Positions 1 to 64,000 of a stretch of DNA of 64,000 bases are shown piece after piece. Both the position numbers and the translations under genes were made by a program. Under the pieces are notes generated by a model. That model ran no database searches. It saw only the letters and a list, made by a program, of their open reading frames with translations, and was not told the origin of the DNA. Position 1 is the first letter of the stretch. Each line of letters begins with the position of its first letter. This DNA is from a phage, in sequence record PZ019084.1; one strand, 5' to 3'.

Positions 1-55
1 AGCTGTGAAAACACTTTCTGCTCGTGTAAAAGAACTTGAATCTAAACTTATGTAA
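1..55 (+). CDS. 37: 3' end of upstream late structural gene, probably long tail fibre distal subunit (partial)
   Basis: ORF enters from window start in frame 2 and ends ...AVKTLSARVKELESKLM* at 53-55; lies directly upstream of the adhesin gene as in T-even phages. Confidence 0.45.
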   Translation, partial: AVKTLSARVKELESKLM

Positions 56-56
56 A

Positions 57-74
57 AGAGGGCTTCGGCCCTCT
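57..74 (+). terminator. GC stem-loop (UUCG loop) followed by U-run between genes 37 and 38
   Basis: agagggcTTCGgccctct then ggattttta; hairpin plus T-run on coding strand. Confidence 0.4.
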
Positions 75-85
75 AAGGATTTTTA

Positions 86-880
86 ATGGCAATTGTAGGT
101 GTTCCTGGCTGGATTGGTGAATCTGCCGTGAATGAAACTGGACAACGTTGGATGGATGCTGCAATGAAAGCAGTTCGTGTTTCAGTTCCTGGCTGGATGA
201 GCTCAATGGCTGGGCAATCTAAAGAAGTATATTACAGTATTGGTGCTAGCAATTCTTATAATAAAGACACACTAATAAATTATCTCAAATCTCAAGGTAG
301 TACTCCTGTTGTTGTTACTATTACTGGTAACTTAGTTTCTTCATCTGCAAGGCAACCTTGCTTAGATTTTCCTAGCTCATTAACTAATGCTTATGTAACG
401 CTTATTATAAATGGCGGTGTAACAGTATACGGTCGCGGAGGACGCGGCGCGCAAGCGGGAAACCAGGCGGGTGAAGCTGGTGGTACTGCAATTAACAATG
501 GTATAGGTACTCGTCTACGAATCACTAACAATGGAGCAATCGCCGGCGGCGGAGGTGGTGGTGGCGCCCAATCAACTGATAATGGGTGGGGAGGTAAATA
601 TGTTTCTGGCGGGGGCGGCGGACGTCCTTTCGGAGCTGGTGGTAATAATGGAGCAAAAGCTCCGGGTGCATCAGCATCTTTAACATCTCCAGGCGCAGGC
701 GGAAAAATGTATTCCGGCGTTGGATACTACGGCGGTGACGGTGGTAATGTTGGTGAACGAGGTAAGGATGCGGTTAGATTGAACGGCTATTCGAACTCAC
801 CTGGCGCAGCAGGTAAAGCTGTTACTGGTAACGCACCAACTTGGACTAAAGTTGGTACAATATATGGTTCAAGAGTATAA
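86..880 (+). CDS. 38: tail fibre adhesin gp38, T2-type with glycine-rich motifs
   Basis: 264 aa; conserved N-terminal domain followed by several poly-Gly blocks (GGGGGGG, GGGGG) separated by short variable segments; position between 37 and t. Confidence 0.75.
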   Translation: MAIVGVPGWIGESAVNETGQRWMDAAMKAVRVSVPGWMSSMAGQSKEVYYSIGASNSYNKDTLINYLKSQGSTPVVVTITGNLVSSSARQPCLDFPSSLTNAYVTLIINGGVTVYGRGGRGAQAGNQAGEAGGTAINNGIGTRLRITNNGAIAGGGGGGGAQSTDNGWGGKYVSGGGGGRPFGAGGNNGAKAPGASASLTSPGAGGKMYSGVGYYGGDGGNVGERGKDAVRLNGYSNSPGAAGKAVTGNAPTWTKVGTIYGSRV

Positions 881-911
881 TTTTGAATAAATATCCTTAA
901 AAGGAGGGTCT

Positions 912-1568
912 ATGGCAGCACCTAGAATATCATTTTCGCCCTCTGATATTCTGTTGGGTGTTCTAGATCGCTTATTCAAAGATAACGCTACCGGGAAGGT
1001 TCTTGCTTCCCGAGTAGCTGTCGTAATTCTTTTATTTATGATGGCGATTGTTTGGTATAGGGGAGATAGTTTCTTTGAGTACTATAAGCAATCAAAGTAT
1101 GAAACATACAGTGAAATTATTGAAAAGGAAAGAAACGCACGCTTTGAATCTGTCGCCCTGGAACAACTCCAGATAGTTCACATATCATCTGAGGCAGACT
1201 TTAGTGCGGTGTATTCTTTCCGCCCTAAAAACTTAAACTATTTTGTTGATATTATAGCATATGAAGGAAAATTACCTTCAACAATAAGTGAAAAATCACT
1301 TGGAGGATATCCTGTTGATAAAACTATGGATGAATATACAGTTCATTTAAATGGACGTCATTATTATTCCAACTCAAAATTTGCTTTTTTACCAACTAAA
1401 AAGCCTACTCCCGAAATAAATTACATGTACAGTTGTCCATATTTTAATTTGGATAACATCTATGCTGGAACAATAACCATGTACTGGTATAGAAATGATC
1501 ATATAAGTAATGACCGCCTTGAATCAATATGTTCTCAGGCGGCCAGAATATTAGGAAGGGCTAAATAA
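912..1568 (+). CDS. t: holin
   Basis: 218 aa, same length as T4 holin T; N-terminal TM segment (VAVVILLFMMAIVWY) and large C-terminal domain; strong SD aaggaggg; position after 38. Confidence 0.85.
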   Translation: MAAPRISFSPSDILLGVLDRLFKDNATGKVLASRVAVVILLFMMAIVWYRGDSFFEYYKQSKYETYSEIIEKERNARFESVALEQLQIVHISSEADFSAVYSFRPKNLNYFVDIIAYEGKLPSTISEKSLGGYPVDKTMDEYTVHLNGRHYYSNSKFAFLPTKKPTPEINYMYSCPYFNLDNIYAGTITMYWYRNDHISNDRLESICSQAARILGRAK

Positions 1569-1841
1569 TTATTTGTTCGTATACATCTCTAGATATCGAT
1601 ATACACTCTCAAAACCCTCGTTGAATTCGTCGATGAGGGTTTTCTTATCTTCTTGGGTTAATTCAGAAACAATTTTACGGAATGAATTCTGATTTAATTT
1701 TTTACCTTCATGCGTTACTCCAATCTCATTCAGAAATGCAATAAAATTAGCACGATTCTCAACAATATCTTCTCTGGAAAATTTAATCAAAATAGACGCA
1801 ACAGTAATAATTTCACGAACTGTATCAATGTTTTTATTCAT
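1569..1841 (-). CDS. asiA: anti-sigma70 factor AsiA
   Basis: 90 aa starting MNKNIDTVREIITVASILIKFSRED, matching my recall of T4 AsiA; convergent with t as in T4. Confidence 0.9.
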   Translation of the reverse strand: MNKNIDTVREIITVASILIKFSREDIVENRANFIAFLNEIGVTHEGKKLNQNSFRKIVSELTQEDKKTLIDEFNEGFESVYRYLEMYTNK

Positions 1842-2002
1842 TAACTATACCACTCAATTAGTTGACTTTATTATAATATCATCAGACACTTGATTTGTAA
1901 ACTGGTCTGTGTTATTTTCTTCAAAAATTTTTTCTACGAATTCCTTGAACGATTCACGTTCCTGAGCTACATTATGCTCGATTACCTTTTCAAGATTATG
2001 AC

Positions 2003-2281
2003 TCATTCGAAATAATCTTCAATTTCGTAATCATGGACATAAATCATTATAGTTTTTAATACATCATCAATACTTTTTCCTGGAGCTGGAATTACGTAAA
2101 AATATCCCGCCTTTAAGTTATCTTTATAAGTTCCAACCAAGAAATCATTATTCTCGAGATGTAGTTCTTCAACTAATTCATTAACAATTGAGTGGTATAA
2201 ATTTGGTAGAAACTTATATAGCTTTTCTAGAATATCAATTTTGATTGTATATTGAACCACAGATTGAGAATCAATAATCAT
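2003..2281 (-). CDS. arn: anti-restriction nuclease Arn
   Basis: 92 aa, acidic C-terminus; length and position after asiA match T4 arn. Confidence 0.65.
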   Translation of the reverse strand: MIIDSQSVVQYTIKIDILEKLYKFLPNLYHSIVNELVEELHLENNDFLVGTYKDNLKAGYFYVIPAPGKSIDDVLKTIMIYVHDYEIEDYFE

Positions 2282-2364
2282 AGACCTTCCCCTTATGTTT
2301 CTGTTTGCGATTAGATTCTTTAAACGCTTTCTTCTTATCCTTATGGACAGAAGCTTTATTAAAA

Positions 2365-2583
2365 TTATGTTTTGCGACTAAATTGTTCATAGTGCTGAAT
2401 TACCTCTCTCAAACATTTGCATGTGAATAAAAACTTTTTAGCTACACCACATTCAAATATATGTTCTCTTAAATCACGTGTGTCAGTATATCCCATCTCA
2501 ACAATAAAATGCCGTATTAGATTTTTATCTTTATCATTGAGAGAGTTAAAATAATCGGATTTTGAATTAATTTCCCTGGCCAA
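2365..2583 (-). CDS. hypothetical protein (arn-motA interval)
   Basis: 72-aa ORF in compact minus-strand gene array. Confidence 0.45.
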   Translation of the reverse strand: MAREINSKSDYFNSLNDKDKNLIRHFIVEMGYTDTRDLREHIFECGVAKKFLFTCKCLREVIQHYEQFSRKT

Positions 2584-2863
2584 ATTGAATCACCTTCAGT
2601 TGACGTTTTAGTTCTTTTATCATCTCTTCGTTCATCGCAATATAAAGATCGCGTAAAGCAGGCTTTAGCATTCCATTTATTGGGGAACTAAATGGACATA
2701 CATAATCTTTTCCTACGAGCTTTTTAGTGAATTCCATATTACAGAACTGAAATGCCGGTTCATTGGCATAAATTCCCCATTTGGTTGACATCATTTTATT
2801 GGCATATTCCAATGCCTGGATTTGATTCATAATTCCATCAATTTGAAACTTTTTAATATTCAT
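2567..2863 (-). CDS. hypothetical protein
   Basis: 98-aa ORF; start overlaps stop of upstream gene (ATGA). Confidence 0.5.
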   Translation of the reverse strand: MNIKKFQIDGIMNQIQALEYANKMMSTKWGIYANEPAFQFCNMEFTKKLVGKDYVCPFSSPINGMLKPALRDLYIAMNEEMIKELKRQLKVIQFGQGN

Positions 2864-3324
2864 TAGTAAAGGTCCTCAGAGTAAAGTTCTTTTTCACTAC
2901 CACCACGTTCAATACGTACTTGTCCAGCGTAAGTTGCAATAATCATTGCTTCTTCACGTGTCCAATAATTACTATATTGGTCAATAAACCCTTGGTCATC
3001 ATCACAAACTTGGTGAGTAACTAATTGAGGTTTAACTACATCTAAAACTTCGGCCATATCTTTAGAATAATGACGAGCACCTGGAATAACAAGAGTTCGT
3101 CCATCTTTTAATTTAAAACGATTGGCTGCGCAAACAATTCGTCGTTGATACTTTTGGTTTTCATCCCAATACGCAGACTGCCAGCAGATTTCAGGAACTT
3201 CTTTTAAAATATCTTCTTCTGTGCATTTATAGCCATGCGCTTTAAATTTTTCAACAAGACTTTCTGGAGTTTCACGGGATAAAGGAACATTCAGCATTTT
3301 TAAACGATTAATAAATGGGTTCAT
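2863..3324 (-). CDS. hypothetical protein
   Basis: 153-aa ORF, tightly packed with neighbours. Confidence 0.55.
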
Positions 3325-3650
3325 TTAAACCATCCTTTAATACGCTGCCACAAAGTTTTCTGTTGAGCTTTGTTTACGCCAATTGAGCGAATAACTGGTT
3401 GAGATTCCTGGAATTCTTTATAATCAGCAAGGTAAATTTCATAAGCTGCATCTGTAAATGAACTTATCGCTGACATAAAATTATTGCGAATACCTACTGG
3501 AGCATCTTTACTTTCACGAATAATCATGTATTTACCAGTTTTAATCTTTACGATAGTTCCAAGATAAGCTCCGTGGTACCAGATATCCCACCCCTCTTGA
3601 GTGGGTTCTGCACAACGACGAAGTTCATTGATAATTTCTAACTTGTTCAT
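3321..3650 (-). CDS. hypothetical protein (motA.1 position)
   Basis: 109-aa ORF immediately downstream of motA on the same strand. Confidence 0.55.
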
Positions 3651-3660
3651 TATTTATTCC

Positions 3661-4296
3661 TCACAGTTTAGATGCTACGGTGATTACTGCTTCAATGTTT
3701 TCTGCCGAGCGTTTAATGTCAAGATACACATTACCGTTTTTAGCGATTTTACATGACATTCCGATATCAGTAAATTTCTGAATATGATGTTCCATCATTT
3801 TGTATCCAAAAATTCGCATATTTCCATTGTTGTTAATTTCAAAATTACGAATTCCGTGAGTGCGTTTTTCTAAAATAGCGAGATAGTTACTGCGATAAGT
3901 TTCAACCTTTTTAAGAACAAATCCATTTTCATCTAAAAGTTTTAACATGAAGTCTTTATCTTCTTCCATATCGGAAGTAATCTCACGAGCTTTACGAGTT
4001 GCTCGTTTTTTCAGCAGTTCAGGAGCATTTTCCTGTGCGTATAAAGTTGCTGCATTTGAAATAATATCCTGAGCTTCACCTGTAATGATTAATCCATCAC
4101 CAGATTTCTCCACCAGGCCTTTTTTAATCAATACCCCAATATTACTATTAACTACTGCATTACCTAAATCTGGATGCACCTCACGAACTTCTGCAGCTGT
4201 AATGAAATCTTTCTTAGCAATGGTAATTAAAATCGCAGCAGTTTTTTCATTCAGAACATCGTTAGAAGCTTTGATGATGTAAGTTACTTTAGACAT
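3661..4296 (-). CDS. motA: middle-mode transcription activator MotA
   Basis: 211 aa starting MSKVTYIIKASNDVLNEKTAAILITIAKKDF, matching T4 MotA; SD ggag upstream. Confidence 0.9.
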   Translation of the reverse strand: MSKVTYIIKASNDVLNEKTAAILITIAKKDFITAAEVREVHPDLGNAVVNSNIGVLIKKGLVEKSGDGLIITGEAQDIISNAATLYAQENAPELLKKRATRKAREITSDMEEDKDFMLKLLDENGFVLKKVETYRSNYLAILEKRTHGIRNFEINNNGNMRIFGYKMMEHHIQKFTDIGMSCKIAKNGNVYLDIKRSAENIEAVITVASKL

Positions 4297-4335
4297 TTTC
4301 TAATCTCCGTAATTCTGTATCAGTAGTTGATAGTT

Positions 4336-4390
4336 GTATAGTACCATAGTATGCTTTGGTTGTAAACCGTTTTGTGAAAAAATTTTTGAA
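4336..4390 (-). promoter_or_regulatory. T4-type early promoter upstream of motA
   Basis: minus strand reads GTTTAC (plus 4362-4367), 18-nt spacer, TACTAT (plus 4338-4343), with A/T-rich upstream element. Confidence 0.6.
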
Positions 4391-4418
4391 ATAAAAAAGG
4401 GAGAGCCGAGGCTCTCCC
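4391..4418 (-). terminator. rho-independent terminator-like hairpin
   Basis: gggagagccgaggctctccc stem-loop followed on the minus strand by a U-run (plus ataaaaaa). Confidence 0.55.
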
Positions 4419-4423
4419 TAAAA

Positions 4424-4573
4424 TTACTGCATGACTGTGATAACTGTCATGATAACACGTTGAATTCCGAACGCAAGAAGACCTCCTGCTACGGCAGGAA
4501 CAACACCTAAACCCGCCAGTAAAATGCCACCAGATACTAATGCAGCGCTTGTAATACCTATGAATGGACTCAT
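4424..4573 (-). CDS. small hydrophobic protein (~49 aa, below ORF-track cutoff)
   Basis: ATG overlaps gene 52 stop (ATGA); translation MSPFIGITSAALVSGGILLAGLGVVPAVAGGLLAFGIQRVIMTVITVMQ is one TM-like helix. Confidence 0.4.
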   Translation of the reverse strand: MSPFIGITSAALVSGGILLAGLGVVPAVAGGLLAFGIQRVIMTVITVMQ

Positions 4574-5898
4574 TTGATTTCCTCTAAATCTTTGGTGTAT
4601 TCTGTAACTACATCAGTAGTTTTCCAATATTCGTTTTCTTCTTTCTTAGCTTTAGCTTCTTCAGCAAGTTTCTTTGCTTCGTCGGAAGTCATATGAAAAA
4701 TATTCATTCCAACTAGTTTATCAACATAAGAAGAATACATATCAATTTTAGAAAGTTCTTCGGTCAGTTCTTTGCGAGTTTTACCTTGCACAACAATTTC
4801 ACCTGAAATTACTTTCTTAATGAAATGTGCCTTGGCAAAGGCTAAACGAAATGCTGATTCAGTTTCTTTGATTTTGTTATCAATTCGTTTTTGGACATAA
4901 GTTTTACGAACTTCAACGAAGTCTTTAATTAAATCAACTACGTTATCGTAAACTTGTAGTTTTCCTTTCTCATTAATAACGGTAATATTCTGGGAACGAC
5001 GCTCAATCAACCCGAAGTCTTTCATGATTTTTGCATGGCGTTCTTCTTCGTTATCACTCAAAGAGTATTCTTTGCGGAATTTAACTTTAAAGCCAAAACC
5101 ATGCTCACCACAAGCATCATCCCATGTAATGAAGCCTTTATCTTCAAGCGGGTCTAAGATTTTACTCACATAAGTTTCACGATCATACTTATACGGAATC
5201 TCAGTGATATTCATTTGAGTTCGTGAAGTAAACTTGTACGTTCCACGAATTTCATATTGACCGTCAATTTCAACGACTTCACCGCGAAATTCTGGGAATT
5301 CTACCTTCGGTTTAGTTACTTTCTTTCCTTGAAGAGCTTGTAGTACAGCTTTCTTGACAGAAGAAACACTATGAGGAAGAATGTAAGTTGCATAACCAGT
5401 TGCAATACCGGAAACACCATTAAGAAGAACGGTAGGAATAATAGGCAAATAGAAAGCAGGCGGAATGTGTTCTTTATCTTGATGTACCGGAGCATATTCA
5501 GTATCTTTATATACGTTATAGAAATTTTTACTTACACGAGCAAAAATATAACGACTTGCCGCTGCTTTTTGAACAGTACGAGAACCAAAGTTTCCTTGAC
5601 CATCTAACAAAGGAAAGTTATTATTCCAAGTATTAGCCATCAAAGCCCCCGCGTCTTGCGCAGAGTTTTCGCCATGATGATATCCAAGGTCCGCTACACC
5701 GCCTGCAATAGAAGCGAGTTTGTGAAACTTATCTTTATTTCCTCGTGCCAAATCAAGAGCTCGAGCAATAACAAATCGTTGAACTGGCTTAAATCCATCA
5801 ATCATATTTGGAATAGCACGATTTTCAACCGTGTACATAGCATAAGCCAGTGCTTCATTATCAATGATACTTTTTAAATCGCGATTGTTCAGTTGCAT
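4570..5898 (-). CDS. 52: DNA topoisomerase II medium subunit (GyrA-like)
   Basis: 442 aa with breakage-reunion domain; position motA-52 as in T4. Confidence 0.9.
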   Translation of the reverse strand: MQLNNRDLKSIIDNEALAYAMYTVENRAIPNMIDGFKPVQRFVIARALDLARGNKDKFHKLASIAGGVADLGYHHGENSAQDAGALMANTWNNNFPLLDGQGNFGSRTVQKAAASRYIFARVSKNFYNVYKDTEYAPVHQDKEHIPPAFYLPIIPTVLLNGVSGIATGYATYILPHSVSSVKKAVLQALQGKKVTKPKVEFPEFRGEVVEIDGQYEIRGTYKFTSRTQMNITEIPYKYDRETYVSKILDPLEDKGFITWDDACGEHGFGFKVKFRKEYSLSDNEEERHAKIMKDFGLIERRSQNITVINEKGKLQVYDNVVDLIKDFVEVRKTYVQKRIDNKIKETESAFRLAFAKAHFIKKVISGEIVVQGKTRKELTEELSKIDMYSSYVDKLVGMNIFHMTSDEAKKLAEEAKAKKEENEYWKTTDVVTEYTKDLEEIK

Positions 5899-5902
5899 AA
5901 AT

Positions 5903-6043
5903 TTACCATACTAGTGAATGTAGTGCCATAATAACATCAGAAATGAAAAGCACGACTTGAATTAATCCGAACATTACTCCATAATATAGTGCTATCAATA
6001 AAATAGCAAGGGCTAATGAATAGCCCAAGATTTTCTTAATCAT
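5903..6043 (-). CDS. small membrane protein (~46 aa)
   Basis: hand-translated MIKKILGYSLALAILLIALYYGVMFGLIQVVLFISDVIMALHSLVW; overlaps stop of upstream small ORF. Confidence 0.35.
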   Translation of the reverse strand: MIKKILGYSLALAILLIALYYGVMFGLIQVVLFISDVIMALHSLVW

Positions 6044-6194
6044 TAGTAGATAACAACACAAATGTTAAATATGCACACATACCCTGAGCTAAAGCTTGTG
6101 AAAACACACTGCTAGCATCAATACAGATAGTTAAAACACATGCTACTATCCAACAAATAAATGAAATAACTCCTAATAGTTTCGCAATATTCAT
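6036..6194 (-). CDS. small membrane protein (~52 aa), possibly ac-like
   Basis: hand-translated MNIAKLLGVISFICWIVACVLTICIDASSVFSQALAQGMCAYLTFVLLSTND; SD gagga 6 nt upstream; T4 has small membrane genes between 52 and ndd. Confidence 0.4.
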   Translation of the reverse strand: MNIAKLLGVISFICWIVACVLTICIDASSVFSQALAQGMCAYLTFVLLSTND

Positions 6195-6281
6195 ATTTTC
6201 CTCACTGGCGTCCGAAGACGCCTTTAGTTTTAAGATTGTTACGATAGAACTGCATCACATGTTCGTTATGGAAATTGCTCA

Positions 6282-6740
6282 TTAATATGCCTGCAAAACA
6301 AATTTAAAATTATCAGCCAACATACGGTTCATTTCTTCAAGTGTTTGATACTCAGAATGATGATTACGAGTAAACGCTAAAGCTAACTGACCTTTTCCAA
6401 ATCCAGTCGTCAGAGGTTTCATCTTAGAAGCAGGTAGATAAAATACCGTGTATGGAACATTGTTATTTGCAATAGTACGCGCAAGCTGAGATCGACATTG
6501 GCGAATATGACTTAGAACTGCACTGAATCCTTGCTTAGAGCGCTGATTACCTACATAAAATCGTGCAGACACACATGGATTACTAAATAGACGACCATCT
6601 AATTTACTTACTAAAAAGTAAAATCCAGGTTTAGATAAAATATCTTTATGTGGAACTCCCAAAAACCATTCACCGTTCTTGATTGTACCAATAACAGTTG
6701 CGCCTGCATTGTTCAAATCAGTAACAGTCATATATTTCAT
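6282..6740 (-). CDS. ndd: nucleoid disruption protein Ndd
   Basis: start set at internal ATG ([18 protein letters not shown]...) preceded by SD gagga, giving ~152 aa like T4 Ndd; ORF-track form extends to 6788. Confidence 0.75.
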
Positions 6741-6800
6741 TTTAATTTCCTCTAAATTATTTTCTACTCCAAGGCCGCATGAATACACACGGCCGATAAA

Positions 6801-7016
6801 TTAATCGTCGCAGTCGACGCTCAATTCCCAGAACTCTTCTACGGTATAAGTTTCAGTATCATTTTCAATACAGAAACGTTCATTGCTGTTATTTGCTAAA
6901 GTAGCATTAACTGTCATTTTCTCGCTAGTGCTCTTAAGAGGTGAAATACGAATTAACTGATCACCATTATCTAAGCAAAAAATTTCACCAACTTTTACAT
7001 CTTTAAAGATTTTCAT
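6801..7016 (-). CDS. hypothetical protein
   Basis: 71-aa ORF. Confidence 0.5.
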   Translation of the reverse strand: MKIFKDVKVGEIFCLDNGDQLIRISPLKSTSEKMTVNATLANNSNERFCIENDTETYTVEEFWELSVDCDD

Positions 7017-7131
7017 AATTCACCTCAAGGAGTATAAAATCCGAATGCAGTTGTTGACCATCCCATCCAATATGGGAAATTTGCACCAATGTAAAACATA
7101 AGAATATAAAACCAAATGCTTAGTAAATTCA

Positions 7132-7350
7132 TTATTTTACACCATTCCAAATTGTTTCAACCACAGATTTTAAGCCATTTTGGTGAATATCCATTCCGAC
7201 AACTGCCATCAAATAGATTCCAACTACAACTGAACCTAAGGCAAAAATCAGCATGAAAATGAATAAAGCTGGAAAAATATTATCGAAAAACCATTCAATA
7301 AATGTAAAAGCACTGCGTTTACGCTTCATATTTTCCTCACATAAATCCAA
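7132..7350 (-). CDS. small membrane protein
   Basis: 72 aa with central hydrophobic helix (FPALFIFMLIFALGSVVVGIYLMAVVG). Confidence 0.5.
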   Translation of the reverse strand: MDLCEENMKRKRSAFTFIEWFFDNIFPALFIFMLIFALGSVVVGIYLMAVVGMDIHQNGLKSVVETIWNGVK

Positions 7351-7450
7351 AGTAAGCGTTTAATACATCAATCATTAAAACGATTGGGAATATACTCAAA
7401 ACTACTAGTATTATAACTACATTCCATATAGCTTTAACAATCTTTTTCAT
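7337..7450 (-). CDS. small membrane protein (~37 aa)
   Basis: ATG at 7450 preceded by SD ggagg and an early promoter; MKKIVKAIWNVVIILVVLSIFPIVLMIDVLNAYFGFM; ORF-track form (to 7585) reads through the promoter. Confidence 0.4.
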   Translation of the reverse strand: MKKIVKAIWNVVIILVVLSIFPIVLMIDVLNAYFGFM

Positions 7451-7476
7451 TTTCTGTTCCTCCGTAGTTGATAGGG

Positions 7477-7509
7477 TAATAATACCACAGAGGAACAGTC
7501 TTGTAAACA
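7477..7509 (-). promoter_or_regulatory. T4-type early promoter
   Basis: minus strand GTTTAC (plus 7503-7508), 18-nt spacer, TATTAT; belongs to the repeated promoter/5'UTR cassette. Confidence 0.55.
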
Positions 7510-7693
7510 ACTTTTTTAAAAATATTCGTAATAAATGTGAATACCAACTACTACCGCTGAAACTTGTGCAACCCACCACGCACAAGCAATAAGTACAGAA
7601 TTCAAAATTTTCATAATAACCTCATCACAAAAGTAAATACTAAACAAATCAATGGAATACTAATTAACCAAACAAAACACCACCACAACGAAC

Positions 7694-7966
7694 TCATAGT
7701 TCAATCTCAGCGATTTTCATTTCATTACTATTAATAGCCGCTTTAAGACTATCTGAAAGAATTACATTCCAGTGGTCATTCATATGACCATTAACTAAAC
7801 GTGTAATTTCTTCGGGAGTTGAAAAATAAGGCGTATCAGACTCCCAGTGCGATAACCCTAAGCGAGTATAAATCATACCTTCATCATCGCTAGAATATTC
7901 AACTGACACAAACTCATCAGTTATTTTATGTTTAGCGTAATAAAATTTAAATTTCATTTTACTCAA
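7694..7966 (-). CDS. hypothetical protein
   Basis: 90-aa ORF. Confidence 0.5.
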   Translation of the reverse strand: MSKMKFKFYYAKHKITDEFVSVEYSSDDEGMIYTRLGLSHWESDTPYFSTPEEITRLVNGHMNDHWNVILSDSLKAAINSNEMKIAEIEL

Positions 7967-8169
7967 TAATCCGCTAAAAGATCGACGATTGCATCACGAA
8001 GACACTTATTCGCAATACGCTTAAGAGCAATTTCAGTTTCTGGAGCATTTTGAATAATCATTGAATTCAATTCAGCCTCAGCAAACTGAAGTTCTTTAAC
8101 TAATTCAGCTTTATATTTTCCTTGCCCTTTCTTAGCTTTTGCTCGTTTTAATTCAGCTGTAGTAAACAT
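7963..8169 (-). CDS. hypothetical protein (~68 aa)
   Basis: start set at ATG 8169 (MFTTAELKRAKAKKG...) downstream of early promoter and SD ggag; longer ORF-track form reads through the promoter. Confidence 0.5.
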   Translation of the reverse strand: MFTTAELKRAKAKKGQGKYKAELVKELQFAEAELNSMIIQNAPETEIALKRIANKCLRDAIVDLLADY

Positions 8170-8201
8170 TTTATTCTCCAAATCCGTATCAGTTGATAGT
8201 T

Positions 8202-8234
8202 GTATAGTACCACAGTCCTTGTGGTATGTAAACT
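8202..8234 (-). promoter_or_regulatory. T4-type early promoter
   Basis: minus strand GTTTAC (plus 8228-8233), 18-nt spacer containing inverted repeat accacag/ttgtggt, TACTAT (plus 8204-8209). Confidence 0.55.
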
Positions 8235-8249
8235 GTTTTGTGAAAATTT

Positions 8250-8807
8250 TTAAATGGAAAGATACCATCCGTTGTAGTTGCTTTTTCTTACAACCTTACG
8301 AAGGTCTTCTCTATCACCGATGAACTTCGGAGTGTACTGGATGACACCTGGATGAATTTCTTTAGTGTTGAATATAATTATACAGTCAGCGACCTGATGA
8401 TTCAGAATGGGCCCTAGATTTATTCCAGAACCGTATGGATACTCTCCGCTGCATCCGGTTGTTACCGAAATCCAGCGTGAGTCAGTTTGGTGTGTTTTGA
8501 CTTCTACACGAAGCCCGCAATATCTTGGATGCGCCAATACATCCCATGCGTATGTATACGGGTCATTAACATCCTCTTGGCCTTTGTTAACATACCCGCT
8601 CAGCCAATCTGCTACAAAAAACTCTGCATACACAGCGATACGGCATCTTTCGATGACTTCTGCTTTATCCTGATTAGGATTTTGTTTTAAAGAGTATCTT
8701 GCTGTATCAGCAATTTTGACCTTCATTTCACTAGTCAAGTCATTGTTCGATAGGGTAAATGTCGGAATCTGAAATAGTCTCTGTAAACCCGGATTCGTTT
8801 TCTGCAT
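8250..8807 (-). CDS. denB: endonuclease IV (DenB)
   Basis: 185 aa, same length as T4 DenB; position between ndd and rIIB. Confidence 0.65.
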   Translation of the reverse strand: MQKTNPGLQRLFQIPTFTLSNNDLTSEMKVKIADTARYSLKQNPNQDKAEVIERCRIAVYAEFFVADWLSGYVNKGQEDVNDPYTYAWDVLAHPRYCGLRVEVKTHQTDSRWISVTTGCSGEYPYGSGINLGPILNHQVADCIIIFNTKEIHPGVIQYTPKFIGDREDLRKVVRKSNYNGWYLSI

Positions 8808-8871
8808 TAAACTTTCCTTTTACGTCGGAATCACTGATGTTAATATAATAAATCATAGTTTCCCTTAAAAC

Positions 8872-8890
8872 AAAAGGGCCGAAGCCCTTT
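8872..8890 (-). other. GC hairpin with CGAA loop in denB upstream intergenic region
   Basis: aaagggccgaagcccttt. Confidence 0.4.
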
Positions 8891-8893
8891 ACT

Positions 8894-9088
8894 TTATTTG
8901 AATTGTGCAATTCTTTTCTCTAAACAATCTGCGTAAGATTTCATTGAGATAAACTGCGAAAGCAGTAATTCTTGCTCAACTGCATTAACCGTTGAAAACT
9001 TTTCACTTTCTAAAAATTTGCTCAGTGCATTAATTTTGAGCATTAATTGATCGTATTCTTCTTTTACTCGTGCTTGATAACCTAACAT
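8894..9088 (-). CDS. hypothetical protein
   Basis: 64-aa ORF downstream of rIIB; preceded by hairpin and SD aaggaaa. Confidence 0.5.
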   Translation of the reverse strand: MLGYQARVKEEYDQLMLKINALSKFLESEKFSTVNAVEQELLLSQFISMKSYADCLEKRIAQFK

Positions 9089-9102
9089 AATTTTCCTTAG
9101 TT

Positions 9103-9118
9103 AAGGGCCGAAGCCCTT
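9103..9118 (-). other. GC hairpin (CGAA loop) overlapping rIIB stop codon, upstream of next SD
   Basis: aagggccgaagccctt directly at rIIB stop, followed on the mRNA by aaggaaaatt ATG. Confidence 0.45.
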
Positions 9119-10055
9119 ATTTAAATTGTTCAGTAACGTCTTCAACTACTTCGTATTGGCAGGTACGCATTTTAGCATCGTTGTAATCAATCGGAATTGA
9201 TACTACATCGCGAGGATGTACTTTAACTTTTACAACTCGGCTGGTTGAACTGCCAAAGTGACGAATATAAGATTTAGAACACACATGCAGACCACGAGAA
9301 CAAGTTTGTGTATCATCGTCATTCACACGAGTACGTGGCATTTTAACTACTTTACCAGGACTGTTATCAAAAGTATTTGAATGGCAGTCAAAGTAATTGC
9401 TGCGAACTACTTTCCAGGCATAGAAGTAGCCGTCTTCTGTAATTTCAATATCGTTTGCTACCAAGAAATCAAAGAGTCGAGATACCGCTTTTTGGCTCGG
9501 GTTTTCTAACAGATTTTCCAAGAACGGAAAATAAAATTCAAAGTTTTCGCCTTTTTCCATCGAATCGAGAATACGATCAACTAAACCAGATCGCAATTCA
9601 ATATTTTGATAGAACAAGCTTCCACCTTCAATTCGAACATCACCGGAAATATATTTTTCAACAGCGCGACGAACGTTAATTTTTTGCGCCGCTTCTTCCA
9701 ATTTATCTGCAACAAGCAGATTAAGAATTTCTTGGAAGTTTGAATGAGTATTAGGAGTTGCGTTATAAGTTACACCGTCAACAGTAATTGAAATGAATTT
9801 TTTAGATGCATTCCAAATAATGTCAGATTTAGCAACTGGAGCAATAGCTGCATCGCTCTTAACTGTAACTGTAATGTCACCGCTAATGGTAACTTTGGAG
9901 CGCTCAGCTTCTTCAGCATTTTTCAAAACACGACGGATTGTGTCCACCGATACACCTTGCCAATCAGCCAATTCCTGTTGGGTGTAATTACCACTTGAAT
10001 ACAGTTTGACAATTTCAGCTTGTTCGTTTTTGGTCAGGCATTTAATATTGTACAT
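9117..10055 (-). CDS. rIIB: rapid-lysis/membrane-associated protein rIIB
   Basis: 312 aa starting MYNIKCLTKNEQAEIVKLYSSGNYTQQELADWQGVS; length and order rIIA-rIIB as in T4. Confidence 0.9.
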   Translation of the reverse strand: MYNIKCLTKNEQAEIVKLYSSGNYTQQELADWQGVSVDTIRRVLKNAEEAERSKVTISGDITVTVKSDAAIAPVAKSDIIWNASKKFISITVDGVTYNATPNTHSNFQEILNLLVADKLEEAAQKINVRRAVEKYISGDVRIEGGSLFYQNIELRSGLVDRILDSMEKGENFEFYFPFLENLLENPSQKAVSRLFDFLVANDIEITEDGYFYAWKVVRSNYFDCHSNTFDNSPGKVVKMPRTRVNDDDTQTCSRGLHVCSKSYIRHFGSSTSRVVKVKVHPRDVVSIPIDYNDAKMRTCQYEVVEDVTEQFK

Positions 10056-10066
10056 AATTTTCCTTA

Positions 10067-12244
10067 TTAGGCCGCAAGGGCCTTCATAGTTTTAGCGATT
10101 TGGGAAACTTCATCATCACTTAAAGAGTTGCGATAACCGATGAAGTCGGAAACAATACGGAATTTCTTGGTAAACTCAGCAACCATTTTATCACTGTTTT
10201 TTAAAGCATTACGTGACAATTCATCAAAAAGATTAGTTACGGTCCAGATGTCATGACCGATGGTATCTTTTCCACCATTGAAATATACACCCCGCAATGA
10301 ACTAACCATATTACCAAGGCGAGTATATTCTTCGGAAACTTCATCTGTACTGAAATATTTCATCATAAAATTAAGTTCAGGATACTTAATAATTTTATCA
10401 ATATATCGCTGAGCTGAACTTGAATAACCTACATACTTATCATAATCTACATCGTCAAAAGCATCTACATATAAATCACGTAGAGTTTCAAAAATACATT
10501 GACACTGGCCGAGTTCTTTTACCTTTTTCTGCAAAAGCGGACGAATAACATAAAATTCATTAATGCCAATAATATTAGCCATACGAGTCAAAATACTCGT
10601 AGATGGATGACAAAGCGATGTAGTACCATCCATAGAGAAAATATCAGAACGATGCATATACGCTACATAACCAGTAATTTCATCTGCTTCTGACGTAAGT
10701 GTAAACAGTTCCTCTTTTTCCCAGCGCCCGTCTTTAATTTCAAACTTAAATGCAGTAGCAGCTTTAGGACGAGGAGCTGTACTTTTTACTGCCTTTGGAA
10801 TATAACTTTTAACTAAAGCTTCAATTTCTGACAAATAATGAATGTTAACTTCATCACTTTCAAACATTGCCATAATATCAGGGAGTAAATCAATCTGCGA
10901 TTCTACTTCCGGATTAATAAACAAAAGGCGTTCATTGTGATGAATATTCAAAGTGTTATTAAATTCACTATCATCTAACGCGCGTGCTAATCCACGGACA
11001 ATATTAACACGATTTTTAGTATTATCAATAACAATATTAATTTTTGTCGTATTAATACCAAACAGACGATAGCTTGATGCAACGGCTGAAGTTTCATGAC
11101 TTTGCTTAATGCGTTTCAGTCGAGGGTCAAGATTTACTTCATACACAACCCCTGCATTGCATAACTTACTGTCAGGTTCAAACATGCTCTGCATCTTTTT
11201 ATATGACAGATTTTTAGTCGTGAATTTGACTGAATTGCTAATCATATAATCTCGAGCAGAATATCCCATCTTCATCAATTCACGGTATGTATGACGAGGA
11301 GATGTAGATTCTTTAAATCGTTTTACATCTTCATTGAATGCCTTCTCACTAAGCTCTTTAACACGCTCAATAATATTTTTACGAGTACGATCATCTAGTG
11401 AAAGAGCCTCGCGCGATGGAGCAATATCAAGTGAACCCATTGGAAACTTAATATAATTCACTTCATTGCGAATGCTTAACCAATTACGGTCTCTAATAAC
11501 ACCTTCGATAGGATAAACAATGCCGCCATAGATAGCATACAATCCACCACGATCGGGCCAGTATCTTTCTGGATTTACGCCGTAATAGTCATCAAAATCT
11601 GGAAAATAATCAATTTCGCGGTCAAGACCATTAATGATAGCCAAATCTTTGAATGGTCGCATGATATAAGAAACTTCATAAGCAAAGTTTCTAAAGTCCT
11701 TTTCTTCAACTGGAACTACAATTTCAATACCAGTTTTATCGTCTGGACCCATTTCTTTTACGAATGTAGGTTTAATTTGCGGACCATCACCATCCATGTA
11801 AGCTACATAACCACGAATTTCACCTTTATGATATGAAGTAATACTAAATGTATCAGTATAACTAAACGGAGATTTAGAACCTAAACCAAATCCACCAATG
11901 AAATCATTAGATTCAGCCTTAGATGAACTAAAGTATGAATTATACAACCCAGGAGAATTATCATCACCCTGAATATCAAAATCGCTCATACCTGGACCAA
12001 AATCTCGGCAAACAAATCGCGGATCTAATCGTCCTGGAACTTGAATGATAAATTTTTCAGGATTTCCATTAAGAGCATGGGCATCAATCATGTTGGTAAT
12101 CAATTCACGGACTACTGCGCGAATCTTGTTTGTATACAAATCAGATGACAGAATTTTGAATACTTTAGGAGATGCTGTGATGCTAAATGCCTTTGATTTA
12201 GAACCATTGCCAAGAATTGTTTCTTTTTCAGTGGTGATAATCAT
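10067..12244 (-). CDS. rIIA: rIIA protein
   Basis: 725 aa, same length as T4 rIIA; GHKL-like N-terminal region. Confidence 0.9.
10069..10083 (-). other. GC hairpin (GCAA loop) between rIIA stop and rIIB SD
   Basis: aggccgcaagggcct abutting rIIA stop, followed on the mRNA by aataaggaaaatt ATG. Confidence 0.45.
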
Positions 12245-12254
12245 AATTTCCTCA

Positions 12255-12458
12255 TTAATTCATATTGCGTTTAATAACTTCAGCAACTTCTAGTAATTCA
12301 TCTTTAGTTGCGGTGTCGGATTGAATTTTATCTCTAATATCCTTAAAGCGGTTTTTAAACTCTTCGGCTTCTCCCATATCGAAAAAGCGTTGAATGATTC
12401 TATATTCTCGATGAACTGCTTTATCAAAAAGTTCTAAATTTACTCTATATGATTTCAT
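12255..12458 (-). CDS. hypothetical protein (rIIA.1 position)
   Basis: 67-aa ORF; early promoter immediately upstream. Confidence 0.55.
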
Positions 12459-12481
12459 TTCAATATCCTCATTTGCCCAAT

Positions 12482-12514
12482 TAATTATACCACATCCTTG
12501 TGGTAAAGTAAACT
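12482..12514 (-). promoter_or_regulatory. T4-type early promoter
   Basis: minus strand GTTTAC (plus 12508-12513, overlapping gene 39 stop), 18-nt spacer, perfect TATAAT (plus 12484-12489). Confidence 0.6.
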
Positions 12515-14330
12515 ATTGGCTCATCCATTCTTTACGAAGGTCAGCATTATCTCCCATGAGCATTTCAAAAAGCTCTTTCCAGTTCTCAGGAAGTTTAACA
12601 ACATCATATACTGGGTTTTGAATCATCTCACGATATTCAGATTTTTCCAAAGAGCCAAGTCCCTTAATATAACGGATGCTATGTTTAGGTAGAGCATCCT
12701 TGACACTCTCATATTCAGCGACTGTATAAAACCATTCTTGTTTTTTACCGACCTGAGCGATGATTACAGGAGTTTTGACGAAGCGAATTCTTCCTTGATC
12801 AAACAGTTCTGGCCAATTACTAAAAAATCCGAGCAGAGAAGGATAAATGCTCCCTAGACCATCATGGTCAGCATCAGTCATAATAGCAATATTATGATAA
12901 TTCAAGTTTTCAGCTTTTTCACCAAGAACTAATCCAGTGATTGCGCAAATGTCAAACAGTTCTTTGTTTTTAAGCATATCAGCATATGACATACCCCAGC
13001 TATTAAGAACTTTACCACGCAATGGATAACCACCATGAAGTTCTTTATCACGAACATCAATAAGATATCCGATAGCGGAATCACCCTCAGTCAAGAAAAG
13101 AGTAGTGTCAGCATCTTTACCACAAAGATTCGCTTTAATATGTTTATGAACCTTAGCTTTAGAAGCCTTTTTAGCTGCTTTAGTTTCTGCTGCTTTTTCT
13201 GCCGCCAATTTACGAGCCAAGGCAGCTTCAATGATTGGCATTAAAATTGCTTCATTATTTAAAATAGCGCGTGAAATCTTTTTAGCATCAAGCTGAATAT
13301 GACTACGAATTTCACCAAAAGGAGAAGTCAAACGCTCTTTAGTCTGAGAATCAAATCGCATGTTTTTCATATCACGAACAAACATAACGATAGTCAAACA
13401 TTCTTTAACACGTGCTTTAGTTACATCAATTTTGAACTTGCGTTTGATTTGTGGAATAAGGTCTTCACAAATATCATCCATAACACAGTCAATATGATGG
13501 CCACCATTCTTAGTATGAATGTTATTGACGTATGTTAATTGACGAAAACCATCAGGTGAACGACCAACCGCAATAGAACAATTTTCTTGTTCTTGAACGA
13601 TAGCATGCTCATCATATTGGCGTGCATATTTCTTAAAATTACCCTGAACCTTTTTACCGTTAAAGGTAAATTGAATATCAGGATAAACTACTGCAAGCGT
13701 CTGGAGACGATCCAGTGTAATGTCAAGATAAACTTGAGATAGCTCATTAGTTTCAAATGACATAAAATCAGGAATGAAAGTAACACGAGTTCCTTTCCAT
13801 TTTCCAGGAATAGTTTCCCATGATTTATTTTCCATGCCATTTGAACAACGAACTACAATATTATTTTGACCGTCGCCAGTTTCACCGACAAACATCACAG
13901 AAAAAATGTTAGTTAAACTAGAACCAACACCATTCATACCGCCAGTGACGCGTTCTTTATCATCACCAAAGTTACCACCTGCTTTTGGAATAGTCCAGGC
14001 AGCAACAGGACCAGGAATTTCTTCACCAGTAGGTGTTTTAACCATCGCTTGTGGAATACCACGACCATTATCTTCAACTGTTACTTGATTGTTTTTAATA
14101 GTAACATTAATTTTATTTGCGAATTTAAACTTAGTACGAATACCTTCATCTACTGAGTTATCGATAATTTCATCAATAAGCTTAACAAGACCAGGTACAT
14201 ACTGAACACTTTCCCATTTACCAAACAGAAAGCGCTCATGCATTTCATTAGCAGAAGAGCCAATATACATGCCGCTACGCTTTTTGATATGTTCAATATC
14301 GCTCAGAATTTTAATTTCATTCTTAATCAT
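12513..14330 (-). CDS. 39: DNA topoisomerase II large subunit (GyrB-like), fused 39+60 form
   Basis: ~605 aa single ORF with ATPase N-terminus and TOPRIM C-terminus; ORF track begins one codon earlier at GTG 14333. Confidence 0.9.
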   Translation of the reverse strand: MIKNEIKILSDIEHIKKRSGMYIGSSANEMHERFLFGKWESVQYVPGLVKLIDEIIDNSVDEGIRTKFKFANKINVTIKNNQVTVEDNGRGIPQAMVKTPTGEEIPGPVAAWTIPKAGGNFGDDKERVTGGMNGVGSSLTNIFSVMFVGETGDGQNNIVVRCSNGMENKSWETIPGKWKGTRVTFIPDFMSFETNELSQVYLDITLDRLQTLAVVYPDIQFTFNGKKVQGNFKKYARQYDEHAIVQEQENCSIAVGRSPDGFRQLTYVNNIHTKNGGHHIDCVMDDICEDLIPQIKRKFKIDVTKARVKECLTIVMFVRDMKNMRFDSQTKERLTSPFGEIRSHIQLDAKKISRAILNNEAILMPIIEAALARKLAAEKAAETKAAKKASKAKVHKHIKANLCGKDADTTLFLTEGDSAIGYLIDVRDKELHGGYPLRGKVLNSWGMSYADMLKNKELFDICAITGLVLGEKAENLNYHNIAIMTDADHDGLGSIYPSLLGFFSNWPELFDQGRIRFVKTPVIIAQVGKKQEWFYTVAEYESVKDALPKHSIRYIKGLGSLEKSEYREMIQNPVYDVVKLPENWKELFEMLMGDNADLRKEWMSQ

Positions 14331-14382
14331 CACTTATCCTCGTTTGGTTTCGGGAATATTATACTCCGGTAATCATAAAGCT

Positions 14383-14400
14383 AAAGGCCCGAAGGCCTTT
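14383..14400 (-). other. GC hairpin (CGAA loop) immediately after stop of lipoprotein gene
   Basis: aaaggcccgaaggccttt. Confidence 0.4.
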
Positions 14401-14672
14401 TATTTAAAACGGATAGTCGAATCCTTGAAGAATAGACCAGAACATACAGTTCCTTCTACTTTCTGCCCGGTAGGTCCAATAGCACGAAATCCAGTATGTT
14501 GGAAATCATTTTCAGAGCAACCGAACCAATTATATCCAGTGATTTCAATATTAGTAAAACCACTTGAAGACAAAACTTTGGTTGCATTATCAGCATCAGT
14601 ACATCCTACTAAAGATACTGCTAATACTAATGCCGCGATAGAACGATTAACATATTTCATAATTTCACTCAA
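14400..14672 (-). CDS. putative lipoprotein
   Basis: 90 aa; signal peptide with lipobox LVGC (AALVLAVSLVGCTD). Confidence 0.55.
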   Translation of the reverse strand: MSEIMKYVNRSIAALVLAVSLVGCTDADNATKVLSSSGFTNIEITGYNWFGCSENDFQHTGFRAIGPTGQKVEGTVCSGLFFKDSTIRFK

Positions 14673-15036
14673 ATTTAATGGCTTGAAGAAGACTAATAAT
14701 TCTCAAGCGGCTTCTTTCATCTTTAACCGTAAAAGAAAGAGGGTCGCCAGATTTCATAGTGATGGTGCATTCAAAACTAAAATCTTCAGGAACTTCTTCG
14801 AAGAAGTCAAATTCTTCATCATATATTAGAACATTACTCTGAAAACTGTGAAGAATTTTTCCGTCATTTCCAGATGCTGTACTAATCATTGTAACATTAT
14901 TACCTTTCATATCTTCAACGATAAATTCGCTTGTAGATATTACGGCATTAATAGAACCATTCCTATAAATAGAAGAAAGCAGATATTTCTTTTCTTCACC
15001 TTCACGAACACGATATTTCTTACCGATTTTAAACAT
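14665..15036 (-). CDS. hypothetical protein
   Basis: 123-aa ORF. Confidence 0.5.
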   Translation of the reverse strand: MFKIGKKYRVREGEEKKYLLSSIYRNGSINAVISTSEFIVEDMKGNNVTMISTASGNDGKILHSFQSNVLIYDEEFDFFEEVPEDFSFECTITMKSGDPLSFTVKDERSRLRIISLLQAIKFE

Positions 15037-15038
15037 AA

Positions 15039-15215
15039 TTATCCTTTAAGTAAGTCGTAAAATCCACCATTCACATGCTTAGGAGCAGAAGGCCGACGAG
15101 TAGACAGACGATGACATTTAGGGCAAACATCATTTTCTCGTTCAGAAATCTTTTTAATTTTTTCGTATTCATGCCCGCAATCTTCGGATTGGCATTTATA
15201 ATCATACATTGGCAT
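15039..15215 (-). CDS. zinc-ribbon protein (~58 aa, below ORF-track cutoff)
   Basis: hand-translated MPMYDYKCQSEDCGHEYEKIKKISERENDVCPKCHRLSTRRPSAPKHVNGGFYDLLKG with CxxxxC...CxxC; SD aaggaa. Confidence 0.5.
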   Translation of the reverse strand: MPMYDYKCQSEDCGHEYEKIKKISERENDVCPKCHRLSTRRPSAPKHVNGGFYDLLKG

Positions 15216-15217
15216 AA

Positions 15218-15637
15218 TTATTCCTTAAAGTGTGCTTTCAACATCTGATACAAGGACCATGCCTGTTCATTATTTTCAATAGTAACTTTCATGACAGGAA
15301 ATTCTGTGAAATCTTCTATTTGTTCTTGCTCTTCCTGCTCTTGCTCTTCAGATGCCTGATATGGATTTTCAACTTCATCAAAGAACCCAGCTTCGTTAGT
15401 AGAGAGCCAGATAAAGTTTTCGTCAAGGATATCACCATGTGTTGCATATCCAACTGTGCCGGTAGATGTCACAATTTTAGTAGGACGCCCGTAATAGTCA
15501 ACATCTAAAATTTTAAAAGGTTCCATACCTAAACGTCGTGCATAGATTCCGTTATCAGTATGGTCTTTAATAAAATTTTCTTGAGCCTGTTTATTTTTAA
15601 ATTGATACCATTTATTAACTTCAAATTTAATAGCCAT
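15218..15637 (-). CDS. hypothetical acidic protein
   Basis: 139 aa with [10 protein letters not shown] acidic stretch. Confidence 0.55.
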
Positions 15638-15852
15638 TAATAAATTTCCTTCCAGTAAGTTGTACCGTCTTCAGTGATTTCACGGAATACACCATAAATC
15701 GGTTGTTTATCACCAACCTTTTCATACACATAAACCGAAGTCAAGTGAGTAAACTTAGCAGTGTGCTCCTTTTGAACTACTACCAAATCTGGATCGAATA
15801 ATACATCTTCAAATTCGTCATTAGTGCATTTCTGAACAGTTTTACGTTTCAT
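15637..15852 (-). CDS. hypothetical protein
   Basis: 71-aa ORF, ATGA overlap with downstream gene. Confidence 0.5.
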
Positions 15853-16032
15853 TACAATTTCCTCATTAATTGAACAGTGGAGCGATGCGTTTCAGAAGAG
15901 TCAGTACCTTTGGCAAATTTTCCATTTTATTCTCCAAGTTGTTTTCTATATCAGTAGTTGATATTGATATAGTACCATAATCAACTACTGATGTATATAG
16001 TTTTATGAAAAAATTTTAAGCTTTATGCAAAT

Positions 16033-16452
16033 TTATGCTAAAGCTGCTTCGCACCATTTTTTAATTTGGAATTCAGGAACTACCATGAACTGGCCTGCAA
16101 AAACAATATTGTAGAGCTTGACGCCATCTTCTACCCAACGGTCCGAAATAAAACCAGCGACTTGATTCGTTGTCCATGGAGTTCCATCTGTTGCTGCCGC
16201 AATTGTGAATTTATGGTCTTTTACAACTAAAACTGAAGAACAAAGTTTCCATTTAAACGCGCTTTCTTCTGGCTCAATGAATTGGCTTGAGACATAACCA
16301 ATGTTACCATCAGCGTCACGAACTTTAACCTCGTTACGACCAAAAACTGGATCACTTACAGAAAGAACTTCAACCAGCTTTCCTGCAACTTTAGAACGAG
16401 AAGCAACGGATACATATACGTAATCACCGGTAGATAGATTTACAATATTCAT
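16033..16452 (-). CDS. MotB-like paralog
   Basis: 139 aa; N-terminal KOW-like segment and C-terminal DRWVEDGVKLYNIVFAGQF motif shared with adjacent 162-aa ORF. Confidence 0.5.
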   Translation of the reverse strand: MNIVNLSTGDYVYVSVASRSKVAGKLVEVLSVSDPVFGRNEVKVRDADGNIGYVSSQFIEPEESAFKWKLCSSVLVVKDHKFTIAAATDGTPWTTNQVAGFISDRWVEDGVKLYNIVFAGQFMVVPEFQIKKWCEAALA

Positions 16453-16468
16453 AATAATTCCTTAAACT

Positions 16469-16957
16469 TTATGCATAGAGAGCTTTGCTATAGTGTTTAA
16501 TCCAGCTTTCAGGAATGACTTTATATGTTCCTAAAAATACCACATTATACAGCTTAACACCGTCTTCTACCCACTGGTCGGTAATGTATGCACACATAGC
16601 ACGAGTATAAACAGCCGCTCCATCATCTTTGATAAATTTAAATTCACAAGGAGCAATGAACTTAATAGCCTGACCGAGTTTCCACTTAAAGTCTACACCT
16701 ACATGCGAAGTATCAATCGTTTCAATTCCTTTAGCAGGAACAGCTTTCAAAAACGCAGACTCAAGAAATTTCGCACGAACATAGCCAAACTGAGGTTTAG
16801 ACTTTCCATCTTTAGGAATGATACGCACTTTTACTTCAGAATCTTCATCTTTAACACCGTGTTTAAGCTGAATGCTTACAATTTCAACCAATTTTCCTGC
16901 TGCTTTAGAGCGGGATTTATCAGATACACGAGCTAATTCACCAATATTAATAATCAT
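16469..16957 (-). CDS. motB: MotB-like protein
   Basis: 162 aa, same length as T4 MotB; position upstream of dexA; early promoter directly upstream. Confidence 0.55.
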   Translation of the reverse strand: MIINIGELARVSDKSRSKAAGKLVEIVSIQLKHGVKDEDSEVKVRIIPKDGKSKPQFGYVRAKFLESAFLKAVPAKGIETIDTSHVGVDFKWKLGQAIKFIAPCEFKFIKDDGAAVYTRAMCAYITDQWVEDGVKLYNVVFLGTYKVIPESWIKHYSKALYA

Positions 16958-16999
16958 AGTTATCTCTCACTTGTTAAAAAGATTTTATACTCCACAGGA

Positions 17000-17032
17000 C
17001 CATTATACTCTGGTCCCAAGAGTTTGTAAACT
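17000..17032 (-). promoter_or_regulatory. T4-type early promoter
   Basis: minus strand GTTTAC (plus 17026-17031), 18-nt spacer with inverted repeat ggacca/tggtcc, TATAAT (plus 17002-17007). Confidence 0.55.
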
Positions 17033-17054
17033 ATTAATTCAAAATAGCTACTTT

Positions 17055-17738
17055 TTATCGTTTTGTTGGAAGGGATAGAGGATCGCAATCTTCCTCTGAC
17101 GGAGCATCTTCAAGACCCATAGCATATCGTAAAGCATACTTCATCATCAGGATGTCTTTCGCACAGTCATGAATAGAATCATGTGCAACGAATCCATCTA
17201 AAGTTCCCTTTGGAAGAGGACACGTGGTCATATCACGAACAAGAAGAAGTGCTTCAATTCTGGTACGAATATCACGCTGATTCCAGAATTTACATGGTTC
17301 TAACTTAAATGTGTCAAGTTCATTCTCAGAAACGCCATTAAGACGTTGAATATCGCGAATGAGATCGACTAAAATTGGAAAATCAAATGACATTCCACGG
17401 CACCAGCCTTGAGATTTCCAAGGATCGATGTTATGCGCATTGATGTAATCATTAAATTTTGCAATACCATCGATGGTGCTTACATCTTCATCTGATGGTG
17501 CAATATTTTTTCGAGCTTCAGGAGACTGATTTTTCCACCATTCAATAGTGCTTTTAGTAAAAAGACGATGTCCTTTTTGGCTTTTTAAATCAAATTTGAT
17601 TTTAATGCCACGTGAAACTAATTCATCAAATGTTTCAACTACTTCTGGATTAGGGTCAAAGGCAATAACAGCCAAATCAATAACAGCTGCTTTTTCACCA
17701 CTTCCCATTGTTTCAAAATCTATAATAAAATCAAACAT
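17055..17738 (-). CDS. dexA: exonuclease A (DEDD family)
   Basis: 227 aa, same length as T4 DexA; N-terminal DFETMG exonuclease motif. Confidence 0.85.
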   Translation of the reverse strand: MFDFIIDFETMGSGEKAAVIDLAVIAFDPNPEVVETFDELVSRGIKIKFDLKSQKGHRLFTKSTIEWWKNQSPEARKNIAPSDEDVSTIDGIAKFNDYINAHNIDPWKSQGWCRGMSFDFPILVDLIRDIQRLNGVSENELDTFKLEPCKFWNQRDIRTRIEALLLVRDMTTCPLPKGTLDGFVAHDSIHDCAKDILMMKYALRYAMGLEDAPSEEDCDPLSLPTKR

Positions 17739-18013
17739 TAAATTTTCCTCGCTAAATCGCGAATTTGACCTACAGTATAATCTTGGATATAAACTTTATT
17801 AATGGGCTCATCAATAAATTTTGCCATAGATTCAATATCTTTTTGTATCTCTTCAAGACTGTATACTATCTTTAAAGCTTTTTCGCGAATAGTAACATTA
17901 TCAGGTCCTGAATTTTCTTGGATGACAGCTTTAACATTTGTCATAAGAGATTTAAACTGATGCAAACTTAATTCAATCATTAATAACCGCCTTATAAAGA
18001 TGGCTAATTTCAC
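17738..18013 (-). CDS. hypothetical protein (dexA.1 position)
   Basis: 91-aa ORF. Confidence 0.5.
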   Translation of the reverse strand: MKLAIFIRRLLMIELSLHQFKSLMTNVKAVIQENSGPDNVTIREKALKIVYSLEEIQKDIESMAKFIDEPINKVYIQDYTVGQIRDLARKI

Positions 18014-18218
18014 CTAAAACATAATCACTGATTGTAACAGTTTTCACTTCACCGCAAAAGAATTCTAATGCAATCAAATCTCGTTCAATTTCTTCCAATT
18101 GAAGCATTAACTTGCCTGATTCAATTTTCACGTTTTTGCGATTTTTACTATAAGCTATTTCATAAATTTCGCTCACTTTATCTTGAAGTAGATAAAACTG
18201 GTCTTTAGTTATTTCCAC
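17973..18218 (-). CDS. hypothetical protein (dexA.2 position)
   Basis: 81-aa ORF. Confidence 0.5.
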   Translation of the reverse strand: MEITKDQFYLLQDKVSEIYEIAYSKNRKNVKIESGKLMLQLEEIERDLIALEFFCGEVKTVTISDYVLGEISHLYKAVIND

Positions 18219-18239
18219 GAATAGCTTCCTCGAATTTAA

Positions 18240-19559
18240 TCATACGTAAAACACATCATAACGACCACGAGTGACACCAACATAAAGAAGCTGCTGAGCT
18301 AGTTCAGCATCTGCATAATGAATACAAGGCGTATAGATAAAAGCACGGTCTACAGACATGCCCTGAGCTTTGTGGAATGTTGATGCAGGAAGTGCTTTCA
18401 CTTTACTAAACTGTGATTTAGCATCCCAAAAATCACTCCACGGAGCTTTTCCACCTTTATTCCAATTTTTATAAGTTTCTGCCGTTTTACCTAAAAATAA
18501 GTTAAACTTATACAGCTCTTCATCAGATGAAATTATTTTAATCTTTTCACGATAATATTCATCATCGCCGTAAGTTTCTACTGTTAAATCCCAATGACGA
18601 ATTAGATATTCTCCAGGAACACCACGAGCTTTAACAAATGTTGATGTATACTCTGCTTCTATAATACGAACTAATTGTCCGTTATTAAAAATAATTTCTG
18701 ACACAGGCTTTCCATCAATTTTATATGTTTTAATTAACGGTTCCTGCATTACAATAATTTCACCGACAATAAAATCTTTATCAGTTTCAAAAATCTTTTT
18801 GCGAATAATGCTATTTAACTTATCAACAGATTTATTCGTAAATGCCATTACACGATTTTCAAACAAATCATCTAGTGATTTTACGATTGAAAAATAATTT
18901 ACCATAAAATCGCGTAAAGCGGTATCACCGGTAAATCCACGTACTCCATGCCCGTCAACAACTTTATCATAAATCCACTTACCGTTGCGAACATCAGTAG
19001 CTACATCAATAATAGGAGCATTACTACGTTTAACTTCAGTGAGTTCACACTGATAAAAATCTTTATGTGTAAAGAACGGACTGATATAAGCAGTGTTTTC
19101 TCCTGGGTCAACAGGTCTAATTTGCTTATTATCGCCTATTCCAATTATAGTACACCACGGCGGGATAGTTGAAAGCAGAATTTTAAATAGCTTTCTATCA
19201 TACATTGACACTTCGTCGCAGATTAATACTCTACATTTAGCTAAATCCGGTACTTCTTTTTGTTCAAAAAGAACGTTTTCTTCATATGTTACTGGGTTAA
19301 TTTTGAGAATACTGTGAATAGTACTCGCTTCTTTCCCTGACAGTTTTGAAAGAATCTTTTTAGCTGCATGAGTAGGAGCTGCTAAAATAATGCCAGTTTC
19401 GCCCGTAGATATTAAAGCTTCAATGATGAACTTAGTAAGAGTAGTTTTACCAGTACCAGCAGGTCCATTAATAGTTACATGATGTTTCTTTTCTTTAATA
19501 GCCCTCATAACGATGTTAAAGGCATTTTTCTGGCCTTCGGTCAAATCATCAAATGTCAT
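18240..19559 (-). CDS. dda: Dda DNA helicase (SF1)
   Basis: 439 aa, same length as T4 Dda; Walker A GPAGTGKT and DEVSM Walker B. Confidence 0.9.
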   Translation of the reverse strand: MTFDDLTEGQKNAFNIVMRAIKEKKHHVTINGPAGTGKTTLTKFIIEALISTGETGIILAAPTHAAKKILSKLSGKEASTIHSILKINPVTYEENVLFEQKEVPDLAKCRVLICDEVSMYDRKLFKILLSTIPPWCTIIGIGDNKQIRPVDPGENTAYISPFFTHKDFYQCELTEVKRSNAPIIDVATDVRNGKWIYDKVVDGHGVRGFTGDTALRDFMVNYFSIVKSLDDLFENRVMAFTNKSVDKLNSIIRKKIFETDKDFIVGEIIVMQEPLIKTYKIDGKPVSEIIFNNGQLVRIIEAEYTSTFVKARGVPGEYLIRHWDLTVETYGDDEYYREKIKIISSDEELYKFNLFLGKTAETYKNWNKGGKAPWSDFWDAKSQFSKVKALPASTFHKAQGMSVDRAFIYTPCIHYADAELAQQLLYVGVTRGRYDVFYV

Positions 19560-19867
19560 CGTAAATTCCCTGCAATTGGTATACTAACAATACGCCCAGT
19601 ATCTAAAATTCGCCGATATAATCTTTGTGTGTCTACATCAGGCTTAACATGTTTAACTTCTATTTTATTAAACCAAAACTTACGTGGAGTCTCAACTAAT
19701 CTCGGAATTCCCATACCTAAAGCTAGTCGATACTGCTCTTTAAGAGTGGTAAATACTTTATCAGCAATTTCCCTTTCAAAAAATACAGCAGGGCGGTGTT
19801 CATCAAGAGGAACAGGCACTGCAAATCCATCTTTATCTCTGTACACTATCGCATATACATAAAACAT
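19556..19867 (-). CDS. hypothetical protein (dda.1 position)
   Basis: 103-aa ORF. Confidence 0.5.
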   Translation of the reverse strand: MFYVYAIVYRDKDGFAVPVPLDEHRPAVFFEREIADKVFTTLKEQYRLALGMGIPRLVETPRKFWFNKIEVKHVKPDVDTQRLYRRILDTGRIVSIPIAGNLR

Positions 19868-19868
19868 A

Positions 19869-20615
19869 TTATCCTCGGATAAGTTTAAAAATTGAACAAT
19901 TTAGCGGGTATCCTCTTTTCAGTTTAAGTTTATCAATAAAAGACAAGTTTTGATACCGCTCTACACCTTGAATAATTTTATCACACATATCATATTGCAT
20001 TTCTGCTTCTGACAACTTTTTCACAGTTTTCCAATCAGAGCCTTTAAGAAGAACGTTCAATTTAACAACTTCAGCGCCTTCTGCTATACGAGAACCATCA
20101 ATACGAGCTTTGAGTGCTATAATCGTTAGCTTAATATCAGAGGTTTGTTTTGATTTAGAAAGCTGAGAAATGTGTTCAATTCGGTTTTCACGTTTTTTCT
20201 GTATAGCTTTAATTTGATTATAAGTCTTTTTGATTTTAGCCCATTTCTTTTCATCTAAATTTAGTTTATGAACTTTTTTCGCAGATGAACGACCAATTCG
20301 CAAAGCAAATAAATCACGCTTTTCAATCAACTCTTCTAAAGTATAATCAGAACGAAATGTATTATACTTTTTCTTTACTGCAATAACATTCCCTTTAATG
20401 TATCCAACGTTATTATCAAAACGTTCTAATGATAATTTCTCTCCTTCAATACGATTATCAAAAGGTTCTCCCGAGTAAGCGCAAACTTTCTGATCTAAAA
20501 TGTTCTTAATGTAATTGAAGTCTAAGTTAAAATCTTTAGAACGTCTTTTGGCAGATGCCTGAGTATGCTCTAGACGACGTTTAATTTTACGAATTTGATT
20601 TTTAGACAGTTTCAT
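19869..20615 (-). CDS. srd: basic protein at the srd position (possible sigma-like decoy Srd)
   Basis: 248 aa, lysine/arginine-rich; position between dda and modA. Confidence 0.45.
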   Translation of the reverse strand: MKLSKNQIRKIKRRLEHTQASAKRRSKDFNLDFNYIKNILDQKVCAYSGEPFDNRIEGEKLSLERFDNNVGYIKGNVIAVKKKYNTFRSDYTLEELIEKRDLFALRIGRSSAKKVHKLNLDEKKWAKIKKTYNQIKAIQKKRENRIEHISQLSKSKQTSDIKLTIIALKARIDGSRIAEGAEVVKLNVLLKGSDWKTVKKLSEAEMQYDMCDKIIQGVERYQNLSFIDKLKLKRGYPLNCSIFKLIRG

Positions 20616-20643
20616 ATTTTTCTCACGGACGGGTTAACTACTT

Positions 20644-20676
20644 ATACTATAACATTTTTACTTCAGCTTGTAAACA
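20644..20676 (-). promoter_or_regulatory. T4-type early promoter
   Basis: minus strand GTTTAC (plus 20670-20675), 18-nt spacer, TATAGT. Confidence 0.5.
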
Positions 20677-20731
20677 ACTTTATGAAAAATGCTTTAAAAC
20701 TTTCATGGTATAATGAATCTAAGTCCTTCCA

Positions 20732-21334
20732 TTATAGATTAAATCCTTCAAAGTCAAGAGTATAGATAGTGTATGTTGAATACTTTTTATACTCATATCT
20801 ATCCGCAATTCTAAATATACTTCCAGCTGGTATCATTACTTCCTGTTCATCTGAAACTAATTCCATATTACGATAGCGATGACTATCCGGAAACTTAAAA
20901 CTTGGACTATATTCTTTACAACGTAGAGCTTTTATAGCATACTCCTGGAAATTAAACACCATAGGAGCTTTGAATTCAAAAATAACTTGTGTGTTGTATT
21001 CTAATCCAGAAGCAAAATGTAGAGCTATATTTTTATCATATGAAGCTGATACTACTTTATCAAATGTAATAATATCAATTCCTTGATTTAACACCTGCTT
21101 AGTCTCAACTGGAACACCTCTCCAAAGAGGTTTATCGTTTGGTTCCAAACGAGATTTGATTATTTCATTTAACCAAGAATGATCGTCTGGCTTATTAGTA
21201 ATACAATGAATTAAAAGTTCAATTTCGGATAAATTAAATCCTTCAGAAAGTAATTCTTCACGAATAGAAGCACGCACCGATGCATCCATTGATTTGATTT
21301 TAAAATCTTTTAATTGCATTGCTGAATATTTCAT
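20732..21334 (-). CDS. modA: ADP-ribosyltransferase ModA
   Basis: 200 aa; R-S-E ART signature (WRGV, SASYD, EQEVMIP). Confidence 0.65.
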   Translation of the reverse strand: MKYSAMQLKDFKIKSMDASVRASIREELLSEGFNLSEIELLIHCITNKPDDHSWLNEIIKSRLEPNDKPLWRGVPVETKQVLNQGIDIITFDKVVSASYDKNIALHFASGLEYNTQVIFEFKAPMVFNFQEYAIKALRCKEYSPSFKFPDSHRYRNMELVSDEQEVMIPAGSIFRIADRYEYKKYSTYTIYTLDFEGFNL

Positions 21335-21966
21335 TCAACTACCTCAATATCATACACTTTAAATGTTCCAAATGAATCGTGTAATTTTTCTTTTGAAATA
21401 GAAGTTATTTTATACTTTCCAATTGGAATCATCCATTCTTGTTCACGTACAATCATCATTAAGTTATCAGTACGTTCTGAATCTAATCCATCAGTATCTT
21501 CATATGTATACTTAAACTCAGTATTAGGAGAAGAAAGTATAATATCGCTGATATGGTCAGAGTAATTAAAAGCTTTATCAGTTTTTAAGCGAAGTACTAT
21601 TTCAGTGAAATATTCAGCATAAGAAAAAGAACACGCTGTATGCAAACTAGTAGTAAATGAATCTACTCTGTTCGTTGAAAACACTTCTCCGACTTGTAAA
21701 TCTTTAATGAGTTCTTTTGTCGATTTTGATATACCACGATATAGCTGATAAGGCGATTTAGTTAAATGCTTTTTAATGATTTTATTCAACTGCCGATGAA
21801 GAGCTTCATTCTTTTTGGCTTCCATACATTGCCAAAGAACTGACTGTTCAAAGTCAGTAAATTTTTCACAGACCTTTTTATACATATCATATTGAAAATC
21901 GACACTTTCAGCTTTTATAGATAACTGTTCAACATCTGTAAGATTAATAATCATGATAGCCTCCAT
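21331..21966 (-). CDS. modB: ADP-ribosyltransferase ModB
   Basis: 211 aa paralog of ModA with YRGIS and EQEWMIP motifs; tandem with modA. Confidence 0.6.
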   Translation of the reverse strand: MEAIMIINLTDVEQLSIKAESVDFQYDMYKKVCEKFTDFEQSVLWQCMEAKKNEALHRQLNKIIKKHLTKSPYQLYRGISKSTKELIKDLQVGEVFSTNRVDSFTTSLHTACSFSYAEYFTEIVLRLKTDKAFNYSDHISDIILSSPNTEFKYTYEDTDGLDSERTDNLMMIVREQEWMIPIGKYKITSISKEKLHDSFGTFKVYDIEVVE

Positions 21967-22021
21967 ATACTTCAGAAGCTATCATATCATTGTTAGGAAG
22001 GAAAGTAAACAACTTTTTGAA

Positions 22022-22204
22022 TTATTTTGCCCATGGAGCCCAGGGCGGAGGGTCAAGATGGTATGAAGCTAGTTCTTCTAGAAGAGCATCTGGGGCTTCA
22101 ATTCCATAATTCTGTAATACTATACGGTACTCTTTCTTATAATCACTAGAATCATTCTGGATATTCGTAGAATGATTATCTTCTAACATCTCAAATAAAT
22201 CCAT
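22022..22204 (-). CDS. hypothetical protein
   Basis: 60-aa ORF. Confidence 0.45.
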   Translation of the reverse strand: MDLFEMLEDNHSTNIQNDSSDYKKEYRIVLQNYGIEAPDALLEELASYHLDPPPWAPWAK

Positions 22205-22212
22205 ATTAATTC

Positions 22213-22683
22213 CTAGCGATAAAAACCAAACCGACGATTAGTTTCAATAATCTTTCTTTCTTCTTCGGACATTCTCCAGCGTAGTCCAACATCAAAATGA
22301 GCCCAGACCATCTTAACAAATGCATTTATATCTTTAATATCTTCAATAATGAATGTTTTACTTTTAGAAGGTTGACTAGCTAATTTAACTTTATCGTCTT
22401 CAAACAGGTCAAAAAGACCATATTCATGAGCTCTTTTATAGCCTTTAATAGTTAAAGCTTCAGAAGAAGAAAATGGTGAATCAGTATTCTGCAAAATATC
22501 TTCAGTATGCTTTATAATTAGAATAACATTTTCTGGATATTTTCTTTCTTTTATATCTTTAATTAAAATATCCGGATTTTCTGCTAAAGGAATAATTAAT
22601 GAGCACTTTTTGTCAAGTGTATTTACCGATTTACCTTCTTTAGACATAAATTCTATTGAATAATGTTTTGCTACTTCAATCAT
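22213..22683 (-). CDS. hypothetical protein
   Basis: 156-aa ORF. Confidence 0.5.
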
Positions 22684-22836
22684 GTGATTTCCTCTTGCCT
22701 ACTAATGGGCCGTCAGGAATTTTGTTTTCCTGGATATATTTCTCATTTTCTTCCATCATTTTACTACCGACTTTAAGAAGCAAATCCAGTGCTTCATTTG
22801 CTTTAGCTTTAGCCTCTTCTAACGTCATATCTCTGT

Positions 22837-23040
22837 TCACGATTTATCCCCATAGATGTCTCTCATCAATTTAAGCGCTGAGCGTTCTAATTTCTTTTCT
22901 TTCTCAGCACTAATCATTGATTTCATCCATTCTTCTGATTCGTTTTGCATTTCTTTATTTGCCTGTTCAACCCAACCATCGTCAATGTACATTGAGTTTG
23001 GTCTACTGAACCATTCAAGCATTTTCTTCAGAACTTTCAT
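22837..23040 (-). CDS. hypothetical protein
   Basis: 67-aa ORF. Confidence 0.45.
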
Positions 23041-23512
23041 CTGTTTTACCTAAAACAACAGTAGGAGCATCATCAAATTCATGAATTTTTAGCAAATTTG
23101 GATGTAAACTATTCCATACAGAAGAAATAAAGTATGATAAAGCATCTTCGTCCACAATTATAAATTTATTTCCTTTATCTATTTTCCAACTATATACTGA
23201 ATCGTACGAATAAAAAGATAAAGGTTCATCATTATATTTTTCTGTGTTAACATTAATGTATTCTGATTTAGTAAATGCTTCAATTGCTCTAAATGGAATA
23301 TTTGGCACAGTTTCAATAATACCAATCTTTTTAAGTTTTATTTCAGCATCTTCTGGAACTGGCATTGAAACGAAATTTTCTACGAGATACATTGGGTCGC
23401 AATAACCCTTATCAATCATTACTGCTACGGTAATTGGAACATCTTTAGCAAACGACATACTATTACTGCTAATATACATTTCAAACAAAATCGCTTCCAT
23501 AATTTTCCTCAA
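23015..23512 (-). CDS. hypothetical protein
   Basis: 165-aa ORF. Confidence 0.5.
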
Positions 23513-23847
23513 TCACAAGATGTAGATGAACAACTAGAATCACAAGAACTTCCACACGAATCGCCCGTCCATACATGAACAGGAACATTAGTGTCATATG
23601 AATCAGAACTAGACTGTGTATTCTGCGTATTAGATGATGTAGGTGTTGACCAACGCCAAGGATTTTTATAATATTCTTGGGCTTCTTCATAAGTCATAGT
23701 AACTGCTTCTACTGTTCCATCTCCCATATAAACATATTCAACTACAGTTAAAGGAAGGTAATCATTTGAAATAGGAACTACACCTTCTCCGGGAGTTGTA
23801 GAGAAAAAATCTGTAAAGAAGCTTTTAAACCAATTAAAGATAAACAT
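23509..23847 (-). CDS. hypothetical protein with Ser/Cys-rich C-terminal tail
   Basis: 112 aa ending [19 protein letters not shown]. Confidence 0.5.
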
Positions 23848-24053
23848 TACAAAAAGCCTCTTTTGAATTCGACTTGCTTTTCGCCATAATCATATCGAAT
23901 CTCTGCATTAAATTCGACAGAACCATCTGCGTACATCATAAATGAATGCACAACAACTTCTGTAGACCATGGCTGCAGTTCATATTTCTTCATTACATGC
24001 CGTGAAATGATAATATCTAAATCTTCATTTGGTTTAATCCAGCGATTTAACAT
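23847..24053 (-). CDS. hypothetical protein
   Basis: 68-aa ORF. Confidence 0.5.
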   Translation of the reverse strand: MLNRWIKPNEDLDIIISRHVMKKYELQPWSTEVVVHSFMMYADGSVEFNAEIRYDYGEKQVEFKRGFL

Positions 24054-24077
24054 AGTGCTCTCCTCTATAAGATAATT

Positions 24078-24109
24078 CTATTATACCATACTCATTTTGG
24101 AAAGTAAAC
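24078..24109 (-). promoter_or_regulatory. T4-type early promoter
   Basis: minus strand GTTTAC (plus 24103-24108), 18-nt spacer, TATAAT (plus 24079-24084). Confidence 0.55.
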
Positions 24110-24118
24110 CGGTAAAAT

Positions 24119-24142
24119 GAAAAAAGGACTCCCGAAGGAGTC
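24119..24142 (-). terminator. rho-independent terminator downstream of soc
   Basis: ggactcccgaaggagtcc hairpin followed on the minus strand by a U-run (plus aaaaaa). Confidence 0.55.
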
Positions 24143-24150
24143 CTTGAATT

Positions 24151-24384
24151 TTAACCTATTTCTGTAGGCGTAAACATTGCAGCATTCTTAGTTTTCCAAG
24201 TTGCTGCATCGGAAACTACATCAGAATAAGCTGCTTTTTCTGACGGAAAGATTTGATAATGAGAATCTGCGATACGATGCTCGTTAGAATAAATTTCAAA
24301 CGGAACAGAAACTTCCATGCCTTTAACTTCTTTGCCTTCACCTGCTGGATGAGTAAAGGTCTTGATGTTAACGAAACCACCCAT
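24151..24384 (-). CDS. soc: small outer capsid protein Soc
   Basis: 77 aa with VNIKTF...YQIFPSEKAAYS resembling T4 Soc; late promoter motif upstream. Confidence 0.8.
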   Translation of the reverse strand: MGGFVNIKTFTHPAGEGKEVKGMEVSVPFEIYSNEHRIADSHYQIFPSEKAAYSDVVSDAATWKTKNAAMFTPTEIG

Positions 24385-24409
24385 AATAAACTCCTTTATT
24401 GTTTAATTA

Positions 24410-24430
24410 CAGGTGTATTTATATCAGTCT
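24410..24430 (-). promoter_or_regulatory. late promoter (TATAAATA) for soc
   Basis: plus tatttata at 24416-24423 gives TATAAATA on the minus strand about 32 nt upstream of soc ATG. Confidence 0.6.
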
Positions 24431-24597
24431 TCAATGAAAACTTGTGCTAGGAATTCGTGTTCATCATGAATTTGTTTATATAAAGCCATTACAGCATTTA
24501 TATTAGAGCTATCTACTTTAAGCTGATAAGCATACCACTCGTGTAAATTAATTAAAGCTTTTTGTCGTCTAATAAATTCTTCTTTGGATATTTTCAT
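24424..24597 (-). CDS. hypothetical small protein (~57 aa)
   Basis: ATG overlaps stop of upstream ORF (ATGA); hand-translated MKISKEEFIRRQKALINLHEWYAYQLKVDSSNINAVMALYKQIHDEHEFLAQVFIED. Confidence 0.35.
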   Translation of the reverse strand: MKISKEEFIRRQKALINLHEWYAYQLKVDSSNINAVMALYKQIHDEHEFLAQVFIED

Positions 24598-24794
24598 TTT
24601 GAATGCTCTATAATTAATTTTAAGGCTTCTTCACTGACAAAAATTTCATCAAGACCTTCTTCTACACCCCAATCAACCACACGAAGCTGATTAGATAAGA
24701 GCTCACATACGAGCTCCTTGTCATAATTTTTAAATAGCTGGTCAATACGTTTCTTGTGGGCTTTCTTAAGTTGTCGTTTATTTAAACGAGCCAT
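24594..24794 (-). CDS. hypothetical protein
   Basis: 66-aa ORF coupled to gene 56. Confidence 0.5.
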   Translation of the reverse strand: MARLNKRQLKKAHKKRIDQLFKNYDKELVCELLSNQLRVVDWGVEEGLDEIFVSEEALKLIIEHSK

Positions 24795-25312
24795 TAATAA
24801 CCTCGGTCTTGGCGAGCGAAGTTTTCAGCATTTTTCAGATAATAAAGTTTAAAGATTTCTTCAGCCGTAAGACCGAGACCTTGGAACATGTTCAGAACGA
24901 AATGAAGAATATCAATCATTTCGAATTTAATTTCCAACTGGTCTTGTGGAGACAAATCAGTAATTAAAGTTTCACGACGTTCACCATGTTGAGCTTTCCA
25001 TGGCTTCCATACAGCAGATGCATCTTTTTCACCATTGCTCATACCACCAAGAGAAGTCAGAAGTTCGCGGAATTCATCATCAATATAATCTTTTTGATTA
25101 CGCAGCCAATCAACAACTTCGCCTGCAGTAGCCAAATCATCAGGATGACGGTTATATTCAGGTTTATCTTTAGCTAAACGAACCTGCAGAGATTTCTGCA
25201 TATCAAGCATAACCTGCAGCGGGTCTTTTTCATCACCGAGAATATCCCAGTATTCATTTTGAGCTTTATCAGCGCCTTCAATCAGTTGTGAACATTCATT
25301 AAAGTATGCCAT
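24794..25312 (-). CDS. 56: dCTP pyrophosphatase (MazG-like)
   Basis: start set at ATG 25312 (MAYFNECSQLIEG...) with SD aaggaaa, giving ~172 aa like T4 gp56; upstream in-frame extension in ORF track is hydrophobic and lacks SD. Confidence 0.8.
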   Translation of the reverse strand: MAYFNECSQLIEGADKAQNEYWDILGDEKDPLQVMLDMQKSLQVRLAKDKPEYNRHPDDLATAGEVVDWLRNQKDYIDDEFRELLTSLGGMSNGEKDASAVWKPWKAQHGERRETLITDLSPQDQLEIKFEMIDILHFVLNMFQGLGLTAEEIFKLYYLKNAENFARQDRGY

Positions 25313-25383
25313 TATTTTTCCTTTCAATTCATGGGTTAGTAGATTAATTATACAATAAATATATAAAGCAATAAGGAGGACAT

Positions 25384-25584
25384 ATGGTACAAAAATTAAT
25401 GGCACTTGTTAATGCCATAAAAGGTAATAAAAAACGTATAGCTTTTACTATTTCTGCTATGGTAGGAATTTTACTCTGGAATTTTGTTTTATCGCCAATT
25501 GCTATTGCTCATGGTGTTAATATTCCAGTAATTACTCTTGATACATTCGTAGATTTAGCATTTGCTTTAGTTGGGTTAATTTAA
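25384..25584 (+). CDS. small hydrophobic protein, opposite strand to neighbours
   Basis: 66 aa, two predicted TM helices; strong SD aaggagga 5 nt upstream of ATG; fills the 56-61 gap. Confidence 0.4.
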   Translation: MVQKLMALVNAIKGNKKRIAFTISAMVGILLWNFVLSPIAIAHGVNIPVITLDTFVDLAFALVGLI

Positions 25585-26609
25585 ATCTTAGCATATTTAG
25601 ATAGCCGCATTTTAGCCATCAACCCTTGGGCAATATTATTTTTCATATATTCCATAATTTGTTCAGGGGTTGCACCTTCCTTTCTAATCATATCATTAAC
25701 ATCTTTTGATTTCCAGGGAGATTTGTCCCAAAACATAACCCTTTCTCCTGCATCAACCAATTTAGTCATTCGTTTAATAGTGTCAGGGTGACGAGGTTCA
25801 TTATCTAAAACCCACACACGTCTATCTTTAAATGGAACAATTTCTAGGTCTAATTGACCACCCGTAATAGCTATACCATTTTCAATAAAAAGTGAATCTA
25901 TAGGTCCTTCTAGAACATATACATCACCATCTTTGACTCGTTCAACTCCATAGATTTTTGTTGCCTCAGGATAAGCTTTGATGGTGATATATTTTTGAGG
26001 AGCATCTTTCTTTAATGCACGTCCTTGAAAAGACTCAGCTTTTCCATTAGCATTATAAATTGGAATAACAAGACGAGGCTCAGGTATTTCCTTTTTATAT
26101 GTTCCTGGCGCTATACTATTAACTAATTTAGGCCATTCGGTTGTAAACCAAAGATATTTCCATTTATCCTTTGGAATACAACGAGCTTTTACGTATTTTA
26201 TAATTGGATGGTCTTCCGTCAGTTTATCTAATCTAATGCATGACGGAAGAGATTTAATTATTTTCTTCTCAGGTTGTTTAGGAAGTTCTTTAGGTTTTTC
26301 TACTGGACGACTTTTACCTTTTTCTTTTCTTATTTCAAAGATATACTCACGATATAAATCAGGTTCAAACTCCTTTAAATATATTCCGATTGGTGCATGA
26401 TAGTTGCAGTTATAACAATGAATATTTCCTTCATTATTATCACCATAATACCATCCACGGGCTTTATTTTGGTCGGTTTTTGAATCTCCACAAACGGGGC
26501 ATCTAAACCGTAATTTAAAAGTTGAACTATTATTTACTTGTGCGAATTTAGGTAAATGAGCCAATGCACGGTATGCAAACTCATTATCAATCCAAGGTAT
26601 TGATGACAT
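25581..26609 (-). CDS. 61: DNA primase
   Basis: 342 aa, same length as T4 gp61; N-terminal zinc-binding CPVCGDS...CYNC and TOPRIM region. Confidence 0.9.
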   Translation of the reverse strand: MSSIPWIDNEFAYRALAHLPKFAQVNNSSTFKLRFRCPVCGDSKTDQNKARGWYYGDNNEGNIHCYNCNYHAPIGIYLKEFEPDLYREYIFEIRKEKGKSRPVEKPKELPKQPEKKIIKSLPSCIRLDKLTEDHPIIKYVKARCIPKDKWKYLWFTTEWPKLVNSIAPGTYKKEIPEPRLVIPIYNANGKAESFQGRALKKDAPQKYITIKAYPEATKIYGVERVKDGDVYVLEGPIDSLFIENGIAITGGQLDLEIVPFKDRRVWVLDNEPRHPDTIKRMTKLVDAGERVMFWDKSPWKSKDVNDMIRKEGATPEQIMEYMKNNIAQGLMAKMRLSKYAKI

Positions 26610-26612
26610 TTT

Positions 26613-26777
26613 TTACTCTTCTTTTTCTTTAGATTCCTCTTTTTTCTTTTTAGGAATCTGTTCAGGACCTTTATTTACTACAGCACCTGACGTTGTTCCA
26701 GTAGAGATATTTTCAGGATTACCACCCGAATCTCCAGCTACCATATCTTCTTTAATAAATTCTTTATATGTTTTCAT
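26613..26777 (-). CDS. hypothetical small protein (~54 aa, 61.1 position)
   Basis: hand-translated MKTYKEFIKEDMVAGDSGGNPENISTGTTSGAVVNKGPEQIPKKKKEESKEKEE; lies directly upstream of gene 61. Confidence 0.4.
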   Translation of the reverse strand: MKTYKEFIKEDMVAGDSGGNPENISTGTTSGAVVNKGPEQIPKKKKEESKEKEE

Positions 26778-26778
26778 A

Positions 26779-27405
26779 TTAACCTCTATTCATAAAAGCA
26801 TTAAAAATTTGGTCATCAATAGAAACATCTACTTTAGACTGTTTTTCTGACGGTAATTCATATCCACATATTACAATTTTGTGATCAATATCAAAATACA
26901 CAGAAGCAATATGATTAATGATGTTTTCAGTAAAGTCTAAATCAACATCAATATCTTTTTGACCACAGCCCAAAGGATAAATAATGCGAGTAATTCGATT
27001 ATCTTTAACAAAGATTCCACCGACATACTCTGTGCTGCGTTCAAAATCTACACGCCGACGAAATGAAAAATATTCAGGCTCTTTATGAGCTCTGCTCATA
27101 GGACACAACGAGTAACTAGAATAAGAGATGTCAAATCCTACGCCTTCGATATGAGCCAAAGTGTCATGATTAAACCAATTATAATCGTACGCCAAGTCCA
27201 TTAGATTATAATATGTAAAAGGCACCGGATTAACATCATTAGTCACAAGCATATAATTAGCAACTGCTATAATTTCATTGTTTTTAACGAATACAAACCG
27301 TGATTGATGCGAATGACCTGGACCCGCGTTTTCACGATTAATGATATAACACTGGGCACCTTTATATTTGTATGTATCTTTGCACTTGTGCATTTGATAG
27401 AGCAT
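26779..27405 (-). CDS. hypothetical protein (61.2 position)
   Basis: 208-aa ORF. Confidence 0.5.
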   Translation of the reverse strand: MLYQMHKCKDTYKYKGAQCYIINRENAGPGHSHQSRFVFVKNNEIIAVANYMLVTNDVNPVPFTYYNLMDLAYDYNWFNHDTLAHIEGVGFDISYSSYSLCPMSRAHKEPEYFSFRRRVDFERSTEYVGGIFVKDNRITRIIYPLGCGQKDIDVDLDFTENIINHIASVYFDIDHKIVICGYELPSEKQSKVDVSIDDQIFNAFMNRG

Positions 27406-27698
27406 TATTCACCTACCACTTCAGCGATGATATTTTTATTATTAAAGTTTTTATCGCAATACAGAACATAATTATACTGCATTACACCACCAGACTTAAG
27501 TTGTTTTTGCACTTCAGCTTTCATTTCAGGACGATCACGCTCAACGATATTCATAATATCGGCTTCAATTTGAGTTTCAACTTCAGTCTGATCTGCAGTC
27601 ATAGACCACTCACACAAATCTTTGTCATAACCCGCCATAGCAGGCTGAGCAACGCAAGAAGATAAAGCAAAAATTGCAGCAAAGATAAATTTTTTCAT
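27405..27698 (-). CDS. sp: Spackle periplasmic protein (lysozyme inhibitor, superinfection exclusion)
   Basis: 97 aa with cleavable signal peptide (MKKFIFAAIFALSSCVAQPAMA); length and position between 61 and 41 match T4 sp. Confidence 0.8.
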   Translation of the reverse strand: MKKFIFAAIFALSSCVAQPAMAGYDKDLCEWSMTADQTEVETQIEADIMNIVERDRPEMKAEVQKQLKSGGVMQYNYVLYCDKNFNNKNIIAEVVGE

Positions 27699-27724
27699 GA
27701 TAATCTCCTCAGTAGTTTATGTTT

Positions 27725-27757
27725 ATATAGTATCTCAATTTCCACTAAAAGTAAACA
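27725..27757 (-). promoter_or_regulatory. T4-type early promoter upstream of sp
   Basis: minus strand GTTTAC (plus 27751-27756), 18-nt spacer, TACTAT. Confidence 0.55.
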
Positions 27758-27758
27758 G

Positions 27759-28058
27759 TTATTTTAAAACTTCTGCATAATCACATGTTACAAACTGTTT
27801 CTCTAACTTGACGATTTTACGAAAGTATCTTTTGCATTGGCGAATCTGTCGCTTCGTAGGGCGCACAGCAAACTTAATAAATTCCACTCGACCAAATGGA
27901 GGACTTTCTTCTGCTGGAATATCTAACACCAATTCCCACGTATCTGCAATAAGTGCTTTGAATTGAGTATTTTTCCTGACGTTATACGGAGTAGGTTTAA
28001 ATAAAACGATATGCATATTATCCTCGGCAATCCACTTCACATACTTTCTTGTCATCAA
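27759..28058 (-). CDS. hypothetical protein (61.4 position)
   Basis: 99-aa ORF. Confidence 0.5.
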   Translation of the reverse strand: MMTRKYVKWIAEDNMHIVLFKPTPYNVRKNTQFKALIADTWELVLDIPAEESPPFGRVEFIKFAVRPTKRQIRQCKRYFRKIVKLEKQFVTCDYAEVLK

Positions 28059-28200
28059 TGAAAGCTTTAACTAGCGCTTTATTAACTTCAGCATATTGAG
28101 TAGTAGCCCATTGAACGTCATCTTTCATCATTGTGATTTCTTTAGTAAACATGCTTTCATTCTTAAACCACCCCATAAAAACTACCTTTACCAATTCCAT
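28018..28200 (-). CDS. dmd: Dmd antitoxin (discriminator of mRNA degradation)
   Basis: 60 aa starting MELVKVVFMGWFKNESMFTKEI, matching my recall of T4 Dmd; position next to gene 41. Confidence 0.75.
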   Translation of the reverse strand: MELVKVVFMGWFKNESMFTKEITMMKDDVQWATTQYAEVNKALVKAFIDDKKVCEVDCRG

Positions 28201-28227
28201 AAAAATCTCCTCATTTAACCAACAAGA

Positions 28228-28260
28228 CTACTATACCATAGTCTTGTCAGCTTGTAAACT
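28228..28260 (-). promoter_or_regulatory. T4-type early promoter upstream of dmd
   Basis: minus strand GTTTAC (plus 28254-28259), 18-nt spacer, TATAGT inside inverted repeat caagacta/tagtcttg. Confidence 0.55.
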
Positions 28261-29686
28261 AAAATTTTAATTCATTCGCTAAAGCATCTAACTGAGCTCG
28301 AGCGGATTCGTTTCTTTGATAACGATTCTGCTCAGCCTGAATCTGCTGTGAACCTGCTACTTCGTTCACTTCGGTTGGAGTAGAATCTTGTTCAATTTCT
28401 ACCCATTTCTGATTTCCTTTTTGAACACCCATTAAAAACTTATTCCATTTATTCTTATCACCGTATCGTGATTTGATTTGCTTAATGAGTTGTTGTTCAG
28501 CAGCTGCTAACTCCTCGGTTTCAATGACCGCAAGCATAAAATCGGCTGTTGCTGGAAGACCGGCAGATTCTGCAATATCGCTCATGTTAACATCAGAAGA
28601 ATCCCAAGCTTGCTTACCAACCTGTGCTGCAGTCCAAAGAACAGTTTCAGTTTCAACAGCCAGAGCACGCAATTCTTCTGCGATGGCTTTAACAGTTGTG
28701 TAACTATTTTCTGAGTAAACTCTGATGCGGCAAGATTTACAAATACCCAGATAGTCAACAATAATGATTGTTGGAACAAAATTCTTCTTGAGCTTTAATT
28801 CATTTAAAAGCGACCGAAATGTATTAGCGTCTGCTCCACCAGTAGGATATTGCTTAACGATTAAACGACCGAGAGTAGATTTCTCACGCCATTTTTCCAT
28901 CTTTCCTTTATACTCAGCGTAAGAAATATGCCCATCATCAATGTCATCAAGAGAAACATCAAGCATATTAGCATCAATACGCTTAGCACAGACTTCTTCT
29001 GCCATTTCCATGGAAATGTAAAGAACATTATGTCCGAGCTGCAAATAATCTGCTGCCAATGAACACAGACCTAATGACTTACCAACGTTAACACCAGCCA
29101 TTAAAACGTTCAGTGTTCCAGTTTCAGCTCCGCCTTTAGTAATTTTATTTAGAATTTTGAGTTTAAATGGAACCTTACGAGCTTTATTCATATAAGATAG
29201 CCAACGTGCTTCGTAGTCATCCATCCAATCATGACCAACGTAACTATCAAATGAAATTGATAATGCTTGGCGCATGATGTCAGGAATAGCACCTACATCT
29301 GGCATTTTCTTATTTCGTTTTTCCGGAGGAAGCTCAGCATTGGTTTGAATTTCAATTATTTTAGATGTGGCGTTAAACATCGCCCTTTGCTGAACATATT
29401 TTTCTGTTTCTTTTACTAACCAGCTGTGGTCTTCTGGAGAATCGGTTAGTTTCGAAATAAGTGTTTTTACACCAGAATATTCTGTTTCAGTAAATGAACT
29501 ATTTTCTAACGCAACATTTAACGCATTAATAGATGGAACGCTATGGTACTCATTAACATGAGATTTAATTAATTTGAATGTATTTTTAGCTGGACCACTT
29601 TCAAAATATTCTGAATCCATATATGGCCAAACTTTTGAAAAATAAGCTTGATCAAATATGAGATGAGAAAGAATAATTTCTACCAC
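28259..29686 (-). CDS. 41: replicative DNA helicase (DnaB-like)
   Basis: 475 aa, same length as T4 gp41; Walker A GVNVGKS. Confidence 0.9.
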   Translation of the reverse strand: MVEIILSHLIFDQAYFSKVWPYMDSEYFESGPAKNTFKLIKSHVNEYHSVPSINALNVALENSSFTETEYSGVKTLISKLTDSPEDHSWLVKETEKYVQQRAMFNATSKIIEIQTNAELPPEKRNKKMPDVGAIPDIMRQALSISFDSYVGHDWMDDYEARWLSYMNKARKVPFKLKILNKITKGGAETGTLNVLMAGVNVGKSLGLCSLAADYLQLGHNVLYISMEMAEEVCAKRIDANMLDVSLDDIDDGHISYAEYKGKMEKWREKSTLGRLIVKQYPTGGADANTFRSLLNELKLKKNFVPTIIIVDYLGICKSCRIRVYSENSYTTVKAIAEELRALAVETETVLWTAAQVGKQAWDSSDVNMSDIAESAGLPATADFMLAVIETEELAAAEQQLIKQIKSRYGDKNKWNKFLMGVQKGNQKWVEIEQDSTPTEVNEVAGSQQIQAEQNRYQRNESARAQLDALANELKF

Positions 29687-29695
29687 ACTTACTCC

Positions 29696-30058
29696 TTAAA
29701 AGAATTTAAATTTTTTCTTTGACCTTTTATTAAATGCATCTTGTAGTTGCATTGTAATACATTTTTCTACATGAGGAGCTAACTCAGCTTTTCTTTCTTG
29801 GTCAAGAACAGCAAAGTCCATTACGACTTTTCCATCAACCCAATCTAATTTTGTCACATACACAATGTGTGTAGAACCATCTTCTAGTTTAATGACAATC
29901 TCCTGGATAACATTTTCCATAGCGGATTTAATTATCTTAAGAGACTCATTAAAAAGACGTTCTTTTCTTTCTTCTTCCCCCTCCGAAGAGGGGGATTCAT
30001 CGATAATTTCTAGATCTAAATCTAAATCATCTTTATTCATTAAATTCTTCCATATCAC
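29696..30058 (-). CDS. 40: gp40-like protein (position between 41 and uvsX)
   Basis: 120-aa acidic ORF at the position gene 40 occupies in T4. Confidence 0.5.
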   Translation of the reverse strand: MIWKNLMNKDDLDLDLEIIDESPSSEGEEERKERLFNESLKIIKSAMENVIQEIVIKLEDGSTHIVYVTKLDWVDGKVVMDFAVLDQERKAELAPHVEKCITMQLQDAFNKRSKKKFKFF

Positions 30059-31214
30059 TTAACTGATCTAGGTCAGTTTCTAAATCAGCTGCTGATTTAC
30101 TTTTACTTTCTGGAGATTTAAATTTTTCAACCTTTGAGTTAATCAATTCATCAACTTCAGCTTCAACAATTTCATTACTATCAATAGCACCTAACTGATA
30201 AGCACGTTTAATAGCATCTCGGAATGGCTGATGCTTAAATAAAGGACCCCAGAATGTAGTGCAATTGGTATCTTTTGCGCGCCAAGATTTTTCTTCGCGA
30301 ATCATCTCGCCGGTTTCTTCGTCAAGAAATTCACGAGCATACCAGCCATTTTTAGGTTTTACTACAAATCCTAATTCAAGAGCCATATCTAACAATCCAG
30401 AATAAGGATCGATACCACCGTCAAATTTAACATCAATAAAGAATTTACTTTTTTCTTTAACGGTACGAGATTTTTCTACATTTAGAACAAATTGATACCC
30501 CTGAAGATCAGAACCATCTTTAATCTGGCGCTTGCCGATAATGAATACAGTATCAGCCGAATACATTACGCCTGTACCACCTGTCATCACGGTTTTACTA
30601 AACATTTCAATTGTTTCAATTGTATGGTTAACCGCAACACATGGAATGTTTTTAATACTAAAATAAGGAGTAACAATACGGAATAATGACTTCAGTGATT
30701 TAGCACGAGTCATATCTGCCACAGATTTTTCATTCAAGGCATCTTCCGTTTCTTTCTTAGAAGCCATATTACCAATTGAGTCGATGAATACAATAACTTT
30801 TTCGCCGCGCTCAATAGCTTCAAGCTGATTCACCATATCAATTTTCAGCTGTTCAACTGACTGGATTGGTGTATGAATTACTCGTTCAGGGTCAACTCCC
30901 ATGGATCGCAAATAAGCTGGAGTAATACCAAATTCACTATCATAAAATAGACAAACCGCGTCAGGATATTTGTTCAAATACGCCGCAACCATAGTCAAAG
31001 ACATATTTGATTTAAAGTGTTTAGAAGGACCTGCAAAAATGGTTAAACCAGACTGCATACCACCATCAATCGCACCTGAAATAGCGATATTGAGCATTGG
31101 AATTTTTGTACGGATTACATCCTTTTCATTAAAGAATTTAGATGTAGTCAGTTCAGCAGTCATTTTAGAAGTGGAAGCTTTAATCAAACGGGATTTTAAA
31201 TCTGCAATAGACAT
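30033..31214 (-). CDS. uvsX: UvsX recombinase (RecA-like)
   Basis: 393 aa, RecA fold with P-loop (GPSKHFKS), about the length of T4 UvsX. Confidence 0.9.
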   Translation of the reverse strand: MSIADLKSRLIKASTSKMTAELTTSKFFNEKDVIRTKIPMLNIAISGAIDGGMQSGLTIFAGPSKHFKSNMSLTMVAAYLNKYPDAVCLFYDSEFGITPAYLRSMGVDPERVIHTPIQSVEQLKIDMVNQLEAIERGEKVIVFIDSIGNMASKKETEDALNEKSVADMTRAKSLKSLFRIVTPYFSIKNIPCVAVNHTIETIEMFSKTVMTGGTGVMYSADTVFIIGKRQIKDGSDLQGYQFVLNVEKSRTVKEKSKFFIDVKFDGGIDPYSGLLDMALELGFVVKPKNGWYAREFLDEETGEMIREEKSWRAKDTNCTTFWGPLFKHQPFRDAIKRAYQLGAIDSNEIVEAEVDELINSKVEKFKSPESKSKSAADLETDLDQLSDMEEFNE

Positions 31215-31291
31215 TCATTTTTTCCATAGGCATCATTATATTTTCCTCACTGGTTAAAGATAGGGTAATTATAACACAATAAATTTAGGCA

Positions 31292-32140
31292 TTAATCAAC
31301 TGCTATTGGATGAATAGCATTAAACTTATGAAACGCTTCTGATTTTTCTTTGCGCGAAACACACATACGAAGAACCTTTAATGGCTCGTCTTCTTCACCT
31401 AACGATTTTCTCTTTTCAATATTCGATGTTTTCCAACGAGCTTGCTCTGGAAACTCTCTATTGATTTGCTCAAGAGCTCTATTATGTTTTGAATTACTAC
31501 GAATTGAACTACATCCACCGGGAGCCTGTGCTTTTCCAGATACAACCAGATATTTGAACAAAGCCAAATGCGGATAACCTTGATTAATTAAATTGAGAAA
31601 TGCATACATATCTTCGCATAAATCAATTTTTCCATACCCAATTTGTTCTGTTGTAAGTTTTCCAAGGTCATACCAGGTATTCGTGAATCCATATGAATTT
31701 TCACGATAATTACCCCAAGATGAAGTAATTTTAAAAATTGGTAGACGAGCATGACCATGATAATACCCACAATCCATGGCATCTTCAACGTATTGAATCA
31801 ATTCATAGAACTGTTCACGAGTTAATTGATTAATTTTATCTACGCAGCGACGATCATCTTTCTTTCGCATTGAACTCATACGAATAGTAGTATCATCATC
31901 AATCATCCAGATTCGTTGACCTGCATACATATCAGTAATTGCTTTACGAGTACCAGCAATTCCGTTAACATCATCAGGAATAGTTATAATTTTAGCTCTA
32001 GACCCGTAAGCGTCATAATAAGCTTTTTCTTCGTGTTCACGTACTACAATATGAGGTTCATAATCAGTCGGAAACATGTCAAGGGCAGAAACTGCCCCTA
32101 CGCGTTGATAGCTTGGAATTACGAATTGAATCATTTCCAC
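31292..32140 (-). CDS. putative DNA glycosyltransferase (candidate HMC-glucose-modifying enzyme)
   Basis: 282 aa with GT-A-like acidic motif (IWMIDDDTT); occupies the uvsX-42 slot where T4 has the 351-aa beta-gt. Confidence 0.45.
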   Translation of the reverse strand: MEMIQFVIPSYQRVGAVSALDMFPTDYEPHIVVREHEEKAYYDAYGSRAKIITIPDDVNGIAGTRKAITDMYAGQRIWMIDDDTTIRMSSMRKKDDRRCVDKINQLTREQFYELIQYVEDAMDCGYYHGHARLPIFKITSSWGNYRENSYGFTNTWYDLGKLTTEQIGYGKIDLCEDMYAFLNLINQGYPHLALFKYLVVSGKAQAPGGCSSIRSNSKHNRALEQINREFPEQARWKTSNIEKRKSLGEEDEPLKVLRMCVSRKEKSEAFHKFNAIHPIAVD

Positions 32141-32871
32141 TCACCATTATAATCTTTTTTCGCAATATGAGTTTCGCCAGTTTTCCACCAATGGTCAACC
32201 AAATAAAAATGACGGGAATACACATGAAGGCTCCCGACATTCCATATAATGGAACCTGCTTTATACTGACGAGTTGAATCACCTGCATTCAAATCAGATA
32301 CTAATTTATCTAGTACGTATTTTTGCCATGCATAATCATTACGGAATCCGAAGACCACGTCATTTGAACGCATGCTTACTACTGCATTGACTTTCTTATC
32401 ACGAATCAGGTACTGTACTGTATTCGTACACATGAAATCTGACATACCATCTTTATTGTAGTCAAACTGCATGGATGGACGAGTATAAATCATGATACCA
32501 CGTCGAGAATCAGGATTTTGACCAAGTTCAGCTAAACACATATCATACTGGGCATAGTTATCTTCTGACCAAATAGCCCAACCATAATTCGAGTTAATTT
32601 CGCCTTTAGAAGATGCTACCTGTTGCCAAATCTTCGGTGTTTCACCCGGAATATCTTTAACAAACAAACTTTTAGATTTATACCATTCAAGTTCACGCTG
32701 AATGTATTCATCATTAAGAGCGCCAAAAATAAAAGGTTCATCTGCTACAAATGATGCACCAATAATTTCAATAGTTTTAACCCCGGTTTTATCAATTACG
32801 AAATCTTTTTCCTTTAATGCAAGACCCAAATCAAGACGGATTTCTTCAACTGTCATATAATCGTTAATCAT
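32131..32871 (-). CDS. 42: dCMP hydroxymethylase
   Basis: 246 aa, same length as T4 gp42; thymidylate-synthase-like fold. Confidence 0.9.
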   Translation of the reverse strand: MINDYMTVEEIRLDLGLALKEKDFVIDKTGVKTIEIIGASFVADEPFIFGALNDEYIQRELEWYKSKSLFVKDIPGETPKIWQQVASSKGEINSNYGWAIWSEDNYAQYDMCLAELGQNPDSRRGIMIYTRPSMQFDYNKDGMSDFMCTNTVQYLIRDKKVNAVVSMRSNDVVFGFRNDYAWQKYVLDKLVSDLNAGDSTRQYKAGSIIWNVGSLHVYSRHFYLVDHWWKTGETHIAKKDYNGEWK

Positions 32872-32974
32872 TTAAACCTCAATTGATGCATTCATATTTA
32901 ATTTGTAACAGTAATAAACTCCAACCTATAATAAGTGGCGGAATCATAAGAGGAACTGTTACGCTATAGTATAT

Positions 32975-33005
32975 ACTTATTATAATCATCAAGATTAAAA
33001 GCAAT
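32975..33005 (-). promoter_or_regulatory. possible MotA-dependent middle promoter upstream of gene 42
   Basis: minus strand TTGCTTTT (MotA-box-like) about 12 nt upstream of TATAAT (plus attata 32979-32984). Confidence 0.35.
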
Positions 33006-33024
33006 ACTGCTAAAATTTTGCTTT

Positions 33025-33276
33025 TCATTCCTTCTCTCTGATGATAATTACTTGATTTTGCTGTACAGATTTTTTAGTTTCACCCGCAATTGACCAAATA
33101 AATGTAATAAACCAACCAATGATTGACCAGTTAAACAGTAAAGATGTGAAAAAGATTCCTACTGTCGATTTTGACCCACGCATCAAGGCGATGAACCACG
33201 GAAGCATGTATATAATAATAGCCAACACGCCTGAAACTAAAACCATAAAAATTGAACCTGCTACTAAAGTTTCCAT
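33025..33276 (-). CDS. imm: immunity protein Imm (superinfection exclusion, membrane)
   Basis: 83 aa with two TM helices; same length and position as T4 imm. Confidence 0.8.
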   Translation of the reverse strand: METLVAGSIFMVLVSGVLAIIIYMLPWFIALMRGSKSTVGIFFTSLLFNWSIIGWFITFIWSIAGETKKSVQQNQVIIIREKE

Positions 33277-33283
33277 GTTTTCC

Positions 33284-33664
33284 TCACTTAGTCAAATTTT
33301 TTACGCATGAATTGTAAGAATTTACTACATACTCCATCGGAGCATTTTTACCAGTACGCCATTGGTAATTATTAGCCCAATTAGCCCAAAGTTCAGCACA
33401 GTAGTTTTCAATTTTTTCTTCGCGTGTAATTACATCCGAATTACGATATGCTTGAGCAGATTCGTCTGGACGAATAGCTTCGTCAAAATTCGCCTGCATT
33501 TGTTCTACTGTCTGTTTTGGAGCTTCTTTATAACACTTGACGTTAGGATTATAAAATTTGCTTGAACAGTTTACAATTTTTCCTACATCAGACTGATTTA
33601 CTACTGGTCCTTGAGCTACACAACCAGTAAGACCTAATGCAATAACCAAAATAGCGATTTTCAT
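33284..33664 (-). CDS. secreted protein/lipoprotein (imm.1 position)
   Basis: 126 aa; signal peptide with lipobox LTGC. Confidence 0.6.
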   Translation of the reverse strand: MKIAILVIALGLTGCVAQGPVVNQSDVGKIVNCSSKFYNPNVKCYKEAPKQTVEQMQANFDEAIRPDESAQAYRNSDVITREEKIENYCAELWANWANNYQWRTGKNAPMEYVVNSYNSCVKNLTK

Positions 33665-33676
33665 AACAATTTCCTC

Positions 33677-33928
33677 TTAAAACTTAACAAATAATTTTAA
33701 AGCATCTTCAGTTTTAATTCCTTTTCTTACACCCATAACAGAAATTGGCTGTGACTGAAATTTTCCTTTGCCATTATAAATTTCTAACCCAGTCACCATT
33801 CCATTTTGTTCTATAATACCATAAGTATTACCTTCATTTTCGAATTCTTTAACTTTAAAGAGTTTATTAGCTTTTTCTGCATTAACAACTTTTAAATTTT
33901 GAATAAAATTAGTTTGAATGTTTTTCAT
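33677..33928 (-). CDS. hypothetical protein (~83 aa)
   Basis: start set at ATG 33928 (MKNIQTNFIQ...) after early promoter and SD ggagg; ORF-track form reads through the promoter. Confidence 0.5.
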   Translation of the reverse strand: MKNIQTNFIQNLKVVNAEKANKLFKVKEFENEGNTYGIIEQNGMVTGLEIYNGKGKFQSQPISVMGVRKGIKTEDALKLFVKF

Positions 33929-33954
33929 TTTGTGTTCCTCCGTAGTTGATAGTT

Positions 33955-33987
33955 GTATAGTACCACGGAGGAACAGTCTTGTAAACA
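33955..33987 (-). promoter_or_regulatory. T4-type early promoter (repeated cassette)
   Basis: minus strand GTTTAC (plus 33981-33986), 18-nt spacer, TACTAT (plus 33957-33962). Confidence 0.55.
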
Positions 33988-34069
33988 GTTTTGTGAAAAA
34001 ATTTTTAATGAATTTACAGGACCTAGAATCATCTATTTTTCTTAAGTATAGATTTATATTACTTGTATG

Positions 34070-34090
34070 AAAAAGGGACCCGGAGGTCCC
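34070..34090 (-). terminator. rho-independent terminator downstream of gene 43
   Basis: gggacccggaggtccc hairpin followed on the minus strand by a U-run (plus aaaaa). Confidence 0.55.
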
Positions 34091-34103
34091 TAGATTTATT
34101 CTA

Positions 34104-36800
34104 TCAGCCAAACAGGAAGTCTAACGAAGCTTTTTCTTCATAGTCCATACCCGCCGATTCACACATACCCGCAAGAGGTTTAACAAACGATTTTTGGAAC
34201 AAAGTTGAGTAGTCAATCCAAGACAGTACATCAGAACGAATTTCTTTTGGAAGTTCTGTGCCTGATGGCCAAGCAATGCACTTGTCACCAAATGGATTTC
34301 CTTCACGTAATGGAAGAACCATTACCTTATTTCCATCCAAAATTGGAGCTACACCTAAACCGCTAACAGCTCGACGATAAGTTAGCACACCACGAATATG
34401 GAACGGGCATTTAAATCCTGGCCAACCTTTATCGTCATATTTCGCTATATCGTTCGCAGTTTTTACTTCAGCAATAACTTTATAGTCAAGTTGACGATAT
34501 TCTTTCTCAAAGTTCTTGTAGTATTCTTGGACAGACTCTTCGCCTTCCTGAAGAATACGACGAATACTTTCTTCGAGAGCTTCTTGTACTGCTTTTGGCG
34601 TTGAACTCTGCTGAGTTTCCATACCCATGATTTTTAGATGCGGTTCAGCAAATCGCTTATCTTCCATATCATAAACGTTCAGAGCATAACGTTTTTTCGC
34701 TTTCCAAAATCCACCGACACCCTTTGAACCAAGCGGAGGGCAAGAAATAGCTTCACGGTCCATATGCATCAGATGCTCGCGGTTATTCATATAATCACAT
34801 AACTCACGATATGCAACATCAATCATAGGTTCCATCTTTTTCTTACCAAACTGATTCATGAATTCAACTAAATCATTTTGTTCTTTAAAGCGATCAAGAC
34901 CTACTTTTTCAATTACTTTATCTACACAAACATATACCGAATCAGTATCACCTGCTGCGATGAAATCTTCACCATTAGTTCCACATACTTTATTCAGATA
35001 TTCATTAATTTTGCGAGCAATCCACTGAATACCGACTTGACCGAAAATTGTGATAGCAGTAGCATTTCGCAAATCATAGTAACGGAAATGAATATTACCA
35101 AGAGCACCATAAAGACTGTTAATAAGAATTTTACGGTTCAGCTGATTTGTGTTAGCAAGTGTAGCAGCTTTTTCACATTCTTCAATCAGACTATTAAGAA
35201 CAGATTCAGTGTAATTCGACAATTCGTTTAAGAAATCATCACTGAACTTAACATATCGTTCAACTTCTGGTTTAGTTGGGCAAGACCCTGCACCTTTCAT
35301 AATAATCTTTTTAATAGCTTCGGCATTCATTTCTTCAGCGAACATTTTCTTTTTCCAATCTTTACGCTGGAAAAATACTTTAGCGATTTCCTTTGGAATG
35401 ATACCTTCTTGGTGCTTATCATACATCCATCCATTCGGAGAACAAGAATATTCATCACTTGGCTTAGGAGCTGTTCCTGCGATATATTCATGAATTGGAT
35501 GAACTTTAAACTGCCCGCGAATAGTCTCAGGACTAATGTTAACCTGACGAATAATGCTAGGATACAGAGACGTCAAGTCAAAACTCATAATGTATCGACG
35601 AGCAATCGGTTTAGGTTCAAACACAAATGCACCTGGAAAACTCTGTTTAACGTGCGAACCTTGTTGAGGAATAACCTTATGTTCACTTTTAAGTGAGTTA
35701 AAAATAATAGCATCCCAAGTTTTAATAGGACTCATTACACCAGAAAAAGGCATTTTAGCATAATAAGACATACTTAAAACTAGATCGATAAACCCACGAA
35801 TTTTATCAATTGCTTGAACTGATTCTACGTCAATGATGTTATAACTAATGTATCGTTGATGATTAGTCTCACGAAGTTTATTAATAGGACCATCGTACGG
35901 CAATTTACCTTTTTTGGTTTCATGCTGAGCAACTGATTCCAAAGAGAATGATGGCAAATTAGTAAATGCGAATTTCTTGTACAAATCTAAATAATCAAGA
36001 ATAGATACGCCATCAATCGAATAAATTTCTTTGCTACCGTACATATTTTGAATTAGTTTAGATTTTACTCGACCGATTGGAGAGAAGCGTTTCATACTGC
36101 GTTCACCGAGAACCATTTTAACACGATTCATGATATACGGAACGTCAAATCCCTCAATATTCCAACCGGTAAAAATAGCAGGTCGTTTCTGTTCCCAGAG
36201 ATTAATATATTCCATGAGCATATCACGCTCATTATCAAATGGCATATAAATTACTCGGTCAAGAATTTCTTGAGGAACTTCATCACCACCTTCACAGTCA
36301 AGCTTAGCAGCTAACTTTGCGTCCCATTTTGATACTGAACCGTACATTGAATTCAACAAATCAAAGACGTAAAAACGATCATCAATTGAATCATAATGAG
36401 TGATAGCATCAATTTCATATTCTGCTTTCATTGGGTCAGGAAATTTATCACCAGTAACCTCAATGTCACAGTTAGCTACACGAACAAATTTTCGGTCATA
36501 AACAATTTCTGAACCATATGTATCACTGATATAAGCGAGTTTAAAATCGTTCATACCGAGAGCTTCGAGACCGATGTCTTCCATTCGCTTCATCCAGTCT
36601 CGTGCATCTTTCATTGATGGAAATTTTTGAGGAGCACAGTTTTTACCATAAATGTCTTTGTATTTTGACTCTTCCTTACAATGTCTAAACATAGTCGGAA
36701 GATATTCTACTTCACGAGTACGTTCCTTTCCATTTTCATCAATATAACGCTCAACAATGTTATTTCCGACTGTTTCGATAGAGATATAAAATTCTTTCAT
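34104..36800 (-). CDS. 43: DNA polymerase (family B)
   Basis: 898 aa, same length as T4 gp43; exonuclease and polymerase motifs (DTDS, YGDTDS-like). Confidence 0.9.
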   Translation of the reverse strand: MKEFYISIETVGNNIVERYIDENGKERTREVEYLPTMFRHCKEESKYKDIYGKNCAPQKFPSMKDARDWMKRMEDIGLEALGMNDFKLAYISDTYGSEIVYDRKFVRVANCDIEVTGDKFPDPMKAEYEIDAITHYDSIDDRFYVFDLLNSMYGSVSKWDAKLAAKLDCEGGDEVPQEILDRVIYMPFDNERDMLMEYINLWEQKRPAIFTGWNIEGFDVPYIMNRVKMVLGERSMKRFSPIGRVKSKLIQNMYGSKEIYSIDGVSILDYLDLYKKFAFTNLPSFSLESVAQHETKKGKLPYDGPINKLRETNHQRYISYNIIDVESVQAIDKIRGFIDLVLSMSYYAKMPFSGVMSPIKTWDAIIFNSLKSEHKVIPQQGSHVKQSFPGAFVFEPKPIARRYIMSFDLTSLYPSIIRQVNISPETIRGQFKVHPIHEYIAGTAPKPSDEYSCSPNGWMYDKHQEGIIPKEIAKVFFQRKDWKKKMFAEEMNAEAIKKIIMKGAGSCPTKPEVERYVKFSDDFLNELSNYTESVLNSLIEECEKAATLANTNQLNRKILINSLYGALGNIHFRYYDLRNATAITIFGQVGIQWIARKINEYLNKVCGTNGEDFIAAGDTDSVYVCVDKVIEKVGLDRFKEQNDLVEFMNQFGKKKMEPMIDVAYRELCDYMNNREHLMHMDREAISCPPLGSKGVGGFWKAKKRYALNVYDMEDKRFAEPHLKIMGMETQQSSTPKAVQEALEESIRRILQEGEESVQEYYKNFEKEYRQLDYKVIAEVKTANDIAKYDDKGWPGFKCPFHIRGVLTYRRAVSGLGVAPILDGNKVMVLPLREGNPFGDKCIAWPSGTELPKEIRSDVLSWIDYSTLFQKSFVKPLAGMCESAGMDYEEKASLDFLFG

Positions 36801-36858
36801 AGATATTCCTTAGTTTATAGCCCGAGTTATTAGGCTCTTGATATATTATACTCCAAAT

Positions 36859-36876
36859 AAGGGGCCGAAGCCCCTT
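36859..36876 (-). other. GC hairpin (CGAA loop) between regA stop and gene 43 leader
   Basis: aaggggccgaagcccctt abutting regA stop. Confidence 0.4.
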
Positions 36877-36878
36877 GC

Positions 36879-37247
36879 TTAATTACCAATCGTATATTTA
36901 GGAACGAGTTTCCATTCGTGTTTTTGTTTAAAAGAAATAACTCGGAAGTTATTGGTTAAATCTTTCATAAAAGTTCTTTGACCAGGAACGATTTCAATCA
37001 GTCCCCAATCTTCTAACAGCCACGCAATCGAATCACGGCGAACTTCATCTTCTTCTGTCATTTCAACCTGACGGCCATCCATACGAAGCATTTCTTTAAA
37101 ATGAACGATATAGTATAGTCCTTTTTTCTGAAGAATGTGGCAGGACTGATACAGAACTTTATCTTTATTATTAGCAATTCCCATACGAGTCAAAGTTTCT
37201 TTTACTTTCAGAAAATCTTCAGGTTTTTTAAGAGTAATTTCAATCAT
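36879..37247 (-). CDS. regA: translational repressor RegA
   Basis: 122 aa, same length and position (62-regA-43) as T4 RegA. Confidence 0.8.
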   Translation of the reverse strand: MIEITLKKPEDFLKVKETLTRMGIANNKDKVLYQSCHILQKKGLYYIVHFKEMLRMDGRQVEMTEEDEVRRDSIAWLLEDWGLIEIVPGQRTFMKDLTNNFRVISFKQKHEWKLVPKYTIGN

Positions 37248-37248
37248 T

Positions 37249-37812
37249 TTACCATTCCAATGCTAGTTTTTTGAGTTGTTTCTGTTCTTTTACATTCTTA
37301 GTCACTTCTTTCAAAAAATCATCCGTGACTAAACCTTTTAGTTCTTTTAATACTAAAGGAAGTTTTCCATTTTTAGCAAGAATTGATTTATAGTTAATTG
37401 CATCATTTGTATTAACTTGATACCGCTTAGCAAGTAACTTAATAATCAATACTTCAGTAGAATCTTCGACCAGTTTTGCCCATTTACCATATCTTTTACC
37501 CCGAGGAACAGCAGCCATCAGATAATTAAAATGGGCTTCATCGCTTAAACCTGATCCAATTAAATTCATCGCATATACAGCTGGCATGCATTCAGGAAAT
37601 TGTGATAATGCATTCTCAACCATGTATTTTGAATAATCTTTTTGAGCAATAGAGCATTTAGTTTTATTATTAATAGCTCCAATTATTTCAAAAAATTCAT
37701 TTTCAGCTTTTTCCTTAAAAGAATCAGCAGCAGATTGGACAGCTGTCCAATCTTTTGAATACCAAGCAACTTGATGCTCGTTTAATTGAATATCATCTTC
37801 AAATAAGCTCAT
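37249..37812 (-). CDS. 62: clamp loader small subunit
   Basis: 187 aa, same length and position as T4 gp62. Confidence 0.8.
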
Positions 37813-37813
37813 A

Positions 37814-38788
37814 TCACTTCCACTGCATTTCGCATGCTAATTGAATGAAAAGATATGCTAAATGTAATTCCGTATTAGCCGCAATTCCATGATACTGGTT
37901 ATTTTCACCAACAATTTCATACATACGAATAATACTTTGCGGAGTTACGCGTGTATAGATTTCTTCGGCAAGTTTACCTACGAACCACGAATAATCAGCT
38001 GCATATTTTGGTGCTAAAGCTCTGAGCTGTTTAACATCTTTATTTTTGAGAGATTCAAGAACATCATCAATAGCACCACGATCGTTAGTAACCAGTGATA
38101 AAATACCAGCATCCAAAACACCTTTAGATGAATAACTATCGAGCTCACCAATAGTTTTACGAAAATCAGGAAAATTCTTTTTAACCAAAGCTGCTACAAC
38201 TTTCATATCAGCTATAGCAATTCCTTCATGCTTGCAGATTTCAGTTAATCGACGAATCATCTGCTTCATCATTTCAATTTTATCTTCATCAGTCGGTTGA
38301 CCGAACGTAATAACTCGGCAGCGTGACTGAAGCGGTTTAATAATACCATCAATATTGTTAGCAGTAATAATAATACTACAGTTTGAACTATAAGCTTCCA
38401 TAAAGGAACGAAGATGTCGCTGAGACTCTGCTAACCCTGAGCGGTCAAATTCATCAATAACGATTACTTTTTGACGACCATCAAATGAAGCTGCACTAGC
38501 AAAATTAGTCAAAGGACCACGAACGAAATCAATTTTACAGTCTGATCCATTCACAAACATCATATCAGCATTTACATCATGACACAATGCTTTTGCTACA
38601 GTCGTTTTACCTGTTCCTGGAGAAGGAGAATGAAGAATAATATGTGGAATCTTACCTTTACTTGTAATAGATTTAAAGGTTTCTTTATCAAAGGCGGGAA
38701 GAATACATTCATCGATAGTAGATGGACGATATTTCTGTTCAAGAATGTGTTCTTTTTCATTTACAGTAATCATAATTTCCTCATTCAA
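37814..38788 (-). CDS. 44: clamp loader ATPase subunit (AAA+)
   Basis: 324 aa; Walker A GTGKTT and DEFD Walker B. Confidence 0.9.
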
Positions 38789-38804
38789 GTTTTAGTGTAA
38801 ATTT

Positions 38805-38820
38805 AAGGGCCGAAGCCCTT
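38805..38820 (-). other. GC hairpin (CGAA loop) between gene 45 stop and gene 44 SD
   Basis: aagggccgaagccctt followed on the mRNA by ...gaggaaatt ATG. Confidence 0.45.
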
Positions 38821-38822
38821 TA

Positions 38823-39509
38823 TTAAAAGTCGTGGGTAGAATCAGCTTCAAGAGCTACTACATAATTCGCATGTTCACCTTCAAATTTAGCAGCGCCTTG
38901 TTTACCTTTTGCCCAGAGCAGAAGTTTATAATTTCCTGGTTGCATTTTCATATTTGCCATATTGATAATGAAATTAAATGTATTTTCACCATCATAATCA
39001 CCAAGAGTCAAAGAATATTTAACACGGGTCAAAGCAGAATCTTCCACTTTATTAAAACCGTTAATTACAATTTTACCTTCTTTTACTGTGATAGCAATTG
39101 TATCAATCTGCAGACCACGAGATACACGCAACAGCTGTTGAAGGTCTTCAGCTTTAATTTCAGTAACAACAGATGCTACCGGGAATGGAATTGGTTTATT
39201 AGGAGCAACTACTGTGCTCGGATCAGCTGCTGGCCAAAAAATTGTTGAACGGGCATCAGCAATTTTAATATTTCCATCTTCTGACTGGGAAATTTCTGCA
39301 TCGTCATTAACTAAGGACAGAATACCGAGAAAACCGTTCAAATCGTAAATCGCTACATCAAAATCAATAGTGTCAGAAATATTTGCTTCCGCATAAGTTG
39401 TACCATTAACTGCGCGAGTCATAATAAATTGACCGGATTTAAGCATAATACCGGAGTTAATAGTAGCGAAATTTTTAAGCAGAGCAGTAGTATCTTTAGA
39501 CAGTTTCAT
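38823..39509 (-). CDS. 45: sliding clamp
   Basis: 228 aa, same length and position as T4 gp45. Confidence 0.9.
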   Translation of the reverse strand: MKLSKDTTALLKNFATINSGIMLKSGQFIMTRAVNGTTYAEANISDTIDFDVAIYDLNGFLGILSLVNDDAEISQSEDGNIKIADARSTIFWPAADPSTVVAPNKPIPFPVASVVTEIKAEDLQQLLRVSRGLQIDTIAITVKEGKIVINGFNKVEDSALTRVKYSLTLGDYDGENTFNFIINMANMKMQPGNYKLLLWAKGKQGAAKFEGEHANYVVALEADSTHDF

Positions 39510-39537
39510 GTAATTTCCTTCAATTCAAATGAGATTT

Positions 39538-39566
39538 AATTTTATAACTAATTTAATAAAGCAATT
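39538..39566 (-). promoter_or_regulatory. probable MotA-dependent middle promoter for gene 45
   Basis: minus strand TTGCTTTA (MotA-box consensus, plus taaagcaa 39557-39564) about 12 nt upstream of TATAAAAT. Confidence 0.5.
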
Positions 39567-39954
39567 AACGATTAAAATCAGCAGCAATTGTTTCCGCAAC
39601 AATTTGAGCAGCAACAATTAGACGTTCATCTGCATTACCGCAATAATCATCTTCAAGGCGTTCACCACATGAAGTCATAATAAATTTAGCACCAGCATTT
39701 AGAGATTCTGCCGTATGTTTGCGCATCAGTTCAATCCATTTATCACTCACTTCACGATCGATGGCTTCATAATACGCATGACGAGCAGGTGCAGATTTAA
39801 TTTTGCTCTGAATAACTTCCATTGCGTTATCAGAAAGAGACAAAACCCATGCTCGACGAATTTTATTTTGGTTTTGTGGATTTGAATCAGAACGCACGTG
39901 TTTTGGCTGAATATCTTTTACATCAACAGTATAATTCACAGTAATTTTAGTCAT
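39565..39954 (-). CDS. rpbA: RNA polymerase-binding protein RpbA
   Basis: 129 aa; length and position upstream of gene 45 as in T4. Confidence 0.65.
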
Positions 39955-39963
39955 AATACACCT

Positions 39964-40155
39964 TTAGTCATAATAATCAGTAACAGTCCAAGCTTCATTC
40001 CTGTTGGACATTATTTTCGTATATTCTGATTTAAATGCATTCTTAAGCATAGATTCAGTAACTATATGCTCTTCATTAGAAAAATTATTTCTCAGAATAT
40101 ATCGTTTTATTTCAGGAATAGTTAATAGATGCTGTCCAGTTGAATATTCTGCCAC
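39964..40155 (-). CDS. hypothetical protein (45.2 position)
   Basis: 63-aa ORF. Confidence 0.5.
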   Translation of the reverse strand: MAEYSTGQHLLTIPEIKRYILRNNFSNEEHIVTESMLKNAFKSEYTKIMSNRNEAWTVTDYYD

Positions 40156-40165
40156 AGTTCCTCCG

Positions 40166-40173
40166 TATAAATA
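40166..40173 (+). promoter_or_regulatory. late promoter motif TATAAATA upstream of HNH endonuclease gene
   Basis: exact TATAAATA on plus strand about 33 nt upstream of ATG 40207, with SD aagga. Confidence 0.55.
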
Positions 40174-40206
40174 TGTTTATCACTCGCTGTATCAAAAGGA
40201 TATGTT

Positions 40207-40923
40207 ATGAATTATAAACTAATTTATGAAAAGTTAATCTCTAATGCTAAATCTCGAAAACTTGATTGCTATACTGAATCTCATCACATTATACCACGCT
40301 GTTTAAATGGTAGCGATGACGCTTCAAACTTAGTAGATTTAACACCAGAAGAGCACTATGTAGCTCATCAACTTTTAGTAAAAATTTATCCTTCTGAACC
40401 AAAATTAGTCTATGCTGCTAACATGATGACAGTTTCTACGAAATACGCTAAACGTAACAATAAAACTTTCGGCTGGATTCGTCGTAAACTCTGGGAAATA
40501 GAAAAGAATAAAGAGTTCTCCCAAGAGACACGAAAGAAAATGTCCGACGCAGTAGCTAATAAAGCAAGACTAACTTGTCCACATTGCGGTAAGTCTGGAT
40601 TAAGCGGGAATATGAATCGATGGCATTTTGATAACTGCCCAAATCACCCCAATCCTAAAGTTAGACCGCCAATGTCTAAAGAACACAGAAATAATATCTC
40701 AAACGGGCTTAAAGCAATCGTTCTTGAAGAAACATCATGCGAATTCTGCGGAATGATAGGCAAGAAATGCGTTATCGCAGCGCATAGAAATTTCTGCAAG
40801 AAAAATCCAAATGGACGCAAGAAAACTGAAAAGACTGGTACTTGCGTCCATTGTGGTAAAGTTACCACGTTCGGAAATTTATCAAGATGGCATAATGATA
40901 ATTGTAAATATAAACCTAGCTAA
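40207..40923 (+). mobile_element. free-standing HNH homing endonuclease gene
   Basis: 238 aa; N-terminal HNH motif (ESHHIIPRCLNGSDDASNLVDLTPEEHYVAHQ) and repeated CxxCGK...RWHxDNC zinc-ribbon modules; opposite strand to flanking genes. Confidence 0.8.
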
Positions 40924-42604
40924 TCTTAGCTAAACTAAATCTACCAACTTTTTCCATTTGAATGTGCTGACCATATTCCTGTGGGTCATGGTCTTTATGC
41001 GAAATTATGAAGAAGTTGGTATCCTTCAAACCATCTAAAATTTTAGCCACATTTTTAATACCTTCAGCATCAAATGCACCGTCATACACTTCATCAAGAA
41101 ATAAACAACTTATTTTAACACCTGAAACTTTTTCAGCAATATCACGCCAAGTAAATAAAAGAGCAATATCAATTCGTGCTTTTTCACCTTGACTAAATGA
41201 AGCATAACTAAAATCTTCACGACCACGGGATTTAATTGTCTCATTAAATTCTTCATCTAATGTAAACACATAATCCGCTTCCATTATTTTAAGATAATGA
41301 TTAATCTGCTTATTAAATAATGGAATGTACTTTTTAATAATAGCACCTTTAATACCAGAATCTTTGAGCATATCAGTCAAAATTCCTCTATGGTATTTTT
41401 CCATTACTAAATTAGTTTTTGTCTTAACAATTTTATCAAGTTCTTCTTGAAGCAGTGCTATTTCATCAGCATGGTCAATAAACTCAGATGATGCTTTTTC
41501 TATAGCTGCTTTAACTTTTTTAGCTTTATCTACAGTCGTGATTAGAGATTGCTTTTTATTGCGAATATCATTCGCCAACGTCTGCTGGGTTTTAATATTA
41601 TCTCGGTATTCATCAACGAGAACTTTTAAATTATCACGATGTGTTGAAAGCTGTTCAAACGAATGCGTGCATTCAGAAACTTTATCTTTAATTTTAGAAA
41701 CAACTTTATCACCGGAACTTAATTGTGACAAACAGGTTGGACATAATCCACCTTCGTGATACATATTAATGACTTTATTATACGAGTCAATTTTTGATTT
41801 AATTAAAAATGCTTCTTGACCGATTTTATTAAATGCATCAGTCGGGTCTTCATCCAAAACAATATTAACTAATCTTTCATTAGCTTCTTCTATTTCCGAT
41901 TTTAGCGTTCTAGCTTCTTTTGCCAAATCATCATACATATTCTGCAGACGAGTAAGGTTATCACCGGTTAATTTTTTCTGACGTTCAACGTTATCATTAT
42001 ATATTTTAATTTGTTGGATAATACTATCTTTTTTAACATCAAGCACTTGGTTTTGTGAATTTAATTCACGTATTAGTGCTTTATTAAGCTTATCCATTTC
42101 AGCTAATGTTCCTACCTCGAGTAGGTCTTCGACAAGCTTTCTTCTTGCAGGAGTGGATAAGCCCATAAAAGGGGTATATCCAGCCGTGCCGAGTACGACG
42201 ATCTGTTTGAAACTGGCGTATGACATTCCGATAAGCTGTTCAAATTCTGCTTGGAAATCTTTACTGCTGGCAGATTCATTAAGACGTGTACCGTTAACGG
42301 TGATTTCGAAAACGTTTGGTTTTTGTCCTCTTTTGATATAGTACTTTTTCTCATCATATTCCATCCACAGTTCAACTAAAAGTTCTTTCTTATTTGTACT
42401 GTTTATTAATTGGCCTTTCTTTACATCACGAAATGGCTTGCCAAAAAGCCCAAATGTGATGGCTTCTAACATAGTAGACTTACCACCGCCATTTCGCCCA
42501 GTAATAAGAGTTTTTTGAACCTTATCTAGTTGAATGTCAATAGGATTTCCACCTACTGACATTATATTTTGATACCTAACTCGGTTTAGTTTAAAATTCT
42601 TCAC
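40916..42604 (-). CDS. 46: recombination endonuclease subunit (Rad50/SbcC-like)
   Basis: 562 aa; N-terminal Walker A GRNGGGKST, coiled-coil middle with CPTC zinc hook, C-terminal signature/Walker B. Confidence 0.9.
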   Translation of the reverse strand: MKNFKLNRVRYQNIMSVGGNPIDIQLDKVQKTLITGRNGGGKSTMLEAITFGLFGKPFRDVKKGQLINSTNKKELLVELWMEYDEKKYYIKRGQKPNVFEITVNGTRLNESASSKDFQAEFEQLIGMSYASFKQIVVLGTAGYTPFMGLSTPARRKLVEDLLEVGTLAEMDKLNKALIRELNSQNQVLDVKKDSIIQQIKIYNDNVERQKKLTGDNLTRLQNMYDDLAKEARTLKSEIEEANERLVNIVLDEDPTDAFNKIGQEAFLIKSKIDSYNKVINMYHEGGLCPTCLSQLSSGDKVVSKIKDKVSECTHSFEQLSTHRDNLKVLVDEYRDNIKTQQTLANDIRNKKQSLITTVDKAKKVKAAIEKASSEFIDHADEIALLQEELDKIVKTKTNLVMEKYHRGILTDMLKDSGIKGAIIKKYIPLFNKQINHYLKIMEADYVFTLDEEFNETIKSRGREDFSYASFSQGEKARIDIALLFTWRDIAEKVSGVKISCLFLDEVYDGAFDAEGIKNVAKILDGLKDTNFFIISHKDHDPQEYGQHIQMEKVGRFSLAKIS

Positions 42605-42864
42605 AAAAGATTCCTTTTAATGTATCTTTTAGACCATTCTATCATATCATCATAATCTAAAAAGTATTCATCAAATTCAGCCATGCAAACAACACCTTGT
42701 GCTGCTTTTGATGTAATATAAATTATTCCAACATATCTAGAATCTTCTTCGGTGTAATCAATATTTGCTATGAATTCATCGTTAATGTCAAATGTCGAAA
42801 ACTTCACAGTATGCATCCTTAATACAAGATACAGCCATATCTTGTAATGATTTAGGTGTGTCAT
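42601..42864 (-). CDS. hypothetical protein (46.1 position)
   Basis: 87-aa ORF. Confidence 0.5.
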   Translation of the reverse strand: MTHLNHYKIWLYLVLRMHTVKFSTFDINDEFIANIDYTEEDSRYVGIIYITSKAAQGVVCMAEFDEYFLDYDDMIEWSKRYIKRNLL

Positions 42865-43051
42865 TATCTAAAATGTTGAAGTTAAAAGATACAGCCCAGT
42901 CAGTGCAGACCGTGACCTTTTTAATACAATTATCTTCAACCTCTAGCGGTTCAAACCAATATTCAATAATTTCTTTATGCCCAATATCATCTTTTACTTC
43001 GCATTCAAAATGCTGACTCATCATAACATTTTTAAATTCATCAAAAGTCAT
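42788..43051 (-). CDS. hypothetical protein (46.2 position)
   Basis: 87-aa ORF. Confidence 0.45.
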   Translation of the reverse strand: MTFDEFKNVMMSQHFECEVKDDIGHKEIIEYWFEPLEVEDNCIKKVTVCTDWAVSFNFNILDNDTPKSLQDMAVSCIKDAYCEVFDI

Positions 43052-44067
43052 TGTGTTGCCTCTACATATAACTGATTTGCATATTGAATAAGTGCTTCGC
43101 GGTCAGAATCAGTGATGTCTGGAATTGTATTAATGTATTCTTCCATCAACGTCTGAAGAGATTGAACTTCAACTTCTTCACTATCATCTGACTCGATAGA
43201 GTTATCAATCTTTGACACAACTCGTAATGAATGCACAACTTTTTCTAGTTCAGATTCGAACTTCGTTAGATTTTTGTCTACCTCAGTTACTATAACACGT
43301 ACTGATAGATTTGTAAAATCTTTATAGTCAATTTTTCCCTTAAATGGATACTGAATTCGACGGTGCCAAGTAGTGTTGTTTGGAATAAATTCCATTCGTT
43401 CTGTTTCTGTATCAAACATCCAGAACCCGCGAGGGTCATTCTCGTCACCTGCAGTTAGTGTCCATGGTGTCCCAATATATCTGACGTTAGCAGCCTCAGA
43501 GATAGTATGGAAGTGACCAGACCACACCTCTTTATAAGTCTTAAGGAAATCAGGTTCAAGACCGTGAGATTTCATTCCTTTATAAAAATAAAATCCATTC
43601 AGTTCCCAGTGACCAACACAAAAAGAAGCAGATGAAGTTTTGATGTGTTCAAGAATTTCACCAGTATTTTCTTCGCACATCCAAGGAATTAAATCAATCA
43701 AACATCCGTCAAAATCTACTGTAGTAGGCTTATCATATACTTTAACATTAGGATATTTAGCCAAAAGCTCAGTAGAAGCATTTGGAGTTAAAGTATTTTT
43801 AAAGTGCATATCATGGTTTCCTACAACAGTATGTAGGGTAATACCAGCATCATCAAGCATTTGAACTATTTCACGAGCGAACTCCATAGTTTTATGCGTG
43901 ATTGCTTTTCGCACATCAAAAATATCGCCGTATTGAATCCATGTAGTAATTCCGTTTTTCTTAGAATATTCTATTGCTTGTTTAATTCCATCCAACTGAA
44001 TGGATTGAACCCACTCATCATCGGCTTTAACACCTAAATGCCAATCACCTAAATTTAAAATTTTCAT
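43048..44067 (-). CDS. 47: recombination nuclease subunit (Mre11/SbcD-like)
   Basis: 339 aa; phosphoesterase motifs (GDWH, GNHD). Confidence 0.9.
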   Translation of the reverse strand: MKILNLGDWHLGVKADDEWVQSIQLDGIKQAIEYSKKNGITTWIQYGDIFDVRKAITHKTMEFAREIVQMLDDAGITLHTVVGNHDMHFKNTLTPNASTELLAKYPNVKVYDKPTTVDFDGCLIDLIPWMCEENTGEILEHIKTSSASFCVGHWELNGFYFYKGMKSHGLEPDFLKTYKEVWSGHFHTISEAANVRYIGTPWTLTAGDENDPRGFWMFDTETERMEFIPNNTTWHRRIQYPFKGKIDYKDFTNLSVRVIVTEVDKNLTKFESELEKVVHSLRVVSKIDNSIESDDSEEVEVQSLQTLMEEYINTIPDITDSDREALIQYANQLYVEATQ

Positions 44068-44227
44068 ATATCAAGAACCGTCATTGAAATGCAAAATAAA
44101 ATTATTGAAATAAATCCGTCCGGAGTGCTAAAGAACCCAATCCAACATGCTCTAGTGAATAGATAAAATGCGAGAAAAAGTATCACATATCCAAGAAATA
44201 TCATTATATCAAACTCCGTATAAAGCT

Positions 44228-44245
44228 AAAGGGCCGAAGCCCTTT
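44228..44245 (-). other. GC hairpin (CGAA loop) overlapping a-gt stop
   Basis: aaagggccgaagcccttt. Confidence 0.4.
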
Positions 44246-45446
44246 ATTTTGTAATAATGTCAAACTGTTCTTTAAAGCAGAAGCTTGAATCTTGATGCTG
44301 ATACAAAAATTCATAAGCTTTTTCGCGTTCACGGTCATAAAGAGCTCGGTCAGATGACAGTTCTTTAATACGCTCAAATGTTGATTCCATGTCATTTTCA
44401 TCAAACCAAACGATACCGCTATCATGAGAAATTAACGGAGTATTATCAACACGGAATTTTAAATTTTCGCCAGTAGATTTCCAAAATACTGGAATTGTTC
44501 CACATGCACCAAGCTCGAGATGAGTATATTCTAAAGAACGTTGTAGATATTTTTTGTCCAACTTACTCAGCTGATAACCAAATCCAGATTTACTCATGCG
44601 TTCAAGCATTTCGCTATTTACATAACGGTCAAGAATTTGCGTTGGCAAATTAGGAGCAATTTTAATTTGGTCTACTTGATGAAGACGATAATACTCGTAT
44701 GGAATTCCTTTTTCTTTAATAGGAATGAACGCTGGAGAACGTTCCAGACCTTCCATAATAGTACTTAACCCTGCAGGTTTAAGATGTTTTTCGTGAAAAT
44801 CAAACATCTGATAAAAACCTTTCCATGTAGTAGTACGACCAATCCAACGGTTGATATTCATGTTAATTTCAGAAACATCTTTCCAGTAAGTTGATCGAAC
44901 CTTCGCAATATCCATAGGAGGCTGAAAGTTGTATACAGTCGGTGCTTCTTCAATATCATCAAACAGTGAAACAGTTTCTGGATACCATTCTTTCATCAGA
45001 ACTTTATTAAAATCACCATTATCAGAATGACTAAAAATAACATCAGCTCGGCGAACAGTTTCTTCTAATCCCAAATTTCGACGCAAAGAAAGAGAAGAAT
45101 GGTCATGTTGATAAACTACAACACGAACCGAAGGTTTAATGTTATCAATAATTTTTTTATAGTTATTAATAGTGTCTTCTTCGACTGAAGTAGCAGGAAC
45201 TGAATTGATAACTAGAATATCACAATCATTTACCAGCTTAAGCGTTTTATCGTATTCTTTTGCCAATAAAACCGGAATTGAAAATGATTTATAATCATGC
45301 GCGCAATTACGTGTAAATGATTTATCTTTAGCATAAACCAAAGTTACTTCATGACCATTTTTAATAAACCAATCACGCTGCTCAAGAGAAAATTTAGTTA
45401 CGCCACAACCTTCAAGACCTCGAGCCATAAAAATGCATACTTTCAT
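44244..45446 (-). CDS. agt: alpha-glucosyltransferase
   Basis: 400 aa, same length as T4 alpha-gt; position between 47 and 55. Confidence 0.85.
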   Translation of the reverse strand: MKVCIFMARGLEGCGVTKFSLEQRDWFIKNGHEVTLVYAKDKSFTRNCAHDYKSFSIPVLLAKEYDKTLKLVNDCDILVINSVPATSVEEDTINNYKKIIDNIKPSVRVVVYQHDHSSLSLRRNLGLEETVRRADVIFSHSDNGDFNKVLMKEWYPETVSLFDDIEEAPTVYNFQPPMDIAKVRSTYWKDVSEINMNINRWIGRTTTWKGFYQMFDFHEKHLKPAGLSTIMEGLERSPAFIPIKEKGIPYEYYRLHQVDQIKIAPNLPTQILDRYVNSEMLERMSKSGFGYQLSKLDKKYLQRSLEYTHLELGACGTIPVFWKSTGENLKFRVDNTPLISHDSGIVWFDENDMESTFERIKELSSDRALYDREREKAYEFLYQHQDSSFCFKEQFDIITK

Positions 45447-45512
45447 TTAATATCCTCATTGTTTTGGTTTATTTTACCAAAAATTTATAAAGCAATATAG
45501 GAGCCGAAGCTC

Positions 45513-45686
45513 CTATCCGCATAATACGCCATACAAAGGCTCGTTAGAGCTTCTAAATTTTATGCGCTTATATGTTATAGTTCCTTCTGCTTTAGCTTTA
45601 TCGTGAGCCTCTTTAAAGCGTCTCATCATTTCTACTTTAGAGGAACGAATTTTATTATAATCTATTTCAGAAGTCTGGGTGTTCAT
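45513..45686 (-). CDS. hypothetical small protein (~57 aa)
   Basis: hand-translated MNTQTSEIDYNKIRSSKVEMMRRFKEAHDKAKAEGTITYKRIKFRSSNEPLYGVLCG; followed by hairpin ggagccgaagctcc. Confidence 0.35.
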   Translation of the reverse strand: MNTQTSEIDYNKIRSSKVEMMRRFKEAHDKAKAEGTITYKRIKFRSSNEPLYGVLCG

Positions 45687-45689
45687 CTT

Positions 45690-45896
45690 TCACAATTGCC
45701 ACCATTTTTTGACTTGATAAGAATCAACCCACACTTTCATGTTAGGGTCTGCTCTTACAATAGGAGGATTAACTTCTTTAATTGAACTATCATGGTATTC
45801 TTTTTCAGAAATTTTCACACAAAGATGACCATTCAAAGATTCAGTAAATCCTGCATTAATTTTAAGACGCTTGAATTTTACGTGTGTAAGCATCAA
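45690..45896 (-). CDS. hypothetical protein
   Basis: 68-aa ORF. Confidence 0.45.
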   Translation of the reverse strand: MMLTHVKFKRLKINAGFTESLNGHLCVKISEKEYHDSSIKEVNPPIVRADPNMKVWVDSYQVKKWWQL

Positions 45897-46179
45897 TCAT
45901 ATCCTCAATCTGCGATCTAGTAGTCTTCCAAAGAATACTAATGAGTTCATCGTTATATGGCTGTTTTAGAATATCCCGACTTTTCTTGATAGCATATTCG
46001 TATTGAGCAAAATTATTGTTTTCAGCTGCAATCTGAGCGTGCTTATAAAGACGGTTCAGTTCGCGTTTATTTTTAGACAATAACTTATTTGCTTTTCTTT
46101 CTGCTTCAAGACGGTTCTTTTCTTCAATAGAAGAAATAAGCTTTTCCACTTCATCATTAATTTCGGGTTTATCAGTCAT
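45862..46179 (-). CDS. hypothetical protein
   Basis: 105-aa ORF. Confidence 0.5.
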   Translation of the reverse strand: MTDKPEINDEVEKLISSIEEKNRLEAERKANKLLSKNKRELNRLYKHAQIAAENNNFAQYEYAIKKSRDILKQPYNDELISILWKTTRSQIEDMIDAYTRKIQAS

Positions 46180-46180
46180 A

Positions 46181-46399
46181 TTATTTCTCTAATATAAAAT
46201 AAAAATCATCATCTGTTAAATGATACCGATAGTTTAATTCTACACCATTAGATTTAAAAGCGGTATCATACGGATTTTCTGGATCAATATCAATGTCAAG
46301 AGCTAAAACTTCCCTGAGATACATTTTAAGTAAATAGGGAATAGCTTCAACTTCAGGTATTTCTTCCAAGAATCCGGAGAGGTTAATCGTTAGCCTCAT
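46181..46399 (-). CDS. hypothetical protein
   Basis: 72-aa ORF. Confidence 0.5.
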
Positions 46400-46946
46400 A
46401 TAAAAAATCCAAACTAGGAGAATCGTCTACAACACTTTTCTTTTCAGCCCCCGGTGTTCTATAGGTTGATTCTTCGTAATGCGTCATTTTATCGTAGATG
46501 TCTTGAATAAAAGTTTCATCTACTAACGCAACCATATCGTCGTCACGACTGTCATAGACATTGTGAACGAAGTAACTGTATTTCTTTGCAACTTCCTTAC
46601 GTTCTTTTTTAATACGTTGGACGAATGCATTAAAACAAGCTTGAGTTATATATGCATGTGGGTTTTTATATTTCGTTTCATCAAAATTATGAAGCCCCTT
46701 AATAGAAGCTTCTATACCATCTGCAATCATTTCTTGTTTCCAGGATTGGGTGTATCCTGAAAAGTTGAAACGTTTAGATAAGCCTTCTGCAATAAGCATA
46801 ATGGCCAATCCGATAGTATCATTCTGACGAACTACTTTATTTGGGTCTTTATTATTTGCTAATTCTGTTTTCCAATCAATAATAGCTTGTAAAAGCTCTT
46901 TATTGTTTACGTAATTATATTTAGGCTTAGTTTCTGACATTTTCAC
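46383..46946 (-). CDS. 55: late sigma factor gp55
   Basis: 187 aa, near the length of T4 gp55; sigma region-2-like segment. Confidence 0.85.
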
Positions 46947-47018
46947 CTCTTAGCTCAATTCATAGATCTATTATATCATAATATTTGAAGATCTATCTTA
47001 AAGCATAGAGGATATCAG

Positions 47019-47288
47019 TTATCTAAGTAAGCAGTATGCTTGGAACACTTTCTCCATCATCTTTTTAAATTCATGAATATCTATGTAATGACTAGTTAAA
47101 TCAGCATGATATAAAAAGTCTAAAAACTTTTCATGCGTGCTAACATATTCAATTTCATTTAATTCAGAAACATGGCTTTCCCAATATCCAACACCAGTCT
47201 TATTTGGGAAAAATGAAATTTTCATATATTGGTCAACATAGAAAATTCCATAATTTTCAATAGTAATAGAAATATTAATAAATTTCAT
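47019..47288 (-). CDS. hypothetical protein
   Basis: 89-aa ORF. Confidence 0.5.
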   Translation of the reverse strand: MKFINISITIENYGIFYVDQYMKISFFPNKTGVGYWESHVSELNEIEYVSTHEKFLDFLYHADLTSHYIDIHEFKKMMEKVFQAYCLLR

Positions 47289-47500
47289 ACATTCATCAAC
47301 TTAGCCGCTTCAAGAGCTGCATCTAGTGAATCAAATTGGTCAACGTATTCAATCAATTTGCCGTAATTAGCGTATAACCACCATTGGCTAAATTCATACT
47401 CAAGAATGAATCCATTTCCTTCAATTTGAGTTAAACCAATGCCGTTTGTATTTACTTCATATCCGGCAAGACGTAAATCGTTAATAAGAGCTTCATTCAT
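47285..47500 (-). CDS. hypothetical protein
   Basis: 71-aa ORF. Confidence 0.5.
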   Translation of the reverse strand: MNEALINDLRLAGYEVNTNGIGLTQIEGNGFILEYEFSQWWLYANYGKLIEYVDQFDSLDAALEAAKLMNV

Positions 47501-47502
47501 AA

Positions 47503-47829
47503 TTATGCCTTAGTAATTTTCAGATCAGCAAATTTTTTCTTGCGTTGATTTTTCATACGACGAATAGTTTTATCGGAAATTTCATGCTTTTGATAAGCTT
47601 TAGATTCTACACCAAAAGCTTTAACATCAAATTCTGACAAGATATATTGAACCAACAATTCACGGATAGTATTTCGTCCAATTTTTTGATCATTCTGTTT
47701 CATCGTCTGATGAAGCTCTTTTTCCCATTTATCCAAAATTTGAGGAGTTACAATATCGCCTTTTTCTAGCAGAGAAACTACTTTATCATATGCATAAGAA
47801 TTGATGGCGTTTTTAATTTGAATAGTCAT
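47503..47829 (-). CDS. hypothetical protein
   Basis: 108-aa ORF. Confidence 0.5.
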   Translation of the reverse strand: MTIQIKNAINSYAYDKVVSLLEKGDIVTPQILDKWEKELHQTMKQNDQKIGRNTIRELLVQYILSEFDVKAFGVESKAYQKHEISDKTIRRMKNQRKKKFADLKITKA

Positions 47830-47863
47830 ACATTATCCTCAATTACGTTAAAATTTTATTATC

Positions 47864-47883
47864 CAAAAAGGGCCGAAGCCCTT
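47864..47883 (-). terminator. rho-independent terminator-like hairpin
   Basis: aagggccgaagccctt followed on the minus strand by a U-rich run (plus atccaaaaa). Confidence 0.5.
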
Positions 47884-48082
47884 AGCTAAACTGTTTGGCA
47901 CCCTTCCAGCCTTCGTACATCATTGCAGCTGATATTAATATTGCTCCTGCGCATTTTGAATATTTGTGATTCCAAAACCAGTTCAGAAAAACTTCGTCAT
48001 CAATACCTTGGGCTATCATATTTTCAAAGAACTGGCGACGAGCTTCAGCAATTCGTTGCGATAATTTAGATTCAGGATTCAT
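47882..48082 (-). CDS. hypothetical protein
   Basis: 66-aa ORF. Confidence 0.5.
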   Translation of the reverse strand: MNPESKLSQRIAEARRQFFENMIAQGIDDEVFLNWFWNHKYSKCAGAILISAAMMYEGWKGAKQFS

Positions 48083-48214
48083 TTAAATTTTCCAGTTACC
48101 GTTTTCATCAATGAATTTAATCCAGTCATTTACTGACCACTTGGTGGTATCGCCTTTTGGAGCAATATTTAAAGTGTATAATCCTTGTTTAAAAAGCATG
48201 CGTTTGATATTCAT
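48083..48214 (-). CDS. hypothetical small protein (~43 aa)
   Basis: start set at ATG 48214 with SD gaggaaaat; longer ORF-track form overlaps upstream gene. Confidence 0.35.
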   Translation of the reverse strand: MNIKRMLFKQGLYTLNIAPKGDTTKWSVNDWIKFIDENGNWKI

Positions 48215-48221
48215 ATTTTCC

Positions 48222-48515
48222 TCAGCTGTAACGATAGCACTCGTTTGATTTACGCTTAGCAACTCGTTGAGAAGTATTGTAATCAAAATCATCGTCAATG
48301 TAAACTGATTTTTTCAACTTTCTTACTTCACCACGCAATTGACGATTTAGCTCATCTTTAACTTCTGAATCAATGCCTTTCATTCTACGCCATTTATCAG
48401 AGCGAAAAATGTTTTCAACCATATCTTTATGACTTACACCATCAGGAGCTTTACGCTTTCCGAAATAGTCATAATCACGAACTTTCAAGTCTTTACGACG
48501 ATACGTTTTACCCAT
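48222..48515 (-). CDS. hypothetical basic protein (~97 aa)
   Basis: start set at ATG 48515 (MGKTYRRKDLK...) with SD aaggaaa. Confidence 0.45.
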   Translation of the reverse strand: MGKTYRRKDLKVRDYDYFGKRKAPDGVSHKDMVENIFRSDKWRRMKGIDSEVKDELNRQLRGEVRKLKKSVYIDDDFDYNTSQRVAKRKSNECYRYS

Positions 48516-48690
48516 GGAGTTTAATTTCCTTAGCAACTGAACTAAATACAGCACGATCGCAAATCATCTGTTTATGTAACTTGAGTATAAGATAATAAAC
48601 TTCAAAACCGTTTACATAAGTAACACGAACAACATTACCATTAATAAAATAATATTGTCCCTTTTTAATTTCTTTATCAACCACAACCAT
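48508..48690 (-). CDS. hypothetical protein
   Basis: 60 aa; SD gagga and early promoter upstream. Confidence 0.45.
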   Translation of the reverse strand: MVVVDKEIKKGQYYFINGNVVRVTYVNGFEVYYLILKLHKQMICDRAVFSSVAKEIKLHG

Positions 48691-48718
48691 ATCAAATCCT
48701 CAAAGGCAATTCATGTGT

Positions 48719-48751
48719 TAATAATACCACAGTTTGAACTTCTTGTAAACA
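48719..48751 (-). promoter_or_regulatory. T4-type early promoter
   Basis: minus strand GTTTAC (plus 48745-48750), 18-nt spacer, TATTAT. Confidence 0.5.
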
Positions 48752-48824
48752 ACTTTGTGAAAATTATTTTAGGGAATGATAAGAAGGGAACGATAGCTTA
48801 GAATGGTAATATACAGAATGTGAG

Positions 48825-48846
48825 AAAGAAAGGCCCAGAGGGCCCG
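48825..48846 (-). terminator. GC hairpin after redoxin gene stop
   Basis: ggcccagagggcc stem-loop with A-rich plus-strand flank. Confidence 0.35.
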
Positions 48847-48848
48847 TC

Positions 48849-49157
48849 TTAGTCTTCTATGATATCTCTATCATATCCAAGTGAAATGAGAGTTTCTTTG
48901 AAGTGTTTAATGTTCTTTTGTCTAGAATCATTGATGAAAATGACTGGATAACGAATGTTAAGAGATGTGAATCCAGCGCGTTTAGCAAGAGATACAATCA
49001 GTGGACGATCATACTCAATCTTACCATTATTTGTAAGAACTTTATAGAAAGTAAAAGGAGCATTGAGCTCCTTTAGAAGTTTTGTAACTGATTGACATCC
49101 AGGACAACGACCTACTTCATCTGGAATTCCATAGACTTCAATCTTGTTTTGTTTCAC
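48849..49157 (-). CDS. glutaredoxin/thioredoxin-like redoxin (NrdH position)
   Basis: 102 aa with CPGC redox motif; position between 55 and nrdG. Confidence 0.55.
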   Translation of the reverse strand: MKQNKIEVYGIPDEVGRCPGCQSVTKLLKELNAPFTFYKVLTNNGKIEYDRPLIVSLAKRAGFTSLNIRYPVIFINDSRQKNIKHFKETLISLGYDRDIIED

Positions 49158-49159
49158 AA

Positions 49160-49372
49160 CTATTCCTTACTAAGAGCAGCATTCAGCTTGTTAGTAATTT
49201 TATCCAGACGCTCATTGAACTCGCTAGAAGATAGTCCTTTTTCTGGAGAAATTAAGCTAATCACGAAAAATATAGCAATAAAAGGAATAAGGAAAATAGC
49301 TCCAACTGCCATAAACAAAAAGAATGTTACAGTTGTAAGAAAATCAGCTAAACCTTTACGAAATTTATACAT
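49160..49372 (-). CDS. small membrane protein
   Basis: 70 aa with two hydrophobic helices. Confidence 0.5.
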   Translation of the reverse strand: MYKFRKGLADFLTTVTFFLFMAVGAIFLIPFIAIFFVISLISPEKGLSSSEFNERLDKITNKLNAALSKE

Positions 49373-49487
49373 ATTTTACCCTTAATTGATTAACCAAGCA
49401 TTGATAAGCACTAAACTATATTGCGAATAAAATTCTGGACCAAAATGAAAAATCATATCATTTATAGTGTCCATAATATAATTCAAT

Positions 49488-49958
49488 TTAATCATGTTTC
49501 CACACCCCATCGGTATTTGACCAAAGTCGCTGATTATCTGATCCTCGCCACAGCTTTTTAGTCGGAAGATTTTTCTCATACTTCCCATCAATAATAACAT
49601 CAACATATTTAAGCATTTCTAGTTGTTTAATATCTTCAAACTTGTATCCTGTCCACAACCAAATGCTTTTATTTGGATAAAGATTTTTTACCGTTTGAAC
49701 AATACAATGAACAACATCCCGGTTATCAGGATAAAGAGGGTCTCCTCCAGTTATAGTTAATCCTTCTATATAATCATTATTCAAACATTCAATTAATTGT
49801 TCTAGTGTTTCACCAGTGAATGGAACGCCATTTCTAGCATTCCATGTTGATTTATTATAACATCCTTCACATTTATGCAAACACCCCGTAACGAAAAGAA
49901 CGACCCTGCATCCAGGGCCATTCACAAAATCACAGGGATAAAATCTATCGTAATTCAT
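49488..49958 (-). CDS. nrdG: anaerobic ribonucleotide reductase activating protein (radical SAM)
   Basis: 156 aa; CxxxCxxC cluster (CLHKCEGC); coupled to nrdD. Confidence 0.85.
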   Translation of the reverse strand: MNYDRFYPCDFVNGPGCRVVLFVTGCLHKCEGCYNKSTWNARNGVPFTGETLEQLIECLNNDYIEGLTITGGDPLYPDNRDVVHCIVQTVKNLYPNKSIWLWTGYKFEDIKQLEMLKYVDVIIDGKYEKNLPTKKLWRGSDNQRLWSNTDGVWKHD

Positions 49959-51772
49959 TGGTGTTTAACCCTATGCATGATTTCTTTATTTTTGCCGAGA
50001 TTAAATCCACGTTCATTCGGATTTCCCAAATAACCACAAGTTCTTCTTATTGTGTTCATCTTTTTAGGATCAGTTTCTCCACAAATAGAACAAACAAACC
50101 CGTTTTCAGTAGGAGTCATTTCATGAGTACTTCCGCATGTAAAACATTTATCTACTGGCATATTAACACCAAAATAATCTAAATGTTGTGCAGCATAATC
50201 CCAGACAGCCTCAAGACCTTTTAGGTTATTTTTCATATCAGGAAGTTCAACATAAGAAATGTGACCACCTGTCGCAATGAAATGATATGGGGCTTCGCGA
50301 GAAATCTTTTCAAACGGGGTGATATTTTCTTCTACTGAAACGTGGAAACTGTTAGTGTACCAGCCTTTATCAGTAACATCCTTTACACTTCCATATTTCT
50401 CAGTATCAAGTTTACAGAAGCGATAGCACAGGTTTTCAGCAGGAGTAGAATACAAGCTAAAAGCAAAACCGGTTCTTTCAGTCCACTGCTTAAGACGAGC
50501 ATTCATTTTAGTTAAAATTTCCTGTCCAATATCACGACCGACAAGAATATTCAATTCGTGAATACCAATGTATCCTAGGGACACTGAACTTCTACCATTT
50601 TTAAATAACTCAATTATGTCATCATCAGGTTTAAGACGAACCCCGAATGCACCTTCTTGGTAAAGAATAGGAGCAACAGTCGCTTTAACTCCTTTTAAGG
50701 AACTAATTCTACACATCAAAGCTTCAAAACACAAATCCATTCGTTCATTGAACAATTCGGCAAATTTCTGTTCATTGAATTGTGTTCCAATATAAGAATC
50801 TAACGCAATACGAGGAAGATTCAGTGTTACAACACCAAGATTATTACGTCCATCAAGAATTTCATTACCAGTCGAATCTTTCCATACGCTCAAGAAACTG
50901 CGGCAACCCATTGGAGAAACAGGAATAGATGAACCTGTGATAGCTTTATTATTCTTAACTGAAATAATATCAGGATACATTCTTTTGCTTGCGCATTCTA
51001 GAGCAAGCTGCTTAATATCATAGTTCGGATCGTCTTTATAAAGATTGACACCCTCTTCAATGAACATAACAAGTTTAGGGAAAATAGGAGTTATCCCATC
51101 ACGACCAAGACCTTTAATACGATTTTTCAGAATTGCCTTCTGAATCATTCGTTCAGTCCAGTCAGTTCCCGTGCCAAACGTAATTGTTACAAAAGGCGTT
51201 TGTCCGTTTGAACTAAAGAGAGTATTTACTTCATATTCATAAGCTTGGAATGCATCGTATACGTCTTTTTCTGTTTTAGATTGGGCATAATTCAAAGCAT
51301 CAGCGATTTGCCATTTTTCTGCATCCTCAATATGTTTTGCATAGGTGCGTTTAACATAAGGAGAAAGTACTTTATCTACATTAGCAAAAGTCGTTCCGCC
51401 ATACTGATGTGAAGCAACCTGTGCGGTAATTTGTGCCATAATTGCAGTAGCAACACCAATCGATTTAGGCGTTTCAATTTGAGCATTACCTAGCTTAAAT
51501 CCTTTTTCAAGCATTCCTTTTAAATCTACTAAACAGCAATTAGTAAATGGAAGAGCAGGGGAATAATCAATATCATGAAAATGGATAATTCCGCTTTCAT
51601 GTGCTTTCATAATAAAAGACGGGACCATATTTTTGGCAATGTGCTTAGACACAATACCAGCCATAAGGTCCCGTTGAGTTGGAAAAACACGAGAATCTTT
51701 ATTAGCATTCTCGTTTAAAAGGTCTTTATTAGTTTTATGAATCAATCCTTCAATTTCTTTTTCAATTGTCAT
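49955..51772 (-). CDS. nrdD: anaerobic ribonucleoside-triphosphate reductase
   Basis: 605 aa continuous ORF; C-terminal glycyl-radical region and CxxC zinc site. Confidence 0.9.
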   Translation of the reverse strand: MTIEKEIEGLIHKTNKDLLNENANKDSRVFPTQRDLMAGIVSKHIAKNMVPSFIMKAHESGIIHFHDIDYSPALPFTNCCLVDLKGMLEKGFKLGNAQIETPKSIGVATAIMAQITAQVASHQYGGTTFANVDKVLSPYVKRTYAKHIEDAEKWQIADALNYAQSKTEKDVYDAFQAYEYEVNTLFSSNGQTPFVTITFGTGTDWTERMIQKAILKNRIKGLGRDGITPIFPKLVMFIEEGVNLYKDDPNYDIKQLALECASKRMYPDIISVKNNKAITGSSIPVSPMGCRSFLSVWKDSTGNEILDGRNNLGVVTLNLPRIALDSYIGTQFNEQKFAELFNERMDLCFEALMCRISSLKGVKATVAPILYQEGAFGVRLKPDDDIIELFKNGRSSVSLGYIGIHELNILVGRDIGQEILTKMNARLKQWTERTGFAFSLYSTPAENLCYRFCKLDTEKYGSVKDVTDKGWYTNSFHVSVEENITPFEKISREAPYHFIATGGHISYVELPDMKNNLKGLEAVWDYAAQHLDYFGVNMPVDKCFTCGSTHEMTPTENGFVCSICGETDPKKMNTIRRTCGYLGNPNERGFNLGKNKEIMHRVKHQ

Positions 51773-52242
51773 TTTAAACTCTTTCTAAGCTGCTTCTTAA
51801 ATGAAGCTATTAATTGTGTTTTGGTGTCAGATTCATTATATTCAAATCCTCTTTGAAGCATCTCAGCCATCATTTCCTCTTTTCCTAAACGAGAAAATTC
51901 CTTTGATTTATCTCCAACGAAGTTAGGGTGAATATTATTTTGGGTGTAATCGGATTTTAAATAAGTAAGTAAATTTTCTAACCATTCAAGATAATCAACG
52001 CCTTGTCCCTTTAAGCCAGAACGATTAAATTTGTGCTTCATTTGACCTTCTGCAGCATTACACAGATTACATAGCAACCCACGTACCTTTCCTGCTTTTG
52101 GTCCATTTAATTCATGGTCATGGTCAAGGTGATTAGCTTGAACATCAGGATTTAGTTCTCGTTGGCAAATTAAGCATTTACCGTTTTGTGCATTATAAAA
52201 TTTCTGTTTTTCTTCTTTGTATAATTTGCCAGTCAATAACAT
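51769..52242 (-). CDS. 49: endonuclease VII (Holliday junction resolvase/packaging)
   Basis: 157 aa starting MLLTGKLYKEEKQKFY with CxxC...HxxxH...CxxC; same length as T4 gp49. Confidence 0.85.
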   Translation of the reverse strand: MLLTGKLYKEEKQKFYNAQNGKCLICQRELNPDVQANHLDHDHELNGPKAGKVRGLLCNLCNAAEGQMKHKFNRSGLKGQGVDYLEWLENLLTYLKSDYTQNNIHPNFVGDKSKEFSRLGKEEMMAEMLQRGFEYNESDTKTQLIASFKKQLRKSLK

Positions 52243-52291
52243 AATAAAACCCTTACCTTGAATAGATAAGGGTATTTATTATTTTCAAGTA

Positions 52292-52756
52292 TTAAAATGC
52301 TCGGCCAGAAAAAGAATTTTGAGTTTCAAGCCATTCAATATATTCTGCTGCAGCTTGCATTAAATTTCCTTCATAGCCATCGTTATTTTCTTGTGCAGCT
52401 AATTTAGCTAATGCATATGAAATACGTTCACCTTGAAAAGCGGCTTTAGGTTTATGAATAGCTTGATCAACTCGTTCTACAACTTCTTCAATCTCGCCAT
52501 TTTCTACTGATTCAGTATTCCACAAGCACCAATACGTAATTGGCTTATCATAGATGTTAATAACCTTTCCGTCAGAAAGTTCAATTTCAATAATTCCAGT
52601 ATCAGGTTCTATATCATCTTCGCATTCTTTTGCAAGTTCACGAACTTTAAAGACAGTACCTGCACTAAGTTCCGGCCAGTAATTACACAGCCCTTTATCA
52701 GCACGATTAATTCTAAACCACTTATCTACTGTAATCATGTCCCATCTCCATATCAA
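52292..52756 (-). CDS. hypothetical protein (pin position)
   Basis: 154-aa ORF downstream of gene 49. Confidence 0.45.
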   Translation of the reverse strand: MIWRWDMITVDKWFRINRADKGLCNYWPELSAGTVFKVRELAKECEDDIEPDTGIIEIELSDGKVINIYDKPITYWCLWNTESVENGEIEEVVERVDQAIHKPKAAFQGERISYALAKLAAQENNDGYEGNLMQAAAEYIEWLETQNSFSGRAF

Positions 52757-52861
52757 TTAAGTCATTTATTGTTGGTTCATTATATACTGTTTCTTCATCA
52801 GTGTAAACCGGTTCTTCCGGCTCTGGCTCTACTGTTTCCCATCTAGCCGCCCACCAAGGTT

Positions 52862-53182
52862 TTATAGCGTAATCCATTCTCGTATTGTCTGAGTTACTAC
52901 ACGTTCACGGGGCTCGACTAGTTCAACAGTCGGAACTGCATAATACCAGTCAGAATGGTAAGAACCTGAGCGAGATTCATTTACAGACACATGAACGTTA
53001 TGTTTTGGACTAAAATAAACGCACTGCCGATATTGGCATTTGCCATCTTGTACCCAATCTTCTATTTCGACAGGTTTAAGATAATCCGAAAAATCGAAAT
53101 CATAATTTTCTGAAAATGCATCATGGTCTTCGATGATTTCACTCAGAACTGCATCAACATCTAATTTATTTTCAATAGTCAT
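52862..53182 (-). CDS. hypothetical protein
   Basis: 106-aa ORF. Confidence 0.5.
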   Translation of the reverse strand: MTIENKLDVDAVLSEIIEDHDAFSENYDFDFSDYLKPVEIEDWVQDGKCQYRQCVYFSPKHNVHVSVNESRSGSYHSDWYYAVPTVELVEPRERVVTQTIREWITL

Positions 53183-53192
53183 TTGTCACCAA

Positions 53193-53402
53193 TTAATTTC
53201 GCAATTTATTAAGTTCTTCATAATCAATCCAGGATTCTAATCCTGATGGCAAATCAGATTCAATTTCCCAAAGAAGTTCTTCAATTTTCTGAAGACGATC
53301 TAATTCTTCGGCAGGAATAGTAACCATTGACGGAGTTCTTGATACACTAATATCGTAAATCATATTTACCCCAGTTTGACCATGCAATCGCCATATTTCC
53401 AT
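53193..53402 (-). CDS. hypothetical protein
   Basis: 69-aa ORF. Confidence 0.45.
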   Translation of the reverse strand: MEIWRLHGQTGVNMIYDISVSRTPSMVTIPAEELDRLQKIEELLWEIESDLPSGLESWIDYEELNKLRN

Positions 53403-53581
53403 TTAGAAATAGACTTTTCACCGTTAGAATAATAAACTTCGAGTTTAGCACGATTATTTTTAATTTGAATAACCTTGGCTGTCATCAAAGTTCCATACCC
53501 GTAATAAACTGCAACCTCATCACCTACATATACCGCGCTTCCGCGGTAGTCATGGATATAATCAGTTCCTTCGAGCATCAT
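53366..53581 (-). CDS. hypothetical protein
   Basis: 71-aa ORF. Confidence 0.45.
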   Translation of the reverse strand: MMLEGTDYIHDYRGSAVYVGDEVAVYYGYGTLMTAKVIQIKNNRAKLEVYYSNGEKSISKWKYGDCMVKLG

Positions 53582-53841
53582 TTAAAGTATTCCCGCAATT
53601 GGTCAAATCCACCAATATGACTTCCATCAGGAGCAAATACTTGTGGCATTGTCAAACCAATTTGAGTATCACGACCTAGTTTAGTCAGAAGCTCAGCGAT
53701 TTTCTCATCATCAAAAACACCTTTTTCTGGCATAATGTTGATAAATTCAAATGGCTGTTTCTTCACAGTCAAGAGACGTTTTGCATTATCGCAATACACA
53801 CATTTATGGATGTTGCTATCATAACCATATACTTTAAACAT
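53578..53841 (-). CDS. nrdC: thioredoxin/glutaredoxin NrdC
   Basis: 87 aa starting MFKVYGYDSNIHKCVYCDNAKRLL with CVYC motif, matching T4 nrdC. Confidence 0.85.
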   Translation of the reverse strand: MFKVYGYDSNIHKCVYCDNAKRLLTVKKQPFEFINIMPEKGVFDDEKIAELLTKLGRDTQIGLTMPQVFAPDGSHIGGFDQLREYFK

Positions 53842-53842
53842 A

Positions 53843-54085
53843 TTATTCCTTAATTCCTAGTACTTGTTTAAAAGTCTCGTCGTAATCAAGACTTTGACCT
53901 GTTTGTTCTTTATGTTTGTATATAATATCACTTACTTCTGATAGCATATTTTTATATGAACGAGTTAAAGCAGATTTAAGCACGCTGTATCTATCAGGAA
54001 ATTTACCATGTTCATTATAATACGCTATTGCTAATTCACGGACTGCCCTTTCAGCAGTCTCCATATATTCTTTACGCTTTGTCAT
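53843..54085 (-). CDS. hypothetical protein
   Basis: 80-aa ORF. Confidence 0.5.
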
Positions 54086-54368
54086 TTTCTTCTCGGTTAA
54101 ATCGGTGTTTGCAATGACGGCATTTATAACGAAGATTACTAGTCTGCCAATGGACTAATTGAACCTGTTCAGTACCGCATTCAGGACAATTAGGAACGTT
54201 TTTAGAAGCCCTTTCGCGACGTTCAACCATAGCCATAATGGCATCCCAAGCTGGAGGTTTAAAATCTAAATCGTCAGTAACTAGCAGTCCTTTATCAAAC
54301 CCAGCGCATGGAGTCCATTCAGGAAAATCTGAAGCTTCGGCAATATCTTCTAATAGACGCTTTTTCAT
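54072..54368 (-). CDS. zinc-ribbon protein
   Basis: 98 aa with CPEC...CRHC pair. Confidence 0.5.
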
Positions 54369-55294
54369 TTCAATACCTCAATAGCATTACGTAAACCATT
54401 TGCTTTTGCATTAAGAGCTTTTAACAATTTAGTGTGTTCGGCAATCTGGGCTTCAACTTCAATCAAACGAGCATTGAGATATTCGCGTTCTTCGCTCAGG
54501 CTATCAACCTTTTCTACTTTAGGTTCTTTTACAATTGGCTTGTATGTATTAGGGTTCTTCAGTTTAATTAGAATGCGTGAGCTGTATAACATTGAACCAT
54601 TATCTTCGGTTTCGTCATACATTTCTACTACGTCCATGATTTTTAACATCATGCGGAGTTTATAAGACAACGAACGAATAGTTTTGTTGTGCTTATTAAT
54701 TTCTCTAGCTGTCATGGTGCCGAGATTACGTGAGTAATAATAAGGAACCTGGATATTAATTAATACTGATGAACCACCTGGCTTGTGTGTTACTTCATCA
54801 GCAATAACCCAGTCCTTAACATGAACTGTATTTGTACGGTCATCACCCGCGGTAAACAGTTTGCGAGCATGCTTAAAAAGCATATTCACTTGGTCATTGA
54901 ATTGACAAGCAAATTTATCAGCAAATTTAGTTTCAGGAATGGTAGATAACCAATCAGCCAAATGGGTCTTTTTAACATCGTTAACAATAGTAAATTCAAC
55001 CAAATCGGTTATAGATGTCGCAGATTTAATGAAGCTCGGCTTCATAAAGTTTTTAATGTTATCACTAGCTACAGTAGAAGATAACAGACGAGAACGTTTA
55101 AACCATTGAAGCAAATTGCCTAACGAATGAGAATAAGCGTTTTGAGTATCTTTACAGATATGATTTTCCTGGCCAACATATTGAAGGAAATCACGAAGAA
55201 TATTATTGATTATTGCTCTGTGCCCAATCTGATAATTACGATGTTTAGTAATAAGACTGTCAAAATAATCAATATAATGTTTACGAGTTTTCAT
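54365..55294 (-). CDS. hypothetical protein, member A of tandem paralog family with coiled-coil C-terminus
   Basis: 309 aa; N-terminus MKTRKHYIDYFDS resembles the next two ORFs; C-terminal heptad-like region. Confidence 0.55.
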   Translation of the reverse strand: MKTRKHYIDYFDSLITKHRNYQIGHRAIINNILRDFLQYVGQENHICKDTQNAYSHSLGNLLQWFKRSRLLSSTVASDNIKNFMKPSFIKSATSITDLVEFTIVNDVKKTHLADWLSTIPETKFADKFACQFNDQVNMLFKHARKLFTAGDDRTNTVHVKDWVIADEVTHKPGGSSVLINIQVPYYYSRNLGTMTAREINKHNKTIRSLSYKLRMMLKIMDVVEMYDETEDNGSMLYSSRILIKLKNPNTYKPIVKEPKVEKVDSLSEEREYLNARLIEVEAQIAEHTKLLKALNAKANGLRNAIEVLK

Positions 55295-55346
55295 GTTCTT
55301 CTCACTTGGTTAATGATTTATACTCCGAGCCATCCTTGGCTTTAAA

Positions 55347-56348
55347 TTACTTAATTAACTGTAAAGCTTGTTCAAGACGATCCAGACGATTAACAGATTC
55401 TTCCCAAATCCTTTTAGCCTGCTCATATTCTTTCTGCGCTTTATTAGAAATTTCTAGAGCTTCTTTATAAGCTTTTTCTAGTGCAATAACTTCTGGACGA
55501 ATTTCTACATGTTCAGGCGAATCATCAAGATTATCCATTAGTTCCTCAAGTGTAATTTCTTCTTTAGGAGTATTCACAATTTCATCACATTTTTGTTGGT
55601 AAATTTCTTTATCAGTCGGTAAATAAGCACATTTCACTTCACGAAGACTAACTACAATTTTATATCCTTCCCAACCGCATATATTCTTAAAAGGATACGT
55701 ATGAATATTTTCTACTGTTTCCATACAAAGTAATGCGGTTTCTAATTGACGAGTTATAGTGCTAGCAATTGAGAAAAATTTATTAATGTTCTTTTGGTTA
55801 GTTTCTGGTGTAAAAAATCCATAATTCACAAAAATAGATACTTTATTTTTATCAAGTTCATATTCTTTTATGATAATCATATCAGAAGCCAAAGGATGAA
55901 TTTGACGATAATCGCCATAACATAATTTAGAAGCTGATTTTAGAATCTGTCCTTTGAAAAGTCTGAAATTACTAATCCAACGACGAGTAAAAATATTCTC
56001 AGGGTCTTCTTTATTATTAAGATGATAAGAATTAACATCACCGAACCAATTATATCCTACTACATCTTTGGTTCGTTTAATTTCTTTCCCAAAATTACCA
56101 AGAATATCCCGATTAACCAAATATGAAAGAAGACGAGACTCTTTAAAGGTTTTCTTGATAACATCTTTATCTACACGGCTAGAAATTTTACGAATTTCAT
56201 GAATAAATTTAGTAGAAGAAACAATACCTGCATCAACACTATTGAGCCATTGATTGATAATAGAAATAACGCTATTTTGACCAAACATCGGTATAGCTTT
56301 ATCATCAATAACGCTGTTGAATGATTTGATATATTCGTTACGAGTCAT
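55347..56348 (-). CDS. hypothetical protein, member B of tandem paralog family
   Basis: start set at ATG 56348 (MTRNEYIKSFNS...) with SD gaggaga and early promoter; C-terminal coiled coil. Confidence 0.55.
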   Translation of the reverse strand: MTRNEYIKSFNSVIDDKAIPMFGQNSVISIINQWLNSVDAGIVSSTKFIHEIRKISSRVDKDVIKKTFKESRLLSYLVNRDILGNFGKEIKRTKDVVGYNWFGDVNSYHLNNKEDPENIFTRRWISNFRLFKGQILKSASKLCYGDYRQIHPLASDMIIIKEYELDKNKVSIFVNYGFFTPETNQKNINKFFSIASTITRQLETALLCMETVENIHTYPFKNICGWEGYKIVVSLREVKCAYLPTDKEIYQQKCDEIVNTPKEEITLEELMDNLDDSPEHVEIRPEVIALEKAYKEALEISNKAQKEYEQAKRIWEESVNRLDRLEQALQLIK

Positions 56349-56376
56349 AATAATCTCCTCAGTAGAAAGTAAGAAC

Positions 56377-56406
56377 ATTATACCACATCCTTGTGGCGAA
56401 GTAAAC
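56377..56406 (-). promoter_or_regulatory. T4-type early promoter
   Basis: minus strand GTTTAC (plus 56401-56406), 18-nt spacer with ccacatccttgtgg inverted repeat, TATAAT. Confidence 0.55.
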
Positions 56407-57434
56407 TAGTTTAGTGCATTTAGTGCATTGTTTAGTTTAGAACGTTGCTTCGTGAGATTTTTGACTTTTTCTTGAGCTTTTTCTAGCATCTTTTCAGCTT
56501 CTAACACTTCATTAGTTGCTTTAACGAGTTCATCATCTACTGCCTTGATAGACTTCTCAATCGCATCGGCATGCCATTTTTCAACAGGTTTAAGACTCGG
56601 ATTTTCAACAGGAAGAAAATTCACTTTATTGAATTTCCATGCATCATTATTACCTGAACTATACATCCAAAATTTAGGATCGTTTGATGAGTAATTGGAT
56701 AAATTTAAATTTAAGTTATCTTGCACTTCTTGCTTTTTCTCTTGTGTAACTTCGTCCTTTCTCAAAAATTCATATTTAAATGAAACGATCATATCAAGTT
56801 CATACGTTGTTGTATGTTCCCAATTTCGCTCAAAACGAGGTAAAATCTTAGACTGAACTGCAGCAACAACATCCATATACTTAAATGCTTCTGTCAACTG
56901 CGATTTAAGGCATTCGCAAATTGAAAGAGAATTTTTTGTATTAGGTTTAAAGCTAATTCGTGCAGTTCTGTTATTTTCTTTTAATGGTCTTACTTCCATC
57001 TGAAGAGTATAACCATCAAATTTCAGATTCTTTAAGTTAATATCAGAACCTTTTAATCGACTCGCAGTTGATAAAATTTGCTTTAATTGTCTACGGAACA
57101 GAGCAATAAATCTCCATTCAATACGATAATGATTTGGATTGAAAAATCCAGATAATAAATCGACCTTACTTTGACCAACGCCTTGAACAAATAGAGGATT
57201 TTTATAATCAATAGTTTTACAGAAATCTGTGAGCTGCTCACGAGCCGTCATTTGTGTAATATACCCCGCTTTACTAAAATTACTCACCCATTCACTGCTA
57301 TTTAGATATTTAAAATGATGAATAGCACGATTAACTTTATCAGGGTCTAAATTATTTTGACACAAAAATGTCATAACATCACGAGTATAGCTGGCATTAC
57401 GAACCATATCTTCAATTTGAGAACGAGTTTTCAT
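56406..57434 (-). CDS. hypothetical protein, member C of tandem paralog family
   Basis: 342 aa; N-terminus MKTRSQIEDMVRN; C-terminal coiled coil. Confidence 0.55.
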   Translation of the reverse strand: MKTRSQIEDMVRNASYTRDVMTFLCQNNLDPDKVNRAIHHFKYLNSSEWVSNFSKAGYITQMTAREQLTDFCKTIDYKNPLFVQGVGQSKVDLLSGFFNPNHYRIEWRFIALFRRQLKQILSTASRLKGSDINLKNLKFDGYTLQMEVRPLKENNRTARISFKPNTKNSLSICECLKSQLTEAFKYMDVVAAVQSKILPRFERNWEHTTTYELDMIVSFKYEFLRKDEVTQEKKQEVQDNLNLNLSNYSSNDPKFWMYSSGNNDAWKFNKVNFLPVENPSLKPVEKWHADAIEKSIKAVDDELVKATNEVLEAEKMLEKAQEKVKNLTKQRSKLNNALNALN

Positions 57435-57442
57435 GGTGTTCC

Positions 57443-58354
57443 TTAAGATTTAAGTAAATCAACAATTTTAATTAACTTTTCACGCTCAGATTTAGCTTTA
57501 CTACTCAATCCAGATAGTCTGAAAATTTCATCGTCATATTGTTGAATAGAAATATTCAGCTCTTCAATCTGCTTATTAAAATAATCAATTTGTTCAGAAT
57601 GTTTTTCGTTACTACGAACTGGTACAGGTTTTGTAGGCAATGTAGTTGAACTGGATTCATCCGGGCGATAAATTAAAATACAGCTTGAACCAATAGGGCA
57701 TTTTTCACCAGATGAATATTCTAATGTTCCAGCTTCTTTTAAAACTTCAAAAGCTAAACAGAGATGATGACCCATATTAACATAATCTGTAGAGTGAGCT
57801 CTGATGTAATAATCATCTCCACGAATACTAAATTTAAAGCATTTAAGGTCTTCTGTATTATTGGTCTTAAAAATCATTTGTTTATCTAGACCTTTAGCTA
57901 ATCGAGCGCCTAATGCTAATAGTCGTCGTTGATTTTCCCACAAATCTGCGATCATTTGATCGAATGATAATTTTGGCATCAGTCGACCATAAAGGTCATA
58001 TCCTTTATTGTAATTACGAAGAATTTCACTCGCGTTAATACGAGACAATGCTCCAATTTTATTAAGGGCTTTCATAATGCGATTAGATAAACTCATTCCA
58101 GACCCATTTGTTCGCTGTAAATGTTTTTCTAATCCAAATCCAATATCAACTTTAAACTTATCTAAAATTTCTGCATGAACATCTCTGTCGATAACATTCA
58201 AATCCAAAGTTGAGTTAAATCTATGAAAAAATTTATCTGGCTCTCCACGACGAAGTACAGTCCATTCATTCATCATTTTTTTATTAACTAAAGATTTAAT
58301 TACTGCATTGACATTATTAATTACTACTGACATATTTTCCTCACTCAATTTCAA
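57443..58354 (-). CDS. hypothetical protein, member D (more divergent) with coiled-coil C-terminus
   Basis: 303-aa ORF contiguous with A-C. Confidence 0.5.
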   Translation of the reverse strand: MKLSEENMSVVINNVNAVIKSLVNKKMMNEWTVLRRGEPDKFFHRFNSTLDLNVIDRDVHAEILDKFKVDIGFGLEKHLQRTNGSGMSLSNRIMKALNKIGALSRINASEILRNYNKGYDLYGRLMPKLSFDQMIADLWENQRRLLALGARLAKGLDKQMIFKTNNTEDLKCFKFSIRGDDYYIRAHSTDYVNMGHHLCLAFEVLKEAGTLEYSSGEKCPIGSSCILIYRPDESSSTTLPTKPVPVRSNEKHSEQIDYFNKQIEELNISIQQYDDEIFRLSGLSSKAKSEREKLIKIVDLLKS

Positions 58355-58748
58355 TTTTACTAAATATACAGAATAAGATGGAACAGACTATATAAGCACC
58401 ACACACAGATTGAACTAATACCATTCCAAAGAACCAAACAATATTATCAAACAATGTCTGTTTTACGTCGAAAGGACGTAAACTTACAGTAATATTATCA
58501 CCTTTTTCTATTGAAGAATACATCTCTGGGGAAATATATTCACTAAATCTATAACCATCTTTGAGTTCATATACGGCAATAAACGATAAACTAGACCCTT
58601 TTCCTTGTGTTCCTGTAATGGTATTAACTACAGTAACATCATAATCTTTATAATGCATATAATCATTAATTGCGTAATAACCATATGCAACTACTACACA
58701 TAAACAACATATCAATAAATTCAATCTTTTAATTATCAACTGTTTCAT
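58341..58748 (-). CDS. membrane protein
   Basis: 135 aa with N- and C-terminal TM helices. Confidence 0.5.
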   Translation of the reverse strand: MKQLIIKRLNLLICCLCVVVAYGYYAINDYMHYKDYDVTVVNTITGTQGKGSSLSFIAVYELKDGYRFSEYISPEMYSSIEKGDNITVSLRPFDVKQTLFDNIVWFFGMVLVQSVCGAYIVCSILFCIFSKIEIE

Positions 58749-58803
58749 AATAATCTCAATTAAAAGGGCTTAGAACCATTATACCATCCTTGGTATAAAG
58801 CGG

Positions 58804-59331
58804 TTATGCGAGTACCGTCTTTAACCGTTCTTCAAACTTCCGAAGAGTATTTTGGCGTTCAGCTCTTTGCTTTTTGTAAGTTTCAATACGCTCTGAAATG
58901 AGAGTGTATCGTTCATTTACTGATTCTTTCATAAAATCAGGAATTTCACGAGAAGCTTTAATCTCGTCAAATTTATCAATAACAGCTTGCTCTTCAGCAA
59001 TTAAGTTATCATACATTAAAATATCTTTCTTGATGAACTCAATATCTTCTTGAGTTACACGAGATAATTTAGATGCTTTATCCTTTTTGTACTGTTCATT
59101 AGTATCACGAGACCAGTGTAATGTACGATTTTTATTCGTATTTTTGTAAATTTCTACAATACCAATCTCATCAATAATAACGATCCAATTCCAACGGGAT
59201 TTGTAAATTTGTCCTCCATCAACAGTGATTTCACCTCCGATTGAGATGTCGTTAAAGAACTTGCTTTGTGCTTCAGATTTAAATTTACCATCGTTGTAAT
59301 TTACCAAGTTGAAAATATCTTTAGCGTTCAT
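58804..59331 (-). CDS. hypothetical protein
   Basis: 175 aa; start follows early promoter cassette and SD ggagg. Confidence 0.55.
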   Translation of the reverse strand: MNAKDIFNLVNYNDGKFKSEAQSKFFNDISIGGEITVDGGQIYKSRWNWIVIIDEIGIVEIYKNTNKNRTLHWSRDTNEQYKKDKASKLSRVTQEDIEFIKKDILMYDNLIAEEQAVIDKFDEIKASREIPDFMKESVNERYTLISERIETYKKQRAERQNTLRKFEERLKTVLA

Positions 59332-59357
59332 TTTGTGTTCCTCCGTAGTTGATAGTT

Positions 59358-59390
59358 GTATAGTACCACAGAGGAACAGTCTTGTAAACT
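59358..59390 (-). promoter_or_regulatory. T4-type early promoter (repeated cassette)
   Basis: minus strand GTTTAC (plus 59384-59389), 18-nt spacer, TACTAT; about 60 nt nearly identical to 33928-33987. Confidence 0.55.
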
Positions 59391-59391
59391 A

Positions 59392-59706
59392 CTAAAAGAA
59401 ACTTCTTTCACAATTTTTTCCACTGAACCATGCGCTCACTACTTTCTTAGTCTCAGGAGCAGTGTTATCCATAAACCATTCAAAGGCAGCCTTTTTATGA
59501 TTCTGGAGGGCTTCTCGGGCTTTAATCTGCTCGCGGTCTATTAACACTAACATATGAGCCTTTCTTGTCACCATGGGCTTCTTATGATTTTTTGAATACT
59601 CCCAGTCATTTGTCCATCGCATTGTCGTTGCGAACTGAAATACTGCTTCTTTAATTTTAGTTTCGTAAATTTCACGAGCCTTTGAGTATAACATCACTAC
59701 CTCCAT
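59392..59706 (-). CDS. hypothetical protein
   Basis: 104-aa ORF. Confidence 0.5.
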   Translation of the reverse strand: MEVVMLYSKAREIYETKIKEAVFQFATTMRWTNDWEYSKNHKKPMVTRKAHMLVLIDREQIKAREALQNHKKAAFEWFMDNTAPETKKVVSAWFSGKNCERSFF

Positions 59707-59795
59707 TCACCAGTTTAATTCTAGTCATCTTTTTAATGGCAGTCCATATAATCTATTTCTGAACTGCCTTTTTGTCATAGAAGTCCTCTTATGAA

Positions 59796-60764
59796 TTATT
59801 TCAGAAGAGTAACCTCAGCGATTTCTTCCCAACCGTTTTTATCGGTCATAATAAAGTCAGCAAGATAAAGAGCAGTACGCAGTGAAACATTGCGTAAACG
59901 ATTAACATTAACTTTCATCCATGATAATGCTTTATAAGTTTCTTCATCAGAAAGACCGCGCTTTTGCATCATGTCAGTTGAAAGAATAACATCTTCAACC
60001 CTGACCATAATTTCTTCATTAGTGTGAACACCCAAATCCAAATAAACCGAGCGGGACACTAATGCTTGTAAATGTGGAGCAAGTTTAGTACCACGGTCTA
60101 ATTCGCGGTCAATGTCAACGTTTGTGATAAAAACAATCGTTCCTTTAAATTCAAACTCACGGTCAATGCCTTTTTCTTCTAAGTAAGAAGACGCAGTGCT
60201 CCAGCAGACTTTACGGGTCTCTCCAGTGTCCAGAGCGGCTTTTAGAAGATTAAGAATGTCCATATCAGAGAAAACATCCACATCATCAATCAAAAGGACA
60301 GAATTCTCTTCACGATTATTCCAAAGCTGCTCATAAAGACCAATACCAGAGATTTTACCATTAATACTTTTATATTCAATGTATCCAATATCATTTGCTT
60401 TATTTAAAGCTTTATCTAAAGAATACGTTTTACCAATACCTGCTGCGCCAGAGATAATCAATGAACGAATATTTCCGTTAATAATACCATTCGTCATCAT
60501 TCCCATAACATTAAATCTTTTATTAATGCGGGTTTTCATATCTTCATACGATTCTTTAACTTCCTCAACTTTTACACCATCATATGAAATATCTGATTTG
60601 TAAACCCAAACACCGCGACGTTTACCGTCAATTTCAACAAAAACTTTACCATCTCCTTGTGCATCTACCGGAGCATTATCTGGGAACCATTCGCCTAAGA
60701 GCTCAAAAGTTCCAGAGATTTCTTTACCGAAGTAGATACCCTTATTGATAGTTACAGTTTTCAT
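59796..60764 (-). CDS. P-loop NTPase (AAA-like ATPase) of unknown function
   Basis: start set at ATG 60764 (MKTVTINKG...); Walker A GAAGIGKT and Walker B VLLIDDVD; ORF-track form reads through the promoter. Confidence 0.6.
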   Translation of the reverse strand: MKTVTINKGIYFGKEISGTFELLGEWFPDNAPVDAQGDGKVFVEIDGKRRGVWVYKSDISYDGVKVEEVKESYEDMKTRINKRFNVMGMMTNGIINGNIRSLIISGAAGIGKTYSLDKALNKANDIGYIEYKSINGKISGIGLYEQLWNNREENSVLLIDDVDVFSDMDILNLLKAALDTGETRKVCWSTASSYLEEKGIDREFEFKGTIVFITNVDIDRELDRGTKLAPHLQALVSRSVYLDLGVHTNEEIMVRVEDVILSTDMMQKRGLSDEETYKALSWMKVNVNRLRNVSLRTALYLADFIMTDKNGWEEIAEVTLLK

Positions 60765-60796
60765 TTTATTCTCCAAATCCGTATCAGTTGATAGTT

Positions 60797-60829
60797 GTAT
60801 AGTACCATAAAGCTTTATGCTTGTAAACC
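60797..60829 (-). promoter_or_regulatory. T4-type early promoter
   Basis: minus strand GTTTAC (plus 60823-60828), 18-nt spacer, TACTAT; cassette nearly identical to the motA promoter region. Confidence 0.55.
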
Positions 60830-60852
60830 GTTTTGTGAAAAAATTTTGAAAT

Positions 60853-60877
60853 AAAAAAAGGGAGCCCGAAGGCTCCC
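60853..60877 (-). terminator. rho-independent terminator after nucleotidyltransferase gene
   Basis: gggagcccgaaggctccc hairpin 3 nt after stop, followed on the minus strand by a U-run (plus aaaaaaa). Confidence 0.55.
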
Positions 60878-60879
60878 TA

Positions 60880-61893
60880 TCATTTATAATAACTTCGGTG
60901 GTTTTCAAGATAAACCCTCTCAAGGAAGTCATCCCAGAAACCCATGTCTACTTTTTGCTGCATACCGTTCTTAGAAGCTTCAATGGATGCTGCTTCTACT
61001 TGATCGACCACATCTTCCAAAAACTCTTGAACAGTTTTAAATGGATGTTTACCCAGCTTCACGTCGAGAATAAATGGAGCGTCTTGAAGTGGATAGACTA
61101 AGTCACCAGTTTTGTAAATTTCCAATAGTTGGAGTCCACCACGACAAGCATGACTCAGAGCTTTCCAGTCAATGCCCTCATTCGCTTCAGCCTTACGAGC
61201 ACGTTCGCCATATTCAGCATCTAATTTATTCAGTGACTGTTTAAGCTCGATAAGAGAAAGCGTTGTTTGATATTTACGACCCAACACAGTGTAGAACGTT
61301 TGTGGGCCTGTTTTCTCATGATTATGGAATACCCATTCACAGAATTCGTTCTCTGGAAGACGATGCTTAATATCTTCAACTTTAGTTCGACGAAGTCTAT
61401 CAGGGATTCCTTCTTGATAATCAACCCACTGATCGGGGATTTGATTAACTACTTTCAATACATCACGCAATGCGGCCAAACGAGAACCCTTGACGCCGTA
61501 TTTAGAAGCTTGCTTGCGAACATATCCTAAATAGGATTTCATGTTAGTCGTATAAAAACGAGAACGATTGTCTTGAATAAACTTCCATACATCAGGCAAA
61601 TCAGATTTAACTACCAGTTCAGGTGGAGTGTGAAGCATATCCAATGCTACAGTTTCACCATCTGCTGCTAATTTAAAGAAATATTTAAGACTATATAGTT
61701 CATGGTCAATATCATCTTTAGTGTTTTTAGATGATGTATTGTTAGTGTTTTTGCTCATATGCTCTTTAACATTTCCGATAAGAATATCGCGAGCAGGAGG
61801 AACAAAGATTTCTTTAAAATCTACATCAGATTCTGGAGTAGAAGTTCCATAAAGATGACTACCAAAATAGCTTTTCATTACTGTTTTCATCAT
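60880..61893 (-). CDS. pol-beta superfamily nucleotidyltransferase-like protein
   Basis: 337 aa; N-terminal GS-x10-DVD motif (FGSHLYGTSTPESDVDF) and downstream acidic residue (ALDMLH region); helical C-terminal domain. Confidence 0.55.
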   Translation of the reverse strand: MMKTVMKSYFGSHLYGTSTPESDVDFKEIFVPPARDILIGNVKEHMSKNTNNTSSKNTKDDIDHELYSLKYFFKLAADGETVALDMLHTPPELVVKSDLPDVWKFIQDNRSRFYTTNMKSYLGYVRKQASKYGVKGSRLAALRDVLKVVNQIPDQWVDYQEGIPDRLRRTKVEDIKHRLPENEFCEWVFHNHEKTGPQTFYTVLGRKYQTTLSLIELKQSLNKLDAEYGERARKAEANEGIDWKALSHACRGGLQLLEIYKTGDLVYPLQDAPFILDVKLGKHPFKTVQEFLEDVVDQVEAASIEASKNGMQQKVDMGFWDDFLERVYLENHRSYYK

Positions 61894-62351
61894 TCAGCCT
61901 TATATTCAATAACAGGACATACTTTAGCTTTACGCGCTTTTAAAAATTCGACGATAATAGATTTCTTGGGTTGAATAGGAGGTAAACCCTTATACGCCCT
62001 ATCAATATTTTCTACATGTAAAGCATAATCCTTTTTCCATTTATAATCTTTATATTTTTCATGCAGTTGTGCAGGAATAACAAATGAACCAATAATAAGT
62101 AAAACAAGCAAAATGGCAAGTATAAATGCTGATGGAATAAGAGTCCATAAACTACCAAAAATAAGCCATTTCTGTATGATTTCTGCGCAGATAATAGTTA
62201 GACCTGCGAGCATAGTACATCCGAATAAAGAAACGAAAAATGTAGGGATAACAATAGACCAAAAATACGCGCACAGTGTCTTAGGTCGTTTCCATTCGTC
62301 GTTAAACATTTTGAATAATTTATAATGCCAAGAGTTTTCATTAATAATCAT
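61890..62351 (-). CDS. membrane protein (3 predicted TM helices)
   Basis: 153 aa; stop overlaps nucleotidyltransferase start (ATGA). Confidence 0.5.
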   Translation of the reverse strand: MIINENSWHYKLFKMFNDEWKRPKTLCAYFWSIVIPTFFVSLFGCTMLAGLTIICAEIIQKWLIFGSLWTLIPSAFILAILLVLLIIGSFVIPAQLHEKYKDYKWKKDYALHVENIDRAYKGLPPIQPKKSIIVEFLKARKAKVCPVIEYKAE

Positions 62352-62353
62352 AA

Positions 62354-62875
62354 TTATCCTTTCATTGAAGGTGTAACAGTTGTTAAATACTTAATCATAG
62401 CTTCAGCTTCTGATTTTGATAATGAAATTTCTCCACTGTTTTGACGAATAGAAATAAAATCCGGATGACGGTCACCACCAGCTTTTAAAACACACATATA
62501 AGTATCAGTTTCATCTTCAATATCTGAAATGATTGAAGCAGTTCCGCATGAATGCGGTTTTTGATAAATCAATGCAGCTTTTCTTCCACCGTTTGACTGT
62601 TCATAAACTTTTAACACATCAAACAAATCACTTCTTTTATCAATAGCTAAGATGTTGTTTTCATCTTCAATGTTAAATCCTTCGGATACTTCATAAAGTG
62701 TCACCCATAAATCACCTATATCGATAGTAGCATTTACTTTTCCATGGCTTTCAAGAGCATGACAAATTTTCTTGATTTCGTCATAACTCATTTTAATAAT
62801 ATCATCTCCTTGAATAAGGAAGATGTCATTTTTAAATTCAACACGAATTAAACCACTTTCACTTGAAATAAACAT
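62354..62875 (-). CDS. hypothetical protein, tandem paralog 1
   Basis: 173 aa; C-terminal motif SEAEAMIKYLTTVTPSM shared with adjacent ORF. Confidence 0.5.
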   Translation of the reverse strand: MFISSESGLIRVEFKNDIFLIQGDDIIKMSYDEIKKICHALESHGKVNATIDIGDLWVTLYEVSEGFNIEDENNILAIDKRSDLFDVLKVYEQSNGGRKAALIYQKPHSCGTASIISDIEDETDTYMCVLKAGGDRHPDFISIRQNSGEISLSKSEAEAMIKYLTTVTPSMKG

Positions 62876-62881
62876 ATTTCC

Positions 62882-63439
62882 TCACTTTGAAATCATAGTT
62901 GGAATGACAGAATCAAGATAAGTCTTTAGCGCAATAGCTTCGTCTTTGGTAAATGTGACAATATGTGATCGAAAATCGTCAATTTGGCGAATAGTTAAGA
63001 CATCTCCCTCTTCATAACATTTTGATACATTTAAAAGAGTTTCATCATTCTGATTGCAAGCGTTAGTAATAATAGCATTGCAATTTTTGAGCCATTTTAA
63101 ACTATGTTTTCTTTCATTAGAATAATAAAAATATTTAATCTTAGCTATAAAACTATCCCAATGGATAACTGATAAACACATTGACTCACTGTTAATATTA
63201 AATCCTGGGCATGAAGAATAAAAATGAATTTTGTGCTCATCATTGATGCTTACTATTTTATCAGTATAAGGATATTCAATTTGGGTTAAATGAATGATTT
63301 CACTAGGCGTAAAATATAGCATATCGTCTTCTTGCGTCAAACGATACATGTTATTTACTTTTTCTATAGCCAATTCACCAAAAAGTGGACTAACTTCTAA
63401 TACCAATCGTTTCATATTGATTCTCTTCGACTCACTCAC
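62882..63439 (-). CDS. hypothetical protein, tandem paralog 2
   Basis: 185 aa; C-terminal motif DEAIALKTYLDSVIPTM. Confidence 0.5.
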   Translation of the reverse strand: MSESKRINMKRLVLEVSPLFGELAIEKVNNMYRLTQEDDMLYFTPSEIIHLTQIEYPYTDKIVSINDEHKIHFYSSCPGFNINSESMCLSVIHWDSFIAKIKYFYYSNERKHSLKWLKNCNAIITNACNQNDETLLNVSKCYEEGDVLTIRQIDDFRSHIVTFTKDEAIALKTYLDSVIPTMISK

Positions 63440-63572
63440 AATTACATACTCCTTTGAATAGTATCAATAATGTTGTTCACCAGATTATAAGTAAACATTG
63501 GATAATTATATTGAATCATCACATACACAACAAACAAAACTTTCATTCTCTTCTCCTTGGCAGTTGACAAGA

Positions 63573-63605
63573 TTACTATACCATAACCTTGCCAACTTGT
63601 AAACA
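63573..63605 (-). promoter_or_regulatory. T4-type early promoter
   Basis: minus strand GTTTAC (plus 63599-63604), 18-nt spacer, TATAGT. Confidence 0.5.
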
Positions 63606-63606
63606 A

Positions 63607-63780
63607 TTAAATGACGTTTTCAATAAAATTCTGAAGCTTTGTGTGAGCATCAACCATGATTTTCATTTCTTCCTTTGCGAAAGCTGTACCTCTTTCTCGA
63701 GCAGAATACTCATAGTCAGAAACTGCATTAGCATATTCTTCAATTAGCTTCATTAAAAACATCTGCTTTTCAGTTTTCAT
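63607..63780 (-). CDS. hypothetical small protein (~57 aa)
   Basis: hand-translated MKTEKQMFLMKLIEEYANAVSDYEYSAREGTAFAKEEMKIMVDAHTKLQNFIENVI-like ORF overlapping stop of upstream gene. Confidence 0.3.
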   Translation of the reverse strand: MKTEKQMFLMKLIEEYANAVSDYEYSARERGTAFAKEEMKIMVDAHTKLQNFIENVI

Positions 63781-63964
63781 TATTCCACCTAATCATTTCA
63801 AGATATTGAACTAACTTAGCTTTGGATTTATCCAAATCCTTTTTAGCTGCTTCTATACCATCGTACGAATATCCTTCACAGTGCTCAACTGCCAATTGGT
63901 ATGAATCTATTTCAATATCACGTGCTAATTTAATGATTTTTTCAAACTGTTCACGTGTTAGCAT
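63770..63964 (-). CDS. hypothetical protein
   Basis: 64-aa ORF. Confidence 0.45.
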   Translation of the reverse strand: MLTREQFEKIIKLARDIEIDSYQLAVEHCEGYSYDGIEAAKKDLDKSKAKLVQYLEMIRWNNEN

Positions 63965-64000
63965 ACTTAAACTCTCGTATTATGATCGATAATTTCATCA

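Follow-up and report, generated by a model that had tools for sequence, protein, structure and literature searches.

Gene 38 of the phage sequence PZ019084.1 encodes a T2-type receptor-binding adhesin with OmpC as its predicted receptor

In phages T2 and T6 (PMC3157838) and in S16 (PMC6851490), the gp38 protein is present in the virion and is needed for adsorption, not for assembly. T4 gp38 is not a virion component, and the tip of T4 gp37 itself binds the receptor (PMC6851490, PMC12892980). Receptor recognition by gp38 has been established through domain swaps between T6, RB5 and PST (PMC3157838) and, for the PP01 protein, through cross-linking and loop swaps (PMC12892980). The hallmark of these adhesins is a set of five glycine-rich motifs (GRMs) that occur in a fixed order and have hypervariable segments (HVSs) between them (Trojet 2011, PMC3157838); exchange of gp38 from HVS2 onward switches the receptor (bioRxiv 10.64898/2026.04.02.716166). 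Their fold, as PMC6851490 relates it from Dunne 2018, has three domains: an attachment domain made of helices and bearing three Trp residues at its apex, a beta-helix and a polyglycine-II sandwich. The role of the three Trp residues of S16 gp38 in the attachment domain has been described (PMC6851490). The literature already covers this kind of adhesin with its fold and modular evolution, and even the receptor of the allele considered here, and gene 38 of the present sequence encodes an ordinary, well-understood receptor-binding tip protein that raises no new biological question.

The gene 38 locus and its protein family

The window analysed here comprises 64,000 nucleotides of phage DNA (sequence record PZ019084.1), and gene 38 is located close to its beginning, in the following context.

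2..55, + strand: 3' end of gene 37 (long tail fibre distal subunit), its last 17 codons (AVKTLSARVKELESKLM) and the stop codon, read from the translation
57..74, + strand: intercistronic hairpin AGAGGGC-UUCG-GCCCUCU, with a 7 bp stem and a UUCG tetraloop, found by folding
75-79, + strand: Shine-Dalgarno sequence AAGGA, 3' of the hairpin and ahead of gene 38
86..880, + strand: gene 38, coding for a 264-aa receptor-binding adhesin, presumably of the long tail fibre tip (ORF; Pfam, PHROG and PDB sequence matches)
912..1568, + strand: gene t (holin), the downstream neighbour of gene 38 (Pfam Phage_holin_T, 2.4e-117)

In the ORF list, gene 38 begins with an ATG codon and its stop codon occupies positions 878-880 of the + strand. 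Gene 37 is represented in the window by its final 17 codons, the rest lying upstream; all 17 residues are those of the T2 gp37 C-terminus and 16 of them those of Sf22 gp37, and this end is unrelated to the ends of the T4 and PP01 proteins. Gene 38 is thus placed directly 3' of gene 37 and 5' of the holin gene t, as expected for a T2-type gp38, and the gene order 37-38-t-asiA is common to Sf22, T2, T4, PP01 and S16. The intercistronic hairpin (-13.4 kcal/mol) was also flagged as a terminator-like site; its stability does not exceed that of 61-nt controls obtained by shuffling (z = -0.66). The whole window was also scanned with Rfam and for tRNAs, with no matches. The GC content reaches 53-56% at positions 401-800, the region rich in Gly codons, versus 29-35% downstream from about position 1100. 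Four small ORFs overlap gene 38 (48-206, 391-531 and 525-686 on the - strand, and 531-683 on the + strand); in our judgement they merely result from the stretch of GC-rich Gly codons.

The 264-aa reading frame with its poly-glycine architecture is present as an earlier reading of the DNA, made from the sequence alone, had described it, and the assignment made there of the protein to the T2-type adhesins, as opposed to the T4-type chaperones, proved correct. The window gp38 is a full-length member of the T2-type adhesin family: it matches the Pfam family GP38 (PF05268) with residues 47-264 over profile positions 1-218 of 218 (8.3e-73, 245.3 bits) and the family Gp38_N (PF21721) with residues 1-42 (7.3e-18, 64.7 bits), both above the curated cut-off of 25 bits that applies to each of these models. 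It also matches PHROG 2056 ("tail fiber protein; host specificity") at 2e-102, the PDB entries 9V85 (5.7e-56) and 6F45_D (3.2e-45) at the sequence level and, end to end, T2 gp38 with 61% identity in BLASTP. NCBIfam contains no model for either the T2-type adhesin or the T4-type gp38 chaperone.

One could nevertheless read the protein as a T4-type assembly chaperone that serves gp37 folding and is absent from the virion. The case for this consists entirely of the position of the gene between 37 and t and of inherited GenBank labels on the same allele in ime09 and SA21RB ("distal long tail fiber assembly catalyst"). Against it stands the alignment with T4 gp38 itself: this 183-aa protein shows no similarity to the window gp38 in BLASTP (E=0.81 over 5 residues), matches no Pfam family and consequently shares none with it, and a tblastn search with T4 gp38 over the entire window gave nothing below E=2. 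Nor was a homolog of the T4 gp37 tip found anywhere in the window. Moreover, the predicted fold equals that of solved adhesin structures (see below), amber-truncated T6 gp38 yields normal-looking virions that are unable to adsorb (PMC3157838), and T2-type gp37, as in T2 and Sf22, has an S74 chaperone domain of its own. BLASTP, Pfam, the tblastn search over the window and the fold together rule out a T4-type chaperone identity, to which we assign a practically negligible probability. The proper label for the gene product is therefore "long tail fibre receptor-binding adhesin gp38" and not "assembly catalyst", as it reads in some records of the same allele.

Glycine-rich motifs, variable segments and predicted structure

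Residues 1-110 of the window gp38 contain 9% glycine versus 32% in residues 111-264, where runs of seven (154-160) and five (175-179) glycines and eight GG pairs are found. Glycine composition provides only a moderate argument for discrete blocks, because a run of at least seven glycines turned up 419 times when the whole protein was shuffled 100,000 times, and 2,577 times in as many shuffles of the glycine-rich half alone. The decisive argument is that the blocks sit on conserved alignment columns, as seen from column entropies in an alignment with 104 full-length homologs. The division of the protein is as follows.

86..223, + strand: N-terminal attachment domain, residues 1-46, predicted to dock on the gp37 trimer (Gp38_N at 1-42; three helices)
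224..430, + strand: central beta-helix domain, first part, residues 47-115 (predicted strands, pLDDT 90-98)
431..448, + strand: GRM1, residues 116-121 (GRGGRG); G116, R117, G118 and G119 are invariant in 93-96 sequences
449..478, + strand: variable segment, residues 122-131, with 122-127 corresponding to PP01 loop A in the loop mapping; 1.80 bits
545..565, + strand: GRM2, residues 154-160 (GGGGGGG); 0.17 bits, Gly frequency 0.98
566..607, + strand: HVS, residues 161-174 (AQSTDNGWGGKYVS), with 164-173 corresponding to PP01 loop B; 2.67 bits, 50% identity to PP01 and 21% to T2
608..643, + strand: GRM3, residues 175-186 (GGGGGRPFGAGG); 0.49 bits, 92% identity to each of PP01, T2 and S16
644..691, + strand: HVS, residues 187-202, with 187-192 corresponding to PP01 loop C; 1.94 bits, 75% identity to PP01 and 33% to T2
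692..703, + strand: GRM4, residues 203-206 (GAGG); G203 at least 90% conserved, least conserved GRM (1.57 bits)
704..733, + strand: HVS, residues 207-216, with 207-214 corresponding to PP01 loop D; 2.59 bits, 2-residue insertion relative to PP01
734..763, + strand: GRM5, residues 217-226 (GDGGNVGERG); G217, G219, G220, G223 and G226 invariant or at least 90% conserved, 0.86 bits
764..802, + strand: HVS, residues 227-239, with 230-236 corresponding to PP01 loop E; 2.41 bits
803..877, + strand: conserved C-terminal motif, residues 240-264 (GAAGKAVTGNAPTW...GSRV), leading back to the beta-helix; 0.83 bits

Mean column entropies amount to 0.24 bits for GRM1, 0.17 for GRM2, 0.49 for GRM3 and 0.86 for GRM5, in comparison with 1.80-2.67 bits for the five segments between the motifs and about 1.0 bit for the N-terminal 115 residues. 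GRM4, in the four-residue form delimited in our analysis, has 1.57 bits and reaches into the lower part of the range seen in variable segments. With the exception of this weakly conserved motif, the window gp38 hence displays the five-GRM/HVS architecture of the family, and the proposal that poly-glycine blocks separate short variable segments is borne out by motifs mostly at 0.2-0.9 bits and HVSs at 1.8-2.7 bits; that the blocks might fall on non-conserved positions is contradicted by the 104 homologs. Cluster P0002, which is 92% identical, has 22 substitutions, of which 18 fall into HVSs and none into GRMs. The N-terminal domain had likewise been described as conserved, which holds within types (96% identity to T2 over residues 1-46) but not across them (46% to PP01).

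An AlphaFold2 model of the window gp38 (pLDDT 91, pTM 0.87) points to the three-domain adhesin fold. The model superimposes on the receptor-binding domain of PP01 gp38 as solved by crystallography (9V85) with an rmsd of 1.1 Å and a TM score of 0.95 on the target, and on S16 gp38 (6F45_D) with TM scores of 0.81/0.86; a PDB structure search with the model returned nothing below E=1 beyond these two entries. Helices are predicted at residues 10-18, 23-29 and 38-41, preceded by W9, W22 and W37 at conserved Trp positions. Strands are predicted at 48-52, 55-58, 75-79, 83-85, 93-95, 104-108 and 113-115 in the first part of the beta-helix domain and at 246-248, 252-255 and 258-260 in the C-terminal motif. 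Model confidence is lowest in the HVS at 161-174 (pLDDT 69).

Relatives of this protein and the literature suggest how it would work. The gp38 protein would be carried in the virion, where its three short N-terminal helices, each following one of the Trp residues W9, W22 and W37, would be inserted at the base of the gp37 trimer. The gp37 protein would be processed and folded by means of its own C-terminal self-cleaving chaperone domain, so that a T4-type gp38 would not be needed. The central beta-helix would bear two long excursions whose GRMs may form polyglycine-II helices that stack into a rigid "sandwich", and the variable segments would form five loops at the far end that bind to a porin of the outer membrane at its extracellular loops. 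Taken as a whole, we consider it very probable that the window gp38 is a T2-type adhesin at the fibre tip whose loops contact a porin, most probably OmpC.

Predicted receptor and host range

The closest relatives of the window gp38 are found in the Tequatrovirus phages Sf22 and KRT47 (Shigella), ime09 (E. coli) and CrRp10 (Citrobacter), whose gp38 proteins also comprise 264 aa, are encoded in the same 37-38-t context and are 1-2 aa away from the window protein. K28R is the sole difference from Sf22 gp38, while R89G and S262A are the only ones from KRT47 gp38; neither protein differs from the window gp38 in any HVS, and among the four relatives a loop change is found solely in CrRp10 (G167R in loop B). 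What sets the window protein apart is the combination of K28, R89 and S262, which is absent from these four phages, and its exact sequence was not found in a collection of 15 billion proteins. A phenotypic effect of K28 together with R89, both located outside the loops, is conceivable at most. At the DNA level, gene 38 of the window is 97.2-97.9% identical to its counterparts in Sf22, KRT47, ime09 and CrRp10 and the changes are nearly all synonymous; five close relatives differ at 17-21 of 792 nucleotides, yet by just 1-2 amino acids.

Sf22 and KRT47 are reported to need OmpC, and resistance mutations map to OmpC loops 5 and 7 (PMC12892980, citing Tinney et al. 2022), a dependence that we take from citations in two later papers. 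Since the loops of the window gp38 are identical to those of these two OmpC-dependent adhesins, OmpC is most probably its primary receptor, and a list of candidate receptors drawn up in the sequence-only reading (OmpA, OmpC, OmpF, FadL, Tsx) can be narrowed, as a prediction, to OmpC. The nearest receptor-typed outgroup of the allele group is the OmpC binder PP01, to which the HVSs are related with an identity of 0.48; to the other gp38 clusters, the median is 0.17. G208 and Y230 of PP01 gp38 cross-link to OmpC (PMC12892980); they align with G213 in loop D and Y235 in loop E of the window protein. In a screen of 73 Straboviridae phages, the OmpC-specific phages, 17 in number, all recognized the porin via the tip of gp37, and OmpC was not the receptor of any of the 54 gp38 adhesins that had been typed (bioRxiv 10.64898/2026.04.02.716166), which makes an OmpC-binding gp38 a minority type. 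OmpC would be predictable from sequence alone as the primary receptor of such a phage, which is useful in phage cocktail design, where common resistance routes are to be avoided, and for ompC mutant controls.

A different receptor, either FadL/OmpF as in T2 or else OmpA or Tsx, is suggested by the 96% identity of the N-terminal 46 residues to T2, by the predominance of Tsx, OmpA and OmpF among the receptors of typed gp38 adhesins (PMC12032242), and by single HVS substitutions that can switch the receptor, for instance from OmpF to OmpW in RB68 (bioRxiv 10.64898/2026.04.02.716166). Specificity, however, maps to the C-terminal HVS region and not to the N-terminus (PMC3157838), the HVSs of the window gp38 are 21-33% identical to those of T2 versus 100% to those of OmpC-dependent Sf22 and KRT47, and the closest typed outgroup, PP01, binds OmpC; we therefore regard a non-OmpC receptor as very unlikely. 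How far an OmpC-binding gp38 would determine the range of hosts is a separate matter. According to the sequence-only reading, the gp38 loops, and not the gp37 tip, probably set host range, a statement that close homology to proven systems upholds for the primary receptor but that is overstated for host range as a whole, because the recorded hosts differ among phages that share these loops: four Shigella species for Sf22, Shigella and E. coli for KRT47, E. coli for ime09 and for ECP2301, and Citrobacter rodentium together with several E. coli strains for CrRp10. There is a considerable chance, if somewhat short of even, that the loops fix the primary receptor only and that host-range differences among phages with this allele are set elsewhere; gp12 short tail fibres together with the LPS core, O-antigen access, and intracellular defence and counter-defence are the places that come into consideration. 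The differing hosts of phages whose gp38 proteins are at most two residues apart (PMC7412075) and gp12 alleles that set the secondary LPS receptor independently of gp38 (bioRxiv 10.64898/2026.04.02.716166) speak for this, although host fields in databases record what was tried and not complete host ranges, and G167R in loop B of CrRp10 could contribute. Such a division of labour complements the explanation of gp38 as an OmpC-directed adhesin.

Phages of the OmpC-specific gp38 allele group were isolated on Escherichia, Shigella and Citrobacter. We think it conceivable, if rather doubtful, that this group, with its T2-type attachment domain and PP01-like loops, represents a broad cross-genus adhesin that is fine-tuned by single loop-B substitutions such as G167R in CrRp10. 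If so, the K28/R89/S262 combination of the window protein would be a neutral variant, and the allele group would offer a compact model of how gp38, and not a T4-type gp37 tip, reads OmpC loops 5 and 7.

A mosaic gene compared with T2, PP01, S16 and T4

Gene 38 of the window is a mosaic in which a T2-like attachment domain and gp37 end are combined with the loops of a small allele group. T2 gp38, the prototype adhesin and a FadL/OmpF binder of 262 aa, belongs to the same family, has the same GRM order and is 96% identical over residues 1-46, but its HVSs are only 21-39% identical to those of the window gp38, so the receptor is expected to differ from that of T2. The DNA identity to T2 follows the same pattern: from about 100% it falls to 28-78% between nucleotides ~160 and ~900 and returns to at least 98% in gene t. 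From phage F13076, gene 38 diverges in a block at nucleotides ~280-800. In the near-identical relative Sf22, the T2 relationship extends to the fibre partner, as the last 167 residues of Sf22 gp37 are 94.6% identical to T2 gp37, 28% to PP01 and unrelated to T4, and full-length Sf22 and T2 gp37 have a C-terminal Peptidase_S74 domain where T4 gp37 instead has Collar and fibre-repeat domains.

T4 gp38 has nothing in common with the window gp38 beyond its name and the place of its gene, likewise between 37 and t; neither sequence similarity nor a common Pfam family links the two proteins. S16 gp38 of the Salmonella phage, which binds Salmonella OmpC and is known from the gp37 trimer-gp38 complex (6F45), shares the three domains, the Trp anchors and the GRM order with the window protein; it differs from it in an overall identity of 44-47%, HVSs of 7-30% identity, some shorter loops and its genus, Gelderlandvirus. 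The best structural match is PP01 gp38 (9V85), which binds E. coli O157 OmpC. Loops B and C of the two proteins are much alike (TDNGWGGKYV versus QANNWAGKYV and NNGAKA versus NNGARW), but over the N-terminal 115 residues the identity drops to 41%, and the gp37 partner of PP01 has a different C-terminus. The DNA identity to PP01 across gene 38 is only 35-75%, for which reason we rejected the idea that the loops were acquired from a PP01-like gene by recent recombination; the likeness to PP01 is accordingly old and lies at the protein level.

Gene 38 and the family of its product

The features at gene 38 are:

gene 37, last 17 codons (AVKTLSARVKELESKLM), the only part of this gene in the window
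57-74 (+), 7-bp hairpin AGAGGGC-UUCG-GCCCUCU with a C(UUCG)G tetraloop (-13.4 kcal/mol)
75-79, AAGGA ribosome-binding site of gene 38
86-880 (+), gene 38, ATG start, encoding the 264-aa gp38
912-1568, gene t (T holin), the directly downstream neighbor

The gp38 ORF was found where the sequence-only reading had placed it, and the gene order 37-38-t-asiA is the canonical one, common to T2, Sf22, PP01, S16 and T4. The hairpin is positioned within the 30-nt spacer between genes 37 and 38, immediately 5' of the ribosome-binding site; it is similar to the very stable intercistronic UUCG hairpins of T4, and it has no excess stability relative to shuffled 61-nt controls (z = -0.66).

The sequence-only reading had regarded gp38 as the long glycine-rich, T2-type adhesin and not as the short T4 chaperone, an assignment that our database searches corroborate. 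The protein matches the Pfam families GP38 (8.3e-73, full profile) and Gp38_N (7.3e-18), PHROG 2056 ('tail fiber protein; host specificity') and both solved adhesins, those of PP01 (9V85; 5.7e-56) and S16 (6F45_D; 3.2e-45), and it aligns with T2 gp38 over the full length (61% identity, BLASTP). In contrast, no similarity to the 183-aa T4 gp38 chaperone was detected (E=0.81 over 5 residues), a protein with zero Pfam family matches; together with the adhesin-family matches, this rules out a T4-type chaperone. The 64-kb window contains no homolog of T4 gp38 or of the T4 gp37 tip. The T2-type adhesin predominates among T4-like phages (PMC3157838), its structure has been solved, and the present allele is one to two residues away from the adhesins of characterized phages. 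The sole practical yield is a receptor prediction and a correct label for those records of the allele that still read 'assembly catalyst'. The ime09 record (L005 86-880, JN202312.1) and other GenBank entries name the same allele 'distal long tail fiber assembly catalyst', 'tail assembly protein' or 'hypothetical protein'; such labels transfer to it a function that belongs to the unrelated T4 gp38.

Glycine accounts for 32% of residues 111-264 and for 9% of residues 1-110, with runs of seven (154-160) and five (175-179) and several GG pairs; the corresponding DNA (401-800) has a GC content of 53-56%, compared with 29-35% further downstream. A run of at least seven glycines arose in 0.4% of whole-protein shuffles and in 2.6% of shuffles of the glycine-rich half. 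By itself, composition is a moderate argument, while positional conservation is a strong one. We aligned gp38 to named references and to 93-104 full-length homologs from a search of 5.8 billion proteins. The glycine blocks fall on conserved columns, mostly invariant or nearly so, which bears out the sequence-only reading; between them lie the variable segments that it described.

[quoted passage not shown]
GRM1, 116-121, GRGGRG, 0.24 bits
GRM2, 154-160, G7, 0.17 bits
GRM3, 175-186, GGGGGRPFGAGG, 0.49 bits
GRM4, 203-206, GAGG, 1.57 bits
GRM5, 217-226, GDGGNVGERG, 0.86 bits

Entropy is 1.8-2.7 bits in the segments between the GRMs (122-131, 161-174, 187-202, 207-216 and 227-239), about 1.0 bit over the first 115 residues of the protein and 0.83 bits over the last 25. 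GRM4, only four residues as delimited here, is the weak point, with an entropy close to the lowest values of the variable segments; its G203 is at least 90% conserved. This pattern is the GRM/hypervariable segment (HVS) design of Trojet et al. (2011; PMC3157838).

We derived an AlphaFold2 model from a 93-sequence alignment (mean pLDDT 91, pTM 0.87); it predicts short N-terminal helices (10-18, 23-29 and 38-41), preceded by W9, W22 and W37, respectively, and then a beta-helix. Within residues 154-245, DSSP assigns almost no helix or strand, in keeping with polyglycine-II helices; confidence is lower in variable loops (e.g., pLDDT 69 at 161-170). When compared with the PDB by Foldseek, the model matched the PP01 gp38 receptor-binding domain (rmsd 1.1 Å over 219 columns, TM 0.95 on target) and S16 gp38 (TM 0.81/0.86); all other matches had E >1.

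Mosaic structure, predicted receptor and host range

Gene 38 is a mosaic. Residues 1-46 of its product share 96% identity with T2 and 46% with PP01, while for the HVSs the values are 48-75% with PP01 and 21-39% with T2. N-terminal and HVS identities are uncoupled across homologs (0.97 vs. 0.22 in cluster P0008; 0.41 vs. 0.76 in P0022). DNA identity to F13076, among the best backbone matches, is at least 95% up to nt ~280, 35-80% until nt ~800, at least 90% again from there and 92-100% through gene t; the low-identity block delimits the exchanged specificity cassette. With T2, ~100% identity extends to nt ~160 and resumes at ~920. PP01 DNA identity is low over the whole gene, and its resemblance is therefore old.

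The phage is a Tequatrovirus whose backbone shares 96-97% identity with several phages, with an exact match to none. Its gene 38 allele occurs at full length in only about nine phages among 50,697 records: KRT47, ECP2301, ime09, Sf22, CrRp10 and ESh26 share 97.2-97.9% nucleotide identity with the window, and SP21535 and SA21RB 93-94%. Gene 38 is under purifying selection within the allele group: the 17-21 nucleotide differences in 792 nt entail only one to two amino-acid changes. In the somewhat more distant cluster P0002 (92% identity), the HVSs (24% of the length) take up 18 of 22 substitutions and the GRMs none.

Amino-acid differences from the window gp38
Sf22: K28R
KRT47: R89G, S262A
ECP2301: R89G, S262A
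ime09: K28R, R89G
CrRp10: R89G, G167R

By alignment, PP01 loops A-E correspond to residues 122-127, 164-173, 187-192, 207-214 and 230-236. Sf22 and KRT47 have every receptor loop in identical form; both phages reportedly depend on OmpC, and the resistance mutations lie in its loops 5 and 7 (Tinney et al., 2022, as cited in PMC12892980). PP01 itself binds OmpC of E. coli O157, and its two OmpC cross-linking residues, G208 and Y230 (PMC12892980), have conserved counterparts in G213 and Y235. In a comparison with 95 other gp38 sequences, HVS identity reached 0.71-0.94 in seven clusters of the same allele group and 0.44-0.48 in PP01 and two further clusters; the remainder were at or below 0.29 (median 0.17). 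From the identical loops and the likeness to PP01, we therefore predict OmpC as the receptor. Such a gp38 would belong to a minority, as two sources, including Lutz et al., indicate; in the other, a screen of 73 phages, the 17 phages specific for OmpC all relied on gp37 tips, and OmpC was the target of none of the 54 typed gp38 adhesins (bioRxiv 10.64898/2026.04.02.716166).

The proposal that the gp38 loops set host range held for the primary receptor but not for host range as a whole. Different hosts are on record for phages that share these loops fully or almost so: four Shigella species for Sf22, Shigella and E. coli for KRT47, E. coli for ime09 and ECP2301, and Citrobacter rodentium together with several strains of E. 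coli and one of Erwinia for CrRp10 (records; PMC7412075). Moreover, a secondary LPS receptor is determined, independently of gp38, by the short tail fiber gp12 (bioRxiv 10.64898/2026.04.02.716166). The loops are thus necessary for host range yet do not fully determine it. In CrRp10, the sole receptor-loop difference is G167R in the loop-B equivalent (L008 584-586, codon 167), a change that could be host-adaptive or neutral.

Other loci of the window

12513-14333 (-), gene 39, topoisomerase II large subunit, a single uninterrupted 606-aa ORF (HATPase, GyrB, TOPRIM_C)
26779-27405 (-), 208-aa protein, Pfam AdfA (anti-DarT factor A; 1.6e-135)
40207-40923 (+), 238-aa ORF on the strand opposite to all neighbors, overlapping the end of gene 46 by 8 nt
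49955-51772 (-), nrdD, anaerobic ribonucleotide reductase, an uninterrupted 605-aa ORF
54365-57434 (-), two tandem PHROG 1435 paralogs (309 and 343 aa), then a DUF7235 protein (342 aa)
57443-58354, PHROG 2257 protein, forming with the preceding three a block of large uncharacterized genes

The T4 gene 39/60 split goes along with a translational-bypass element; since gene 39 is one uninterrupted ORF, this phage lacks the T4-specific split. T4 nrdD carries an intron; an Rfam search of the window revealed neither a group I intron nor any other RNA family, and tRNA genes are absent as well. The AdfA-family gene is a counter-defense against the DarTG toxin-antitoxin system. The 238-aa ORF matches the homing-endonuclease PHROG 655 (8.6e-69) and no Pfam family, and among 504 phage records matching the region only about 60 contain the locus in full, a distribution that fits a sporadic free-standing homing endonuclease.

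The gp37/gp38 module in comparison with T2, T4 and S16

The gp37 end in the window matches T2 exactly and bears no relation to T4 or PP01. For Sf22, identity over the last 167 gp37 residues amounts to 94.6% with T2 and 28% with PP01, and T4 gave no match. A Peptidase_S74 intramolecular chaperone domain lies at the C-terminus of both Sf22 and T2 gp37; in T4 gp37 there are Collar and fiber-repeat domains. A T2-like gp37 end thus travels together with a T2-like gp38 attachment domain as a T2-type module, which would make a T4-type gp38 chaperone unneeded.

A 261-aa gp38-family adhesin (53% identity to the window gp38) is also encoded chromosomally in Enterobacter hormaechei (L011 5188-8786; GCA_023754485.1, 1.1-Mb contig), directly 3' of a fiber gene (937 aa) that encodes gp36, gp37_trimer and Peptidase_S74 domains. 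The neighborhood of these genes resembles a siphovirus-type prophage (portal, capsid protease, Phage_Tail_Tip); hence, the gp37-tip/gp38 module is not restricted to T4-like lytic phages.

Judged from characterized relatives, one gp38 monomer would cap the gp37 trimer via three Trp-tipped helices, and the GRMs would pack into a polyglycine-II sandwich carrying five distal loops that contact the extracellular loops of OmpC; reversible binding of the long tail fibers would then lead to baseplate deployment, as in other T-even phages. The T2-type gp37 C-terminus/gp38 module fits the docking mechanism of S16, for which the authors of the structure described the three Trp residues as anchors into the gp37 trimer and proposed the distal HVS loops as the receptor-binding site (PMC6851490).

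Follow-up and report, generated by a model that had tools for sequence, protein, structure and literature searches.

The repeat upstream of motA (positions 4305–4418 of the window, the 64,000-nt stretch analyzed here), a similar one upstream of an nrdC.10 homolog (60771–60877), and a shorter one downstream of denB (8177–8234), referred to below as cassettes A, B, and C, very probably belong to a family of at least eight T4-type early-promoter cassettes of the PeSL (promoter-early stem-loop) class, and owe their likeness to functional constraint together with descent and crossing over. The initial annotation had recognized these three copies and missed the larger family. The evidence comes from the anatomy of the cassettes, their predicted hairpins, the size of the family, its conservation in T4 and hundreds of relatives, its mosaicism, and the indels found at the cassettes. 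Published work on T4 and its relatives already covers the element type, the promoter and RegB site it carries, and a proposed role for it in modular shuffling.

Genomic setting

The window is from a Tequatrovirus (T4-like phage), ~97% identical to IME339 and ime09. Megablast searches with positions 3000–9000 and 58500–64000 as queries matched hundreds of Tequatrovirus genomes at 96–98% identity. All matches have the same gene order: arn, motA, motA.1, 52, ac, ndd, denB, and rIIB at one end, and nrdC.6 to nrdC.11 and mobD at the other. All of the genes concerned are on the minus strand, and the cassettes are therefore read on that strand; the sequences of A, B, and C are indeed present there at the positions first assigned to them.

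Cassette A is predicted to drive motA (3661–4296, minus strand), whose identification was confirmed. The gene downstream of B had been called an ATPase. It is a homolog of nrdC.10 (59796–60764, minus strand; 322 aa), predicted to be driven by B, and its P-loop/AAA signals are weak (PMC1524935): all AAA/clamp-loader-like matches in Pfam and PHROGs are sub-threshold. Cassette C is predicted to drive a 68-aa ORF (7963–8169, minus strand) that is missing in T4 and several other phages. Small ORFs flanking the cassettes have no known function by Pfam and PHROGs search.

Anatomy of the three cassettes

All of the parts originally listed for A and B (SD, 5′UTR, TACTAT, GTTTAC, an A/T-rich element, and a GC hairpin) are present in both, the hairpin with a T-run. 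Coordinates in this section are on the minus strand. The A copy runs from the GGAG before motA (4305) to the first G of a hairpin past the motA.1 stop codon (4418). The hairpin itself, GGGAGAGCC-TC-GGCTCTCCC (4398–4419), is GC-rich, with a 9-bp stem and a predicted energy of −20.4 kcal/mol (z −5.1); it lies 5 nt past the stop codon (4424–4426) and is followed by a T-run at 4388–4397. Next comes an A/T-rich region, TTTTTTATTTCAAAAATTTTTTCACAAAACG (4368–4397), corresponding to the UP elements of T4 early promoters (PMC2988021), and then the core early promoter (4338–4367), with GTTTAC at 4362–4367, TACTAT at 4338–4343, and an 18-nt spacer with TGG at its end (extended −10). A 20-nt core covering the −10 box and start region, GGTACTATACAACTATCAAC (4326–4345), is identical in five of the cassettes in the window. 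The unstructured leader (4294–4325) includes the SD, GGAG, at 4305–4308 and ends with the motA ATG (4294–4296); a RegB-type site in it, GGAGATTAGAA (4298–4308), matches the consensus at 10 of 11 positions.

The center of the A hairpin (loop at 4407–4410) varies among phages: it is CCTCGG here and in phage G4500, CCGAGG in T4, ime09, and fPS-90, and CCTTGG in one IMG/VR contig. CCTCGG and CCGAGG are mutual reverse complements, a “flip” of the loop.

The B copy extends in the same way from the GGAG before the nrdC.10 homolog (60771) to a hairpin past the nrdC.11 stop codon (60877). This hairpin, GGGAGCC-TTCG-GGCTCCC (60860–60877; −17.5 kcal/mol, z −3.9), is 8-bp, has a UUCG loop, and begins 2 nt past the stop codon (60880–60882), with a T-run at 60853–60859. 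The UP element and promoter occupy 60799–60859 (GTTTAC at 60823–60828; TGG-TACTAT, with TACTAT at 60799–60804), and the 20-nt core (60787–60806), leader, and ATG (60762–60764) occupy 60762–60806. The leader contains an exact RegB/S1 site, GGAGAATAAAA, at 60764–60774.

The shorter copy is also real, and reaches further upstream than first described, to ~8252. Cassette C (8167–8252) has GTTTAC at 8228–8233, TACTAT at 8204–8209, the core at 8192–8211, an exact RegB/S1 site at 8169–8179, and its ATG at 8167–8169. Its UP element overlaps the denB stop codon (8250–8252). There is no strong terminator hairpin in C; a weak stem (−4.2 kcal/mol, z −1.05) falls short of an intrinsic terminator.

Promoter, terminator, and RegB activities, and the mechanism of recombination considered below, are ascribed to these sequences by analogy with the T4 and RB49 literature. 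The GC-rich hairpin and U-run directly after the upstream stop codon would end the upstream transcript. The UP element, GTTTAC(A), TGG, and TACTAT would together form a very strong promoter for the unmodified host sigma-70 polymerase, used immediately post-infection, with the conserved discriminator and start region ACAACTATCAAC after it. The short unstructured leader would then present a GGAG SD lying within a RegB/S1 nuclease site; since the SD is inside this site, translation would start promptly, and the message would be cut off by phage RegB minutes later.

Sequence similarity among A, B, and C

When A (114 nt) and B (107 nt) are aligned globally, 98 positions are identical and 5 mismatched, and 15 gap columns make up 8 indels; identity is 83% over all columns and 95% over ungapped columns. 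With both hexamers left out, the figures are 86/106 (81%) and 86/91 (95%). The initial annotation had named identity below about 80% outside the hexamers as the finding that would refute it; identity does not fall below this level by either count, but with the all-column value barely above it, “near-identical” was generous wording.

The two share TTTTTTATTTCAAAA(A)TTTTTTCACAAAACG downstream of the hairpin, then GTTTAC(A), the 18-nt spacer ending in TGG, and TACTAT; the ACAACTATCAAC start region follows, and after it a leader of 25–32 nt ending in GGAG-N6-8-ATG. In all three cassettes the SD is 6 to 8 nt ahead of the ATG. The B and C leaders end in GGAGAATAAAATG, an optimal RegB/S1 cleavage site (RNA GGAGAAUAAAA; DNA GGAGAATAAAA-TG).

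The longest exact blocks are 27 nt between A and B, 22 nt between A and C, and 46 nt between B and C. The 27-mer occurs twice, vs. 0.00 times in shuffled sequences. The 46-nt block runs from TGGTACTAT (the −10 box) through the ATG; B and C are 100% identical over the 20 nt after the −10, and C also shares the proximal UP element. Upstream of the promoter it is A and B that are most alike: in an ungapped, hexamer-anchored comparison of the 50 nt upstream of the −35 in 18 early promoters, they were the top pair of 153, at 80% identity vs. a mean of 35%. B is thus a mosaic, resembling A in its upstream half and C in its downstream half.

The wider family in the window

A repeat search grouped seven to eight copies, at 4313, 7439, 8179, 15944, 33932, 48696, 59335, and 60774, and a scan for GTTTAC-N18-TAnnAT found ~18 early-type promoters on the minus strand. 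All cassette copies have one orientation relative to transcription, pointing along the transcription of their surroundings. Three further members, all on the minus strand, have a second type of leader, with ACTACGGAGGAACA common to the cassettes at 33986, 59389, and 7508. One (~7448–7530) has a spacer and leader that together form a 15-bp stem around the −10 box, covering the SD; another, downstream of the DNA polymerase gene (33926–34010), has both the 20-nt core and the −10 stem; and the third (59329–59410), also with the 20-nt core, precedes an nrdC.8 homolog 1.44 kb downstream of B. There is a related copy at ~48688–48771. The remaining member (15923–16020, minus strand) has an A-like leader with an exact RegB/S1 site (15925–15935) and a weaker −35, ATATAC. 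Its −35 is degraded and its core-like region intact, and a very short ORF follows before the next gene (15637–15852); it may be a decaying cassette, or one driving a mini-ORF.

There are three exact copies of the optimal RegB/S1 11-mer in the window (in B, in C, and at 15925–15935), all within the cassette family, vs. 0.47 expected. With one mismatch allowed, the consensus is not enriched in the window (15 found vs. 11 expected).

A 14–15-bp inverted repeat encloses the −10 box and start site at 7448–7508, 33926–33986, 59329–59389, 28195–28259, and 63540–63604 (minus strand). Folded as RNA, these early promoters have predicted energies of −18.9 to −23.2 kcal/mol (z −3.8 to −5.8). In the first three, spacer and leader are predicted to pair, SD (GGAGG) included, such that the SD would be masked in read-through RNA from upstream and free in RNA started within the loop. 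The ndd.4 version in T4 keeps the pairing through G-U-compatible changes.

Relation to known phage elements

PeSLs were named by the Krisch group and defined in RB49/phi1 (Arbiol et al., 2010, PMC2839356), where they are intergenic cassettes combining an A/T-rich region and early promoter with a stem-loop, SD, and ATG. Promoter and terminator function were tested there, and mini-circles were detected, with crossovers between the −10 and the SD or ATG (PMC2839356). In the PST/T4 type characterized by Comeau et al. (2014, PMC4122927), the promoter is TTTACW-N17-TAYWAT and the stem-loop lies immediately upstream of it; the worked example there is an ndd.4/.5 exchange, within the ndd–denB region of this window.

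A and B agree exactly with the PST/T4 type as given there (PMC4122927), feature by feature, and the sequence anatomy of terminator, promoter, and 5′UTR first proposed for them is right. Both lie between an upstream stop codon and an ATG, and C runs from the denB stop to an ATG. All three have TTTACA-N17-TACTAT with a TTTTTTCACAAAAC-type A/T-rich element upstream, and an SD and start codon downstream; a stem-loop with T-run, from which intrinsic termination is predicted, is found in A and B only. Like PeSLs, the family has many copies per genome (at least eight in the window), with adjoining indels and ORF replacements (at A, C, and the cassette at 33986). The stem-loop around the −10 that is common in RB49 PeSLs is also found in other members of the window family. 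The differences are that C lacks a strong stem-loop, and that A and B precede conserved genes (motA and nrdC.10) rather than ORFans. Mini-circles and promoter and terminator activity were demonstrated for RB49/phi1.

Lambdoid morons and the gene cassettes of integrons are likewise small accessory genes carrying or receiving their own promoter and terminator, gained and lost as units. Here, however, it is the regulatory sequence that is proposed to supply the homology for exchange, and there is no integrase or attC site.

As promoters, the cassettes do not differ substantially from other T4 early promoters, which combine UP, −35, TGn, and −10 elements with additional consensus regions, and out-compete host promoters immediately post-infection (PMC2988021; see also PMC1524935). 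A GTTTAC −35, a GT-rich extended −10, TAnnAT, an A-rich UP element, and an early gene downstream are all present; motA is an early gene of T4 (PMC2988021, PMC3014915). Only a subset of early promoters has the ACAACTATCAAC start region, making the cassettes a sub-family within this class.

The optimal site for T4 RegB/S1 is GGAGAAUAAAA, with the consensus GGAGRAYARAA (Durand et al., 2006, PMC1702504). The motA RNA is a good RegB substrate, and nrdC.8 is moderately cut (PMC1702504; for the RegB site and motA as substrate, also PMC3014915). The predicted sites in the B and C leaders are exact, in unstructured RNA, and overlap the SD; the one in motA differs by a single mismatch, GGAGAUUAGAA. Co-regulation of motA with the gene downstream of B, which the initial annotation had suggested testing, is probably real but trivial: both would be immediate-early genes with RegB-type SD sites, as are many T4 genes. 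Stretches of this kind are best labeled early promoter and terminator cassettes, not suspicious repeats.

Cassettes as probable exchange points between phages

The suggestion that these repeats could mediate rearrangements holds for small ORFs, which have been gained, lost, or replaced at A, at C, and at the cassette at 33986. It does not hold for A and B as a pair: a crossover between them would delete 56 kb including the genes for DNA polymerase and a topoisomerase subunit, so no viable deletions would come of it. At B no rearrangement was found within Tequatrovirus, and a hybrid junction between B and the nrdC.8 promoter, marking the loss of nrdC.10 and nrdC.9, was covered to 80% or more by none of 687 matching phage records.

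Phage G4500 has a 75-aa ORF separating motA from the A promoter, with an early promoter on each side of it; these two promoters share the leader CTATCAAATAAATGAACTGAAAC. The ORF is present at ≥95% identity in 138 records, and roughly one in four Tequatrovirus records has it at this position. The T4-type motA leader was considered as the single-crossover product of deleting the ORF from the G4500 arrangement, but the sequences do not fit; since it is not a simple deletion product, a single crossover does not explain the history at A.

Downstream of denB, three arrangements are seen after the C promoter and leader: the 68-aa ORF, in the window and in ime09; a 90-aa ORF directly, in three IMG/VR contigs; or, in T4, just the final 8 codons (MKIAEIEL) of the 90-aa ORF, fused to the leader. 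The 3′ end of the 68-aa ORF, GCGGATTATTGAGTAAAATG (~7955–7976), resembles the cassette leader ACGGATTTGGAGAGTAAAATG (8167–8189), and in other phages the cassette leader directly precedes the 90-aa ORF. The resemblance is suggestive only, but the 3′ end may be a remnant of a leader, left as the footprint of an insertion by crossing over within it.

Downstream of the polymerase gene, other phages have the same upstream flank joined to a different spacer, leader, and first gene. Some combine a type-2 spacer with a type-1 leader, breaking the type-2 inverted repeat, which implies a crossover in the shared core. The same variable slot in the window includes a 126-aa ORF (33284–33664, minus strand) whose signal is of the lipoprotein type, MKIAILVIALGLTGC. 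An 83-aa ORF precedes it in the window; one IMG/VR contig lacks the 83-aa ORF at this point and has the cassette directly before the 126-aa ORF.

The 75-aa ORF is found outside Tequatrovirus as well. In Salmonella phage Melville (Gelderlandvirus) a homolog lies between the homologs of nrdC.11 and nrdC.10 (82% and 79% amino-acid identity), the site equivalent to B, where it has a predicted terminator and early promoter of its own; its leader is related and ends in TTGGAGAATAAAATG. In the Jiaodavirus Klebsiella phage Metamorpho a homolog adjoins tRNA genes. The relevant stretches of the sequences examined are 401–870 (G4500), 1060–1800 (Melville), and 1195–1431 (Metamorpho). The ORF keeps a related leader in G4500 and Melville. 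An ORF and leader at the A site in one genus and at the B-equivalent site in another would, we infer, fit movement of cassettes between loci. That A and B are alike because both serve as docking sites for the same traveling ORF cassettes, as the positions of this ORF at A and B-equivalent sites might indicate, is a speculative possibility and on balance rather unlikely. If it is true, with movement by way of the 20-nt core and leader and possibly a core-recognizing factor, it would represent directly traceable movement of a gene cassette between loci in a lytic phage.

More generally, patches of 20–46 nt before many unrelated early genes would offer portable homology for the insertion, loss, and replacement of small ORFs between related phages. 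In the engineering or assembly of T4-like genomes, such recurrent identical patches can seed ectopic recombination or misassembly.

Origin of the similarity

Two sources would together account for the likeness of the copies: strong functional constraint on nearly every position, and descent from a common ancestor with occasional crossing over within the core they share, giving mosaics. The initial annotation had taken conservation to extend well beyond what promoter function requires. Some of the conserved sequence has known functions, in the extended early-promoter consensus (PMC2988021) and the RegB/S1 site (PMC1702504); with exact RegB/S1 sites in B and C and 10 of 11 positions matched in motA, much of the apparent excess has a known function.

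Constraint might even be thought sufficient. The early promoters of T4 have an unusually long consensus (PMC2988021), the leaders end in an optimal RegB/S1 site (PMC1702504), and hairpins with UUCG loops recur across the window, so copies could have arisen independently under selection for promoter strength, termination, and RegB sensitivity, with no recombination. The similar hairpins could indeed be partly convergent, given how common GC stems with UUCG loops are in this genome. As a full explanation, however, pure convergence is quite unlikely: the exact blocks of 27–46 nt cross positions without known constraint (the hairpin stem, and the leader from +6 to the SD); the core is found in only a subset of the 18 early promoters, and the others use different start regions; mosaics of type-2 spacer and type-1 leader break the type-2 inverted repeat; and the 75-aa ORF keeps a leader type with it from one genus to another.

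It is decidedly unlikely that the start region and leader are instead a dedicated regulatory element, an RNA structure or operator, of a special regulon including motA and nrdC.10. Conservation of the 20-nt core and of the GGAGAATAAAATG end is what such an element would produce, and CTATCAA is found at the same distance from the −10 even in the Gelderlandvirus Melville. Nevertheless, the A and B leaders have no significant RNA structure beyond that of shuffled sequences (z −0.6 and +0.3), and a structured 5′UTR element was dropped from consideration on that account. Nothing relevant was found in Rfam: in a scan of 3500–9500 at a permissive threshold, the sole match was a sub-threshold one to REN-SRE (24.8 bits vs. 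a gathering score of 41), a chance match inside the motA coding sequence. The cassettes also precede unrelated small ORFs, and the RegB/S1 site and the promoter start region already explain the conserved parts.

The original suggestion was of recent copying or recombination, that is, duplication or gene conversion within this genome, with one cassette copied to the other locus. A and B do, as noted, resemble each other more than any other pair over the 50 upstream nt, and at one UP-element position A in the window agrees with B (ATTTCAAAA) where A in T4 has ATTTTAAAA. The distribution of the cassettes largely refutes this and makes it very improbable. T4 has practically the same A cassette before motA and the same B cassette before nrdC.10, as well as the nrdC.8 cassette. 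By blastn, A matches 552 phage records, at ~7 places per genome and nearly all of them Tequatrovirus phages of enterobacteria; 395 of these cover at least 80% of the query, and thus carry A nearly full-length. The deposited annotations of some phages label the A site as a terminator and predicted early promoter. The A- and B-specific spacers and hairpins, and the 3-nt and 4-nt indels in the leaders, are the same in every phage examined (T4, ime09, and several IMG/VR contigs). A scan of IMG/VR for the exact 20-nt core found 21 stretches on a few contigs, a small census with too few for statistics. Across phages, concerted evolution of A and B amounts to that single shared nucleotide variant, with no convincing signal. 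Since T4 and its relatives have these A and B cassettes at corresponding loci, the duplication or exchange that produced them is older than the divergence of Tequatrovirus.

Spread by transposition of a small non-autonomous mobile element (MITE-like, or a homing-endonuclease target) would account for the many dispersed copies per genome, often beside variable ORFs, but is scarcely credible for copies that are uniformly oriented and placed exactly between stop codon and ATG, with no terminal inverted repeats or target duplications in the aligned copies and no associated nuclease gene.

Other repeated sequences in the window

Two further sets of repeats are distinct from cassettes A, B, and C. 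A family with the sequence AAGGGCCGAAGCCCTT, at 8866–8901, 9103–9130, 14376–14405, 36852–36881, 38797–38832, 44221–44256, and 47860–47895, forms predicted hairpins with UUCG/CGAA loops, so that a terminator-like GC stem and tetraloop occurs about seven times in the window. Some of these appear symmetric enough that they may act on both strands. The early promoters at 12484–12515 and 56377–56408 lie 44 kb from each other and have in common a 32-nt block (94% identity) with a palindromic spacer, CCACAAGGATGTGG; they make up a separate sub-family of near-identical early promoters.

What the first reader, a model, noticed from the sequence alone, without database searches (positions are those of the whole stretch)
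4424..6194. Three small hydrophobic ORFs (46-52 aa) flanking gene 52, all below the ORF-track cutoff
Hand translation gives single-helix peptides at 4424-4573, 5903-6043 and 6036-6194, with ATGA overlaps or SD sequences. They fill otherwise empty intergenic space in a compact genome. Small membrane proteins at this position in T4 include ac and stp, and such peptides often act in superinfection exclusion or defence activation/evasion.
Basis: partly seen in the sequence, partly recalled or inferred. Interest (0 to 1): 0.45.

Follow-up and report, generated by a model that had tools for sequence, protein, structure and literature searches.

The report
T4 genes motA.1, 52.1 and ac
The three tiny hydrophobic reading frames around the phage topoisomerase gene are real, but they are the catalogued phage T4 genes motA.1, 52.1 and ac (the acridine-sensitivity gene), so the finding is correct and ordinary.

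Summary
The window is a T4-like (Tequatrovirus) phage. The three ORFs exist at the stated coordinates, all on the minus strand. They are orthologues of annotated T4 genes. 4424-4573 is motA.1 (49 aa, 98% identical to the T4 protein). 5903-6043 is 52.1 (46 aa, 96%, Pfam DUF7396). 6036-6194 is ac (52 aa, 49 of 51 T4 residues).

They are true genes. The frames are kept in hundreds of phage genomes. Substitutions are mostly synonymous. 52.1 has recognisable homologues down to 25-31% identity, in phages whose gp52 is about 68% identical. motA.1 has a GAGGA site and an ATGA overlap, ac has a GAGG site, and 52.1 overlaps ac by 8 nt.

Published T4 data show early transcripts but no detected protein. 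All three genes are dispensable in the laboratory. Only ac has a phenotype: its product makes infected cells accumulate acridines, and inhibition of the AcrAB-TolC pump has been proposed but not proven.

However, Stp is a separate hydrophilic 26-aa peptide at 6202-6282. Nothing supports a role in exclusion or defence.

One mildly new observation: a small hydrophobic ORF overlapping or abutting the gene 52 stop codon recurs in 26 of 39 T4-like loci, in at least 6 sequence groups.

The parts
4424..4573 (-). motA.1: 49-aa Gly/Ala-rich hydrophobic peptide (MSPFIGITSAALVSGG...QRVIMTVITVMQ)
   Evidence: 98% identical to T4 MotA.1 NP_049874. PHROG 3487, E = 7e-31. Database clusters carry the precomputed Pfam accession PF26886. 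Full-length tblastn matches in 459 phage records, all >= 90% identical. Third-codon-position excess among 16 Tequatrovirus sequences, [10,4,25], P = 8e-5.
4570..4573 (-). ATGA overlap of the gene 52 stop (TGA) and the motA.1 start (ATG)
   Evidence: Read directly from the sequence. The same start-on-stop overlap occurs in the related loci.
4580..4584 (-). GAGGA Shine-Dalgarno sequence for motA.1, inside the 3' end of gene 52
   Evidence: The 25 nt upstream of the motA.1 ATG read ACACCAAAGATTTAGAGGAAATCAA.
4389..4419 (-). Intrinsic terminator directly after the motA.1 stop (AGGGAGAGCC-TCGG-CTCTCCCT followed by TTTTTTATTTC)
   Evidence: Terminator scan: 9-bp stem with 6 G-C pairs, then a T run. 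The same element is listed as the 'motA.1' terminator (-19.6) in phage UFV13 (PMC5931544). It is annotated as a terminator in fPS-65 and G28.
4570..5898 (-). Gene 52, topoisomerase II medium subunit (context; the three ORFs flank it)
   Evidence: Pfam DNA_topoisoIV, E = 1.6e-76. Matches T4 gene 52.
5903..6043 (-). 52.1: 46-aa hydrophobic peptide ending ...LFISDVIMALHSLVW
   Evidence: 96% identical to T4 gp52.1 NP_049876. Pfam DUF7396, 80.1 bits against a cut-off of 27. PHROG 3595. tblastn matches in 730 phage records. Homologues directly upstream of gene 52 in loci whose gp52 is about 68% identical, with L32, F33, V37 and W46 invariant. In the last 23 codons pS is 0.49-0.57 and pN 0.06-0.09 against L007 and L037.
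6036..6194 (-). ac: 52-aa membrane peptide, the acridine-sensitivity gene (PP01-type allele with an extra Thr, ...LLSTND)
   Evidence: 49 of 51 T4 Ac residues identical and 100% identical to phage KMB39 'ac'. PHROG 2501. Clusters carry the precomputed Pfam accession PF26944. Matches in 472 phage records. The 4-5 nucleotide differences from other Tequatroviruses are all synonymous in 6 of 7 pairs. G38, whose change to R gives acriflavine resistance in T4, is intact.
6200..6203 (-). GAGG Shine-Dalgarno sequence for ac, overlapping the stp stop codon
   Evidence: The 25 nt upstream of the ac ATG read GTCTTCGGACGCCAGTGAGGAAAAT.
6202..6282 (-). stp: 26-aa hydrophilic peptide (context; not one of the three ORFs)
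   Evidence: Pfam Nuclease_act, E = 2e-21. Identical to T4 Stp. GRAVY -1.03.

Best explanation
The three ORFs are the orthologues of phage T4 genes motA.1, 52.1 and ac in a Tequatrovirus genome. They lie in one leftward gene block, ndd-stp-ac-52.1-52-motA.1, which ends at the intrinsic terminator just after motA.1.

Translation (inferred from sequence). ac starts from its own GAGG site. 52.1 has no such site and probably starts by coupling to ac termination through the 8-nt overlap. motA.1 starts at an ATGA overlap with the gene 52 stop, helped by a GAGGA site.

Products (inferred). Each is a 46-52-aa helical peptide that most likely inserts into the host inner membrane early in infection.

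Ac (shown by others in T4). Ac makes infected cells, or cells expressing it, accumulate or become sensitive to acriflavine and ampicillin. Loss of ac makes the phage acridine-resistant. [quoted passage not shown] gp52.1 and MotA.1. Neither has a known function. They are dispensable in laboratory hosts but under purifying selection. My best guess is that they are accessory modulators of the host envelope or membrane proteins, useful only in some hosts or conditions.
For: Identity and synteny. The region is 97.7% identical to Tequatrovirus genomes. The gene order motA / motA.1 / 52 / 52.1 / ac / stp / ndd matches the T4 reference record. Protein identities to T4 are 98%, 96% and 49 of 51 residues. 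Family matches: DUF7396 and PHROGs 3487, 3595 and 2501.

Coding constraint.
- ac: 4-5 differences per pair, all synonymous in 6 of 7 pairs.
- motA.1: changes by codon position [10,4,25], P = 8e-5. A 37-39% identical 49-aa version with the same ATGA overlap occurs in L009, L010, L013 and L042, and within that clade pS is 0.76 and pN 0.14.
- 52.1: pN/pS 0.24-0.26 against L037 and L006. In its most conserved C-terminal half pS is 0.49-0.57 and pN 0.06-0.09.

Signals: GAGGA and GAGG sites and start-stop overlaps, and a terminator.

Expression in T4: motA.1, 52.1, ac and stp transcripts are classed 'early' (PMC9697503 Table S2).

Dispensability. Transposon insertions hit 11/11, 16/16 and 19/19 TA sites in motA.1, 52.1 and ac, while gene 52 is essential (bioRxiv 10.1101/2025.11.20.689424). 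CRISPRi-ART knock-downs of the three are 'Not Fit' and gene 52 is 'Fit' (PMC11879866). A T4 mutant with a deletion spanning gp52.1 to rIIB was recovered as viable plaques (PMC9712115).

Ac phenotype and efflux hypothesis: bioRxiv 10.1101/2025.06.30.662393, repeated in PMC13250531.
Against: None of the three peptides was detected in the T4 time-course proteome (class 'NA'). This is expected for tiny peptides with few or no tryptic sites, but it means translation of motA.1 and 52.1 is still inferred.

Within Tequatrovirus, 52.1 shows no third-position excess ([7,3,7], P = 0.33). Its coding support comes from deeper comparisons.

Membrane insertion is only predicted. On the Hessa biological hydrophobicity scale (values recalled from memory), MotA.1 is marginal, with a best 19-residue window of about +0.9 kcal/mol.

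The AcrAB-TolC mechanism rests on indirect phenotypes in one preprint. No binding data exist, and Ac shows no sequence similarity to the known AcrB-binding peptide AcrZ.

ac is inactivated or replaced in several natural and laboratory phages, so its benefit is conditional at best.
Confidence: 0.9

Rival explanations
1. One or more of the peptides, most plausibly gp52.1 or MotA.1, acts in superinfection exclusion or in activating or evading a host defence system.
For: Genomic neighbourhood only. Stp, the next gene, is annotated as an activator of the host PrrC anticodon nuclease, and in one record as a type IC restriction inhibitor. The leftward early block also holds arn, and rIIB is nearby. 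The genes are non-essential yet conserved, as accessory anti-host genes usually are.
Against: PADLOC gives no hit. Pfam gives no match other than DUF7396 even at E <= 10, so none to Imm-type exclusion or holin families. The T4 transposon library was challenged with RexAB, RnlAB, CBASS, DarTG1, DarTG2 and clinical strains. In the conditional-comparison rows the look-ups displayed, 52.1, motA.1 and ac each have q = 1.0. I did not read every condition table.
Confidence: 0.15
2. The small membrane peptides flanking gene 52 are functionally tied to the topoisomerase, for example by tethering gp52/gp39 or replicating DNA to the inner membrane. That would explain why a stop-overlapping hydrophobic ORF recurs at this position.
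For: In 26 of 39 gp52 loci a hydrophobic ORF of 22-77 aa starts on, or within a few bases of, the gene 52 stop codon. These ORFs fall into at least 6 sequence groups. In this window only 1 of 61 long minus-strand ORFs has such a partner, and it is gene 52. 52.1 homologues sit directly upstream of gene 52 in most loci with gp52 >= 66% identity. From memory and unverified here: 1970s fractionation studies found gp39 and gp52 in membrane fractions, and acridine-type drugs such as m-AMSA target the T4 topoisomerase. A T6 topoisomerase structure with m-AMSA bound is described in PMC11461880.
Against: Gene 52 is essential or 'Fit' while 52.1 and motA.1 are fully dispensable. Thirteen of 39 loci have no such downstream ORF. 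Purified recombinant T4/T6 topoisomerase was assembled from gp39 (with gp60) and gp52 alone and tested for relaxation activity. Small membrane ORFs are common throughout the variable regions of T4-type genomes, and ATGA overlaps are this genome type's usual way of joining genes, so the site may simply tolerate insertions. Related loci are not independent samples.
Confidence: 0.1
3. The ORFs, or at least 52.1, are not translated. Their conservation reflects DNA or RNA signals for gene 52 (promoter, ribosome-binding region) or chance open frames in AT-rich DNA.
For: No protein was detected in the T4 proteome. 52.1 has no Shine-Dalgarno sequence. A promoter-like site (TTGCTA-17-TATTAT) lies inside 52.1 at 6009-5981. 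52.1 shows no third-position excess within the genus.
Against: In the last 23 codons of 52.1, which lie closest to gene 52, synonymous sites diverge freely (pS 0.49-0.57) while amino acids are kept (pN 0.06-0.09). The frame, length and C-terminal W are kept in phages where the peptide is only 25-31% identical. motA.1 and ac show strong synonymous bias. ac has classical genetics: point mutations and knockouts give a phenotype. Rfam finds no RNA family here.
Confidence: 0.03

Closest known systems
Phage T4 Ac (gene ac, T4p266, NP_049877; called pr in T2): the 'acridine resistance protein'
   Same: Same position between stp and 52.1, same strand and same length class. 49 of 51 residues are identical, including G38. 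The extra Thr near the C-terminus is the PP01-type allele, which is reported to keep acriflavine sensitivity.
   Different: Only the Thr insertion (...LLSTND against ...LLSND). The database name misleads: the wild-type gene confers sensitivity, and its loss confers resistance.
Phage T4 gp52.1 (T4p265, NP_049876; Pfam DUF7396 / PF24129; PHROG 3595)
   Same: Same position 4 nt upstream of gene 52 and the same 8-nt overlap with ac. 44 of 46 residues identical. Full-length match to DUF7396.
   Different: Two conservative substitutions, A14I and V17I. The function is unknown in T4 as well.
Phage T4 MotA.1 (T4p263, NP_049874; PHROG 3487; precomputed Pfam accession PF26886)
   Same: Same ATGA overlap with the gene 52 stop and the same terminator downstream. 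48 of 49 residues identical.
   Different: One substitution, S16G. The T4 label 'predicted periplasmic protein' and other records' labels ('transcriptional regulator', 'flagellar motor protein MotA') have no experimental basis that I found.
E. coli AcrZ (YbhT), a 49-aa membrane peptide that binds AcrB (PDB 4C48)
   Same: Same size class, helical and membrane-embedded. It is the known example of a small peptide acting on the AcrAB-TolC pump, which is the mechanism proposed for Ac.
   Different: No detectable sequence similarity to Ac (BLASTP finds no alignment at E <= 100). That AcrZ is a host accessory factor rather than an inhibitor is from my own knowledge. No binding of Ac to AcrB has been shown.
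Phage T4 Stp (26 aa; Pfam Nuclease_act)
   Different: Hydrophilic (GRAVY -1.03) and not a membrane peptide. It is a separate ORF at 6202-6282, and none of the three ORFs resembles it.

Membership tests
T4 Ac (acridine-sensitivity peptide; PHROG 2501; Pfam accession PF26944 as precomputed in the protein database) | Full-length sequence homology to T4 Ac | tested here: met
   49 of 51 T4 residues identical. PHROG 2501, E = 3.7e-25 over residues 1-51. All hits in the protein database carry PF26944.
T4 Ac (acridine-sensitivity peptide; PHROG 2501; Pfam accession PF26944 as precomputed in the protein database) | Position between stp and 52.1, upstream of gene 52, on the same strand | tested here: met
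   Window order ndd-stp-ac-52.1-52 matches NC_000866.
T4 Ac (acridine-sensitivity peptide; PHROG 2501; Pfam accession PF26944 as precomputed in the protein database) | Intact frame and the functionally critical G38 (G38R gives resistance in T4) | tested here: met
   No stop or frameshift, and G38 is present. The G38R phenotype is from bioRxiv 10.1101/2025.06.30.662393.
T4 Ac (acridine-sensitivity peptide; PHROG 2501; Pfam accession PF26944 as precomputed in the protein database) | Confers acriflavine sensitivity on infection; loss gives resistance | not testable with these tools
   Needs plating with and without acriflavine, comparing wild type and an ac deletion of this phage.
gp52.1 / DUF7396 (PF24129) | Score above the Pfam gathering threshold over the full model | tested here: met
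   80.1 bits against a cut-off of 27, model positions 1-46 of 46.
gp52.1 / DUF7396 (PF24129) | Location immediately upstream of the topoisomerase medium-subunit gene | tested here: met
   A 4-nt gap to the gene 52 ATG. The same arrangement occurs in T4 and in related loci.
MotA.1 (PHROG 3487; Pfam accession PF26886 as precomputed) | Full-length homology, with conserved M1 S2 F4 G6 T8 A10 A11 L12 G15 G21 R39 | tested here: met
   98% identical to T4. PHROG 3487, E = 7e-31. Invariant columns from alignment A5.
MotA.1 (PHROG 3487; Pfam accession PF26886 as precomputed) | Start codon overlapping the gene 52 stop (ATGA), followed by an intrinsic terminator | tested here: met
Stp (Pfam PF08133, anticodon nuclease activator) | Match of any of the three ORFs to the Stp family | tested here: not met
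   Only the separate ORF at 6202-6282 matches Nuclease_act. The three ORFs do not.
AcrZ-type efflux-pump accessory peptides | Sequence similarity to AcrZ | tested here: not met
   No BLASTP alignment at E <= 100. The AcrZ sequence was verified against PDB 4C48_C.
AcrZ-type efflux-pump accessory peptides | Physical binding to AcrB | not testable with these tools
   Needs co-purification, a two-hybrid assay or a complex structure.
Known phage superinfection-exclusion proteins, holins, or defence-related proteins | Profile match to a described family | tested here: not met
   Pfam at E <= 10 returns only DUF7396 and a sub-threshold Glycophorin_A match (11.2 bits against 30.1) for 52.1, and nothing for the other two. 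PADLOC returns nothing. NCBIfam returns only a Bac51 match far below its cut-off (14.8 bits against 150).

The most novel reading that the evidence does not exclude
A small hydrophobic ORF starting on or within a few bases of the stop codon of the topoisomerase gene 52 recurs in T4-like phages even though its sequence has been replaced several times. It occurs in 26 of 39 loci and in at least 6 sequence groups, against 1 of 61 long genes in this window. A conserved 52.1 peptide also sits directly upstream of gene 52 in most loci. This could mean the peptides work with the topoisomerase, for example by anchoring it or replicating DNA to the inner membrane. It could also connect to the location of the acridine-sensitivity gene ac beside the gene for an acridine-drug target.
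Probability: 0.1. Interest if true: 0.5.

Novelty: already known. Interest (0 to 1): 0.1.

Why it matters
As a discovery it matters little. The three ORFs are named genes in the T4 reference genome, and ac has been studied genetically since the 1960s.

Two practical points remain:
- Gene callers and annotators often miss or mislabel these genes. 52.1 and stp are absent from many GenBank records. MotA.1 is labelled 'transcriptional regulator', 'flagellar motor protein MotA' or 'topoisomerase', apparently by propagation of its name. A scan that recovers them from raw sequence is therefore working properly.
- gp52.1 and MotA.1 are conserved, under purifying selection and dispensable in the laboratory, yet no function is known for either. 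The proposed Ac-AcrAB-TolC mechanism is also unproven. They remain reasonable small targets for studying how phages alter host membranes.

Tried and rejected
- Pfam at E <= 10 gave nothing for MotA.1 or Ac in the local copy, and only DUF7396 plus a sub-threshold Glycophorin_A match for 52.1.
- NCBIfam gave only a sub-threshold Bac51 bacteriocin match for Ac (14.8 bits against a cut-off of 150). I rejected it as hydrophobic-composition noise.
- PADLOC gave nothing.
- PDB sequence searches at E <= 10 gave nothing for Ac and gp52.1. For MotA.1 they gave one E = 0.75 match to a pilus-like protein, which I rejected.
- Ac against AcrZ gave no alignment.
- Rfam at E <= 1 gave three matches far below their gathering scores, which I rejected.
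- AlphaFold2 without an alignment gave one 44-46-residue helix each for MotA.1 and gp52.1. The models are confident, but such a helix is longer than a bilayer is thick. They therefore do not settle whether the peptides span the membrane once or form a hairpin. I did not run fold searches, because a single helix matches anything.
- An exhaustive phmmer search with MotA.1 against 1.84 billion representatives found only 3 clusters, all 49 aa. There is no wider or bacterial family.
- The Miller et al. 2003 T4 genome review (PMC150520) is not held, and a first literature query failed on term length.
- I asked whether conservation of 52.1 is due to gene 52 regulatory DNA. I rejected this because synonymous sites in its 3' half diverge freely.
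- Grouping the peptides downstream of gene 52 by permissive BLASTP merged three Leu/Val/Ile-rich sets (L015; L020 and L021; L022 and L039). The merge is probably compositional, so I report 'at least 6 groups' rather than 8.
Full report
**What is there.**
The window is a T4-like phage. Region 3600-6900 matches 477 phage records over at least 80% of its length, and the best is 97.7% identical (Shigella phage SH-1). Pfam identifies the neighbouring genes as MotA (3661-4296), topoisomerase II medium subunit gp52 (4570-5898), Stp (6202-6282) and Ndd (ORF listed at 6282-6788; the T4-like start is the internal ATG at 6740).

The T4 reference record NC_000866 has the same minus-strand order: motA, motA.1, 52, 52.1, ac, stp, ndd. 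The three ORFs align end to end with three T4 proteins:

| Window ORF | Length | T4 protein | Identity |
|---|---|---|---|
| 4424-4573 | 49 aa | MotA.1 | 98% |
| 5903-6043 | 46 aa | gp52.1 | 96% |
| 6036-6194 | 52 aa | Ac | 49 of 51 residues |

The Ac here is also 100% identical to the 'ac' product of phage KMB39.

- Coordinates, lengths and start codons are as stated, and all three ORFs are on the minus strand.
- GRAVY values are 1.61, 1.80 and 1.42.
- The motA.1 ATG overlaps the gene 52 TGA (ATGA, 4570-4573), with a GAGGA at 4580-4584.
- ac has a GAGG at 6200-6203 that overlaps the stp stop.
- 52.1 has no Shine-Dalgarno sequence, but its ATG lies in an 8-nt overlap with the end of ac (ATGATTAA).
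- A strong intrinsic terminator (9-bp stem, 6 G-C pairs, T run) follows motA.1 at 4398-4419. It is listed as the 'motA.1' terminator in a related phage (PMC5931544).
- The window has 16 small ATG ORFs with GRAVY >= 1.3. Nine lie wholly inside longer ORFs. Seven lie in gaps between genes, and these three are among them.

**They are genes, not chance frames.**
tblastn finds full-length MotA.1 in 459 phage records, all at least 90% identical. It finds Ac in 472 records and gp52.1 in 730, including the genus Mosigvirus.

*Comparisons within Tequatrovirus.*
- ac differs from other members by 4-5 nucleotides, all synonymous in 6 of 7 pairs.
- motA.1 shows 0-1 non-synonymous changes out of 1-4.
- Across 16 motA.1 sequences the minimum changes by codon position are [10,4,25], P = 8e-5 for the third-position excess. 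Gene 52 gives [14,3,139].

*The case for 52.1.* Inside the genus it shows no such bias ([7,3,7]). Against L037, whose gp52 is 89% identical, pS is 0.74 and pN 0.19. In its last 23 codons, the part closest to gene 52 and its possible regulatory signals, pS is 0.49-0.57 while pN is 0.06-0.09. That rules out conservation by DNA signals alone.

*Family matches.*
- gp52.1 homologues, 44-46 aa and always ending in W, sit directly upstream of gene 52 in phages whose gp52 is about 68% identical. L32, F33, V37 and W46 are invariant.
- MotA.1 has a 37-39% identical 49-aa counterpart with the same ATGA overlap in another clade. Within that clade pS is 0.76 and pN 0.14.
- All three match PHROG families of unknown function, and 52.1 matches Pfam DUF7396.
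- The protein database lists precomputed Pfam accessions PF26886 for MotA.1 and PF26944 for Ac, which the local Pfam copy lacks.
- The MotA.1 family is tiny and confined to phages: 16 clusters at 90% identity and 3 clusters at 50% among 1.84 billion representatives.

**What is known experimentally, all from T4 itself.**
- In a time-resolved omics study the motA.1, 52.1, ac and stp transcripts are 'early', and none of the proteins was detected (PMC9697503 Table S2). Non-detection is unsurprising for peptides this small and hydrophobic; MotA.1, for example, has a single Arg.
- In transposon sequencing, insertions are tolerated at 11/11, 16/16 and 19/19 TA sites of motA.1, 52.1 and ac, whereas gene 52 is essential. 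Each of the three genes has q = 1.0 in the conditional-comparison rows that the look-ups displayed (bioRxiv 10.1101/2025.11.20.689424). That library was challenged with RexAB, RnlAB, CBASS, DarTG1, DarTG2 and clinical strains.
- RNA-level knock-downs of the three are 'Not Fit', and gene 52 is 'Fit' (PMC11879866).
- A T4 mutant with a deletion spanning gp52.1 to rIIB was recovered as viable plaques (PMC9712115).

**Ac.**
- ac is the only one of the three with a phenotype. Wild-type ac makes infection sensitive to acriflavine, and knockouts or G38R make the phage resistant.
- Expressing ac in E. coli sensitises the cells to acriflavine and ampicillin.
- The PP01-type allele with the extra Thr, the allele in this window, behaves like wild type.
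- ESMFold predicts two short helices joined at D26-A27.
- The authors propose that Ac blocks AcrAB-TolC efflux, whereas earlier work proposed increased uptake (bioRxiv 10.1101/2025.06.30.662393). A 2026 PNAS paper repeats the efflux idea as an assumption (PMC13250531).
- I found no sequence similarity between Ac and AcrZ, the known AcrB-binding peptide, and no solved-structure relatives of any of the three peptides.

**Mechanism, with its status.**
- *Shown by sequence:* one co-directional gene block ending at the motA.1 terminator, with translation start signals as listed above.
- *Shown by others in T4:* early transcription, dispensability, and acridine sensitivity from ac.
- *Inferred:* 52.1 is translated by coupling to ac. 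All three insert into the inner membrane as helical peptides.
  - AlphaFold2 without an alignment gives single long helices for MotA.1 and gp52.1 (pLDDT 90 and 94).
  - A simple hydrophobicity-scale scan, using values recalled from memory, gives a clear membrane segment in Ac (residues 6-24) and in gp52.1 (residues 10-28). It gives only a marginal one in the Gly/Ala-rich MotA.1.
- *Hypothesis:* Ac blocks AcrAB-TolC, and gp52.1 and MotA.1 are conditional modulators of the host envelope.

It is right about the T4 neighbourhood and right that the frames would prove conserved. It is wrong to count Stp as a membrane peptide, because Stp is hydrophilic (GRAVY -1.03) and is a separate ORF. The suggested role in exclusion or defence has no support from profile searches or from the published screens.

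**Side observations.**
- *Small ORFs after gene 52.* In 39 loci encoding gp52 relatives (47-100% identity), 26 have a hydrophobic ORF of 22-77 aa that starts on or within a few bases of the gene 52 stop codon. These ORFs fall into at least 6 sequence groups. In this window only gene 52, out of 61 long minus-strand ORFs, has such a partner. This may reflect a functional tie to the topoisomerase, or simply a site that tolerates small insertions. I rate the former at about 10%.
- *The ac locus is unstable.*
  - T2 record AP018813 has a stop at codon 11, fPS-65 has a frameshift, and Sf25 has lost the 3' end of stp and the 5' part of ac.
  - RB51 carries a 33% identical allele (alignment A6), and REP4 has a 48% identical Ac-like ORF at the same position.
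  - One metagenomic cluster is an Stp-Ac fusion.
  - 52.1 and motA.1 stay intact in these phages.
- *Annotation.* 52.1 and stp are often unannotated, and MotA.1 carries spurious names in many records.

**Verdict.**
The remaining open questions are the natural functions of gp52.1 and MotA.1 and the real mechanism of Ac.

Noticed in passing
L003-L043 (gene 52 on the + strand, usually at 2501-3826); window 4570-4573: A hydrophobic ORF of 22-77 aa starts on or within a few bases of the gene 52 stop codon in 26 of 39 T4-like loci. It falls into at least 6 sequence groups: the 49-aa MotA.1 type, 26 aa, 34 aa, 22 aa, a merged 23-46-aa group, and 77 aa. In this window only 1 of 61 long minus-strand ORFs has such a partner.
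   Followed up: partly
L044 (T2, AP018813), L049 (fPS-65), L046 (Sf25), L053 (RB51), L045 (REP4), P0019: The ac locus is unstable. T2 record AP018813 has a stop at codon 11, fPS-65 has a frameshift, and Sf25 has a deletion removing the 3' end of stp and the 5' part of ac. RB51 carries a 33% identical allele and REP4 a 48% identical Ac-like ORF at the same position. One metagenomic cluster is an Stp-Ac fusion. 52.1 and motA.1 stay intact in these phages.
   Followed up: partly
GenBank records matched: MotA.1 is labelled 'transcriptional regulator', 'flagellar motor protein MotA' or 'topoisomerase' in many records, apparently propagated from the gene name. One gene in this block is labelled 'naphthalene 1,2-dioxygenase' in two phages. 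52.1 and stp are often not annotated at all.
   Followed up: no
window 6207-6222 (minus strand GGCGTC-TTCG-GACGCC): A G+C-rich hairpin with a UUCG loop lies in the last codons of stp, just upstream of the ac ribosome-binding site. On the plus strand it scores as terminator-like, and it is listed as such in phages UFV13 and G28. It may stabilise the mRNA or modulate ac translation.
   Followed up: no
window 5981-6009 (minus strand), inside 52.1: A promoter-like site, TTGCTA-17-TATTAT, lies within the 52.1 coding sequence upstream of gene 52. It could be a promoter for the topoisomerase gene. Gene 52 has no obvious Shine-Dalgarno sequence and starts 4 nt after the 52.1 stop.
   Followed up: no
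window 7025-7697, 32879-33028 and 44064-44204 (all minus strand): More small hydrophobic ORFs lie in gaps between genes. There is a cluster between ndd and denB, at the position of T4 ndd.2-ndd.6, and two isolated ORFs of 49 aa and 46 aa. They are probably further annotated T4-type small membrane genes.
   Followed up: no
L007, L009, L013, L022, L037, L039, upstream of gene 52: The interval between ndd and gene 52 in other T4-like genera holds two to four small predicted membrane ORFs in varying combinations. They include Ac-like peptides (W15 and T22 invariant, with a central TGE(T/S)SV..Q loop in several), a 53-aa MIIIVFIELI... type and a 57-aa ...ERLCK.CG type. The interval is a hot spot for small membrane genes.
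   Followed up: partly
Protein database entries P0001-P0024: The precomputed Pfam accessions PF26886 (MotA.1) and PF26944 (Ac) are absent from the local Pfam-A copy. That copy therefore reports no family for these two proteins, although newer Pfam families evidently exist.
   Followed up: no
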